This document shows, piece after piece, positions 1 through 64,000 of a stretch of 64,000 nucleotides of DNA. Location of the stretch: positions 1,364,001 to 1,428,000 of the forward strand of contig NC_088806.1 in NCBI RefSeq assembly GCF_011386835.1. The letters are read 5' to 3'. The translations under genes were made by a program, and so were the position numbers. How positions within the stretch are numbered: position 1 is the first letter of the stretch; the number at the start of each line of letters is the position of its first letter. This stretch comes from Chrysemys picta bellii (lineage: Eukaryota). The notes below the pieces were generated by a model. That model did no database searches, had not been told where the DNA came from, and saw only the letters and a program-made list of their open reading frames with translations.

Positions 1-52
1 GAGACCGAACTGAGCAGGGTCACTTCAGCCAGTGACCTGGGGAAGTTCGAAC

Positions 53-775
53 CTACCCATGTTCCCATGGATGCTCAAACATCCCTCCCATTCCTTGGTG
101 AGAATTACACCAGGCCCCTCCAGTTTCACGCCCCCCCCCCTTAGGTCGGGGGTGCTCGATGGCACTCATAGTTCGCCTGTGGGAAGGTTTATGCGGCCTG
201 TGCCCTTTTCCCACCCCAATACCCCTGGGGTTCCAACTGGGCTGGGGTCTTCTCCCAGCGCTCCAGTCTACAGGTCTGTGATTCGGGCTCTCTTCATTCA
301 GAGCCCCACTTTTGACCTTGGCCACCCTCTGGAAAGGCTCCTCTATGCTGGGCAAGGGTCCTAAAGCCGTTTTCCCCTTGTCCCGGGCCTTCCTCCCCCT
401 CTGACAGGGGTCACAGGATCGGCAGTACTGTCGGACAGTAACAAAGACCCCAGGCCAGTAAAAGCTCCGTAGCAGCCTCTGCTGGGTACGCCAGGTTCCC
501 TGGTGCCCTGAGAGGGGAATGTCATGGGTCCCGTACAGCAGCTGGCGGCAATACTTCTGGGGTACCACCATCTGCCTCCTGATCCCCCCTGACTCCATTT
601 TCCCTGGGGGAGCCCATTCTCGGTACAGGAACCCCTTCTCCCACAGGAACCTTTTCCGGCCACCTCTCCCCATGGTCTGTACTGCACTGGGGTCGGCCAG
701 GTCCCTTATCTTCCGCAAGGAGGGATCTTTCTGCAACTCGGCCTGGAACTCAGCAGCTGGGACAGGGATGGCCAC
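53..775 (-). pseudogene. Integrase N-terminal Zn-binding region, truncated before the catalytic core
   Basis: RQMVVPQKY...HDIPLSGHQG...FYWPGV...YCRSCDPCQ...IEEPFQRVA, then loss of integrase similarity. Confidence 0.8.
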
Positions 776-987
776 CTGCTCTCTCTCGCCAGCTGGGTCT
801 GAAGCCGCAGCCTCCCTGAGCCATGTCCCTGGGCGTTCCTTCTGTGACGAAGTGGGGGGTTTTGCACCCTCCCCATCAGGTTAGGGTCCTGCGCCTCAGG
901 CAAGGTACCCTCCCCGTTGTCAGGGCGCAGTGCCCCTTGCCGGCTCTGGCTATGGGTCACGACCAGGGCACCCTGGGGGTTGCTTAA

Positions 988-1651
988 TCAGTCCTCCAGG
1001 TCCCTCCCCATTAGCACCTCAGTGGGCAAATGGTGGTGCACCCCCACTTCCTTGGGGCCCTCGGCCCCCCACTTCAGGTGTACCCTCATAGGCACCTTGA
1101 ATGGGGTCCCGCCCACCCCTGTCAGGGTTAGATAGGTGTTGGGCAGCACCTGATCTGGGGCCACCACCTCGGGCCGGGCCAGCGTCACCTCAGCGCCCGT
1201 GTCCCAGTATCCATTGACATTCCTCCCATCCACCTCCAGGGGAACGAGGCACTCACTCCGCAGGGACCGCCCCACGTCCACCCTGTAAACGGAGAACCTT
1301 GAGTCCAGAGCATCCAGCCCCCAAGAGGAGCTGGCCTGGGACCCTCCTCCCGCCTGAGCCGTTGGGAAGCTGTCAGCCCCCCTTCCCTGGGAATGCTGCC
1401 CCTCATCCGTCTGGGTCTCTATCCAGTCAACCCTCTGTGGGTTCAGTTTGCTCAGTCTGTCCCTGAGCCTGGGGCACTGGGCCCATATGTGGCCTCTTTG
1501 GCCACAGTAATAGCAGCCCATGTCCCGTGGGACCCCTCGAGCCAGTCGGTTGGTCCTGATGCTGGGTGTTCCCCTTGGGAGGGGGTTCTCCATGTTTCCC
1601 CTTTGGGAGGTCCCAGGGTCACTCTCTTCCAGCATCGTGGCAGGCCTGTTC
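988..1651 (-). pseudogene. Gypsy gag C-terminus (CCHC knuckle) and aspartic protease
   Basis: CYYCGQRGHIWAQC and VNGYWDTGAEVTL; stop TGA at 988-990 lies within a continuing pol-like frame. Confidence 0.85.
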
Positions 1652-1654
1652 TGT

Positions 1655-2123
1655 CGGTCTGATAAGCTGCCTTTAATTCTGGCAGCTATGTGTAGTAGCA
1701 ACCGCCTGAAAACAAAAATACAGACATTTCAAATTGTATTTGGACAAACCGATGAGTCTGATGATTGATCCCACACAGACGGGTTTAGGATCAGGGGAAA
1801 TGGATGTGGTAACACCACAGCATGATTATTTTCAGTGGCTCAAACAATTACAAGAGGACAAATTGACCTTGCAATACCGGATTAATGAGGCCATTGATAA
1901 AATGAATAACAAGCTCCATAAACAGAAAGCTGGTAACTCCCAGCTCTGGGAGGCCGGGGATCTGGTCATGTATTTAAAATTGGGTAGAAGGGAGCATAAT
2001 TTGGAATCTAAATGGATAGGTCCATATTCCATTGTGGACCGGCTTAGCCCTTTGGTGTACCGAATAGATAAAGAGGGAAAGCTAAAATGGGTTCATGTCT
2101 CGCAACTAAAATTGTTTTCCTAA
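1655..2123 (+). pseudogene. Integrase C-terminal fragment with GPY/F motif (inner element)
   Basis: SDKLPLILAA...FQIVFG followed, after a frameshift, by LESKWIGPYSIVDRLSPLVYRI...WVHVSQLKLF. Confidence 0.75.
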
Positions 2124-2959
2124 GCTACAGATACCAACGTTACTAACAAAAACGGAACACGCTGTGGCAGAGACCGAGCAGGGTCTGCCGTGGTGGGAGC
2201 ACTGTGCTAATTTGTCTCCAAGCTTCTATCTTTCAGGCTCTGAACCAGAACATCAGGAGAGCTGGTACCAGCTGAAGAGTGATAAAATACCATGGTTATA
2301 GTGTCACGACAAAGTCTGTGTTGCATGTTCTGTGTCTGTGTCTGTCTCTGGTGGGTGTCCTGTGCTAGCATTGGGTCCAGAGAAAGAGGGGATACTCAAT
2401 CACATCCACCTCTGTCTGAAAGACTTTGGTCCCCAATGCATCAGGTTTATTTATTCTTTGTTTATTTTTTGTTAGGTTCTCTAATCATTTTGTTGTTGAT
2501 TTTTGTTATTGATACATTTGTATTGTTAGTTACATTTGCTTGTATTATTAATTCCACACTTTCCTCTATGCACCCTGGTTCTACTTCTCCAAGCCCTATA
2601 AGGTAGTTCTTGGGCCCCCATAACCTGTAAGACTTTGGCCCATAATTGTAGGGCTCCATCTTTCAGGTCCCCAGAGACCTCTTGAGAACAACTGTTAGGA
2701 ATAGGGGATTCTGCAACATTTTAGCAACTGAATGTTAGTTTAAGTCCAAATCAGCTTAACCTTGCATGACAACTGTGGTACTCCTACAAAATCTTATTTG
2801 TTGTGTGTGCTTAAGAAGGTCCTAACCTCAGTGACTTTTATTGTTTGATGGCTATTGCAGCATCAAACTTGGGCCTCATTTTGTTTGTCAATGTACCCAA
2901 TACATAGATTTAAAAGAGACACACAAGATTTAAATTGTGACCACTCAAGAATTGTTCTT

Positions 2960-3069
2960 GAGAGGTCAAAAGCGGGACAATGTAGATACATCTCTGTGTT
3001 AAGCCTTGATATAATATTATAGCCCCTAAGGATAGTTAAAGTAGAAGAAAAATGTCTTTTTGCTAGCAG
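2960..3069 (+). mobile_element. Polypurine tract and 5' part of an LTR (inner family, + orientation)
   Basis: GAGAGGTCAAAAGCGGGACAA followed by TGTAGATACATC at 2981; about 2995-3069 is the reverse complement of about 5716-5790. Confidence 0.7.
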
Positions 3070-3200
3070 GTTTCAGAGTAGCAGCCGTGTTAGTCTGTAT
3101 CCGCAAAAAGAAGAACAGGAGTACTTGTGGCACCTTAGAGACTAACAAATTTATTAGAGCATAAGCTTTCGTGGACTACAGCCCACTTCTTTGGATCCGA
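3070..3200 (-). mobile_element. Penelope-like element terminal fragment (turtle-type repeat)
   Basis: GTTTCAGAGTAGCAGCCGTGTTAGTCTG...GGCACCTTAGAGACTAAC...AAGCTTTCGTGGACTACAGCCCAC; recognised from memory, with a hammerhead-like core on the minus strand. Confidence 0.55.
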
Positions 3201-3350
3201 AGGTATTGGTAAATAAGAGTAAAGAGATAAGCATTGCTGTTTTAGTCCCAATAGGAGGTTGGGTATACTAGAAAATGTTTAAATGTACCCATCCCTAAGG
3301 GCATCTAGCTGGGTTTGGGTACTAATGGCCAGACATTTCCATTTCCATTT

Positions 3351-4080
3351 ACTCATAGACTCATAGACTCATAGACTTTGAGGTCAGAAGGGACCATTAT
3401 GATCATCTGGTCTGACCCCCTGCATGCTGCAGGCCATAAAACCGTCCCTACCCCTTCCCTGGACTCTGCTGTTGAAGTCCCCAATCCTGTTTTTAGTGAC
3501 TTCAATCGGCAGAGACCCTCCTGCTAGAGATCCCTGCCCCATGCTGCAGAGGAAGGCGAAAAACCTCCAGAGGCTCAGCCAATCTGCCCTGGAGGAAAAT
3601 TCCTTCCCGACCCCAAATATGGCGATCAGTAGAACCCCGAGCATATAGGCAAGAGTCTCCAGCCTGACCCCTGTTAGCCATTATACTATTTACCCACCAT
3701 TGCTTGGCTTTCCTTGACTACTATGTTTTACCATTAAACCATTCCCTCCATAAACTTATCTAACTTAATCTTAAAACCAGACAGGTCCGTCGCCCCCACC
3801 GTTTCCCTCGGAAGGCCGTTCCAATATTTCACCCCTCTGACGGTCAGAAACCTACGTCTAATTTCAAGCCTGAACTTCCCCACGGCCAGTTTATATCCAT
3901 TCGTTCTCATGTCCACATTAGTACTAAGCTGGAATAATTCTTCTCCCTCCCTTGTATTAATCCCTCTAATATATTTAAAGATAGCAATCATATCCCCCCT
4001 CAGCCTTCGCTTTGTCAGACTAAACAACCCAAGCTCCTCTAGTCTCCTTTCATACGACAGGTTTTCCATTCCTCTGATCT
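3351..4080 (-). mobile_element. 5'-truncated CR1 LINE (RT C-terminus, 3' UTR and terminal 8-bp repeats)
   Basis: ORF ENLSYERRLEELGLFSLTKRRLRGDMIAIFKY...FRLEIRRRFLTVR is typical of the CR1 ORF2 end; ACTCATAG repeats (TCTATGAG on the minus strand) at 3351-3375. Confidence 0.9.
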
Positions 4081-4735
4081 GCTTCTGCAGCAGAGGTTTG
4101 CAAATCTTGGTGCAGTTCCTTGTTTTCATTTTTACATCCAGCCAATTGAAGGAATACCTCATTACAGGTTTTCCATAGAAGCCAAACTGCAGCTGCTTCC
4201 TTTGTTTTTGGAGTTGAGGGTTTATATATCAATATGTACCGAGCCCATTTATCTTCTAGGTCTGAAATTGTGTGGACATCAGCTAACACTTGATCAGACC
4301 AAGGGCTGTGTCCCTGAATTTTTGCAAGATGTGTTCAAAAGGAGTAACATCTTTTACAAATGCCAATTTCTCAGTCTCCTCTCTGGGAGCCTTCTTAAAA
4401 GACTGTTGATCTTTAAACATTTTCTAGTATACCCAACCTCCTATTGGGACTAAAACAGCAATGCTTATCTCTTTACTCTTATTTACCAATACCTCTTTTC
4501 CTGGAGCGAGAAAGCTATTTCTCCTCCCTTCTTTCTATTGCCGGCGACTCTACAGACCGGGGGAGTGAGAAAGCTACTTCTCCTCCTCTCTTTACTTGGC
4601 CTTCTACCACCGGGGGTGTGCACACCTTAATAATTGATTACTTATTAATACTTTTCAAGATTTGTGATCCCTTTTCCATACTTCTCAGTATTTCATTACT
4701 CAATAAATGCTCGTGGTACCTTTCCCCCTTTCGCA

Positions 4736-4746
4736 ATTCTCCACCA
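4736..4746 (-). promoter_or_regulatory. Primer binding site of the inner element (tRNA-Ala-like)
   Basis: Minus strand reads TGGTGGAGAAT, 3 nt after an LTR end ...AGTACAACA (4750). Confidence 0.6.
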
Positions 4747-4749
4747 AAA

Positions 4750-5916
4750 TGTTGTACTTAAAGTACTGCGCAGGATCTTTTCTGGGGGAACAAGGCAAAA
4801 CGCCACATTTATTAGTAATACGTGTATTCGTTAACACTGTATCATACGCATATGATATCTATATATAGTACACTCACACACACACACACACACACAAGCA
4901 CACTCTGTCTTGTTGTTACCAACTAGCTGCTCCCTTTAACTGCACTGGCCAGGCAAGTTAGATGGGGGAGGGGTGGAGCCGGGCTTCTGCCGATCCGGAT
5001 CGATGCTCCGACATTGACGAGACGAGACCCGGGGTCCTGTGCAAGACACCTCACTTTTATAGCCGCTTCCCTCTCGTGCAAATGTACAGATTCAAACTCC
5101 GTGTCTGTGTCCGTTGGTCCTTTGTGCTGCTTGTCTCTGGGGGTTGTCCCACTGCTGTTCAAAGAGGGTGTTTTCCAAAAGAAGGTGCTGGCTCCTAGCC
5201 CCCGAGGCCGTCAATATGTCTGATCAAAACAACAAGGAGTCTGGTGGTACCTTAAAGACTAACAGATTTATTTGGCCATAAGCTTTCATGGGTAAAAACC
5301 TCACTTCTTCGGATGCATAGAGTGAAAGTTACAGATGCAGGCATTATATACTGACACATGGAGAGCAGGGAGTTACTTCACAAGTGGAGAACCAGTGTTG
5401 ACAGGGCCAATTCAATCAGGGTGGATGTAGTCCACTCCCAACAATAGATGAGGAGGTGTCAATTCCAGGAGAGGAAAAGCTGCTTCTGTAATGAGCCAGC
5501 CACTCCTGATACTTAATATAATACCCCCTGATACTTAATATGTCTGATCTTCTTTCATGAGCCCACTTGACAGGTTTTATTGTCCTTGGATTTGGCTTCC
5601 ATCCCCTCTCCAAGGGTTGCAGCTGTCTGGAGGTGCTGTCTTCCTCATTCACACCTCGTTCATTCAATAGGGCAATTGATTAAGAGAGTGGGGGGGGGGG
5701 AAGATCTTATTCTACTGCTAGCAAAAAGACATTTTTCTTCTACTTTAACTATCCTTAGGGGCTATAATATTATATCAAGGCTTAACACAAAGTTTTCTAT
5801 AAGTTTTTCTACATAGGGATCTGATACAAAGTTCATATATATAGGGATCTGATACAAAGTGAAAATAGCTTAATACAGAGTTATACAAAATAGCCTAATA
5901 CAGAGATTTATCTACA
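4750..5916 (-). mobile_element. 5' LTR of the inner element, interrupted at 5226-5536
   Basis: Minus strand starts TGTAGATAAATC at 5916 and ends CA at 4750, followed by the PBS; contains a (CA)n microsatellite near 4878-4896. Confidence 0.65.
5226..5536 (-). mobile_element. Penelope-like insertion with a 13-bp target-site duplication
   Basis: AATATGTCTGATC at 5213-5225 and 5537-5549; the interior is similar to 3070-3200 (CTTAAAGACTAAC...AAGCTTTC...CACTTCTTCGGATGC). Confidence 0.6.
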
Positions 5917-5920
5917 GTTC

Positions 5921-6984
5921 CTTTGGGACTCCTCCCAGTTATCCCCGGCCCGACTGTTCACACACTCGTCGGCCAGCTGGCCTGCGTGCTGTGGGTTCTC
6001 TGGCTTTTGGTCCATCAACCATCGCCTCAGGTTGGATGGTCACTGCTCATACACGTGCTCCAGCACGAATAGGTCAAGCAGGTCCTCTATAGTTTGGGCC
6101 CCAGCTGTCCACTTGCGGGCATACCCCTGCGCCCGGTTGGCTAGTTGTAGGTATGTGACCTCACGGGTTTTACACTGACTCCAGAACCTTTTCCGGTACA
6201 TCTCAGGGGTCAGCCCAAACTCGCGGAGCAGGGCCTTTCTGAACAGTTCGTAGTCCCCTGTCTCCGCCCCTTTCAGTCGGCTGTACACCTCCCTGGCTGT
6301 GGGGTCCAGTGAGGGGATGAGAAACTGGAGCCTGTCTGCAGGGTCAACCTGGAGCAGCTCGCAGGTATTCTCAAAGGCCGTCAGGAAGGTATCCATGTCC
6401 TCCCCCTCCTTACGCTGGGCCAGGAAGCACTGATCAAAGCTCTTTGCAGTCTTGGGTCCCCCCTCGCTCACCGCAGCCGGGGCCCCACTGCTCCTCGGCC
6501 TGGCCAGTTCCAGCTCATGCTGACGTTGGTCCCGCTCATGTTGTTTCTCCTTCTCTTCCTGCTCCTGCTTCAGTTCTTGCTGCCTTAACTCGAGCTCTTT
6601 CAGTCTCATCTCCCATTCACATTCCAGTCGCATCCATTCCAGGGACGGGGAGCTCTGCCGGGACGATCCCCTGCTGGCCACCGGGGTGACCCCGGTATTC
6701 GCTGGGTTTCCCCCAACCCCTCCCCTAGGCATAGGTAGGCTGGGTCTCGGGATGTCCTTGACAGCAGTCTGACCCCTCCCAGCCATGTCAGGCCCCAGGG
6801 CCCACGCTGCATCTGCCGGGCGGCTTCCCTCAGGGACAGGGCTCGGTTCATCCAAGCGATCCCTCTCCTCCAGCCGGGCAATGAGCTGTTCTTTGGTGGA
6901 CCTCCCAATGCGCAGCCCCCTCTGCCTGCACAGCTCCACCAGGTCGCTCTTAAGGCGTTTAGCATCCATCCTCCGGCTGGTCAC
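5921..6984 (-). pseudogene. Gypsy gag N-terminal part (SAP-like start, coiled coil, capsid/SCAN-like region) with an in-frame stop
   Basis: ORF 6040..6984: DAKRLKSDLVELCRQRGL...DLLDLFVLEHVYEQ. After a TGA at 6040-6042 the frame continues PSNLRRWLMDQKPENPQHAGQLADE up to the insertion point. Confidence 0.75.
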
Positions 6985-7295
6985 TCGCCGGCCTGTGCTC
7001 TCCGCTTTCCACCGTTCCCGGGGGACCCCTAGTGTGCCAGCCCTTCTTCAGGTCACCCCCTCTCTGCCAGGGTCGAGGTGCAGACTCCTCCGCCCCGGGA
7101 CCGCTCACTGCGATCCCCCCGGGGGACCCTGTTACTGCAACAGTCCTTCTCTCTGGTCACACACTCCCAGGGGTCAATCACCCCCTGAACCATCTCTCTC
7201 CGACGCTTCAGCCCACCTGGTCCCCGCCAATCACCCTTCGTTTTACTGCTCCCCAGTCACTTACTGCAGGAAGTGCCATCCACGGGGTGCAGTAC

Positions 7296-7313
7296 ATCCC
7301 ACCTCTGCCACCA
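7296..7313 (-). promoter_or_regulatory. Primer binding site (tRNA-Leu-like)
   Basis: Minus strand reads TGGTGGCAGAGGTGGGAT, 2 nt after the LTR CA end; resembles the complement of a tRNA-Leu 3' end (TGGTGGCAGCGGTGGGAT, from memory). Confidence 0.7.
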
Positions 7314-7315
7314 GT

Positions 7316-7859
7316 TGTCATGGAGTGTGGGGGGAGCTGGGGAGAGAACCCAGGAGTCCTGGTGCCCAGACCCCCTGCTTTAACCCTCTGTCTCGGAGTG
7401 TGGGGGGACACAAGGCCCCACATCCCTGGCTTCCTGCGATTCACCATGACTCTCATCCAGCCAGTAAAGCAGAAGGTTTATTTAGACGACAGGAACACAG
7501 TCCAAGACAGGTCTTGCAGGCACAGACCACAGGACCCGCTCAGATAGGTCCATCTTGGGGTCCCAGGGGCACCACAGCCCCATTGGGGGGGGTCAGAGCC
7601 CCGTCCGGGCTCCCCTCCATTACCTGCCAGCTCCTGAAACTCCAACTCCCTCCAGCGTCTCCTCCCCCAGCCTTTGTCCGGGGCCAAGGTGTCACCTGGC
7701 CTCTAACCCCTTCCTGGGTTCTCATGTTACATGCTCAGGTATTCTCCGGTCAGTCTCCCATCCCCCAATGCAGACCGTCCTAGCCACACTCCCCTGCAAC
7801 CTTCCCAGCCAACACTCCCATCCCAGCCAACACATTAAGAATAGTCCCAGTTCGTCACA
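7316..7859 (-). mobile_element. 5' LTR of the Gypsy element
   Basis: The + strand begins TGTCATGG at 7316 and ends TTCGTCACA at 7859; it lies directly next to the PBS. Confidence 0.75.
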
Positions 7860-8394
7860 CACCCCAGACCCCACTCCCCTCCCGGGGCCAGGAAGAGAAC
7901 CCAGGAGTCCTATGTAACCTATGTAGCGTAGAGGTGAGCCAATTACTGACCAGTTCTGTGCTATTGTTTTTCCACTCTCTGACAGTATTTGCCCAGACCA
8001 GGAATTCCCCTATCCTTGCCAAGAGACTACAGCTCGACATAGGCCCCTTCTTGATACTACGTTTGCGCCACAGCTCATAGGAGCCGAGAATTCACTTCCA
8101 AGCACTCCAGTACCTGTCGTTACCAGCTGGTGACCCACGCACGCAATTCATCATGTCAAACACCTGCGTGCGAATGACACGGCTCCGATCTGCTCCCTGC
8201 AGGGCCAGGCTGGATCGGGTGGGTGCTCCAGAGGGCTGCCAGTTTTGTACCTGACAGCTACCGCTCACTACCGCTCGCGCACAACGAGCTTCCAACTTCT
8301 ACCTACGAGGGCACGGGGTGCCCATGCAGGGCCATCCGTCCGTCGTGTTTCCATGCCAGCTTCAAAACAGCTGCTCAGCATGGTTACCGACCAT

Positions 8395-8502
8395 GGGTGC
8401 TGCTGCACCCCCGGCTTGACGTGGCTTCCATCGCATACAGAGTTGATAGTGTAGTTCAATGGGTCTCAGCACCCCCACTGTACAAATTGTTCCAGCCCCC
8501 CT
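8395..8502 (-). mobile_element. Fragment of a turtle-type non-autonomous DNA element (hAT-like MITE)
   Basis: Minus strand AGGGGGGCTGGAACAATTTGTACAGTGGGGGTGCTGAGACCCATTGAAC; recognised from memory only. Confidence 0.35.
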
Positions 8503-9001
8503 GTTACCAGCTTCCCACGTCCCCGCTAGCATGCCGAGTCAGCAGCTGCTTCCCTGCCGTCGCTCAAGGCTGTGGACCGCTACCGCATCGGAGAGCGATT
8601 AGAAACCGCAGCTGGAACGAGTCCTCAGTGTTTTGGGGCTGACCACTGTGAAATAAGACAAAGAAAATGCGGGGGGGGGGGAACGCTGAGTCGCAGCCCC
8701 TCTGCTCTGCCCCGTGCGGGCTGGGGCAGTCACTCCAGGCTCAAAGCAATCTCTGGAAATGATTCCCATGCAAACAAGCCCCAGCAAGGTCCTGCAGTAC
8801 CTTTTGCCACCCCTCACCCCCAGGCAGCGACCCGCTTCCTCTGCCTCCGTGGGGTGGAGCGGCTCACTGGAGGGGAGACTTGCGTGGGGTCAGAATAGGG
8901 GATCCCCAGCTCCAGGTACCTGCCAAGGAGACACACACCCCAGCAAAGCTTCCAGGGAAGAGATGCAGGGCCTTCGGCTCCTGAATTGCCCAGCGCTTCC
9001 A

Positions 9002-9318
9002 GGAGTACGTCTACACAGAGCCCACAGCCGTGGGGCCCATGCTGGAGCGTCCACACTGTCCTGTGAACCTGGCTGAACAATGGCTGGAGCTGGGTCTCAC
9101 AGCCGTGTGAACGTGTCCACGCCTTCTGACCGGGGGCTGTGGCTCGAGCTGCGTCCACACTGCGAAATGCCAGGGCTTGGACCCGACTCACAGCAGGACT
9201 CAAGCCCTGAGCGCTCGCTGACCTGAGTCAGACTGATCAGCGTGTGGACGGAACGGGGGCTCGGGCGCAAACCGGAGTTGAAGTCCAGGCTTAGCGCGCA
9301 GTCTCTGTAGACACGCCC
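9002..9318. mobile_element. MITE-like element with imperfect TIRs (possibly Harbinger-type)
   Basis: GGAGTACGTCTACACAGAG at the left end; CTCTGTAGACACGCCC at the right end. Confidence 0.45.
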
Positions 9319-10844
9319 CAGCGCCCTGCTCCCATGTGGCTTTGCAGCTGAAACAGGACAGCCTCCCCAAGGGAAGGAAAGTGCTCTCCTGTTACAAGGT
9401 GGGGCGTGAACTCCTGTAAGTGCGTCGCTTGCTAGATGGCAGCACGGCCCGTGCAAATAAAAAGGGCCCAACTGTCTAGGAAGAAGACACTCACTAATCC
9501 TCTCCTAGGACTCCTGGGAGAGGAGTGTGGTCTCCTGATTAGAGCAGGGGGGGTGGCGAGAGCCAGCACCCGTGGGTGGCAATCTTGGCACAGTGGGTTT
9601 TGATCCTCAGACTGAACCGCGCTGCATGCTGCTACAATCACGTGCCTTCAGTTCTGTTTTGCACCAACTTCTATCCTTTCTGTGAGCTGGTTGGAAGGGT
9701 CTGGGGGGTGGCATGGTACCGGGCCTTGGCAGAGCCGTGGGGCAGGTGCGGGGAATGAACTCCCACTCTGGGATTCCTTTGCCTCCTTGTCTCAGACTTG
9801 GTTTCCCTTCTCCCCTGGCTGAGCCGAGAGAGGCCTTTCCCTGTCTCTTTGCTCCGTGGGGCACTCAGGCCTCAGGGGCCGAGACCCAGAGAAACGTGAA
9901 CGTGCCGGAGTAACGCCGGGTGGCCTGGCAGCAAGGCGCAGAACAGGGAGCAGGCACGGGGTGTCGTTACTGACACCAGGGGAGAGAGCGCACCCTGCAG
10001 CACAGCACCCCCCAGCACCGTCTGGGGCATTGGGGTCAGGACTAGTGCCCCCTACGGCGCCCCCCACCCTGCAGATGGGTGCCCCCTAGAAATGTGAGAC
10101 CTTGGGGGTGACAGCATCCCTGACTGAATCACCAATTCCATCTCCCAACAGCACCCTGGGGTTATTTGCTTAGAGCAACCCGACCCAATCCTATTTAGAC
10201 TAATTACGTCATCTTATTCTTGACTAGGTGCTTTATTGTAGCGCCCAGGAGCCCCGGTCACGGGCCAGCACCCCACGGCGCTAGGCGCTGTACAAACACA
10301 CCCTGTCTGAAAGAGCTCCCAACCTACGTCTCAGACGAGAGACAAGAGACGGCATCAGACAGGCAGGGGAAACAATGAGACATTACCAGACAGGAAGTGA
10401 TCTCAGCCCACCAGCAGCCCCACGGTGCTCGACTTTTTCGCAGGCATGCGTGGCATCTATATTTTCATGATCTGCCCAATAAGCTCGCCGTGTTTCTCGA
10501 AGCGGCCCTGCAAACCGCAGGGCTCGGCCAGATTGCGTTTAAAACTAATGACCTGCAAGACAACATGTCAAATCACCACGCAGCAGCCCAGAAATCCCGG
10601 CAGGCATTCGTGCGACATGCCGAGAGGGAGCAGCCCCTGTTAAACCAGGGAGCCTGGAGTGTCCCCGAGTGGCAGGCGCTCCGATCGCGCTCCTTGGGGA
10701 GCCCCGGCCCGGATGCACACGACCAGGCCTAGGAGCATCTCAGCCCCGGAGGGACGCAGCCTCACCCTCGCCCGGCCCAGGGCTAAGGGGGGAAACCAAG
10801 GCACCGGGCGGGGACATGGCAAGTTAGTTTGCAGAGCTCCCGAT

Positions 10845-11240
10845 GGAACTCAGGAGTCCTGGCTCCCAGCCCCCCCCTGCTCTAACCCACCAGCCCCCAC
10901 TCCCCTCCCAGAGCCGGGGAGAGAACCCAGGAGTCCTGGTTCCCAGCCCCCCCTGCTCTAACCCACCAGCCCCCGCTCCCCTCCCAGAGCCAGGGAGAGA
11001 ACCCAGGAGTCCCGGCTCCCAGCCCCCCCTGCTCTAACCCACCAGTCCCCACTCCCCTCCCAGAGCTGGGGAGAGAACCCAGGTGTCCTGGCTCCCAGCC
11101 CCCCCTGCTCTAACCCACCAGCCCCCGCTCCCCTCCCAGAGCTGGGGAGAGAACCCAGGAGTCCTGGCTCCCAGCCCCCGCTGCTCTAACCCACCAGCCC
11201 CTGCTCCCCTCCCAGAGCCGGGAAGAGAACCCAGGCGTCC
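10845..11240 (-). repeat. Satellite A array (~75-bp unit; G-rich strand on minus)
   Basis: About 5 copies of GAGAACCCAGGAGTCCTGGCTCCCAGCCCCCCCTGCTCTAACCCACCAGCCCCCACTCCCCTCCCAGAGCC. Confidence 0.9.
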
Positions 11241-11676
11241 GGGTTACTGGGGGGGGGGGAGGGGAGGAAGGGTAGCTCCTCCTCCTCTCGCGAGAGCTGG
11301 TAGCTCCCATGTTCCCGAGAGGAGCTGTAAACAGACAGAGGCAGAGGGGGACCCTGGTTCCTGACCCAGCTCTGCTCTAGGGGGCAGACCCCCTGTTCCT
11401 CCATGAGCCAGCCCTGACCGGGGAGGCACCCCGCCAGCCCCACAGGTCAGTGAGAGGGCCCCCCCCCTTGTACACCAGCTAGATCGGGGGCCCTGCTGCT
11501 GGGCAGGGGGGCTGAGAGAAGGGATCCCCCATCTGGTGAGGGGGTGCTGCAGGGCTTTGGGGGGAGAGAGAAGGGATCCCCATTTGGGGAGAGGGTCCTG
11601 TGGGGACTGGGGGCTCAGACAGAGGGGACCATACCCAGCCCCCCAGCCCAGCCAGGAGAGGGGGTAATGCCAAGGG

Positions 11677-12473
11677 TGCGTCTCAGCACCGGGCGAGGGG
11701 TCCCTGGGTAACCGGCCGCCCCACCCCAGAGGTGGGCGCATCTCAGCGCCGGGCGAGGGGTCCCTGGGTAACCGGCTGCCCCGCCCCAGAGGTGGGCGCA
11801 TCTCAGCGCCGGGCGAGGGGTCCCTGGGTAACCGGCCGCCCCGCCCCAGAGGTGGGCGCATCTCAGCGCCGGGCGAGGGGTCCCTGGGTAACCGGCCGCC
11901 CCGCCCCAGAGGTGGGCGCATCTCAGCGCCGGGCGAGGGGTCCCTGGGTAACCGGCCGCCCCGCCCCAGAGGTGGCTGCGTCTCCGCGCCTGGCGAGGGG
12001 TCGCTGGGTAACCGACCGCCCCACCCCAGAGGTGGGCGCGTCTCAGCGCCGGGCAAGGGATCCCTGGGGAACCGGCCGCCCCGCCCCAGAGGTGGCTGAA
12101 TCTCAGCGCCGGGCGAGGGGTCCCTGGGTAACCGGCCGCCCCGCCCCAGAGGTGGGCGCGTCTCCGCGCCGGGCGAGGGGTCACTGGGTAACCAGCCGCC
12201 CCGCCCCAGAGGTGGGCGCGTCTCCGCGCCTGGCAAGGGGTCCCTGGGTAACCAGCCGCCCCGCCCCAGAGGTGGGCGCGTCTCCGCACCGGGCGAGGGG
12301 TCCCTGGGTAACCAGCCGCCCCGCCCCAGAGGTGGGCGCGTCTCCGCACCGGGCGAGGGGTCACTGGGTAACCAGCTGCCCCGCCCCAGAGGTGGGCGCG
12401 TCTCCGTGCCGGGCGAGGGGTCACTGGGTAACCAGCTGCCCCGCCCCAGAGGTGGGCGCGTCTCAGCGCCGGG
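11677..12473 (-). repeat. Minisatellite B array (60-bp unit, ~13 copies)
   Basis: Consecutive 60-nt sequence lines are nearly identical: TCCCTGGGTAACCGGCCGCCCCGCCCCAGAGGTGGGCGCATCTCAGCGCCGGGCGAGGGG. Confidence 0.95.
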
Positions 12474-12659
12474 TTGGTGAGCTAGTGGTGCTCCCAAGTG
12501 CTGTGTACACATCCCCTCTCCCCCTAAAGTGAGCAGGGCTGAGACAGGAGCCCAGGGAGCTCCCCCAACCCATGGCCCCCCCCCACACAGCTCCCCTCAC
12601 ACCCCTGCACTAGCATAGGGAAAAGGGGCTCAGTTGGCGTGACCCCTTCAGCCCTCGGG

Positions 12660-12780
12660 CTGGCAGCGTGGGCTAGCGGGCATGGCCTGAGATTCGGGCT
12701 GCCCAGATTCTCTTCCCAGCTCAGCCACTGACCTGCTAGGCAAGTCCCGGCACCTCCGTGCCTCAGTTTCCCCACCCCAC
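12660..12780 (+). mobile_element. Degenerate MIR/CORE-SINE-like copy
   Basis: CCCAGATTCTCTTCCCAGCTCAGCCACTGAC...GGCAAGTC...GTGCCTCAGTTTCCCC resembles the MIR head and core. Confidence 0.5.
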
Positions 12781-13399
12781 CCGTGGTCCATCTCGCTGAG
12801 TGAGACCGTAAGCTTTCACGGCAGGGACAGCCCCATGTGTCTGCTGTGCCCGGCCCCATGGGTACCCCAATCTTAGAACTGGACTGAGACCCTCTGAACT
12901 CATGTCCCCCGGGGAATTCCCCCTCAGGCCTGGCCCTGCCCACTTCCCAGCCCGCCTGGTGCCAGCTCTTCGCTCCCGCTCCTGAACTTCGCTCCATGCT
13001 TCGGAGCCCCTGGCAGGCGGGCCGCTGCGCCCTGCGCCAGGCTAAGCCAAGCGCCTCCCGGCCTGGGCCAGGACACCAAGAGCGTCGGCCTCTGGTCCAC
13101 GCCCAGACCTGTTCGGGCAGGGCTCCCCCAGCTCCCGCCAGCCCCGCGTCATACCATCTCATCAAGAGGGAGCTGGGAGCCAGGACTCCTGGGTTCTCTC
13201 CCCGGCTCGGGGAGGGGAGTGGGGGCTGGGGGTTCAGAGCGGGGGGGGGGGCTGGGAGCCAGGACTCATGGGTTCTCTCCCGGGCTCTGGGAGGGGAGTG
13301 GGGGCTGGTGGTTAGAGCAGGGGGGGCTGGGAGCCAGGACTCCTGGGTTCTGTCCCAGAGGGGAGTGGGGTCTAGTGGGTTAGAGGAGGAGCGATGGCC

Positions 13400-13833
13400 C
13401 GTTGACCCTGGCCGGGATCCGACCCCCCTTGATCCCACGGGGCGACGGCCGATGGACCCTGGCTGGGATCTGGGCCTCTGCTTACCTCGGTGCCGCTGTC
13501 AGGGGTTCGCTGCCGGTGCCTGTCTCCCGTCCCCCTGCCGCGGCGCTGCCTCGTGGCCAGTGAATGGGCCCTTTGTCCTGGCTACGAGCCCCGGGGCCGT
13601 CTCTCCATGCGGCCGCCCTCCGGGGACGCGAGGCGGGGGGCAGCTCCGAGACTCCGACGGGGCCGGGGTGGGTGCTAACCACCCTGCCCCTCTGACACCT
13701 TGGAGGGACAGGGTCTGCTCCCAGCTCTGGCACTGACCGTGCCTCGGTTTACCCCCTGGGATGGTTTCTGACGGGGGGTCTCACACGCTGGGCTCCCCCC
13801 TCTCCCCCTTGCAGGGCTCCGCCGGCCGCGAGG
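13400..13833 (+). promoter_or_regulatory. CpG-rich region: likely RNF167 promoter and non-coding first exon
   Basis: High CpG density immediately upstream of the acceptor (AG 13813-13814) of the ATG exon; TSS not determinable. Confidence 0.5.
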
Positions 13834-16800
13834 ATGCGGCCCGAGCGCGCCTTCCCCAGCCCTGTCACCGCCCTCCTGCTCCGGGCCTGTCTGCTGCTCC
13901 CCCCCACAGACGCCTACATCCACGCGGTGAGTGGCCGAGGGCTTGGCCTGGCCTGGCGCCGGGCCCAGGGGGGAGTGGGGAGATTTTGGGGGCAGGGACC
14001 CAGGGAGCGGTTAGATGGGGTGGGGGAAACCGGAGCCTTCCTCGTGCCACCCTGATCCTTCTCCCCCCGCACCCTGCAGGTGACGGATCACAACTCCAGC
14101 ATGGACTTCTCGGACCTGCCCGCCCTCTTCGGGGCCCTGCTGCCCAGGGAAGGACTTGTGGTGCGTAGCTGGCGCTTGGGAAGCAAGGTCCAGGGGGCTG
14201 GTGGTTAGAGCAGGGGGGCTCCAGGATGCCTGGGTTCTCTCCCCGGCTTTGGGAGGGGAGTGAGGGCTGGTGGGTCAGAGCAGGGGGGGCTGGGAGCCAG
14301 GACTCCTGGGTTCTCTCCCCGGCTCTGGGAGGGGAGTGGGGGCTGGTGGGTTAGAGCAGGGGAGGCTGGGAGCCCGGACTCCTGGGTTCTCTCCCGGGCT
14401 CTGGGAGGGGAGTGGGGGCTTGTGGGTCAGAGCAGGGGGCTGGGAGCCAGGACTCCTGGGTTCTGTTCTCGGCTCATCCTGCCTGGCTGCAGGCCTGTGG
14501 TGTATTGACTCTGATGTCCTGCTTTGCTCCAGGGCTACTTGGTGGAGGCCAGGCCCAGCAATGCCTGTCAGCCTATCGAGGGTCCCCCCAACTCCAGCAA
14601 CGCCACCCGCTTCATCGCCCTCATCCGCAGATACGAGTGCAACTTCGACATCAAGGTGGGGGGGCCTAGGGGGCAGTGAGGGCTGGTGGGTTAGAGCGGG
14701 GGGGGGGGAAGGGGACTGGGAGCCAGGACTTCTGGGTTCTCTCCCGGGCTCTGGGAGGGGAGTGGGGGCTGGTGGGTTAGAGCAGGGGAGGCTGGGAGCC
14801 AGGACTCCTGGGTTCCCTCCCGGGCTCTGGGAGGGGAGTGGGGGCTGGTGGGTTAGAGCAGGGGAGGCTGGGAGCCAGGACTCCTGGGTTCTCTCCCGGG
14901 CTCTGGGAGGGGAGTGGGGGCTGGTGGGTTAGAGCAGGGGAGGCTGGGAGCCCGGACTCCTGGGTTCTCTCCCTGGCTGTTGGAGGGTGCTTTCCCCCCC
15001 TGACCCGTTCCCCCCCCGTCCCCAGGTGTGGCACGCGCAGCAGGCCGGGTTCGACGCCGCCGTGGTCCATAACACGGGCTCCGACAAACTGCTCAACATG
15101 GCCTGGAATGATGGTGAGTAGGGGAGGGGAGGGACTTTCCCTAGGCTCCGCCCCTGAGTTCTCCCATGGGACGGGGTTACTCTCGGGGTTCCCGCCCCCC
15201 ATTTGCAGGCTGGATTGTGGCAGCTCCTAGCAGCAGGGGGCAGGAGTGAGACCCCCCACTACCAGGATCCCCCCAGCCTGTGCTCCCCATGCCACCTGCC
15301 TCCCCCAGGGAGAGCTCTGGGCAGAGGGAACCCAGTGTCCAAAGGGCGACCGTGCCCCGGGTGTGGGTCGGGGCGTCCCCTGTGGGGCTGGCTGAGCCCC
15401 TCTGCCGTCTCTCTACCCCACAGAGAGGATCCAGGAGCAAATCGCCATCCCGTCAGTCTTCGTGGGGGAGACGGCCGCCGACTACCTGCGCTCCCTCTTC
15501 AGCTATGAGAAGGGGTAGGCACCTGCCCTCCGGCGGGGGGGGCGCGGCCCAGCCCCCCCCCCCTTCCTCTTGTCCCCTCGCAGCCCCTGAGCCCGGAGGA
15601 ACCCCAGCGTGGGCCTGGTGCTCCCCCCCCACCCCCCCTCAGGACACATGTCTGTCACCTGCCTTGCTCTCCCTGGGTGCTCCATCAGTAGGGAGGGGAG
15701 TGGGGTCGAGGGGTTAGACCGGGGCGGAGGCTGGGAGCCAGGACTCCTGGGTTCTCTCCCCGGCTCTGGGAGGGGAGAGGGGACTGGTGGGTTAGAGCAG
15801 GGGGGGCTGGGAGCCAGGACACCTGGGTTCTCGCCCCGGCTCTGGGAGGGGAGTGGGGGCTGGTGGGTTAGAGCAGGGGGGGCTGGGAGCCAGGACGCCT
15901 GGGTTCTGCTCTGGAGGCACAGTGGGGGCTAGCGGCCAGCATCTCCGCCCTGACTGACCCCACTGTCTCCGGTCACCCAGCGCTCACATTATCCTGATCC
16001 CTGAGTACATCTTCCCGCTGGGTTATTATCTCATCCCCTTCACCGGCGTGGTCGGTATCATCATCGCCGTGATGTGCACCATCCTGGTGAGTGACATCCC
16101 ACCGCACTGTGCGGGGCACAGGCTGGGAGCCAGGACTCCTGGGTTCTCTTCCCGGCTCTGGGAGCGGGGGGGGGGGGGGGGGGTCAGAGCAGTGGGGGCT
16201 GGGAGCCAGGACTCCTGGGTTCTCTCCCCGGCTCTGGGAGGGGAGTGGGGGCTGGCGGGTCAGAGCAGGGGCTGGGGGCCAGGACTCCTGGGTTCTCTCC
16301 CGGCTCTGGGAGGGGAGTGGGGGCTGGGGGGTTGGAGCGGGGGGGGGAGGGGAGGCTGGGGGGTCGGAGCAGGGAGGCTGGGGGCCAGGACTCCTGGGTT
16401 CTCTCCCGGCTCTGGGAGGGGAGTGGGGGCTGGGGGGTCGGAGCAGGGAGGGGCTGGGGGCCAGGACTCCTGGGTTTCTCTCCCGGCTCTGGGAGGGGAG
16501 TGGGGGCTGGGGGGTCGGAGCGGGGGGGGGGGAGGGGAGGCTGGGGGGTCGGAGCAGGGAGGCTGGGGGCCAGGACTCCTGGGTTCTCTCCCGGCTCTGG
16601 GAGGGGAGTGGGGCTGGGGGGTCGGAGCGGGGAGGCTGGGGGCCAGGACTCCTGGGTTCTCTCCCGGCTCTGGCAGGGGAGTGGGGGCTGGGGGGTCAGA
16701 GCGGGGGGGCTGGGGGGTCGGAGCGGGGAGGCTGGGGGCCAGGACTCCTGGGTTCTCTCCCGGCTCTGGCAGGGGAGTGGGGGCTGGGGGGTCAGAGCGG

Positions 16801-19800
16801 GGGGGCTGGGGGGTCGGAGCGGGGAGGCTGGGGGCCAGGACTCCTGGGTTCTCTCCCGGCTCTGGCAGGGGAGTGGGGGCTGGGGGGTCAGAGCGGGGGG
16901 GCTGGGGGGTCGGAGCGGGGAGGCTGGGGGCCAGGACTCCTGGGTTCTCTCCCGGCTCTGGCAGGGGAGTGGGGGCTGGGGGGTCAGAGCGGGGGGCTGG
17001 GGGGTCGGAGCGGGGGGGGGGGAAGTCCCGGACCCCCCTGACGCCCCCCGGTCTGTGCTGGCAGATCGTTCGCTGCGTGCAGCACCGCAAGAGGCTGCTG
17101 CGGAACCGGCTCTCCAAGGAGCAGCTGAGGAAAATCCCCGTCCACAAGTACAAGAAAGGTAACTGGCCACCAGGGGGCGCTGCCGCCCGCCACAGCCCAC
17201 CCCGGACCTCGCCCTCCGGGAGTCAGGACCCCCAATGCCCCAGGGTGGCGCGGGGGCGCGGTGCTGCGGGGGGCGGGGAGGTCAGTGGAGGGCGCCCCAG
17301 GGTGGCGCCGGGGGCACGGTGCTGCGGGGGGCGGGGAGGTCAGTGGAGGGCGCCCCAGGGTGGCGGTGGGGGCGCGGTGCTGCGGGGGGCGGGGAGGTCG
17401 GTGAGGGCGCCCCAGGGTGGCGCCGGGGGCGCGGTGCTGCGGGGGGCGGGGAGGTCGGTGGAGGGCGCCCCAGGGTGGCGCCGGGGCGCGGTGCTGCGGG
17501 GAGGTCGGTGGAGGGCGCCCCAGGGTGGCGCCGGGGGGCGCGGTGCTGCGGGGGCGGGGAGGTCGGTGGAGGGCGCCCCAGGGTGGCGCCGGGGGGCGCG
17601 GTGCTGCGGGGGGCGGGGAGGTCGGTGGAGGGCGCCCCAGGGTGGCGCCGGGGGCGCGGTGCTGCGGGGGGCGGGGAGGTCGGTGGAGGGCGCCCCAGGG
17701 TGGCGCCGGGGGCGCGGTGCTGCGGGGGGCGGGGAGGTCGGTGGAGGGCGCCCCAGGGTGGCGCCGGGGGCACGGTGCTGCGGGGGGCGGGGAGGTCAGT
17801 GGAGGGCGCCCCAGGGTGGCGCCGGTGGCGCGGTGCTGCGGGGGGCGGGAGGTCAGTGGAGGGCGCCCCAGGGTGGCGCCGGGGGCACGGTGCTGCGGGG
17901 GGGCGGGAGCTCAGTGGAGGGCGCCCCAGGGTGGCGCCGGGGGGCGCGGTGCTGCGGGGGGCGGGGAGGTCGGTGGAGGGCGCCCCAGGGTGGCGCCGGG
18001 GGCGCGTGCTGCGGGGGGCGGGGAGGTCGGTGGAGGNNNNNNNNNNGGTCGGTGGAGGGCGCCCCAGGGTGGCGCCGGGGGCGCGGTGCTGCGGGGGGGC
18101 GGGGAGGTCGGTGGAGGGCGCCCCAGGGTGGCGCCGGGGGCGCGGTGCTGCGGGGGGCGGGGAGGGTCGGTGGAGGGCGCCCCAGGGTGGCGCCGGGGGC
18201 GCGGTGCTGCGGGGGGGCGGGGAGCTCGGTGGAGGGCGCCCCAGGGTGGCGCTGGGGGCACTGTGCTGCGGGGGGCGGGGAGCTCAGTGGAGGGCGCTCT
18301 CCCCTGGCGGGCGGGGCCCCCAGCGTGATACTTCCAGATAAGCCGTGAGCTGATCCCCAGAGGTGGCCACAGGTGCAGCATGGGGGGTTTCTTGGGGGAG
18401 CAGGGGGGCTGACCCTGAGCCCTTTTTATCCTGGCACCCCCCCCACTCCAGGGATGGCCACTGGGGTAGCAGGGCGGGGCCCTTCCCAGCATGCAGTGGG
18501 CATGATGGAGCAGAACACTGCATGCTGGGAGGGCCCCCCATCCTGCCCCTCACCCATCCAGGCTGCAGTGCACCCTCTCCCCAGCAGAGGGGCCCCCTGC
18601 CCCACCACCTGTCTGTCTGTCCTTCCGCAGCCCGTTTTGGAGCCGGGGGGGCGGGCAGATCCCCCGTCCCCCCACACCATGGGGAGGGGGGCCAATCGAA
18701 GGAACAATCCGTCTAGCTCAGAGGCAGCCGGGAGGGATCTAGGGGCGCCCCTGGGAGGTGCAGGGGAGGGGAAGGGCAGGCTGTGGGTTTCTCCTCAGAT
18801 TGTGGGGTGCCTGTCTGAGCCCCAGCACGGGGCGCTGGAAAGTTCCAGGTTCAGGGGTGGGGGGTGCGATCGGTTGCACCCCGACGCCTCCACCTGCCCC
18901 CATGTCACCAAATCCCAAGCGGAGATGTCAGGCCGGGGAGCGAGCGGCTGTGACTTGGGGTGTGGAGACTGGCTTTGAGCGCTTCCTCCCCTCGGCTCCC
19001 AGCCCCCTTTGCAGCCCCTGGGCTCACACATCTACTGTGTGTTTTGAGGGACCCCAAGTCACCCCCCTTCCCCTCTGTCAGACCCAGGCTGGGGCTCCTT
19101 GCATGCAAACACGCTGGGAGCCAGGACGCCTGGGTTCTCTCCCCGGCTCGGGGAGGGGAGTGGGGGCTTGAAGGTTAGAGCGGGGGGGGCTGGGAGCCAG
19201 GACTCCTGGGTTCTCTCCCCGGCTCTGGGAGGGGAGTGGGGGCTGGTGGGGTTAGAGCAGGGGGGGGGCTGGGAGCCAGGACGCCTGGGTTCTCTCCCCG
19301 GCTCTGGGAGGGGAGTGGGGGCCTGTGGGTTAGAGCAGGGGGGGGCTGGGAGCCAGGACTCCTGGGTTCTCTCCCCGGCTCGGGGAGGGGAGCGGGGGCT
19401 GTGTGGCTAGAGCAGGAGGGCTGGGGAGCCAGGACTCCTGGGTCTCCTCTCTGGCTCGGGGAGGGGGAGCGGGGGCTGGTGGTTAGAGCAAGGGGGGGCT
19501 GGGAGCCAGGGACTCCTGGGTTCTCTCTCTGGCTCGGGGAGGGGAGTGGGGGCTTGAAGGTTAGAGCACGGGGGCTGGGAGCCAGGACGCCTGGGTTCTC
19601 TCTCTGGCTCGGGGAGGGGAGTGGGGGCTTGAAGGTTAGAGCAGGGGGGCTTGGAGCCAGGACTCCTGGGTTCTCTCTCTGGCTCGGGGAGGGGAGCGGG
19701 GGGCTGGTGGCTAGAGCAGGGGGGCTGGGAGCCAGGACTCCTGGGTTCTCTCTCTGGCTCGGGGAGGGGAGCGGGGGCTGGTGGTTAGAAGCAGGGGGGG

Positions 19801-22800
19801 GCTGGGAGCCAGGACTCCTGGGTTCTCTCTCTGGCTCGGGGAGGGGAGTGGGGGGCTTGAAGGGTTAGAGCACGGGGGCTGGGAGCCAGGACGCCTGGGT
19901 TCTCTCCCCCGCTGCGGTTCAGCCCTGTCCGAGCGCTGGGAGGGGGGCTGTGCTAACCGCAGTGACTCGAGGCGTTGTCACCTCACGCCTGTGAAATGTT
20001 TTGACAGGAGCCCCAGGCCGGCAGCCGGTGGGGAGGCTGACCGGCCTGCCGCGGGGGCGGGGGGGGTGCACTCTGGGGTCAGCCCGCCCTGACGGCCTCC
20101 AGGCCCCTGTGCTGAGATGCCCACCCCCTCCCCCAGACCCCATGGACCTGTCTGAGCTCCCCACACAGTCTCTGGGGGGCCCCTGGATCCAGCTGCTGCG
20201 GGGGCCTGTGCCGGGGGAACGGGCCCAGGGGCTTCCCTGGCTGGTGCTTGTGGCTCTGGCTTCCTGCCAGCCCTTGCCCAGCCTCTGGGGGGGGTCGCTC
20301 CTGCAGGGAACGGGGGGGGCAGCAGGGAGACACAAGGCTGCTGGAGCAGTGCATGCTGGGAGCTGGGTCACGCAACCCACACTTCCACCCCCTCCCTTAC
20401 CGCTTCCCAGCAGTTTGCAGCCACCTAGCCCCTCCAGGCTCAGTGAGGGGTCTGGGGGGTCAGAGCAGGGGGAGCTGGGAGCCAGGACTCCTGGGTTCTC
20501 TCCCTGGCTCTGGGAGGGGAGTGGGGGCTGGTGGGTTAGAGCAGGGGGGGGCTGGGAGCCAGGACTCCTGGGTTCTCTCCCCGGCTCTAGGAGGGGAGTG
20601 GGGGCTGGTGGGTTAGAGCAGGGGGAGCTGGGAGCCAGGACTCCTGGGTTCTCTCCCTGGCTCTGGGAGGGGAGGGGGGCTGGGGGGGGGGATCAGAGCA
20701 GGGGGGGCTGGGAGCCAGGACTCCTGGGGTCTATTTCTGCCATTTGAAGGGGGAAGGGATGCAAAAAATACCACCGTCCTCCCAGCCCCATCCCATCACC
20801 AGCCCCCACTTCCCTCCCAGAACTGGTGAGAGAACCCAGGAGTCCTGGCTCCCAGATTCTATCCCTCAGTCTCCCCCTCCCCCTCGAGCTGCCAGTAGAA
20901 CCCAGGCGTCCGGCTTCCCAGGGAGCTGTTGCAGCAGCCGTTTCACCGCCTGGCGGGGCGCTGAGCGGGTGCTCTCGGGGTTGAGTAAGCGCCGGGGAGG
21001 AAGCGGCAGGGGAGCGCTCGCATTTACCTTATAAGGGCTTGAGCCGGAGCGGCTGGGTTTCCCTCCGCAGCCCCTCTGACCGCTTCCCTCCCGGGCGGGC
21101 GCGCGGGGGGGGATGGAGCTTCCTGTTTTCGCTGACACGTTCGAGCCCTGCAGCTGAGCAGGCAAGAACTGAACCTCGGGTCCCAGCCCGGGCCCTGTGT
21201 CATCAAACGCAGCCACCTCTGGGGTGGGGCGGCCGGTTCCCCAGGGACCCCTCGCCTGGCGCTGAGATGCCGCCACACCCCTGGGGCGGGGTGGCCGGTT
21301 ACCCAGGGACCCCTCGCCCCGGCGCTGAGAATCGCCCACCCCTGGGGCGGGGTGGCCGGTTACCCAGGGACCCATCGCCCGGCGCTGAGACGCAACCACC
21401 TCTGGGGTGGGGCAGCTGGTTACACGGGGACCCCTCGCCTGGCGCTGAGATGCAGCCACCTCTGGGGCGGGGCGGCCGGTTACCCAGGGACCCCTCGCCC
21501 GGCGCTGAGAATCGCCCACCCCTGGGGCGGGGTGGCCGGTTACCCAGGGACCCCTCGCCCGGCGCTGAGACGCAGCCACCTCTGGGGTGGGGCAGCTGGT
21601 TACACGGGGACCCCTCGCCTGGCGCTGAGATGCAGCCACCTCTGGGGCGGAGGCGGCAGGTGACACGGGGACCCCTCGCCCGGTGCTGAGATGCAGCCAC
21701 CTCTGGGGCGGGGCGGCCCGTTACCCAGGGACCCCTCGCCTGGCGCTGAGACTCAGCCACCTCTGGGCCGGGGGCGGCTGGTTACCCAGCGACCCCCTCG
21801 CCCGGCACTGAGATGCGCCCACCTCTGGGGTGGAGATGTGGGTGGAAAGGAGAATTTTGACCTGACAGCTTCCTGTGAACCCATGACCCTAGGGAGATGT
21901 TGCCACATGCATTTCATTGTTCTTATGTCCCAACAGAAGAAACACAGTTCTAGGCCTGTCTCTAGGATTCCTGGGTTCTCTCCCCAGCGCTGGGAGGGGA
22001 GTGGGGGCTGGTGGGTTAGAGCAGGGGGGGTGCTGGGAGGCAGGACTGTTATCCTCTCACTGTATGAGCTTGCCCTGGTCCCGCCCCTTCTGTGTGCCTC
22101 AGTTTCCCCCATATGTCAGGACTAACGCCCACCTTCTGTGTCTCTGCCAGGGGACGAGTATGACGTCTGTGCCATCTGTCTGGATGAGTACGAGGAGGGC
22201 GACCGGCTGCGGATCCTGCCCTGTGCCCACGGTGAGGACTCTTGGGTTCTCTCCCCGGCTCTGGGAGGGGAGTGGGGGCTCGTGGGTTAGAGCAGGGGGG
22301 CTGGGAGCCAGGACTCCTGGGTTCTCTCCCCAGCTCTGGGAGGGGAGTGGGGGCTGGTGGATTAGAGCAGGGGGCTGGGAGCCAGGACTCCTGGGTTCTC
22401 TCCCCGGCTTTGGGAGGAAGTGGGGGGCTGGTGGTTGCGGGGGTCAGGGAGCCGCCTGGATGCCTGGGTTCCACTCCCGGTGGCGGGGTGTAACTGCTCT
22501 CCCCTGCCCCCAGCCTATCACTGCCGGTGTGTGGACCCCTGGCTGACGCAGACCAAGAAGGACCTGCCCGGTGTGTAAGCAGCGTGTGCTGCGGACGGCC
22601 GAGGACTCGGACTCGGAGGGCGAGGGGCACCCGCGGGGCGAGGAGGAGGAGGAGGAGGAGGAAGAGCAGCGCCACTCGGAGCGGACCCCGCTGCTGGGCC
22701 CCTCCTCCGCCGCCGGCACCCCGTCCTTCGGCAGCATGGCCGAGGCGCGGGGCCCGCCCTCCGGCGAGGAAGGCTCCGAGGAGGAGCAGGAGGGGTCCCT

Positions 22801-22855
22801 GGGTGCTCGCAAGGAGCATGGCCCTGAGGGCCTGGCGGGCAGCATCCTTGTCTGA
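13834..22855 (+). CDS. RNF167: E3 ubiquitin ligase RNF167 (signal peptide, PA domain, TM, RING-H2); +1 frameshift in the last exon as assembled
   Basis: Exons 13834-13926, 14080-14160, 14533-14655, 15026-15113, 15424-15514, 15981-16086, 17065-17158, 22151-22231, 22514-22855, all GT-AG with matching phases. Motifs [65 protein letters not shown]. Extra G at 22560/22561. Confidence 0.93.
16120..17035 (+). repeat. Satellite A array in RNF167 intron
   Basis: About 10 variant copies of GGGAGCCAGGACTCCTGGGTTCTCTCCCGGCTCTGGGAGGGGAGTGGGGGCT. Confidence 0.9.
17164..17182 (+). promoter_or_regulatory. Consensus CTCF motif
   Basis: TGGCCACCAGGGGGCGCTG, 5 nt after the exon donor; binding not shown. Confidence 0.6.
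17235..18300 (+). repeat. Minisatellite C array (~58-bp unit), containing an assembly gap
   Basis: GGAGGGCGCCCCAGGGTGGCGCCGGGGGCGCGGTGCTGCGGGGGGCGGGGAGGTCGGT, about 18 copies. Confidence 0.95.
18037..18046. other. Assembly gap (10 N)
   Basis: Run of n inside minisatellite C; true array length unknown. Confidence 1.
19110..19910 (+). repeat. Satellite A array in RNF167 intron
   Basis: About 10 copies; further copies at 20455-20730. Confidence 0.9.
21210..21830 (+). repeat. Minisatellite B array
   Basis: About 10 copies of the 60-bp unit CCACCTCTGGGGCGGGGCGGCCGGTTACCCAGGGACCCCTCGCCCGGCGCTGAGATGCAG. Confidence 0.95.
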
Positions 22856-24041
22856 GCCCCCATATGGGGCAGCTGCTTGGACTTCCCGGGGGGCCTCTAC
22901 TCCCGAGCTTTCTTGGTATTTTAAACCGTGCACAAAACAGGGGCCCCAATGGGGATCCGGGCTTGGACCCCCTTCCTGTGGAGTGGGGTGACCCCCAGCT
23001 CCCTTTTGGGCCTGCAGCCCCTGCCCCGGGGGATTATGTGCCAAAGCTCCAGGGCTGGGGGACTTGTGGTGTCACATCTTTGCAGGGTGGGGTGTGTGTG
23101 GGGGGGTCTTTTGCACAGCTCAGGGTGTGAGGGGCATAGAGGGGGGGAACCGCTTCTCTCCCCAGTCCCAGAGGGCAGTAGGGGCTGGTGGGTTAGAGCA
23201 GCGGGGGCTGGGAGCCAGGACTCCTGGGTTCTCTCCCCGGCTCTGGGAGGGGAGTGGAAGCCGGGGGGTTAGAAACAGGCACAGTGGGGGTGGGAGCCAG
23301 GACTCCTGGGTTCCCAGCAGGGTGGGGGAGCCCAGCCCTGAAGCAAACCGGCCACCCTTCCCCCTCCGGGGCTTCAGCCTTGAGCCGGCTCTGCAGCCGG
23401 TGCTTCTGGCCGGCTGGCTGTAAACACTGCGGCCGGGCGACATTCCTGCCTGGGCCTGGGCCCCGATCCTGGACTCCCCCCGGGGGCGCCCGCCCCACTT
23501 CACACCCGCTGTTAGGATGTGGGAGCCAGCCGCCGCCCCCTCGCCCCATTTCATGGCCCCGGCAGCGGGACCGGGGGCAGGCCCACGCTGTCTAGGGCAA
23601 AGGTGGGGTAGAGACCCGCGCTGCCCCCTCGGCTGCTGAGAGCCGCTCCCCTGCGGCTGGCCCCCCCCCCCCCCCCCCCCCCTCCCCCAGGCCAGGCTGG
23701 TGAAATTTAAGGGCTCTAAACTCCATTTTCACCTGAATCCCCCCCCCAGCAGGCTCAGCGGGGCTAGCGCCTGGGCGGGTGCTTTGACCGCCCCATGGGG
23801 TCCCCCCAGCCCCGCTGCCTCAGCTGAATAACGACATGAAGCTGGGAGCCTGTCACTCTCCGGGCTGGGCCAGAGAAATGGGGCTGTCTTGCCCACGTGT
23901 AGCCCAGGCTAGAAGCGTGTGGTTGCGACCTGGGAGCAGTGGGGAGATGGGGCTACCACAGCCGGGGGGCTTTACCCCTAACCCCATAGGGTATAGCCCA
24001 TCCGTTGGACTCAGCCCAAGGCCCATGTCTGTCCTGCCAAA

Positions 24042-24075
<34 letters not shown>

Positions 24076-24648
24076 CAGGGTGGCCCCCAAAGCCAGACCT
24101 GTCCTTGCCCCCAGTGGCTACCCCCCGGTTTGGAGGCTAGCAGGGGGCAGGGGCTGCTTTCTTTTAGGGACATGGGCCCCACTTCTGCAGGGCTACCTGT
24201 CTCCTCCCACAAACACACCCCTTTAACCCAAGAGCCGTTCCAGCCATTCCTTCTTCGCCCTGGGGGCGGGCCCGACCCCAGCTCCTGCCTTTGATTTGCA
24301 GGCCTGGCTTAAAAACTGGGGGTGCAGCAGGGTCCCCCACACACACACATTCTGCAGAGTCCTGGACCAAAATGGGGGGTGCCACTACCCCCCTCATGTC
24401 TGTGCTTTTAGCCCCCCTGATCACTAACGCCTTGTCTGTCTGTCCCTGCCCCAGTGGGGCATGGGGGCCTGTTCCCTTCACACTACGACCCCTAACCCCG
24501 GGGGGGGGTTCCTGGAGCTCATACCAAGGCTGCTTTTTTTAACCAGTTGTGGGGTGGGGCTGCTGGGGGTTACGCCAGGCACCCTGGCCCTGCACCCAGG
24601 GGTCAGCAGCACCCAGGGCCCGCCTGGCAATGTCGGGGCTCAGCTTTG

Positions 24649-24654
24649 AATAAA
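24649..24654 (+). terminator. Probable RNF167 polyadenylation signal
   Basis: First AATAAA I found downstream of the stop, followed by a GT-rich tract. Confidence 0.6.
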
Positions 24655-24834
24655 AGATACTGGCCCTCTATTGACTGGTGACTTTTTGGGGTCATGTGTG
24701 CTGGGCAGGGAGGCAGGCCAGGGACATGCTGGGGTGTGCACACCCCCAGCACACTACATAACCCCAGCCCCCGGTGGAACCCCAGTCCAGAGGGGCTGTG
24801 ACTTGGGGCACCATTTGGGACTCATCAGGGCCCA

Positions 24835-25605
24835 GGGCAGGCGCACGCTCCTGCGTGGCTTGCTCACCGGCAGTGGGCGCAGGGCTGGCACACGGCAGGC
24901 GCACACTCCTGCGTGGCTCGCTCACCGGCAGTGGGCGCAGGGCTGGCACAGGCAGGCGCACACTCCTGCGTGCCTCGCTCACCAGCAGCAGGCGCAGGGC
25001 TGGCGCGGTCAGGCGCACACTCCTGCATGGCTCGCTCACCGGCAGCGGGCACAGGGCTGGCGCACACTCCTGCGTGGCTCGCTCACCGGCAGCGGGCGCA
25101 GGGCTGGTGCACGCTCCTGCGTGGCTCGCTCACCGGCAGCGGGCACAGGGCTGGCGCACGCTCCTGCGTGGCTCGCTCACCGGCAGCGGGCACAGGGCTG
25201 GCGCACGCTCCTGCGTGGCTCGCTCACCGGCAGCGGGCACAGGGCTGGCGCACGCTCCTGCGTGGCTCGCTCACTGGCAGCGGGCGCAGGGCTGGCGCGG
25301 TCAGGCGCACACTCCTGCGTGGCTCGCTCACCGGCAGCAGGCACAGGGCTGGCGCACGCATCCTGCGTGGCTCGCTCACTGGCAGCGGGTGCAGGCTGGC
25401 GCACGCTCCTGCGTGGCTCGCTCACCGGCAGCGGGCACAGGGCTGGCGCACGCTCCTGCGTGGCTCGCTCACCGGCAGCGGGCACAGGGCTGGCGCGGTC
25501 AGGCGGCTCACACTCCTGCGTGGCTCGCTCACACGGCAGCGGGCGCAGGGCTGGCGCACGCTCCTGCGTGGCTCGCTCACTGGCAGTGGGTGCAGGGGTG
25601 GCACT
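24835..25605 (+). repeat. Minisatellite E array (~47-bp unit) between the convergent RNF167 and PFN1 3' ends
   Basis: GCGCACGCTCCTGCGTGGCTCGCTCACCGGCAGCGGGCACAGGGCTG repeats. Confidence 0.95.
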
Positions 25606-26362
25606 GGGGGGGGGGGGGCGGTTAAGAAGAGTTGGTTGGCAGCGCCAAGGTTCTTCCCTGGAAAGTTGGGAGCTGCTCAGCTCCGGGCTGCCCCCCATGC
25701 CAGGCACAGCACACCCCCCCCCCCCCCCAACTGGAGCTTTGCAGACCCTGCCCCCCCACCTCAAGCACCTTAGACAGCTGGGAGGTGGGAAACCAGCCTC
25801 TCCATGCACAAGGACCAGAATAGAACCCAGGTGTCCTGACCCCCCAGCCCAGCACCCAACCCCTAGGCCTGACTGCCCCAGAGCCAGCCTCCATCTCCCT
25901 GCTGGTGGAACACATGGCTGCAGGGATAGGCAGGAAGCCAGTCCTGGGGTGCCCCATTGCACTGGGGCCAGGGGGGCCAGACCCCACCCCCCAACAGACA
26001 GGAGTAGAGGTGGGATTCCCCCCCCAAGGCAGGATCCCTGGGGCCGGAGCTCTGGCAGATCCCTGGTCAGCTGTTCATGCCCCTCCCTGCACCATGACTC
26101 AGGCGCTGCTGTGTACTAAGAGGGTGTGCGGCTGTGTGCGGCTCTCCTGCCAGCCTGGAGTGTGTGCGCGGGGGGGGGGGGGGAAGAATCCAAGGGCAGG
26201 AACCTCCCAGGCTGCACCCTCCCCGAGCTGGGGAGAGAACCCAGGAGTCCTGGCTCCCAGGCCCCCCTGCTCTAACCCACCAGCCCCATAACCCAGGCGT
26301 CTGAGCACCCCCTGAGCAGACACTAGACACAGATACGCCTTGAGAATTATTCAAATTTCCTT

Positions 26363-26368
26363 TTTATT
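26363..26368 (-). terminator. PFN1 polyadenylation signal
   Basis: TTTATT on + (AATAAA on -), about 310 nt after the stop. Confidence 0.7.
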
Positions 26369-26675
26369 TCTTTTGTTCCAATATAGTTTTTTTTCTTCCC
26401 CCTTCCCCCCCCCCCCCCCAAAAAAAAACCTACAACTTTTTTTTTTTGTTTTTTTGTTTTTAAAACCAGAAAAAATTTGGCAGCAACGAAGAGGATTTTT
26501 GTGATAGAAAATGTGGCGGAGAGCCGGGGTGGGCCAAGAGTGGAGATCCGAAAGCGAGGAATGGGGGGCTGATCCAGGCCCCGGGGCGGGGCACACCCCT
26601 GCAGGGGGGCAGGGGCCCGGGTGGTCCCAGCCAGCGTGGGCATCAGTAGTACCGCAGCGGAGTGCCGGGCCGGCG

Positions 26676-29600
26676 TCAATACTGCGAGCGTCTCAAGTGA
26701 TTGGCCATCTCGAAGCATTTCTTGTTCACGCAGCCCCCATGAATGCCCTCTTTGCCCATGACCAGCACTATCGCTGCAGGGGGGAGAGAGAAAAGAGGGT
26801 TGAGGGGCCCCCCAGGCTACCCACTGCCCCCTCCCCACCACAGGCTGGGGATGGAGGAAGACGCTGGTCTCATGGCAAAGGCCGGATGGGCACCTGGGAT
26901 CTGATCCACTCAGGTAACCCCTACACCAGCACCTACAGGGAACCCAGGAGTCCTGGATCCCACCTCTAACCCCCATTAGACCCCACTTCCCTCCCAGAGC
27001 TGAGGAGAGAACCCAGGAGTCCTGGCTTCCATTCCCAGACAGCAGACCCCAATCCCCGATTCCCAGCGTGCCCCCCCCACCCCCCAAGGGGAAGGGAGGG
27101 AACCCAGGCGTCCTGCTGCCCCCCCCACCCTTGCAGCTGTTCATGAAGCCCGGCCAGTTATCCAGGGATGCGGGGCTGAAGCAGCTAGATCCGGGGCCAG
27201 CTGCTGTGGTGCCCCGGCGCAGGGAAAGGGGTCAGGCCTCGGCTGTGCAAGCAGCAGCTGCTGGGAGGGAACACAGCCCTGCTGGCTTTGGGTGGGGACG
27301 GGGGAAGCGAGGGCCAGACAGGCAGCCCCAGCTGCAGGAGATGGGGAGGCTGGCTGGACCCCACTCCCCTCCCAGAGCCGGGGAGAGAACCCAGGAGTCC
27401 GGGCTCCAGCCCCCCTGTTCCAACCCACCAGCCCCCACTCCCCTCCCCAGCTCTGGGAGGGAATCCAAGAGTCCTGGTTCCCATTCCCAGACAGCAGACC
27501 CCAGCCCCTGATTCCCAGCGCCCCCCCTGCCAGGGCAAGGGTGAGGACCCAGGTGTTCGGCACTCACTCTTGTTGGTCATGCAGACTGCAATGTTGTAGG
27601 TGGGGGTCCCGCCCGTGCTCTTGGTCCGCAGGTCCATGGTGAACTCCCCTTCCACGTGCAGACTGTCCCGAATCACCGAGCACTTCTGGCCCCCGAGCGT
27701 CAGCCCATTGACGAACATGCTGCTACGGTCCTTGGCCACCAGCGCGTTCACCTCAGCCGGCTGGGGAGGGGGAGAGGTCAGGGGTAACACTGGACAGGCT
27801 AGGGGAACCCTGCCCCCCACCTCTTCTGGCACCAGGAAGAGAACCCAGGAGTCCTGGCTCCCTGCCCCCCCTGCTCTAACCACCAGCCCCCGCTCCCCTC
27901 CCAGAGCTGGGGAGAGAACCCAGGAGTCCTGCTCCCAGCCCCCTGCTACCCCCAGCCCCCCCTCCCGAACCCACCAGCCCCCCCTCCCCGCACTGGGGAG
28001 AGAACCCAGGAGCCCCCAAGCAGCTGCTTTCCATGGGATGGGGGTGCAGCAGCTGGGCCCAGAACAGCTGTCCGAGCTCACAAGCCCCCCTTCTATTCCC
28101 CACCAGGAGACACCTGCCCCCCACTCCCCATCTGGGGGCAATCCAGACATGCGGGGGGAGGGGGGGGGGGGAAATCAGCCCCACTGGGGGCAGAGTCTGG
28201 ATTCACACTGGTCATCAATGGGCATTAAGGGCCCTGGATTCATGCCCCCAAATCTCCATCCCCCACTGCAGCCTTGGGGGGCGGGGAAACGGGGGGGAAC
28301 CAGATCCTCCTCTCCCCCCCCCGTCAAGACCAGTCTCCTCCCCCTGCCCTGCAGTTGGCGGGCAGCAACCCCCCCATTCAACCAGTCCACATGGCCCCCC
28401 CAGGCTCCTAGATTTTCATAGTGCCCCCAGCAGTCTGGCCCAGAGGCAGCGGGAAGGGGAGGTTCCCCTCCTCCCCCAGTTTGTTGGGGGGGAGGAGAGA
28501 ATTGAACCCCCAATTTCACCCTCTTCCTCTAGGGGTCAGGTGGGCTGGGCTGTGTCACCACCCCCCAAACTTCCCCTTCTTAAGAACTTCCTGTCTCAGA
28601 CAGACACCCCCCCAGCCCCTCCCACCTGCAGGGTCAGTCCCCCCCAGATATCTAGATTCCCCCCCCCCCCAAATGAAGATGCTTATTTTCAGGGGGATGG
28701 ACAGGACAAGGACTTCCGCATTCTTGATTGATTTCCTCTATCGGCCTCCCGGCCCCTCCCCCCCGCCTTACCAAACTTCCCTCCTATCTGCACGCAGCCC
28801 CCCTCCCCCCCTCCAGTTTCCATAGGAAACCGACAGCCCTGTAATGGGGGTGTTGAGGTTTGAGACCTCTTCCTCCCCCCACCTCTGTCCCTAAGCCGGG
28901 GGGGGGGGGGGGAGAGAGACCCCCCCCCCCAGGGGACACAATGGGGCAGGACCAGGTGGAGTTTGGGGAGGGGTACAGGGGGTTGCTGAGCCCAAGAATA
29001 AGGGGGGGCTCACTGGATGTCCCCATCACCCCGAGAATAGATATGGGGGGCAGCCCCACCTTGCAAACTGCGGGAAGGTCCAGAGTATAACCCACAACCC
29101 CTCCCAGAGCTGGGGAGAGAACCCAGCCCCCCTGCTCTAACCCACCAGCCCCCACTGCCCTCCAGAGACTGGGAAGAGAACCCAGGAGTCCAGGAAGAGA
29201 CAGGATATTAAGGGGGGGGGTCCCCCATGGATGTTACAGGCTTTGGCAAACCCCAGCCCTACTTTTATCAGCCCCCGCCCAGATACAAGACCAGCACCGT
29301 GCCCCACTGCACCTGGGCCCGGCCACCTGCCAGAATCCACCTGGATGAGCGCCTCTCCCTGGATGAGCGCCTCTCCCTCCCTCCCGTACCGGTATAAAGT
29401 TCTGCAGACACTAGAGAAAAGAGGGGGTGCAGAGGGGTCCCAATACATGAGCAGCAGGTCCCTGGCCCAACCTAGGGGGCAGAGACTGGGAGTCCTGGGG
29501 GCAATGGGGAGGGAACGGAGAAAGGGGGGGAAGCGTCTGTCCCCCGTATTCTCCAACCTGGTGCTTTTCACCCCCTGCCAATCGGGGGGCAGCCTCACAC

Positions 29601-31914
29601 CCCGAATCAGTTGCACAATTGCAGGAAGCGGGTTGGGGGGGGGGCCACACCAATGAAAGCTGGGGGAGGAACTGCTTTGTACCAGCTCTGTGCTGACCCA
29701 TAATCAGTCACTTGGGGGGGGGGGGGGGGGGGGGGGAGGACAGGGGGACACCCCCCAGGATCGGAGCCACTCAAGGGACCTGAATATCACATGTGGAGAT
29801 CTGGCACCCGACTCCATCCCCTTTAGATAGGGACCTAGATGCTCTCCCAGGCAGGAGGCTGTGAATTCTGGGGGGGTTCCAGACAGAAAGGGAGGGGGGG
29901 GGTCCCGTTTTAGACACCAGTCCAGCCACCCCACTGAACAAGGCCGGTTTGAAGAGGGAAAATAGTTTTGCACGCCCAACAAAACAAAACAAAACCAATA
30001 AGTTTCTGGGAAGAGTGAGAAAGTCAGGCCCTGAAACTGACTTCGGTTTTTCAAGAGAACTGGGTGAGCCAAAGATTTAGACCAGCCCCCCCGCGAGAGA
30101 GGCGAGGCTGAACTAAAGAATGATTGTTGCAAGGGGGGGGGGACAGGAAAGGAAGAAAAAGCGAGCACAGATCTGGACAGATTAGGAGGGAGACAGACTG
30201 GGGCCCGCAGCGGCAGGCAGAGACGTGGCAGTAAAAGGACAGATTAAATACAGACAGCCGGCTTCCCGCCCCCACCCGTTTTATTAATCGCGGGGGGGGG
30301 GGGGGGGGGGCGCTTTGCTTTCGAGAAGTTAGCAAAAGTTTCTTCTCCGCTCGCTCGCCGGGGTTTTTTGCATACACAGCAAATGCTGAATTTGCCTCCT
30401 AAGTCCCAGAGCTCCGACTGGCAGCCCCCCCCCCGCCCCCCATTTCTGGCTTTTCAGAGGGGGGGTCTCTATTGGGAGGGATGCCACACAAAGTTAGCCA
30501 TTTTCAACTCGGTTACAGGGATGGAGAGGGCCAGCTGCAGCCATCTCTGGGGTGGGGCAACTCCCCTCACAGGGATCCCCGGCCCCGAGTTGCAGCCGCC
30601 TCTGGGGCGCGGCCGGCTGCTGATCCCAGCCCCGAGATGCAGCCGCCTCTGGGGTTCCGCGAACCGCCGCGCAGAACAGAACTCAGGCGGAACACTTCCA
30701 CGCCCCCGAGCTGTGGCAGATTCGCGGCGATGGGACCGTCGCCGGGGGGGGGGGGGGAGACCCCAAGATCCCGGACTTCGGAGCCTGGCTCCAGATCGCC
30801 CGGCAGAGCCAGGGGCGGGTTTAGGCCGCACCCACCCCAGACCGACTCCCCCCCGCTCGGCCTTGAGTCATTTCCTCCCGGAGCCGCCTGGGCCTCGGCG
30901 GCGGCAGGGTGGGGCCGGGCCCGGAGGTGCCAACTGGGCCCGACCCGCGCCCCCGGGCAGCCGGGAGACACCCCCCTGCCGCCCCCGGGAGCGGGGCAGC
31001 CCCTGTTCGGGGGGCAGCGGAGCAGAGGCAGGAACGGGGGGGGGAAATCAGCCCCCCCCCGGTCAGAGGCTTTGCAAGAGGAAGTGGCTTTTTTTTTGGT
31101 GTGAAGCAGAGATCCCTGCCAGGGTGTTGGGGGAGGGGCTGGCAGTAAGGGGGGGGGGGGGGCTACAGAGCAGGAAGTAGGCGCCTGGGGCTGGGTTCTC
31201 TCCCCCTCCCCACCGCCACTTTGCAAACTTTTTGGTGGCTCCCAAGACAAGTCTCCCCCACCCTGCATGTGCTCCCATCACATTCCTCTTCTTCGCCCTG
31301 GGCAATCTAACCCCCCTTCGCCCACGCACCCCATTTCTGCCTCCCACGTGCTCCCCTCTATGCCCAGACACCCCCTAGGCCTCCTCAGAGCCCGCCTTGC
31401 GTGCTGCGCCCCATAAGGGCCTCTGTTCACCCCCAGATCCCCTGCTCTCCAATGCATCCCTCACCTTACACCCCATAATCCCCCCCGAGGCACCCCCAGG
31501 GGTCCCCCCTTTGGGGGAAGGAGGGGTCCCCTGTCTTTTTGCAATCCACTGTCCCCTCCATCCCAACCCCTCATTTTTCAATGCACCCCCCACCCCTCTT
31601 TTGCAGTACAGCCAACCATGCACCCCCCCTTTCTGCAAGAACCCCAGCCCCTCCCATACACTCTTCACCCCCCCCCCCTTTGCAATGCAGGGCCCATTAC
31701 ACTTCCCGCCCCCCCCATGGCACTTCCGGCCGCCCCCTCCCCCACGTTGCAATGCGATGCACACGCGCCCCCCGCCCCTCACCGTGATGTTGCCCAGGGT
31801 CTTGCCCGGCGCGGCGGCCCAGACGGACGGGGTGTCCTTGTAGCCCACGATGGCCGCGTCCTGGCAGGTGCCGTCCGCCATGAGGTTGTCGATGTAGGAG
31901 CTCCAGCCGCTCAT
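26676..31914 (-). CDS. PFN1: Profilin-1 (140 aa)
   Basis: Exons 31914-31783, 27760-27568, 26773-26676 (132+193+98 = 423 nt): [27 protein letters not shown]...[12 protein letters not shown]...HLRRSQY*. Confidence 0.97.
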
Positions 31915-32400
31915 GGCTGCTGCAGGTGCTGGGCGGAGCCGGAGCGGGCGCTGGAGCAAGGGGCGCGCGAGGCCCGGGGCTGGAGAATCCCGGGGAGAAA
32001 AGGGCGCGAGACGCCGGACGCGACCGAATCAACCTCGCCCTGGAACGCGGCGGCCGGCGGGGGGCGGCCGCGTGCGGCGGGGCGGGGGCAGGAGCAGGAG
32101 GGAGGCTCGCGCCGCTGCTGCTGCCGCTGCCCGGGGCGGGGATGCACCGAGCTCGCGCCGCTGCTGCACCACGCGTGGGGGTGGGGGGAGCAGACAGACC
32201 CTGGAGCCGCGGCGCGGGGTGCAAAATCCGAGACGCGTGGGGGGCGCCCCGGGCCGGGTGCGCGGCTTTTACATAGGCCGACAGCCCCCCCCCCCAACCC
32301 CGCCTGCTCCCGGGGGTGGGGCTAAGCGAGCCCCGGGATCCATCCGCGCCCCCCCTCCCCCAGCCGGGGACTATTTCGCCTTCTCCCGTGCACCCCGCTT
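31915..32400 (-). promoter_or_regulatory. PFN1 CpG-island promoter and 5' UTR
   Basis: CpG-dense, GC boxes, TATA-like TATGTAAAA on the minus strand near 32267-32275. Confidence 0.6.
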
Positions 32401-33160
32401 TGTAATGCACCCCGCATGCATCGCCCCAGTGGTTCCCTTCCCCCCATGCACTCCCCAGAGGTCCCCTTTTCACACTGCACCCCCTTCCCCCCATGCATCG
32501 CCCCAGTGGTTCCCTTCCCCCCATGCACCCCCCCAGAGGTCCCCTTTTCACACTGCACCCTGCATGCATCGCCCCAGTGGTTCCCTTCCCCCCATGCACC
32601 CCCCAGAGGTCCCCTTTTCACACTGCACCCCCTTCCCCCCATGCATCGCCCCAGTGGTTCCCTTCCCCCCATGCACCCCCCCAGAGGTCCTATTTTCACA
32701 CTGCACCCTGCATGCATCGCCCCAGTGGTTCCCTTCCCCCCATGCACCCCCCAGAGGTCCCCTTTTCACACTGCACCCCCTTCCCCCCATGCATCGCCCC
32801 AGTGGTTCCCTTCCCCCCATGCACCCCCCAGAGATCCCCTTTTCACACTGCACCCCCTTCCCCCCATGCATCGCCCCAGTGGTTCCCTTCCCCCCATGCA
32901 CCCCCCCAGAGCTCCTCTTTTCACACTGCACCCTGCATGCATCGCCCCAGTGGTTCCCTTCCCCCATGCACCCCCCCAGAGGTCCCCTTTTCACACTGCA
33001 CCCCCTTCCCCCCATGCATCGCCCCAGTGGTTCCCTTCCCCCCATGCACCCCCCCAGAGGTCCCCTTTTCACACTGCACCCCCTTCCCCCATGCACCCCC
33101 CCAGGAGCCTTCCCTTTTGAATACACCCCCCATACACTGCCCCAGTGGTTCCCTTTTCAC
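32400..33160 (+). repeat. Minisatellite F array (~73-88-bp units)
   Basis: CATGCATCGCCCCAGTGGTTCCCTTCCCCCCATGCACCCCCCAGAGGTCCCCTTTTCACACTGCACCC repeats. Confidence 0.95.
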
Positions 33161-34454
33161 ACTGCACCGAGGCACCCTGCTATCCTCCATGCACCCCTTA
33201 AGGGGTCCCCTCTTTAAAGCATCCCTCTTTCCCTCATATACTCCCCAGTGGTTCCCTTTGTAATTCACCCCCATTTCCCCTCTTGCCTCCCCTGGGGGGT
33301 CCCCTTTTCACCCTGCCCCATCCCCCTTTTCCATCCCCTCTTTGCACCCCCTTTCCCCCATGCACCCCCAATGGGGTCCACCGTCTTTAATGCACCCCCT
33401 GTTTCCCCTCATGCTCTGCCAGGGGTCCCCTTTTCACCCTGCACCTTTCCCGCTCATGCGCACCCCTAGGGTCCCCTGTTTGCACCCCCTTTCTTCTCAT
33501 GCACCCACTAAGGGTCCCCGTTCAAAACTGTGCCCCCCCCAAGGGGTCCCCTTTTTTAATGCACCTCCCTTTCCTCCTATGCCTGCCCAAGAGCCCCTCC
33601 ATCTCATTCAATCCCTCCCCTCATCCTACCCCCCATCCCCACAGCAATCGGGGCACTCCCCTCAGCGCATATGGGTCTGACCCCCCCCAAGATGCAGTTC
33701 CCCGAGGCATGCAGGGAAACTCACCTGTGCCCCCTCCCACATGCACACATCCTACATGTCAACATGTGTGTGCACAAGAACACACACAAGCTGCGTGCCC
33801 AGAGCCCGAGGAACCCTGGTAGAGCTCACGTGTTTGGGGGCACAGGCAAAGCACAGCCATGCATGGACACGTATGAACATGCACACACCATTACACGGAG
33901 TCTCCCCCCTCCCCTCCCACCCCACACGCATGCACAAGAACACGGGCCTAGGCAGCAGCGTGCAAACGCCTGGCATGTGCTGTACCCAGGTGCCAACCGT
34001 GCCAAAGCACACATGCATGTCAGCGTGTGTTGAATACACGCGTGTGGACATACATGTGAAACACCACCCCCCACCGCTGACATGCTAACACATGTGTGAC
34101 TCCGCCCCTCCCCCCCATGTCCAATCACACACAGCAGGCCACACAGCTCGCAAAACAGGCGGGGAAACCCCCGCCAGAGACGCGGGCTCCCATTGGCCCG
34201 TCCCGGCGCCTGCGTCAGAGGCCGGGCGGGACTATTTGGCGGAGGGATACAGTCTGCAAAACTTTTCCCTCCTTCTTCTTCGGCCCAACTTTTTCCTAGG
34301 TGGGAGGGGCGGAGAGTCTCACTTCCTGTCTGGGGGGGGAAGGGGATGGGTCGGCCCAATCAGGGCGCTCCAGGCCCCTTGCAATGGGGCCAGAGCCCTA
34401 TGCGACCCCAACACCCCACAACCCCATGCTGTCCCCCTCCACCCTAGCCCAGTG

Positions 34455-35160
34455 CTACCAAGATGCAGCCACTTCTGGGGCGGGGCGGCCGGTTACCCAG
34501 GGACCCCTTGGCCGGCACTGAGATGCAGCCACCTCTGGGGCGGGGCGGCCGGTTACCCGGGGACCCCTCGCCTGGCCCTGAGACGCCCCCGCCTCTGGGG
34601 CGGGGGCAGCTGGTTACCCGGGGACCCCTCGCCCGGCCCTCAGACGCGCCCGCCTCTGGGGAGGGGCGGCCAGTTACCCAGGGACCCCTCGCCTGGCCCT
34701 GAGACGCCCCCGCCTCTGGGGCGGGGCGGCCGGTTAGCCGGGGACCCCTTGCCCGGCGCTGAGACGTGCCCGCCTCTGGGGCGGGGCGGCCGGTTACCCG
34801 GGGACCCCTCACCCGGCGCTGAGATGCGCCCACCTCTGGGGCGGGGCGGCCGGTTACCCGGGGACCCCTTGCCCGGCACTGAGACGCGCCCACCTCTGGG
34901 GCGGGGTGGCCGGTTACCCGGGGACCCCTCGCCCGGCGCTGAGATGCGCCCACCTCTGGGGTGGGGCGGGCCGGTTACCCGGGGACCCCTCGCCCGGTGC
35001 TGAGATGTGTCCACCTCTGGGGCGGGGCGGCCGGTTCCCCAGGGACCCCTTGCCCGGCACTGAGACGCGCCCACCTCTGGGGTGGGGCGGCCGGTTCCCC
35101 AGGGACCCCTCGCCCGGTGCTGAGGTGCGCCCACCTCTGGGGCGGGGCCGCCGGTTCCAG
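34455..35160 (+). repeat. Minisatellite B array
   Basis: About 12 copies of the 60-bp unit. Confidence 0.95.
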
Positions 35161-35454
35161 GGCCCCTGGGCCATGCTCTGGAGTTCTCAGCCAGGGAGAT
35201 ACAAGCTCAGTATCCCCTGAGCTCCTTATCTTATCAGTGGGCCAATTAGATTAGTCATCCTGAGCCCTGCCTGATTAGCTTTCCCGATAAGCATTTTATG
35301 CCCCCAGCCCTTTCTGCTGCGGGGGGGGGGGGAGGCCGCTGCGGCCGGACCAGCCATTACACTGGGGCGTCTGCCTCAGGGCCCCCTCCTGGGGGGCAGT
35401 AAAACCAGCCCCCGAGATTTGTGGATTCCTTGAGACCTGATAGGAAAGTCAGAG

Positions 35455-36790
35455 CTCGGGGGGGGGGGGGGTTAGAGCAGGGGGGCCTGGGAGCCAGAAC
35501 TCCTGGGTTCTCTCCCCGGCTCTGGGAGGGGAGTGGGGGCTGGTGGGTTAGAGCAGGAGGGGCTGGGAGCCAGGACTCCTGGGTTCTCTCCCCGGCTCTG
35601 GGAGGGGAGTGGGGGCTGGTGGGTTAGAGCAGGGGGGCCTGGGAGCCAGAACTCCTGGGTTCTCTCCCCGGCTCTGGGAGGGGAGTGGGGGCTGGTAGGT
35701 TAGAGCAGGAGGGGCTGGGAGCCAGGACTCCTGGGTTCTCTCCCCGGCTCTGGGAGGGGAGTGGGGGCTGGTGGGTTAGAGCAGGGGGGGCTGGGAGCCA
35801 GGACTCCTGGGTTCTCTCCCTGGCTCTGGGAGGGGAGTGGGGGCTGGTGGGTTAGAGCAGGGGGGGCTGGGAGCCAGGACTCCTGGGTTCTCTCCCCGGC
35901 TCTGGGAGGGGAGTGGGGGCTGGTGGGGAAGGGGTGGGTGTCCCTGATGCCTAGAGCATGTGACAGGGGGGTGGCGTTCATCCCTTCTCCCCCACCCCCG
36001 GTCCTACACCACTCCCCGGGCCAGGGCCTCTGCCTCCTGCCCCTAACTCTGGGCCCCCAGGGATTCTGGGGGGGGCCCCCCCAGGATTTTGTGGCGACAT
36101 AAGTAATGGGGCAGGAGCGGGAAGGCGTCGAGGGCACCGCAGGGCAACCAGCGCTGACGGGTCCCTGACTCGCTGGCTGGGGAACTAAGGGTCTCATCAC
36201 CTGGGGAATGGGGCAGGGGAGCCTCTCGGGGAGCTGCCCAGGGATTCGGGCCCCGGGGCCGGTCAGGCAGCGAGAGCCCCGGCAGCCCCACTGCAGAAGT
36301 GTCCTTAGGAAACCACTTCCCCCCTCCACAGCTCAGCCTGGCTGCTCTGGGAGGCTCTAGTGAGTCAGAGCAGGGGGGGCTGGGGGCCAGGACTCCTGGG
36401 TTCTCTCCCCCGGCTCTGGGAGGGGAGTGGGGGCTGGTGGGTTAGAGCAGGGGGGGGGAGGAGCCAGGACGCCTGGGTTCTCTCCCTGGCTCTGGGTGGG
36501 GAGTAGGGGCTGGTGGTTAGAGCAGGGGGGGGGGGCTGGGAGCCAGGACTCCTGGGTTCTCGCCCTGGCGCTGGGAGCAGGGTGGGGGCTGGTGGGTCAG
36601 AGCAGGGGAGGCTGGGAGCCAGGACTCCTGGGTTCTCTCCCCGGCGCTGGGAGCGGGGTGGGGGCTGGTGGGTCAGAGCAGTGGGGGCTGGGAGCCAGGA
36701 CTCCTGGGTTCCCTCCCGGCTCTGGGAGGGGAGGAGGCGGGGGGACTGGGAGCCAGGACTCCTGGGTTCTCTCCCCAGCGCTGGGAACAG
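35455..36790 (+). repeat. Satellite A arrays (35455-35930 and 36365-36790)
   Basis: About 6 copies in each. Confidence 0.9.
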
Positions 36791-37221
36791 GTAATTATCC
36801 CCTTTCGAGTTTTCCCAGGACTCTGGGCTTCGCTTCCTGATTGGTGTCACCAGGGCCTGTGCATTTGCAAGGACTGAGGGTTCATTTGAAAGCAGCTGCC
36901 TCTGTAGTCCCGCACCCCCCCAGGGAAGCACGGGGGCCAGCGCTGACTGCCCGGGGAGAGCCCCCCCTCCACCTTTACTCTTGGCAACCTGGGTGCTCCC
37001 ATCCAGACCTGGAGTCACACACGCCCTGTCCACACCGCTGAGCCAGTTGGCAGCCCAGCCTGGTGCAATTGTGGGAACCAGCGGGGGCCCAGCCAGGCCG
37101 TCAGGGGCTCAGGGCACCCCACTCCAGGCTACGGGCCCCACCCCCAGCATTGCATGGGGCGGGGCTGGGGGCATTCCCAGAGCCTGAGTCACCTGGAAAT
37201 GGGAGCAGGATACAAACAGAC

Positions 37222-37560
37222 GGGCCGGAGCCAGCCAGTCCCCGCCCTGGGGCCGGGTGGGAGCCGGTGCCCCCTAGAGGGGACAGGCCCTGCCCCATTC
37301 CCCGCCCCCCTGAGCCAGCCAGTCCCTGCCCTGGGGCCGGGTGGGAGCCGGTGCCCCCTAGAGGGGACAGGCCCTGCCCCATTCCCTGCCCCCCTGAGCC
37401 AGCCAGTCCCTGCCCTGGGGCCGGGGGGGAGCCGGCACCCCCTAGAGGGGACAGGCCCCTGCCCCATTCCCTGCCCCCCTGAGCCAGCCAGTCCCTGCCC
37501 TGGGGCCGGGTGGGAGCCGGTGCCCCCTCCCTGCCCCCCTGAGCCAGCCAGTCCCTGCCC
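37222..37560 (-). repeat. Minisatellite D array (~85-bp unit with a CTCF-like motif)
   Basis: GAGCCAGCCAGTCCCTGCCCTGGGGCCGGGTGGGAGCCGGTGCCCCCTAGAGGGGACAGGCCC repeats; also at 44675-44945, 45815-46155 and 49905-49970. Confidence 0.9.
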
Positions 37561-39135
37561 CAGCATTAAGGAATTAATTTTGCCCGGGAATAATGCTTCT
37601 ATCCTAAAAAGAAGAAGGTGGATTTCCAGACATGGCCACTAGGCAGCGCCCCTGCTCCTGAAAGCCGGCTGGGGCGGATACACATTGCAGATATTCAGTT
37701 AAATGGGCCCCAGGCCTGTGGTGGAAGAGAACCCAGGAGTCCTGGCTCCCAGCCCGCCCTGCTCTAACCCACCAGCCCCCACTCCCCTCCCAGAGACGGG
37801 GAGAGAACCCAGGAGTCCTGGCTCCCAGCCACCCCTGCTCTAACCCACCAGCCCCCACTCCCCTCCCAGAGACGGGGAGAGAACCCAGGAGTCCTGGCTC
37901 CCAGCCCCCCCGTTCTAACCCACCAAACAGGGCAGCGTGATGCATTCAGGGCGCAGGTTCTCAGTGGGGCTGGTGCTTATGGATGGAGACCCCTGGACCT
38001 CTGCATCCCAGCAGCCGGGACGGGGACCTTCCCACACGCGTTATGTGAGGAGAGGGTCTCAGGTTGCCTTGTCCTTTCCCCGCTGCTTGGAATGGGCGCC
38101 CTGGAGCTCTGACCTTTAGCGAACTCGCCGGGGGGCTAAATATAGGGCTGGAGAGAAAGTCCAAAGGGCCCCGGCTGTCTGGAGAGGTGGGGTGGGGGTG
38201 GGGATCCCCTTGCCCCCATAGGAGTGAGCAACGGGGAAAGACCAGCCCCTTGGTGGGGGGCTGGGTCATGCGAGGCCCCATGGCCCATTCCTGCCCCCCG
38301 AACCAGTCAGTCCCTGCCCTGGTGGGAGCTGGCGCCCCCTAGAGGGGCCAGGCTGTGGGGTTCTGGCAGCTGCCCCAGTGGGCACCAAGGGGTGTGTAGG
38401 GCAGAGCGGATGTGCGGATGATGAGGGTCAAATCCCACCTGCTTCCTTGTCCGCACCAGGCCCCCGTCTCCCGCCCCTCGCTGACCCACAGAATCTTGCC
38501 ATGGTCGGCCAGGTACAGGGCGACCCCCGTCCCCACCCCACTGCCCCACAAGGGAACCTTCCTGAGGGACCCATAGCTAATAACCTGTCACACAACGGGG
38601 GGGGGGGGGGGAGAGAGTCCCCAAATGACCCAGTGCCTGATTCTCTCCCCGGCTCTGGGAGGGGAGTGGGGGCTGGTGGTTAGAGCAGGGGGAAGCGGAA
38701 GCCAGGACTCCTGGGTTCTCTCCCCGGCTCTGGGAGGGGAGTGGGGGCTGGTGGGTTAGAGCAGGGGGGCTGGGAGCCAGGACTCCTGGGTTCTCCCCCT
38801 GGCTCTGGGATGGGGGGTGGGGACTGGTGGGTTAGAGCAGTTGGGGCTGGGAGCCAGGACTCCTGGGTTCTCTCCCCGGCTCTGGGAGGGGAGTGGGGGC
38901 TGGTGGGTTAGAGCAGCGGGGCTGTGAGCCAGGACTCCTGGGTTCTCCCCCCGGCTCTGGCGTGTGTGGGGGGGTGCTGTGCGTGAGGGACGCACGTGGG
39001 GGATTGTTCACGCGATTGCATATTTGTGCAGGTGCCAATGGCCCGTCTGGGGGTTGGTCTGTCCCCACACAGGCAGGGCACTTACAGACAGTCCCTAACT
39101 GGCCTGGGTGGGCGGAGGATGCCCGGGACCTCGGG

Positions 39136-39224
39136 TATAAAAGGGAGAGGGCAGCCACCACCTGGGCACTGTCAGCTGCCACCCCACCCCCGACAGCCAC
39201 CGACCGGAGAGGAGACCCAATCAA
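39136..39224 (+). promoter_or_regulatory. ENO3 TATA box and non-coding exon 1
   Basis: TATAAAA at 39136-39142; E-boxes CACCTG and CAGCTG nearby; donor GTGAGG at 39225. Confidence 0.7.
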
Positions 39225-39276
39225 GTGAGGGCCAGGGCCAGGGTCATCTACTTTGGTCTATTTCCCCTTTGGAGGG

Positions 39277-40380
39277 TCGGGAGTGAGGGGCACCGGCAGA
39301 GCTGGGGGGGGGCAGGGCTGGGCTGGCAGGGGCTGCGGGTCGGGAGTGAGGGGCACCGGCAGAGCTGGGGGGCAGGGCTGGGCTGGCAGGGGCTGCGGGT
39401 CGGGAGTGAGGGGCACCGGCAGAGCTGGGGGTGGGGGCAGGGCCGGACTGGCAGGGGCTGCGGGTCGGGAGTGAGGGGCACCGGCAGAGCTGGGGGGGCA
39501 GGGCTGGGCTGGCAGGGGCTGCGGGTTGGGAGTGAGGGGCACCGGCAGAGCTGGGGGAGGGCAGGGCCGGGCTGGCAGGGGCTGCGGGTCGGGAGTGAGG
39601 GGCACCGGCAGAGCTGGGGGTGGGGGCAGGGCCGGACTGGCAGGGGCTGCGGGTCGGGAGTGAGGGGCACCGGCAGAGCTGGGGGGGCAGGGCTGGGCTG
39701 GCAGGGGCTGCGGGTTGGGAGTGAGGGGCACCGGCAGAGCTGGGGGAGGGCAGGGCTGGGCTGGCAGGGGCTGCGGGTCGGGAGTGAGGGGCACCGGCAG
39801 AGCTGGGGGGGCAGGGCTGGGCTGGCAGGGGGCTGCGGGTCGGGAGTGAGGGGCACCGGCAGAGCTGGGGGGGGGGGGCGGGCTGGCAGGGGCTGCGGGT
39901 CGGGAGTGAGGGGCACCGGCAGAGCTGGGGGGGGCAGGGCTGGGCTGGCAGGGGCTGTGGGTCGGGAGTGAGGGGCACCGGCAGAGCTGGGGGGCAGGGC
40001 TGGGCTAGCAGGGGCTGCGTATCGGGAGTGAGGGGCACCGGCAGAGCTGGGGGGGGGGGCAGGGCTGGGCTGGCAGGGGCTGCGGGTCGGGAGTGAGGGG
40101 CACCGGCAGAGCTGGGGGGGGCTGGGGGGGGCAGGGCTGGGCTGGCAGGGGCTGCGGGTCGGGAGTGAGGGGCACCGGCAGGGCTGGTGGGGGGCAGGGC
40201 TGGGCTAGCAGGGGCTGCGGGTGGGGAGTGAGGGGCACCGGCAGGGCTGGGGGGGGCAGGGCTGGGCTGGCAGGGGCTGCGGGTCGGGAGTGAGGGGCAC
40301 CGGCAGAGCTGGGGGGGGCAGGCCTGGGCTAGCAGGGGGCTGCGGGTCGGGAGTGAGGGGCACCGGCAGAGCTGGGGGTC
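39277..40380 (+). repeat. Minisatellite G array (~60-bp unit) in ENO3 intron 1
   Basis: GGGTCGGGAGTGAGGGGCACCGGCAGAGCTGGGGGGGCAGGGCTGGGCTGGCAGGGGCTGC, about 18 copies. Confidence 0.95.
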
Positions 40381-40481
40381 AGGGAGGCCTGGGCCTGTCC
40401 CTGTCCGGGCCCCAGCTGCAGGCTATCAGGGGATGGGGTGACCTCTTCCTCCAGTGGCCAGCCCTCCGGGTGTGCGTGAGT

Positions 40482-40503
40482 CTATTTTTAAACCTGGCAG
40501 CTG
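40482..40503 (+). promoter_or_regulatory. Candidate muscle enhancer (MEF2 site plus E-box) in ENO3 intron 1
   Basis: CTATTTTTAA at 40482-40491 fits YTAWWWWTAR; CAGCTG at 40498-40503. Confidence 0.6.
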
Positions 40504-40780
40504 CCCAGGGTGTGTGTGCGTGGAGGTGTGAATGTTAAAGGGGTTGGACATGATTTGGATTGGATAGAGGGCCCGGGGTGAGTGGGGATGGGAGCCAGGA
40601 CTCCTGGGTTCTCTCCCCGGCTCTGGGAGGGGAGTTGGGGCTGGTGGGTTAGAGCAGGGGGGCTGGGAGCCAGGACTCCTGGGTTCTCTCCCCCGCTCTG
40701 GGAGGGGGTGTCTGTGTATGAGGGGGACAAGCCTTGGGCAGGTGCTGTTTCGAGCCCCCTCTTTTTTTCTCCCGCCAGCC

Positions 40781-46262
<5,482 letters not shown>

Positions 46263-46432
46263 GCCCCTCGGCCGCCCCCGCAGCGTCAGCACAGCCCTGC
46301 CCTGGAGGGACGGGGCGGGGCCTGGACCCTCAGTCCCGGGGCTCCCCCCAGGGCAGCGCGATGTGACCAGCGAGCACCGGCGACACTTGCTCCAGCCCCA
46401 TCTTCCCACGGTGTGTGCGGGGGCCACTTCTG

Positions 46433-46438
46433 AATAAA
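46433..46438 (+). terminator. ENO3 polyadenylation signal
   Basis: AATAAA about 170 nt after the stop. Confidence 0.75.
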
Positions 46439-46923
46439 GGCACCTGGGACACAGCGGCTGGGTGTGGTTCTTTCCCAGGGGCCCGGACGCCTGGGTTCAG
46501 TCCCAGCTCATGGGGGGCTGCTGGGTCAGAGCAGGGGGGCTGGGAGCCAGGACTCCTGGGTTCTCTCCCTGGCTCTGGGAGAGGAGTGGGGGCGGGTGGT
46601 TTAGAGCAGGGGGGGCTGGGAGCCAGGACTCCTGGGTTCTCTCCCCGGCTCTGGGAGGGGAAGGGGATGCAAGGGGGGAGTGACAGAGGAGTTCTGTCCC
46701 CCCCAAACGGGAGCAGTGGAGGCCGTGGGGGGGATCAGGGAGTGTCTCCCACAGAGACCCCTGGCAGCCTGCCCCTAGCGCGGCAGGCGGGAGGGGGAAT
46801 CTCCAATGGCTGCAGTACGGGGCACCTGACACACAGCTGCGCCCAGCCCCGGTCACACAGAGTTGTTCCACGACCCCAGCCAGGCAGGAGGAGCCGGGTC
46901 GATCATGATTAAACAGAGACGGG

Positions 46924-46929
46924 TTTATT
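46924..46929 (-). terminator. Probable SPAG7 polyadenylation signal
   Basis: TTTATT on the + strand. Confidence 0.6.
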
Positions 46930-47827
46930 GAGGGCGATACAGCTGCTCCTACCCCCCCCCGACCACCCACTGGGGGGGCACATACCCCACAACACATTGC
47001 TGGGGGGGATCCCCAGGCATCTGCCCCCCCCCCCCCCCGCAGCTCTGGGGATTGATTCTATGTACACTTAAATAACAAGCAAATACGCCCCCCCCTCCCC
47101 CCCCGAAATTAACTGCGGGGCCTGGAGCTCCCAGCAACAAGAACAGGTTAAAATCCCCTCTGCCAGCCCCACGCCCCCAGGCAGGGATCCCCCCCCACAG
47201 GGATCCTAGCCCCATTGCTCCCCCCACCCCAGAGACACCAGGGTGCCCTCCCCCGGATTCCCTATGGGGCCCCATCACCCCCCTTGTGGGGGGAGCTAGG
47301 ACCTTTCCCCATCACCCTTTGAAAAGAGAGGGGGGTGTAATTTCCCCAAGGATGGGGGAGGGAGGTGAGACGCGGGGGGGAACGACCCCCCCAATCTGAC
47401 AAGTGCCCTCTGGTGGTAGCAGTGGGATGCTGCAGCCTCTTGGGTGGCCCCAGGGGCCCTCTGGTGGGGGAAGGCAACACTGCGCCCAGATCTCTATTAC
47501 CCACCTCCCCCCCCCTGCCCCTGCTGGGGGCTCCCCTCCCCTCCCCTCCCCTCGCTCACACTCACATCCCCCCCCCAAACTAGAGAGAAAAAACAATTCC
47601 AAACAAATCACTTAAAATATGTCCCCGCCCCCAATTGAAAACCTAACATCACTCCTAGGCTACCGGGTAAATATGGGGGGGGGGTAATCTGGGTACGTGG
47701 GGGGCAGGGCCGCCCCCCGCCAGTCAGGACGCCCCAAGCAAGGTTCACACACAACAGCAGGTTTGGGGTTAGTCTCTGCAATCTGCTCCCCCCCCCCCAG
47801 GCAGGACGCCCCCCTCCCCCCCCAGCA

Positions 47828-50800
47828 CTAGGAGGTCCCGACCCCGCCAGGCCCCTCGTCTTCACTCTGCCGCAACCGCTTCTTCGCCCGGATCTCGTTC
47901 ATGGCCTCCTCAATGGAGCGCGTGTCCCGCTTGTTGGCCACGGGAACTGGACGGAAGAGACAAGGGTGAACCCAGGAGTCCGGGCTCCCAGCCCCCCCGC
48001 TGTCATCCACCAGCCCCCACTCCTCTCCCAGCGCTGGGGAGAGAACCCAGGAGTCCTGGCTCCCAGCCCCCCCTGCTCTAACCACCAGCCCCCACTCCCC
48101 TCCCAGCGCCGGGGAGAGAACCCAGGAGTCCTGGCTCCCAGCCCCCCCTGCTCTAACCACCAGCCCCCACTCCCCTCCCAGCGCCGGGGAGAGAACCCAG
48201 GAGTCCTGGCTCCCAGCCCCCCTGCTCTAACCACCAGCCCCCACTCCCCTCCCAGCGCCGGGGAGAGAACCCAGGCGTCCGGGCCGGCGCTCACCGCAGC
48301 CGTAGGCCTTATTGGCCTGCATGGTGTGGGCGGCGTCCTTGGCGGCCTCCTTGCCGATGAGGTGACTGTATTTGTCCTTGTAGTCGGTGTTGGGGTTCAC
48401 CACGGCGGGGCCCCTCAGCGCCTCCTGCTCCGCCTCCCTCTGAGCCAGCTCCTGGGGGGAGGAGTGGGGGTGTGAGACGGGGGGGGGGGGAGACACAAGG
48501 GGACATGCCCCCAGCCCCGCCCACCCATGCTGGTAGGACCCACCCACCCAAAGATACGCCCCCTACAGTGAGGGAGGTGAGACCTCAGCCCCGCCCACCC
48601 AGAGAAAGACACGCCCCCTACAGCGAGGGAGGCGAGACCTCAGCCCCGCCCACCCAGAGAAAGACACGCCCCCTACAGCGAGGGAGGTGAGACCCTGTCC
48701 ATGGGGAAGACCCCCCCTCCCTCCCCACAGTCCTGCCCACGCCAAGACACACAGGAAACCCCCCAGGATCCCCCCCAGCACAGCCTGTGGGGGGCCCCAC
48801 GCACCTTCAGGCGGCGTTTCTCCTCGGCCCGTTGTGGGTCCCACTCCTCCCCGCAGCGATAGGCCTCCAGCTCCTCGTCCGATGGGGCGAACTCCTGGGG
48901 GGCAGGGGGCAGAGCATGAGCCACCCCACGGCCCCGAGGGCTTCCCACACGCTGCCCCCACCCGAGCCCCAGCCCCACAGCGCGAGGGGGCCAAGACTCC
49001 TGGGTTCTCTCCCCGGCGCTGGGAGGGGAGTGGGGGCTGGTGGGTTAGAGCAGGGGGCCTGGGAGCCAGGACTCCTGGGTTCTCTCCCCATCTCTGGGAT
49101 GGGAGGGCAGTTGGGGGCTGGTGGGTTAGAGCAAGGGGGGCTGGGAGCCAGGATGCCTGGGTTCTCCCCCAGCTCTGGGAGGGCGGGGGGCGCTCACCTT
49201 CTTAAAGATCATGACGTAACGACTCTCCTCATCGTCACCAAAGGAGAAGGACGTCAGACCAGCCACTTCCACCACGTCGTGCCTGGGACGCGAGCGAGGG
49301 GAGAACTCGATTTACTGACTCACGGAGCAAACGTTCCAGGGGCCAGACCCACAGACCCCTCGCCCGGCGCTGAGACGCGCCCACCTCTGGGGCGGGGCGG
49401 CCGGTTACCCAGGGACCTCTCGCCCGGCGCTGAGATGCGCCCACCTCTGGGGCGGGGCGGCCGGTTACCCGGGGACCCCTCGCCCGGCGCTGAGACGCGC
49501 CCACCTCTGGGGTGAGGCAGCCGGTTACCCGGGGACCCCTCGCCCGGCGCTGAGACGCGCCCACCTCTGGGGCGGGGCGGCCAGTTACCCGGGGACCCCT
49601 CGCCCGGCGCTGAGATGCGCCCACCTCTGGGGCGGGGCGGCCGGTTACCCGGGGACCCCTCGCCCGGCGCTGAGCCGCGCCCACCTCTGGGGTGAGGCGG
49701 CCGGTTACCCGGGGACCCCTCGCCCGGCGCTGAGATCCCCCCACCCATGCGCGGCTCCCCCGCCCCCCGCCCAGAGGCTCACAGGATGCTGCGTTCAAGC
49801 TTGTTCATGGGCTGAAATTTCTTTTTGGTCTGCGAGCTGTCCTGGATGAACTCAGACACGTCCTTCTCCATCTGCACGGGAGACGGAAGGAAAGCTCAGG
49901 GGGGCGGGGAATGGGGCAGGGGCCTGTCCCCTCTAGGGGGCGCCGGCTCCCCCCCGGCCCCAGGGCTGGCTCTGTGGGTCACTCACCCTCTTTCTGAACT
50001 CCACCTTCTGCCGCTTCTCCTGCTCCTGCAGTTTCTTCAGCCGGGCGGCTTGTTCTGCAGGGGCGAGAGAACCAGCAGCTCAGGGTCTGGGGGGCCCCGT
50101 GTGCGGGGCTGGGAGCCCGGACGTCTGGGTTCTCTCCCCGGCTCTGGGAGGGTGGGGGGCTGGTGGGTTAGAGCAGGGGGGGCTGGGAGCCAGAACTCCT
50201 GGGTTCTCTCACCGGCTCTGGGAGGGGAGTGGGGGCTGGTGGGTTAGAGCAGGGGGGCTGGGAGCCAGGACTCCTGGGTTCTCTCCCCGGCTCTGGGAGG
50301 GGAGTGGGGGCTGGTGGGTTAGAGCAGGGGGGGCTGGGAGCCAGGACTCCTGGGTTCTCTCCCCGGCTCTGGAGGGGAGTGGGGGCTGGTGGGTTAGAGC
50401 AGGGGGGGCTGGGAGCCAGGACTCCTGGGTTCTCTCCCCGGCTCCGGGAGGGGAGTGGGGGCTGGTGGGTTAGAGCGGGGGGGCTGGGAGCCAGGACTCC
50501 TGGGTTCTCTCCCCGGCTCTGGGAGGGGAGTGGGGGCTGGTGGGTTAGAGCAGGGGGGGCTGGGAGCCAGGACTCCTGGGTTCTCTCCCCGGCTCTGGGA
50601 GGGGTGGGGGGCTGGTGGGTTAGAGCAGGGGGGGGCTGGGAGCCAGAACTCCTGGGTTCTCTCCCCGGCTCTGGGAGGGGAGTGGGGGCTGGTGGGTTAG
50701 AGCAGGGGGGCTGGGAGCCAGGACTCCTGGGTTCTCTCCCCGGCTCCGGGAGGGGAGTGGGGGCTGGTGGGTTAGAGCAGGGGGGCTGGGAGCCAGGACT

Positions 50801-53800
50801 CCTGGGTTCTCTCCCCGGCTCTGGGAGGGGAGTGGGGGCTGGTGGGTTAGAGCAGGGGGGGCTGGGAGCCAGGACTCCTGGGTTCTCTCCCCGGCTCTGG
50901 GAGGGGAGTGGGGCTGGTGGGTTAGAGCAGGGGGGGCTGGGAGCCAGGACGTCTGGGTTCTCTCCCTGGCTCTGGGAGGGGAGTGGGGGCTGGTGGTTAG
51001 AGCAGGGGGGCTGGGAGCCAGGACTCCTGGGTTCTCTCCCCGGCTCTGGGAGGGGAGTGGGGGCTGGTGGGTTAGAGCAGGGGGGGCTGGGAGCCAGGAC
51101 GTCTGGGTTCTCTCCCTGGCTCTGGGAGGGGAGTGGGGGCTGGTGGTTAGAGCAGGGGGGCTGGGAGCCAGGACTCCTGGGTTCTCTCCCCGGCTCTGGG
51201 AGGGGAGCGGGGGCTGGTGGGTTAGAGGAGGAGGGGGCTGCGGTCCCCTTGGAGAAGTGCCCTTCCCCCTTGTGCTCCCCCCGGTAAGATGGGGTTACCC
51301 CTGCTCTCTGGGGGTCGTGGGGTCCCCTGCTGATGTTGCGAGCTCCGGCCCCAGGGTGGGGCAGGGCAGGGCAGGGCAGGGTCTGTCTCTCCTGCCCTCG
51401 CTCCGTCCATAAGGCCCCCCGTAGCGACCGGTGGAGTCCTGGGCCTGACGCTGGCTCTGCGGGGGGGTCCTGGGGTCGGCGCAGAGCCGGGAACATTCAG
51501 CGCCGCCGGCCTGACCGTGAGCACCAGGCGGGTTGGGTCCTATGTACGGCCCGGTCCGTACCGCGCCCCTACCCCACCCCCATGTAGTTATAGCCCGGTC
51601 CGTAGCGCGCCCCTCCCCCAGCCCCCGACTAGTTATAGCCCGGTCCGTACCGCGCCCCTCCCCCAGCCCCCGTCTACCCTGTTTCCCCGAAAATAAGACA
51701 GTGTCTTATATTAATTTTTGCTCCCAAAGATGCGCTAGGTCTTATTTTCAGGGGATGTCTTATTTTTCAGAAATGAAAAATGCCTTATTATCGGGGAGGT
51801 CTTATTATCGGGGGATGCCTTATATTACAACGAGAGGCAAAACTGTAAGTAGGCCTTATTTTCGGAGGATGTCTTATTTTCGGGAAACAGGGTAGTTATA
51901 GCCCAGTCCGTAACGCGCCCCTCCCCCACCCCCGTCTAGTTATAGCCCGGCCCGTACCGCGCCCCTCCCCCGGCCCCCGTCTAGTTATAGCCCGGCCCGT
52001 ACCGCGCCCTCCCCCGGCCCCCGTCTAGTTATAGCCCGGCCCGTACCGCGCCCCTCCCCTGGCCCCTGTCTAGTTATAGCCCGGCCCGTACCGCGCCCTC
52101 CCCCGGCCCCCGTCTAGTTATAGCCCAGTCCGTAACGCGCCCCTCCCCCACCCCCGTCTAGTTATAGCCCGGCCCGTACCGCGCCCCTCCCCCGGCCCCC
52201 GTCTAGTTATAGCCCGGCCCGTACCGCGCCCCTCCCCCGGCCCCCGTCTAGTTATAGCCCGGCCCGTACCGCGCCCCTCCCCTGGCCCCTGTCTAGTTAT
52301 AGCCCGGCCCGTACCGCGCCCCTCCCCCGGCCCCCGTCTAGTTATAGCCCGGCCCGTACCGCGCCCCTCCCCTGGCCCCTGTCTAGTTATAGCCCGGTCC
52401 GTACCGCGCCCCTCCCCCAGCCCCGTCTAGTTATAGCCCGGTCCGTACCGCGCCCCTCCCCCGGCCCCCGACTAGTTATAGCCCGGCCCGTACCGCGCCC
52501 CTCCCCCGGCCCCCGTCTAGTTATAGCCCGGCCCGTACCGCGCCCCTCCCCTGGCCCTGTCTAGTTATAGCCCGGTCCGTACCGCGCCCTTCCCCCAGCC
52601 CCTGTCTAGTTATAGCCCGGTCCGTACCGCGCCCCTCCCCCACCCCGTCTAGTTATAGCCCGGTCCGTACCGCGCCCCTCCCCCACCCCCGTCTAGTTAT
52701 AGCCCGGCCCGTACCGCGCCCCTCCCCCGGCCCCCGTCTAGTTATAGCCCGGTCCGTACTGCGCCCCTCCCCTGGCCCCTGTCTAGTTATAGCCCGGCCT
52801 GTACCGCGCCCCTCCCCCAACCCCCGTCTAGTTATAGCCCGGTCCGTACCGCGCCCCTCCCCCAGCCCCCGACTAGTTATAGCCCGGTCCGTACCGCGCC
52901 CCTCCCCCACCCCCATGTAGTTATAGCTCAGTCAGTACCGCGCCCCTCCCCAGCCCCCGACTAGTTATAGCCCGGCCCGTACCGCGCCCCTCCCCGGCCC
53001 CCGTCTAGTTATAGCCCGGCCCGTACCGCGCCCCTCCCCTGGCCCCTGTCTAGTTATAGCCCGGTCCGTACCGCGCCCCTCCCCCACCCCCGTCTAGTTA
53101 TAGCCCGGCCCGTACCGCGCCCCTCCCCCGGCCCCCGTCTAGTTATAGCCCCGGCCTGTACCGCGCCCCTCCCCCAACCCCCGTCTAGTTATAGCCCGGT
53201 CCGTACCGCGCCCCTCCCCCAGCCCCCGACTAGTTATAGCCCGGTCCGTACCGCGCCCCTCCCCCACCCCCATGTAGTTATAGCTCGGTCAGTACCGCGC
53301 CCCTGCCCCAGCCCCCGACTAGTTATAGCCCGGTCCGTACCGCGCCCCTCCCCCAGCCCCCGTGTCTCTGTATAGCCTGGTCCCTATAGCACCCCTCCCC
53401 CGAGGTCAGGGCCATATGGAGACGGGGGGGGGGGGTGATGGCAGGAGCTCCCGGGGGGTCAGGGCCATGGTGTGCTGGGCAGGGAATAGTGGGTGGGGGT
53501 CAGAGTGTGGGAGTGGGGCCATGGGGTACAGGGCGGGGCTCTGTCCCGGTGGGCGGGGCTAGGGGCGGGGCTTGGCACCGGGGGGGGCACAGGGCGGGGT
53601 TCTGTCTCGGTGGGCGGGGCTAGGGGCGGTGGGCGGGGTTCTGTCTCGGTGGCGGGGCTAAGGGCGCTGGGCGGGGTTCTGTCCCGGGGGCGGGGCTAAG
53701 GGCGGGGTTCTGTCCCGGCGGGCGGGGCTAGGGGCGGTGGGCGGGGTTCTGTCCCGGCGGGCGGGCTAGGGCGGGGTTCTGACCCGGTGGGCGGGGCTAG

Positions 53801-56233
53801 GGGCGGGGTTCTGTCCCGGGGGCGGGGCTAGGGGCGGTGGGCCGGGTTCTGTCCCGGGGGCGGGGCTAGGGGCGGTGGGCGGGGTTCTGTCCCGGTGGGC
53901 GGGGCTAGGGGCGGGGTTCTGTCCCGGTGGGCGGGGCTAGGGGCGATGGGCGGGGTTCTGTCCCGGTGGGCGGGGCTAGGGGCGATGGGCGGGGTTCTGT
54001 CCCGGTGGGCGGGGCTAGGGGCGATGGGCGGGGTCCTGTCCCGGTGGGCGGGGCTAGGGGCGATGGGCGGGGTTCTGTCCGGTGGGCGGGGCTAGGGGCG
54101 AGGTTCTGTCCCGGTGGGCGGGGCTAGGGGCGATGGGCGGGGCTCTGTCCCGGTGGGCGGGGTTCTGTCCCGGGGGCGGGGCTAGGGGCGATGGGCGGGG
54201 TTCTGTACCGGGGGGCGGGGCTAGGGGCGATGGGCGGGGTTCTGTCCCGGGGGCGGGGCTAGGGGCGGTGAGCGGGGTTCTGTCCCAGGGGCGGGGCTAG
54301 GGGCGGTGGGCGGGGTTCTGTCCCGGGGCGGGGCTAGGGGCGGTGGGCGGGGTTCTGTCCCGGGGGCGGGGCTAGGGGCGGTGGGCGGGGTTCTGTCCCG
54401 GGGCGGGGCTAGGGGCGGTGGGCGGGGTTCTGTCCCGGGGGCGGGGCTAGGGGCGGCGGGCGGGGTTCTGTACCGGGGGGCGGGGCTAGGGGCGCTGGGC
54501 GGGTTCTGTCCCGGTGGGCGGGGCTAGGGGCGGGGTTCTGTCCCGGGCGCGGGGCTAGGGGCGGTGGGCGGAGCTAGGGGCGGTGGGCGGGGTTCTGTCC
54601 TGGGGGCGGAGCTAGGGGCGGTGGGCGGGGTTCTGTCCCGGTGGGCGGGGCTAGGGCGGTGGGCGGGGTTCTGTCCCGGTGGGCGGGGCTAGGGGCGGGG
54701 TTCTGTCCCGGGGGCGGGGCTAGGGGCGGTGTTCTGTCTCGGTGGGCGGGGCTATGGGGCGGTGCGCGGTGTTCTGTCCCGGGGGGCGGGGCTTGGGGCG
54801 GTGTTCTGTCCCGGGGGCGGGGCTAGGGGCGATGGGCGGGGTTCTGTCCCGGTGGGAGGGGCTAGGGCGGTGGGCGGGGTTCTGTCCCGGTGGGAGGGGC
54901 TAGGGGCGGTGGGCGGGGTTCTGTCCCGGTGGGAGGGGCTAGGGGCGGTGGGCGGGGTTCTGTCCCGGTGGGCGGGGATAGGGGCGGTGGGCGGGGTTCT
55001 GTCCCGGTGGGCGGGGATAGGGGCGGTGGACGGGGCTAGGGGCGGGGTTCTGTCCCGGGGGCGGGGCTAGGGGCGGTGGGCGGGGTTCTGTCCCGGCAGG
55101 CTGGGCTAGGGGCGCTGGGCGGGGTTCTGTCCCGGGGCGGGGCTAGGGGCGATGGGCGGGGTTCTGTCCCGGTGGGCGGGGCTAGGGGCGGTGGGCGGGG
55201 TTCTGTCCCGGTGGGCGGGGTTCTGTCCCGGGGCGGGGCTAGGGGCGATGGGCGGGGTTCTGTCCCGGTGGGCGGGGCTAGGGGCGGTGGGCGGGGTTCT
55301 GTCCGGTGGGCGGGGATAGGGGCGGTGGGCGGGGTTCTGTCCCGGTGGGCGGGATAGGGGCGGGGTTCTGTCCCGGGGGCGGGGCTAGGGGCGGTGGGCA
55401 GGGTTCTGTCCCGGGGGCGGGGCTAGGGGCGGTGGGCAGGGTTCTGTCCCGGGGGCGGGGCTAGGGGCGGTGGACGGGGTTCTGTCCCGGGGGCGGGGCT
55501 AGGGGCGGCGGGCGGGGTTCTGTACCGGGGGGCGGGGCTAGGGGCGATAGGCGGGGTTCTGTCCCGGGGGCGGGGCTAGGGGCGGTGGGCGGGGTTCTGT
55601 CCCGGTGGGCGGGGTTCTGTCCCGGGGGCGGGGCTAGGGGCGGTGGGCGGGGTTCTGTCCCGGTGGGCGGGGCTAGGGGCGATGGGCGGGGTTCTGTCCC
55701 GGTGGGCGGGGCTAGGGGCGGGGTTCTGTCCGGTGGGCGGGGCTAGGGGCGATGGGCGGGGTTCTGTCCCGGTGGCGGGGTTCTGTCCCGGGGCGGGGCT
55801 AGGGGCGATGGGCGGGGTTCTGTACCGGGGGGCGGGGCTAGGGGCGCTGGGCGGGGTTCTGTCCCGGTGGGCGGGGCTAGGGGCGCTGGGCGGGGTTCTG
55901 TCCCGGTGGGCGGGGCTAGGGGCGGGGTTCTGTCCCGGGGGCGGGGCTAGGGGCGGTGGGCGGGGTTCTGTACCGGGGGGCGGGGCTAGGGGCGATGAGC
56001 GGGGTTCTGTCCCGGGGGCGGGGCTAGGGGCGATGGGCGGGGTTCTGTCCCGGGGGCGGGGCTAGTGGCGGTGGGCGGGGGCGCTCGGGGTCTCGGGCTC
56101 CCGCTCCCCCCCCGGCCCCGCACCCGCCCCGTGACCCCTGACCTCGCGCGCGGCGCCGCGTCTCCTGGTCGCCCAGCCCGGGCGGCCGCTCCATGGCGCT
56201 GAGGATGGAGCCCAGCAAGTCCAGCTCCGCCAT
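47828..56233 (-). CDS. SPAG7: Sperm-associated antigen 7 (R3H domain, 232 aa)
   Basis: Exons 56233-56143, 50054-49987, 49871-49783, 49282-49198, 48894-48805, 48451-48295, 47946-47828 (699 nt, open frame): [52 protein letters not shown]. Confidence 0.96.
49350..49740 (+). repeat. Minisatellite B array in SPAG7 intron
   Basis: About 6 copies. Confidence 0.9.
50105..51235 (+). repeat. Satellite A array in SPAG7 intron 1 (largest, ~15 copies)
   Basis: 75-bp periodicity, e.g. 50761 versus 50836. Confidence 0.95.
51545..53355 (+). repeat. Minisatellite I array (~45-bp unit)
   Basis: CTAGTTATAGCCCGGCCCGTACCGCGCCCCTCCCCCGGCCCCCGT repeats. Confidence 0.95.
51677..51892. mobile_element. Tc1/mariner-superfamily MITE (216 bp) with TA target-site duplication
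   Basis: TIRs CCCTGTTTCCCCGAAAATAAGAC and GTCTTATTTTCGGGAAACAGGG; TA at 51675-51676 and 51893-51894, duplicating the TA of a satellite I unit. Confidence 0.9.
53520..56075 (+). repeat. Minisatellite J array (~38-40-bp GC-box unit, 2.5 kb)
   Basis: GGGCGGGGCTAGGGGCGGTGGGCGGGGTTCTGTCCCGG variants. Confidence 0.95.
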
Positions 56234-56480
56234 GGCGCCGCGCCCCGCCCCTTCCGCCGCGTCACGCCGCGTCACCGCCGCCCCCGGAAGCGCCCGGCCC
56301 GGCCCGGCCTCCCCGGCGTCTTAAAGGGGAGGGGCTTAAAGCGGCGCGTCGGAGGCGGGAAATTCACACCCTTAAAGGGGAAGGGGGAAGCCCCGCCCCC
56401 CAGGCCAGTGATGACAGGGCAGGCGCAGGGGCCGCGTCGGCGGACAAATAATAGCAGGGGCATTAAAGGGGCGGTTCAAC
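56234..56480 (-). promoter_or_regulatory. SPAG7 CpG-island promoter
   Basis: GC boxes, two TGACG half-sites (CGTCA on +, about 56259-56274), CCGGAAG ETS-like site at about 56284. Confidence 0.6.
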
Positions 56481-56684
56481 CCCTCCTCCCCCCGCCGACT
56501 TAAAGGGGAGGCGCAGGGCACTCGGGGGGAGGGGTTAGCGGGTGGAAGGACGCAGCCCCTCCCCTTCCCGGACTCCTGGGTCCCCAGGTTGAAGACCCCT
56601 CCGCCCCCATTGACCCATCAGTTCCCGGGCTGGGATTACACCCCCCCCCCGGCAGCAACCCCCCCCTCGTTAACCCCCAGTCCT

Positions 56685-57935
56685 GCAGCGGCGAGTCCCG
56701 CGGGGTAACGACCCCCCCCGGGCTCCGTGTCCGTCCCGCGGCGGTGAGTCCCGCGGGGTAACGAGCCCCCCCCAGGCTCCGTGTCCGTCCCGCGGCGGTG
56801 AGTCCCGCGGGGTAACGAGCCCCCCCTGGGCTCCGTGTCCGTCCCGCGGCGGTGAGTCCCGCGGGGTAACGAGCCCCCCCCAGGCTCCGTGTCCGTCCCG
56901 CGGCGGTGAGTCCCGCGGGGTAACAAGCCCCCCACAGGCTCCGTGTCCGTCCCCCGGCGGTGAGTCCCGCGGGGTAACAAGCCCCCCACAGGCTCCGTGT
57001 CCGTCCCCCGGCGGCGAGTCCCGCGGGGTAACAAGCGCCCCCCAGGCTCCGTTTCCGTCCCGCGGCGGTGAGTCCCGCGGGGTAACGAGCCCCCGCCAGG
57101 CTCCGTGTCCGTCCCGCGGCGGTGAATCCACTGGGGTCACGAGCCCCCCCCCCCCCCGGGCTCCGTGTCCGTCCCCCAGCCGCGAGTCCCGCGGGGTAAC
57201 GAGGCACCCAAGCCACCCCCCCCAGGCTCCTTGTCTGTCCTGCAGCAGCGAGTCCCCCGGGATAACGAGGCACCGGGCCGCCCCCCGGGCTCCATGTCCG
57301 TCCCGCGGCGGTGAGTCCCCCGGGGTAACGAGCCCCGCCCCCCGCGGGCTCCGTGTCCGTCCCCCAGCCGCGAGTCCCGCGGGGTAACGAGGCACCCAAG
57401 CCACCGCCCCCAGGCTCCTTGTCTGTCCTGCAGCAGCGAGTCCCCCGGGATAACGAGGCACGTCCCGCGGCGGTGAGTCCCCCGGGATAACGAGGCACCC
57501 GGCCGCCCCCCCGGGCTCCATGTCCGTCCCGCGGCGGTGAGTCCCCCGGGGTAACGAGGCACCCCCCTGCGCTCCGTGTCCCTCCCACGGCAGCGAGGCC
57601 CCCTGGGTAAGGAGGCGCCCGGCTGCCCCCCGGGCTCCGTGTCCCTCCCACGGCGGCGAGTCCCCCGGGGTAACGAGGCACCCCCCTGCGCTCCATGTCC
57701 GTCCCGCGGCGGCAAGTCCCCCGGGGTAACGAGGCACCCCCCTGCGCTCCATGTCCGTCCCGCGGCGGCGAGTCCCCCGGGGTAACGAGGCACCCCCCTG
57801 CGCTCCATGTCCGTCCCACGGCAGCAAGTCCCCCAGGGTAACGAGGCACCCCCCTGCGCTCCGTGTCCATCCCACGGTGGCGAGGCCCCCTGGGTAAGGA
57901 GGCGCCCGGCCGCCCCTCAGGCTCCGTGTCCCTCC
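56685..57935 (+). repeat. Minisatellite K array (~55-60-bp units) between the CAMTA2 3' end and the SPAG7 promoter
   Basis: GAGTCCCGCGGGGTAACGAGCCCCCCCCAGGCTCCGTGTCCGTCCCGCGGCGGT repeats. Confidence 0.95.
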
Positions 57936-57976
57936 CGCGGCCCCCCACATCACACTGACTTCGTTTTTTTTTCCTT

Positions 57977-58186
57977 TTTAATGTAAATTTATACAAACAA
58001 ACCCATGCAAAAGGTTAGAAACGTGGGGGACAGACATTTCGGGGAGAGTGTGGGGGGGGCAGGGTGAACAGCACAGGGGGGGTGTTTTAATTTTTACCAG
58101 CATGCAGCTCTTCCCCCCCGCGCCGTGGAGAGCCCGAGCGGCTTTAAGATTTGTTTTTAAATATATTCTTCAGTATAATTTTTATT
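57977..58186 (-). terminator. CAMTA2 polyadenylation region
   Basis: Minus-strand AATAAA (58181-58186) and ATTAAA (57977-57982) in the AT-rich UTR end. Confidence 0.5.
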
Positions 58187-59471
58187 TTGTTTAGGGTCCC
58201 CCCCACCAATATATTACAACTATGTACACAAGGTGTGTGTGTCTGTGTGCATGAGGGGGCGGGCAGGGGTGGGGGGGACACAGGCTTTATACAGCAAGCA
58301 GGGAACATGGGGGGGCAACCTGGGAGGCTCCACCCCCCCTGCTCCCCCGATAGCACATCTGTAATATATACACAGCGGCCCCAGCGAGGGGGAAATGACC
58401 CACTGAAGGGCTCCCGGGGGCCGACCCAGACCAGCGGGAGGGTCTGGCGAGGGCAGGGATAGGGGGCTCGGGGCGTTAGGAGGGCTGGGCTCAGGGTCCC
58501 TTTAAGAAGAGGCCCAGCAAGGCTGTGGGGAGCAGGGACCCAGAGGCTGGGTGCTGCAAAGCCCCATAGGATGTAGTTCTCAGCCCCACCCCCGGCCCTG
58601 TGGGGTGGGGGGTGTGTGTGTGGGTGAAGACCCTGCAGCTGGGGACAGGTCAAGCACATAAGGCTGAATGAGTACTTAAAGGGCCCTGTTTGCAGAGGGC
58701 TGGGAATGAGCCAGCAAGAGAACCCAGGAGTCCTGGCTCCCAGCCCCCCGGCTGTAACCCACCAGCCCCCACTCCCCTCCCAGAGCCGGGGAGAGAACCC
58801 AGGAGTCCTGGCTCCCAGCCCCCTGCGCTAACCCACCAGCCCCCACTCCCCTCCCAGAACCGGGGAGAGAACCCAGGAGTCCTGGCTCCCAGCTCCCCCT
58901 GCTCTAACCACCAGCCCCCACTCCTCTCCCAGAGCCGGGGAGAGAACCCAGGAGTCCTGGCTCCCAGCCCCCGCTGCTCTAACCCACCAGCCCCCACTCC
59001 TCTCCCAGAGCCAGGGAGAGAACCCAGGAGTCCTGGCTCCCAGCCTGGGCGGGGGGTAACTTGGCACAAAGATCCGGTGAAATGAAGGGGGCAGCGGAGG
59101 GATATGGGGGTACAACAGATGGTACCTCAGTTCTGAAGAGACATTCCCCCCCCCACCCCGCATGGCTGCATCATCCCCTTCAGGCCAACTCAGGTGAGCC
59201 CCCTTGGCGTGAGGAGCGAGCCAGGACCCCCTCCAATCTGCTTCCCTCCAGCCACTCTCTATTGCACAATTGTTAAGACAGGGGGGGCCCTGCACCCCCC
59301 CCAGGGGAGGCCACGCTCCGTCGCCGCCGGGGCTTAAGACTCCATCATCACAGTTTCAGAAGGGGAGCGAAGGTGGGGGCGGCCGGCCAGCCGGCCCCGG
59401 ATGCCTGGGTTCCCGGTGTGGCTGCCCCAAGCTTTGGCGGGCCGCAGGCGGGGGGGGCAGAGGGGGCAGCG

Positions 59472-62400
59472 CTAAGTGGCCAGACCTCGCTTCTGTAAAC
59501 TTTCCACCTCTTTGCTTTGCTTTAGTTCCTTCATCCTGTGGGGGGCACAGAGAAATAGGCGGTAAGGTGGAGGGTTCCCAATGACCCCCCCAAACTTCAA
59601 TCCCACCCCATGGGGTGTCCCCCACACCCCGATTACAGCCTGGGAGCACGGATGCCCATGCACCTTCCTCCTTTCATGCCACCTCATCCACCAGCCCCTC
59701 CAATGAGCCAGATTCCCACACCCAGCGCATCCTGCCCCATCCCTCTGCGGGGGGCGCTCCCACCTCCATCCTCGACTGCCCCCGCGTCTCCCCCCGGCCG
59801 CCATACCTGTGCCGGCAGCGACGCAGGAACCGCATGATCTTACGGGCGGCCTGGTCCTGCTTCTTCGTGAGGAAAGTGCCCCTGGGGAGAGACAAAAGAA
59901 GAAGCGAAGGTGGAGCAGGGCAGATGGTCATAGAGAGACCCCTTGCTGATGCGGCCAGCTCTGGGGCGGGGCGGCCGGTTACCCAGCGACCCCTCGCCCG
60001 GCGCTGAGATGTGCCCACCTCTGGGGCAGGGCGGCCGGTTACCCAGGGACCCCTCGCCCGGCGCTGAGACGCAGCCACCTCTGGGGCGGGGCGGCCGGTT
60101 ACCCCAGTGACCCCTCGCCCGGTGCTGAGATGCACCCACCTCTGGGGCGAGGTGGCCCGAGCCAATGCCAACTAGATCTGTGGGATCTTTTCATAGCCAG
60201 AGAGGTGACAGGAGCCAGTGGGGATAGGGAGCAGCCCCCCCCCCACACTAACCCACCAGCTCCCACCCCCCTCCCAGAGCAGGGGAGAGAACCCAGGAGT
60301 CCTGGCACCCAGCCCCCCCTGCTCTGACCCATCAGCCCCCAGTTCCCTCCCAGAGCCGGGGAGAGACCCCAGGAGTCCTGGCTCCCAGCCCCCCCTGCTC
60401 TGACCCAGCAGCCCCCACTCCCCTCCCAGAGCCAGGAGAGAACCCAGGAGTCCCTGGCTCCCAGCCCCCCCTGCTCTAACCCACCAGCTCCCCACTCCCC
60501 TCCCAGAGCCAGGGAGAGAACCCAGGAGTCCTGGCTCCCAGCCCCCACTGCTCTAACCCACCAGCCCCTACTCCCCTCCTAGAGCCGGGGAGAGAACCCA
60601 GGAGTCCTGGCTCCCAGCCCCCGCTGCTCTAACCCACCAGCCCCCCACTCCCCTCCCAGAGCCGGGGGAACCCAGGAGTCCAGGCCCCTACTTCATCTTG
60701 TGCTGCATGGTGGCGGAGGCCCGGTGGCCCTGTTTCAGCTTCTCGTACTCCTTGTAGCTGCGGTAGTACTGCTGGATCAGCACGGCGGCCCGGCGGCTCT
60801 GCTGGAACTTCTTCTGCTCGTAGTAGCTGCGGAACTTGCTCTGGATCAGAATGGCCGCCTGCGTCATCTTCTTATACAGCGCGTACTGCGGGGGAGCAGC
60901 GGGGTCAGCGGGGGAACCAGAGCCCTCCCCTCCCAGAGCCGGGGGGAACCCAGGAGTCCTGGCTCCCACCCCCCTGCTCTAACCCGCCAGCCCCCACTGC
61001 CCTCCCAGAGCCGGGGAGAACCCAGGAGTCCTGGCTCCCACCCCCCTGCTCTAACCCACCAGCCCCCACTGCCCTCCCAGAGCCGGGGAGAGAACCCAGG
61101 AGTCCTGGCTCCCAGCCCCCCTGCTCTAACCACCAGCCCCCACTGCCCTCCCAGAGCCGGGGAGAGAACCCAGGAGTCCTGGCTCCCAGCCCCCCTGCTC
61201 TAACCCACCAGCCCCCACTCCCCTCCCAGAGCCGGGGGGAACCCAGGAGTCCTGGCTCCCACCCCCTGCTCTAACCATCAGCCCCCACTGCCCTCCCAGA
61301 GCTGGGGGGAACCCAGGAGTCCTGGCTCCCACCCCCTGCTCTAACCACCAGTCCCCTCTCCCCTCCCAGAGCCGGGGGGAACCCAGGAGTCCTGGCTCCC
61401 AGCGCCCCCGCTTGCTTGCATATATATATTTGGTTTATTGTAAGAGGTTTACAGATGTATATTAACGTGCGTTCAGCTGTAACGCAAGGCCATATGCTGT
61501 ATGTTAAGGTAAGGCAAAGTCAGCATCTATGTCAGGGGCTCTCCCCTAGACAGACAGAGAACTGCACAGGGGGCTGCACGTCTGTACCCTCAGATTGAAC
61601 CGCTACCCCACCAGGAAAGAACCGAAAGAACAGGGAGAACAACAGTAGCGTGTGTGTATGATCGACTCGTCATGAATAGGTCTGTACATGTCAGCGACAC
61701 GCCAGCCTACGGAGTAAGGGGACCCTGACGTTTCTGTGGATGGGGAGCGGAGGAGGAAGGATTTCCGGCCCCTGTGGGGCCCCACCTCGCGAGAGAGGCT
61801 GGATTGGTTTTTCTTAAGCTCCCTATGTTCCAAGGGGCCGCGGCTGTGCTTGGCTTCCCAGAGCTTTTGCTCTTCATTTTGGGGGGTCGGTTTGGATCTT
61901 ACGGTGAAGCGAGTTAAGTAAACTGGATATTCGTGTCGCTAGCTCTGAGCTCCAGCTCCTCCTCCGCTCTGCGCCTCTCGCTCAGGAACAGAGGAGACTG
62001 AACGGCCAGGGGCGAGGCTGGGCCTGTCTCTCCCCACCGGGTGACCAGGGAAGGGGGGGAGTCGATGAACCAAAGCTTTGGAGCCTATAGTAGCCTAGTC
62101 CCACATGGACCTTCTGACTAGCAGGAAAACAAAGGTAACTTTGTAAGTGGGAAATGTCCCCATTTCATTACTACTTCATTGTATCTGACTCAAAGGTCTT
62201 TAAGGCCGTATCGGTCTCAGTGGGAGCTTCCTGGCACAGCCCCGCGGGCTCCTTTGTAAACTCTGTGGAGCCTGATTCAGGACAAGAACCTTATTATCTT
62301 CGAATCAAACGGACTGGCGAGCCCAAAACCCGCATTATCCAACTTAATAATATTAACCTTATACATCAGGCAACACCTCCCAGAGCCGGGGAGAGAACCC

Positions 62401-63935
62401 AGGCGTCCTGGCTCCCAGCCCGCCCAGCCCCCACTCCTCTCCCAGAGCCGGGGAGAGAACCCAGGAGTCCTGGCTCCCAGCCCCCCCCGCTCTAACCCAC
62501 CAGCCCCCACTCCTCTCCCAGAGCCGGGGAGAGAACCCAGGAGTCCTGGCTCCCAGCCCCCCCCTGCTCTAACCCACCAGCCCCCACTCCCCCTCCCCAG
62601 AGCCAGGGGGAGAACCCAGGAGTCCTGGCTCCCAGCCCCACTGCTCTTACCCACCAGCCCCCACTCCCCCTCCAGAGCCGGGGAGAGAACTAGCAGCTCA
62701 CACCCCTCCCTGCAATCAGCGTCCCCCCACATCCACACACCAGCCTGGAGACCCCACCCCACCCCAGCCCCCTATTCCCCACAGGGTCACCCGAGCCCTC
62801 CTGCTTGTTACCTTCAAAGCGATCCACGTGAGCTTGCGAGACAGAGAGAGAAGAGGTATGTTAGTGGGAGTGGGGGGCGCTCCCGGGCCGAGACCCGATG
62901 GACTCGGCTCACATGGGCACCAGGCTACAGCCCAGCTCAGGCTGGCCCACAGCTCCCAGGGCAGCCCCCCACCTTGGGGCCCCGGAAGGGCAGCACAGGG
63001 GGTGGGGGGTCCCCAGCTGGGAGTTACCTGCTTATACTTGCGGTAACATCGCTGGATCACAGCCGCCGCCGTCTCCTGTTGCTCCTTCAGCCGGCGGCCC
63101 TGGGGGGAGAGGGGAGTGAGGGGGGGGCAGAGACAGAGCTGGGGGGGCAGGTCCCTGGCACCCGGGGACGGTGGGATGCGGGGGAGAGGGCTATCCTGTT
63201 GCTGGGCAGGGTGGTAAGGTGAGTGATGCTTGTTGCCATGGCGAATTCCCCGTTGCCAGGGGACCGTACATGGAGATGCCTGTTACCATGGGGAATTTCC
63301 CGTTGCCAGGAGACAGTACAAGAGACATGGAGATGCCTGTTGCCATTGGGAATTCCCCGTTGCCAAGGGATTGTACATGGAGATGCCTGTTGCCATGGGG
63401 AATTCCCAGCTGCTGGGGACCATACATGGAGATGCCTGTTGCCATGGGGAATTTCCCGTTGCCAGGGGACAGTACAAGAGACATGGGGATGCCTGTTGCC
63501 ATGGGGATTGTACATGGAGATGCCTGTTGCCATGGGGAATTCTCAGTTGCCGGCGACCGTACATGGAGATGGCTGTTGCCATGGGGAATTCCCAGTTGCC
63601 AGGGGACCGTACACGGAGATGCCTGTTGCCATGGGGAATTCCCAGTTGCCGGGGAACCAGGCAGCAGCCTAGGGAAAAGTGCAGGATTCCCATAGGCAGA
63701 GGAGGATGGAGGGAGAGGGCGGACGCCCGTTGCCAGGAGGTACCTTGTACTTGCGGAAGGCGGTCTGGATGACGCGGGCGGCCTCATAGAGCTCCCGCTG
63801 CTCGTGGTCGGACAGTGTCAGCAGCGCAAACTCGCTCTCCATCTTCCCGTTGGCCGAGGCGTTGAGGAACTCAGCCCAGCTGGCGGCCGTGGAGGGCGGG
63901 GGCAGCCGGTCGAAGGGCAGCTCCCCGAGCGGGGC
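59472..63935 (-). CDS. CAMTA2: Calmodulin-binding transcription activator 2, 3' exons (IQ motifs); gene continues beyond the window
   Basis: Exons 63935-63744, 63099-63028, 62832-62812 (21-nt LTWIALK), 60885-60692, 59881-59807, 59535-59472: ELYEAARVIQTAFRKYK, AAILIQSKFRSYYEQK, KKQDQAARKIMRFLRRCRHR...GLAT*. Confidence 0.95.
60250..61405 (-). repeat. Satellite A arrays flanking a CAMTA2 exon (60250-60690, 60925-61405; also 58720-59045 and 62376-62695)
   Basis: C-rich strand on +. Confidence 0.9.
61413..62375 (-). mobile_element. Putative solo LTR (~960 bp) in CAMTA2 intron
   Basis: Non-satellite island; minus strand TGTTGCC...GCAAGCA with AATAAA near the 3' end; no TSD found. Confidence 0.5.
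63230..63660 (+). repeat. Minisatellite L array (~50-bp unit) in CAMTA2 intron
   Basis: GGAGATGCCTGTTGCCATGGGGAATTCCCAGTTGCCAGGGGACCGTACAT repeats. Confidence 0.95.
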
Positions 63936-64000
63936 CTGCAGGGGGCTGAGACACACCCGGGACGAGGACATCGGCCTGGGGAGGCAGGGGGGTCATGAGA

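What the first reader, a model, noticed from the sequence alone, without database searches (positions are those of the whole stretch)
50105..51235. Pervasive 75-bp satellite looks like a tandemly amplified tRNA-derived SINE head (A-box/B-box units)
Seen: one ~75-nt unit forms more than 25 arrays in this window. It reads GGTGGGTTAGAGCA-GGGGGGCTGGGAGCC-AGGACTC-CTGGGTTCTCTCCCCGG-CTCTGGG. This parallels a tRNA/MIR head: D-loop/A-box-like GGTTAGAGC, then a T-arm-like stem CTGGG/CCCGG around a B-box-like GGTTCTCTCCC. A MIR-like copy at 12660-12780 has the comparable CCCAGATTCTCTTCCCAGCTCAG, and at about 21960-22110 a satellite unit lies just upstream of the MIR-core GTGCCTCAGTTTCCCC. Established: MIR/CORE-SINE heads are tRNA-derived, and B-boxes can recruit TFIIIC with insulator activity. 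Inference: a SINE head was converted into a spreading satellite that may supply TFIIIC/Pol III sites in gene-dense chromosome regions. The B-box lacks the GA of GGTTCGA, so it may be inactive.
Basis: partly seen in the sequence, partly recalled or inferred. Interest (0 to 1): 0.7.

Follow-up and report, generated by a model that had tools for sequence, protein, structure and literature searches.

The report
SINE-head minisatellite filling turtle introns
A 76-base repeat copied from the front end of an old SINE jumping gene sits at 35 places in this turtle gene cluster, mostly inside short introns and mostly in one orientation; it shows no sign of still being a Pol III/TFIIIC site.

Summary
A 75-76-bp unit (e.g. 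window:50296-50371:+) occurs at 35 loci on both strands, 27 of them with at least 2 units. It covers 15-16% of the window. The longest array is 50105-51240, with 15 copies at 94% identity.

The SINE origin is supported by physical continuity, not by motif statistics. Two arrays (10846-11243 minus, 21964-22047 plus) run in register into a CORE/MIR-type SINE body carrying GTGCCTCAGTTTCCCC. tRNA models, ARAGORN and A/B-box matching give nothing above chance.

The Pol III/TFIIIC idea is not supported. None of 105 full units has a canonical B-box, and the unit's single CpG decays as methylated DNA does.

New here:
- Arrays are star-like copies, 92% identical between loci and 95% within. Similarity does not depend on distance.
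- They grow in place by multi-unit duplications.
- They have no TSDs or shared flanks.
- They fill short introns of the PA/RING, profilin, enolase and IQ-motif genes.
- Their G-rich strand is the coding strand at 18 of 21 securely intronic loci.

This is a new member of a known kind; SINE-derived satellites were described in squamates in 2023. The scan's notes record the same family in other windows of this genome.

The parts
50105..51240 (+). Main array, 15 units. Antisense to the SPAG7-like exon at 49975-50070 (minus strand).
   Evidence: TRF. Internal 150-bp and 226-bp block duplications at 99.3% identity.
10846..11243 (-). Array of 5.2 units whose 3' unit runs into a SINE body.
10745..10845 (-). 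CORE/MIR-type SINE body continuous with the array; core motif at 10789-10805.
   Evidence: 0 of 2000 shuffles against the other bodies.
21964..22047 (+). 1.1 units running into a SINE body.
22048..22140 (+). CORE/MIR-type SINE body with the exact core 16-mer at 22093-22109. It ends at the 3' splice site of the RING exon.
12640..12810 (+). Solo old MIR-like SINE. The body is homologous to the two above; the head is only weakly unit-like.
25813..25886 (-). Old diverged head with the GGTTCTATTC form.
   Evidence: 11 of 2000 shuffles.
9498..9577 (+). Old degenerate unit of about 1.3 copies.
   Evidence: E 9e-7. Present in organisms B and C.
7334..7386 (-). Solo core unit inside the leader/LTR of an LTR retrotransposon. 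Flanked by 14-bp direct repeats at 7322-7335 and 7395-7408.
7864..7911 (-). Partial unit.
13165..13389 (+). Array, 3 units.
14193..14475 (+). Array, 3.7 units.
14663..14987 (+). Array, 4.3 units, in an intron of the PA/RING gene. Starts 7 nt after the donor and ends about 45 nt before the acceptor.
15691..15930 (+). Array, 3.2 units.
16121..17001 (+). Array, about 11 units, with private variants and 96-111-bp higher-order periods.
19113..19913 (+). Array, 10.5 units, with private variants.
20442..20732 (+). Array, 3.8 units. The last unit has the TCTAT form.
20797..20921 (-). 1.6 units, antisense to the host gene (an exception).
22235..22478 (+). Array, 3.2 units. It makes up most (about 80%) of the short intron that follows the RING exon (ends about 22231); the intron ends about 50 nt after the array.
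23154..23313 (+). 2.1 units.
26217..26287 (-). Solo unit downstream of the profilin stop codon.
26937..27131 (-). 2.6 degenerate units, profilin intron.
27359..27556 (-). 2.6 units, profilin intron. Starts 14 nt after the donor.
27809..28015 (-). 2.7 units, intron upstream of the profilin exon.
29091..29194 (-). 1.4 units.
35459..35927 (+). Array, 6 units, 96% identity.
36357..36786 (+). Array, 5.7 units.
37723..37925 (-). 2.7 units, antisense (an exception).
38641..38976 (+). Array, 4.4 units.
40584..40710 (+). 1.7 units.
43259..43467 (+). 2.7 units, enolase intron. The last unit has the TCTAT form and ends about 30 nt before the acceptor.
43725..43807 (+). 1.1 units. Starts 10 nt after an enolase donor.
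45197..45454 (+). 3.4 units. Starts 27 nt after the Enolase_C exon.
46478..46661 (+). 2.4 units.
47968..48284 (-). 4.2 units, SPAG7-like intron, in sense. Runs from 10 nt after the donor to 22 nt before the acceptor.
48986..49194 (+). 2.7 units, antisense to the SPAG7-like gene.
58708..59045 (-). 4.4 units.
60237..60688 (-). 5.9 units. Starts 2 nt after the GT of the IQ-exon donor.
60916..61412 (-). 6.5 units with private deletions. The alignment runs up to the exon boundary at 60915, so its last ~30 nt (GCTGAC, pyrimidine tract, CAG) form the 3' splice region of the IQ exon.
62376..62713 (-). 4.4 units.

Best explanation
This is a dispersed minisatellite family. Its 75-76-bp unit is the tRNA-related head of a CORE/MIR-type SINE, plus a short G-rich joint, repeated head to tail.

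Shown:
- The unit is physically continuous with SINE bodies at two loci.
- Every array is a near-equidistant copy of one consensus.
- Arrays expand in place by one- to three-unit duplications (unequal exchange or slippage).
- They occupy short introns of GC-rich housekeeping genes almost from donor to acceptor.
- Their G-rich strand is usually the coding strand.
- The Pol III promoter boxes are degenerate in every unit.

Inferred:
- The family arose once from a duplicated SINE head and then spread as body-less arrays. The route leaves no TSDs or fixed ends, so DNA-level reinsertion or ectopic repair is more likely than LINE-mediated retroposition.
- The orientation bias reflects purifying selection. 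The C-rich antisense strand would put a branch-point-like CTAAC followed by an 84%-pyrimidine tract and CAG into the pre-mRNA every 76 nt. The sense strand contributes 13 G-triplets per unit.
- I regard the arrays as mostly neutral or tolerated intron filler, not as Pol III or TFIIIC elements.
For: - Abundance and reality.
- Continuity with SINE bodies: alignment A1; core motif hits 10789-10805, 12757-12773 and 22093-22109; body-to-body similarity with 0, 3 and 0 of 2000 dinucleotide shuffles reaching the score.
- Ancestral-looking TCTAT forms in the terminal units at 20716 and 43451 and in the old head at 25818.
- Genome-wide contigs joined to a partial unit read AGTGGTTAGAGCAGGGG in 61 contigs of run X1. 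RNA-library contigs of another organism carry tandem units with a TCTAGTGGTTTGAGC linker.
- In-place growth: within-array identity 95.2% against 91.9% between arrays, with private variants in arrays 16121, 19113, 47968 and 60916; 150-bp and 226-bp blocks duplicated at 99.3%.
- Star-like spread: sequence distance does not track genomic distance (Spearman -0.12, permutation p 0.95); adjacent arrays differ by 8.9% and all pairs by 8.7%.
- No shared flanks and no TSDs above control except at one locus.
- Gene strands by Pfam. Sense orientation at 18 of 21 loci (p 0.0015) or 28 of 32 (p 2e-5), with no GC skew in the non-satellite background.
- Splice-signal asymmetry of the two strands. Arrays abut splice sites.
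- Dead promoter.
Against: - Only 2 of 35 loci retain a SINE body, and no SINE reference library (Dfam/Repbase) could be searched. The family assignment therefore rests on three decayed in-window bodies and on my recollection of the MIR consensus.
- The solo MIR-like head is not significantly unit-like.
- The bodies look about 2-3 times more diverged than the units. So either the arrays were homogenised or overwritten later, or they arrived beside old SINEs.
- The orientation statistic treats loci as independent. At gene level it is 4 of 5, and the largest array is an antisense exception.
- The dispersal mechanism is not shown.
Confidence: 0.7

Rival explanations
1. One reading: the units are arrays of B-box/A-box sites that recruit TFIIIC or Pol III and act as insulators or Pol III genes in gene-dense regions.
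For: The geometry is tRNA-like. A D-arm-like GCTGGTGGGTTAGAGC lies 45 nt before a T-arm-like CTGGG/7-nt loop/CCCGG hairpin (sequence). The units descend from a SINE head.
Against: 0 of 105 units have a canonical B-box; the invariant GA is missing from every unit (TC in most). No tRNA-model hit appears at E<=10 and ARAGORN finds none. The motif matches are no better than shuffles. The unit RNA fold has z -0.14. CpG decay is of the methylated type. The strong sense bias in Pol II introns points to pre-mRNA constraints.
Confidence: 0.06
2. The arrays are themselves mobile. Multimeric head transcripts, or single heads, are retroposed, giving the star-like family and the many unlinked loci.
For: The relationships are star-like and independent of distance. 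The solo unit at 7334-7386 lies inside an LTR retrotransposon between 14-bp direct repeats. Start phases cluster at unit positions 21-37 and end phases at 48-60 or 65-9.
Against: 34 of 35 loci have no TSD above the control distribution. There is no tail and no fixed 3' end. The 14-mer 'TSD' resembles the unit's own linker in inverse orientation, and the two copies are 73 bp apart. The empty-site test with paralogous contigs was inconclusive.
Confidence: 0.15
3. The arrays are selected intron components. G-run arrays on the coding strand would act as intronic splicing enhancers or G4/R-loop-forming elements for short GC-rich introns.
For: Sense bias at 18/21 and 28/32 loci. There are 13 G-triplets and one canonical G4 motif per unit on the sense strand. 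Arrays start 2-15 nt after donors. Other skewed arrays in the window are also G-rich on the coding strand.
Against: Bias can come from selection against the antisense strand alone. Units evolve at about 4% from consensus with ordinary CpG decay. Copy number differs freely between loci. The biggest array is antisense. There is no functional data.
Confidence: 0.15
4. The unit is an unrelated G-rich minisatellite that only happens to lie beside two old SINEs, or SINEs captured it.
For: 33 of 35 loci lack a SINE body. tRNA and box statistics are null. The head of the solo MIR-like copy is not significantly similar.
Against: Of only five core-motif hits in 64 kb, two lie in the same orientation, collinear with and just downstream of the last T-arm-like hairpin of an array. 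Terminal units carry transitional TCTAT forms.
Confidence: 0.08

Closest known systems
SINE-derived satellites (sSat) of squamate reptiles (Vassetzky, Kosushkin, Ryskov 2023, PMC10702118)
   Same: These are tandem repeats made from part of a tRNA-related SINE. There are many loci per genome. Some arrays keep a longer terminal unit that continues into the SINE. Longer arrays are more homogeneous. Growth is attributed to unequal recombination.
   Different: The source is a CORE/MIR-type SINE in a turtle, not Squam1-3. The repeated part is the whole head. Only 2 of 35 loci keep the SINE body. The arrays are short (1-15 units) and sit in euchromatic introns with a strand bias, not preferentially in subtelomeres; chromosome position was not testable here. 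That paper says it is uncertain whether such satellites exist outside squamates.
Human MSR1 minisatellite family of chromosome 19 (Rose et al. 2016, PMC4725990)
   Same: It works alike as a genomic pattern: a short GC-rich minisatellite dispersed in small clusters through promoters and introns of a gene-dense region, with copy-number variation.
   Different: MSR1 has a 36-38-bp unit and a measured effect on promoters that is independent of orientation.
MIR / CORE-SINE heads
   Same: The core motif GTGCCTCAGTTTCC lies downstream of a tRNA-like head with a CTGGG...CCCGG T-arm. Resemblance to the mammalian MIR consensus is from my memory only.
   Different: Here the head is multimerised and mostly detached from the core and tail. 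The B-box GA has been replaced.
tRNA-related tandem families of amphibians (PolIII/TAN, OAX, Rana/polIII, Hy/polIII), as reviewed in PMC10702118
   Same: These are tandem repeats containing a tRNA-like segment.
   Different: Their units are 200-360 bp or more and no SINE link is shown. Some are transcribed by Pol III in vitro, and nothing suggests that here.

Membership tests
SINE-derived satellite (sensu PMC10702118) | Head-to-tail tandem repeats of a SINE segment at multiple loci. | tested here: met
   35 loci, 27 with at least 2 units.
SINE-derived satellite (sensu PMC10702118) | A terminal unit continuing into the remaining SINE sequence. | tested here: met
   Met at 2 of 35 loci (10846-11243 and 21964-22047). 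Absent at the others.
SINE-derived satellite (sensu PMC10702118) | Significant alignment of the unit to the consensus of a named SINE family. | not testable with these tools
   No Dfam/Repbase library is available, and no paper in the library prints the consensus.
CORE-SINE / MIR | Conserved CORE domain. | tested here: met
   The core 16-mer is exact at 22093, with 1 mismatch at 12757 and 3 mismatches at 10789; 5 hits against 0.5 expected. It belongs to the adjoining bodies, not to the unit.
CORE-SINE / MIR | LINE-related 3' tail and TSDs. | tested here: not met
   No TSDs above control at 34 of 35 loci. The tail was not identified.
tRNA gene / type-2 Pol III promoter | tRNA covariance-model or ARAGORN hit. 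| tested here: not met
tRNA gene / type-2 Pol III promoter | Canonical B-box GGTTCGANNCC and A-box TRGCNNAGTGG. | tested here: not met
   0 of 105 units. The best matches have 2 mismatches each, no better than shuffles.
TFIIIC-bound ETC/insulator site | TFIIIC occupancy. | not testable with these tools
   Needs ChIP or CUT&Tag.
MSR1 minisatellite | Sequence similarity to the 36-38-bp MSR1 consensus. | not testable with these tools
   The consensus appears only in a figure of PMC4725990.

The most novel reading that the evidence does not exclude
A SINE head, freed from its SINE, spread like a transposon family by a route that leaves no TSDs. The copies are star-like, unlinked and body-less. It now makes up much of the short introns of GC-rich turtle genes under strand-specific selection. 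The sense copies would supply G-run or G4 arrays that help define these introns, while antisense copies are purged as cryptic 3' splice sites.
Probability: 0.15. Interest if true: 0.65.

Novelty: new member of a known kind. Interest (0 to 1): 0.42.

Why it matters
It extends SINE-derived satellites from squamates to turtles and from subtelomeric arrays to euchromatic introns. It gives a clean case where one can ask how a tandem repeat disperses without transposition hallmarks. It also offers a measurable strand bias that ties a minisatellite to splicing constraints. For annotation, roughly a sixth of this gene cluster, and 39% counting all tandem families, is repeat that will confuse aligners and intron models.

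Tried and rejected
- tRNA identity: ARAGORN, Rfam at gathering threshold and at E<=10 on the array and on two older heads all found nothing.
- RNA fold of one unit: no excess stability.
- A/B-box consensus matching: not above shuffles.
- Composite-element idea (76-bp + 60-bp + 85-bp arrays as one transposon): rejected, because the spacers share no homology.
- Local neighbour-to-neighbour spread: rejected.
- TSD scan: negative except at one ambiguous locus.
- Empty-site test for that locus with contigs of four runs: inconclusive. Contigs stop at 7332-7335 and the listed joints are unit-to-unit.
- SINE-body remnants 3' of the other 33 loci: none above shuffles.
- Literature searches by sequence words and by topic: no turtle report and no printed MIR or MSR1 consensus. 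The alligator/caiman satellitome paper lists no 75-76-bp satellite.
The N run at 18037-18046 was left alone. No human contig was met.

Full report
OBSERVATION

The stretch 50105-51240 is a clean tandem array with period 75/76, 15.1 copies, 94% matches and TRF score 2037. The same unit (a representative copy is window:50296-50371:+) recurs throughout the window.
- nhmmer with one unit finds 140 unit hits in 35 loci on both strands.
- Local alignment to a tandem reference delimits 10,519 bp, 15-16% of the window. 27 loci have at least two units and 8 are solo or partial.
- A 21-nt core pattern with up to 3 mismatches occurs 115 times against 0 in shuffles.
- All tandem families together mask 39% of the window.

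SETTING

The window is GC-rich (60-78% over most of it). Pfam on single exons, given by reference, fixes four gene strands:
- a PA/RING gene on the plus strand (14515-22230);
- profilin on the minus strand (26679-27763);
- enolase on the plus strand (42702-45170);
- an IQ-motif, CAMTA-like gene on the minus strand (60689-60915).

A SPAG7-like exon (49975-50070, minus strand) was recognised only by eye. From memory, this order matches human 17p13.2.

Earlier notes of this scan call the genome a turtle. Run X1 matches 2.4 kb of unique sequence without a difference. Runs of two other organism labels match at 99.5% and 99.0%.

IS IT A SINE HEAD?

Motif and structure statistics do not say so.
- ARAGORN finds no tRNA.
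- Rfam finds nothing at gathering thresholds, and no tRNA-model hit at E<=10 on the array or on two older heads.
- The unit RNA folds no better than shuffles (z -0.14).
- The best B-box and A-box matches have 2 mismatches each. 14% and 99% of composition-matched shuffles reach the thresholds tested (B-box <=2, A-box <=3 mismatches).
- The head of the solo MIR-like copy at 12640-12810 is not significantly unit-like (303 of 2000 shuffles).

What does support the origin is physical continuity. The array 10846-11243 (minus) and the 1.1-unit locus 21964-22047 (plus) both pass, in register after the T-arm-like hairpin, into a sequence that carries the core motif downstream in the same orientation (alignment A1). 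These two bodies and the solo MIR-like body are mutually similar beyond shuffles (0, 3 and 0 of 2000).

Further points:
- Terminal units at 20716 and 43451 and an old head at 25818 keep a GGTTCTAT form, closer to a B-box than the satellite's GGTTCTCT.
- Contigs from the same genome that join a partial unit read AGTGGTTAGAGCAGGGG in 61 cases. RNA-library contigs of another organism carry tandem units with a TCTAGTGGTTTGAGC linker. Less derived variants therefore exist.
- From memory only, the unit aligns well with the first 60 nt or so of the MIR consensus. That is a lead, not a test, because no SINE library or printed consensus was available.

HOW THE ARRAYS BEHAVE

- Units are 95.2% identical within arrays and 91.9% between them. 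Array consensuses are 93-100% identical to the global consensus, yet several arrays carry private variants.
- The main array contains a two-unit block and a three-unit block, each duplicated at 99.3%. Arrays therefore expand in place by unequal exchange or slippage.
- Sequence distance between arrays does not depend on genomic distance (Spearman -0.12, p 0.95). Neighbours are no closer than random pairs. The family is star-like rather than locally spread.
- Flanks share no homology, and the co-occurring 60-bp and 85-bp families are independent.
- Flanking direct repeats do not exceed the control distribution except at 7334-7386.
- Array ends are not fixed. Starts favour unit positions 21-37 and ends favour 48-60 or 65-9, a post hoc description.
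- Only 2 of 35 loci have a SINE body. Those bodies are about 80% alike, whereas units are 92% alike. The arrays are therefore either younger than the SINE insertions or were homogenised after them.

The one TSD-like case is ambiguous.
- It lies in the leader of an LTR retrotransposon (gag-like ORF 6040-6984, protease-like ORF 988-1701).
- The 14-mer resembles the unit's own linker in inverse orientation, and its two copies are 73 bp apart.
- Contigs of paralogous copies stop at the unit edge, so no empty site could be read.
- I only observed this element.

INTRONS AND STRAND

Arrays begin 2-15 nt after 5' splice sites (at 14663, 27556, 43725, 48284 and 60688; at 22235 the alignment starts within the donor itself). 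They end 20-50 nt before 3' splice sites (14987, 22478, 43467, 47968), and at 60916 the array's last ~30 nt form the acceptor region itself. The intron after the RING exon is mostly array (about 80%), and half of the profilin intron is array.

The unit's G-rich strand is the coding strand at 18 of 21 securely intronic loci (p 0.0015), and at 28 of 32 in the wider set (p 2e-5). Non-satellite sequence shows no such skew, and the 60-bp family shows no bias.

The sense strand carries 13 G-triplets and one G4 motif per unit. The antisense strand carries CTAAC followed by an 84%-pyrimidine tract and CAG, which is a textbook 3' splice site every 76 nt. I infer selection against antisense copies.

Caveats: at gene level the count is 4 of 5, and the largest array (the one in the finding) is antisense to the SPAG7-like gene.

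POL III / TFIIIC

None of 105 full units has GGTTCGANNCC; the GA is absent from every unit, and most read TC there. The unit's only CpG is intact in 60% of units and is TG or CA in 30%, against 3.9% divergence at other sites. That is the decay expected of germline-methylated DNA. Together with the null tRNA tests, this makes active Pol III promoters or TFIIIC sites unlikely. Occupancy was not testable.

COMPARISON AND NOVELTY

SINE-derived satellites were described in 56 squamate genomes in 2023. Those authors left open whether they exist elsewhere. I found no turtle report, and the alligator/caiman satellitome paper lists no 75-76-bp satellite.

The pattern also resembles the human chromosome-19 minisatellite MSR1.

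Other first-stage notes and one follow-up in this scan describe the same family in other windows of this genome. This window is therefore not its first sighting. One note names LF-SINE as the source, but the bodies here carry the CORE/MIR motif instead.

VERDICT

The repeat is real. It is a SINE-head-derived dispersed minisatellite and a new member of a known kind. The Pol III/TFIIIC reading is not supported. The sense-strand bias and the TSD-less, star-like dispersal are the parts worth following up.

Noticed in passing
11674-12473, 21203-21835, 34461-35193, 44004-44425, 49341-49746, 59945-60159: A second dispersed minisatellite family with a 60-bp unit at six loci. The flanks are unrelated and there is no orientation bias relative to genes. 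It often lies within a few hundred bp of a 76-bp array.
   Followed up: partly
37224-37528, 44686-44942, 45809-46154, 49894-49974: A third dispersed family with an 84-85-bp unit at four loci.
   Followed up: no
17237-18297, 39274-40394, 41477-42154, 51549-53402: Other strongly GC-skewed intronic arrays (58-, 63-, 45- and 45-bp units) also have their G-rich strand on the coding strand of the surrounding gene. This suggests a general rule for intronic tandem repeats here. The last one depends on the SPAG7-like gene extending that far.
   Followed up: partly
53509-56080 and 56680-57941: A 38-bp array (64 copies) and a 54-bp array lie in the only part of the window with CpG observed/expected of 0.8. 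The region may be a CpG-island-like repeat block between the SPAG7-like and CAMTA-like genes.
   Followed up: no
1-7700 (minus strand): An LTR retrotransposon with a gag-like ORF that resembles a SCAN domain by eye (6040-6984), a zinc-knuckle/protease-like ORF (988-1701) and an integrase-like ORF (53-775). It is highly repeated in all three DNA runs and present in an RNA library of another organism. Observed only.
   Followed up: partly
7322-7335 and 7395-7408: 14-bp perfect direct repeats flank the solo unit at 7334-7386. They may be a TSD, but they resemble the unit's linker in inverse orientation and lie 73 bp apart.
   Followed up: partly
15048-15058: The only canonical B-box match in the window (GGTTCGACGCC) lies inside a coding exon of the PA/RING gene. 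It is a chance match.
   Followed up: yes
20442-20921: Two arrays of opposite orientation face each other across about 65 bp. The unit's palindrome CCAGGACTCCTGG sits where many loci start.
   Followed up: no
18037-18046: A run of 10 N inside the 58-bp array, left untouched.
   Followed up: no
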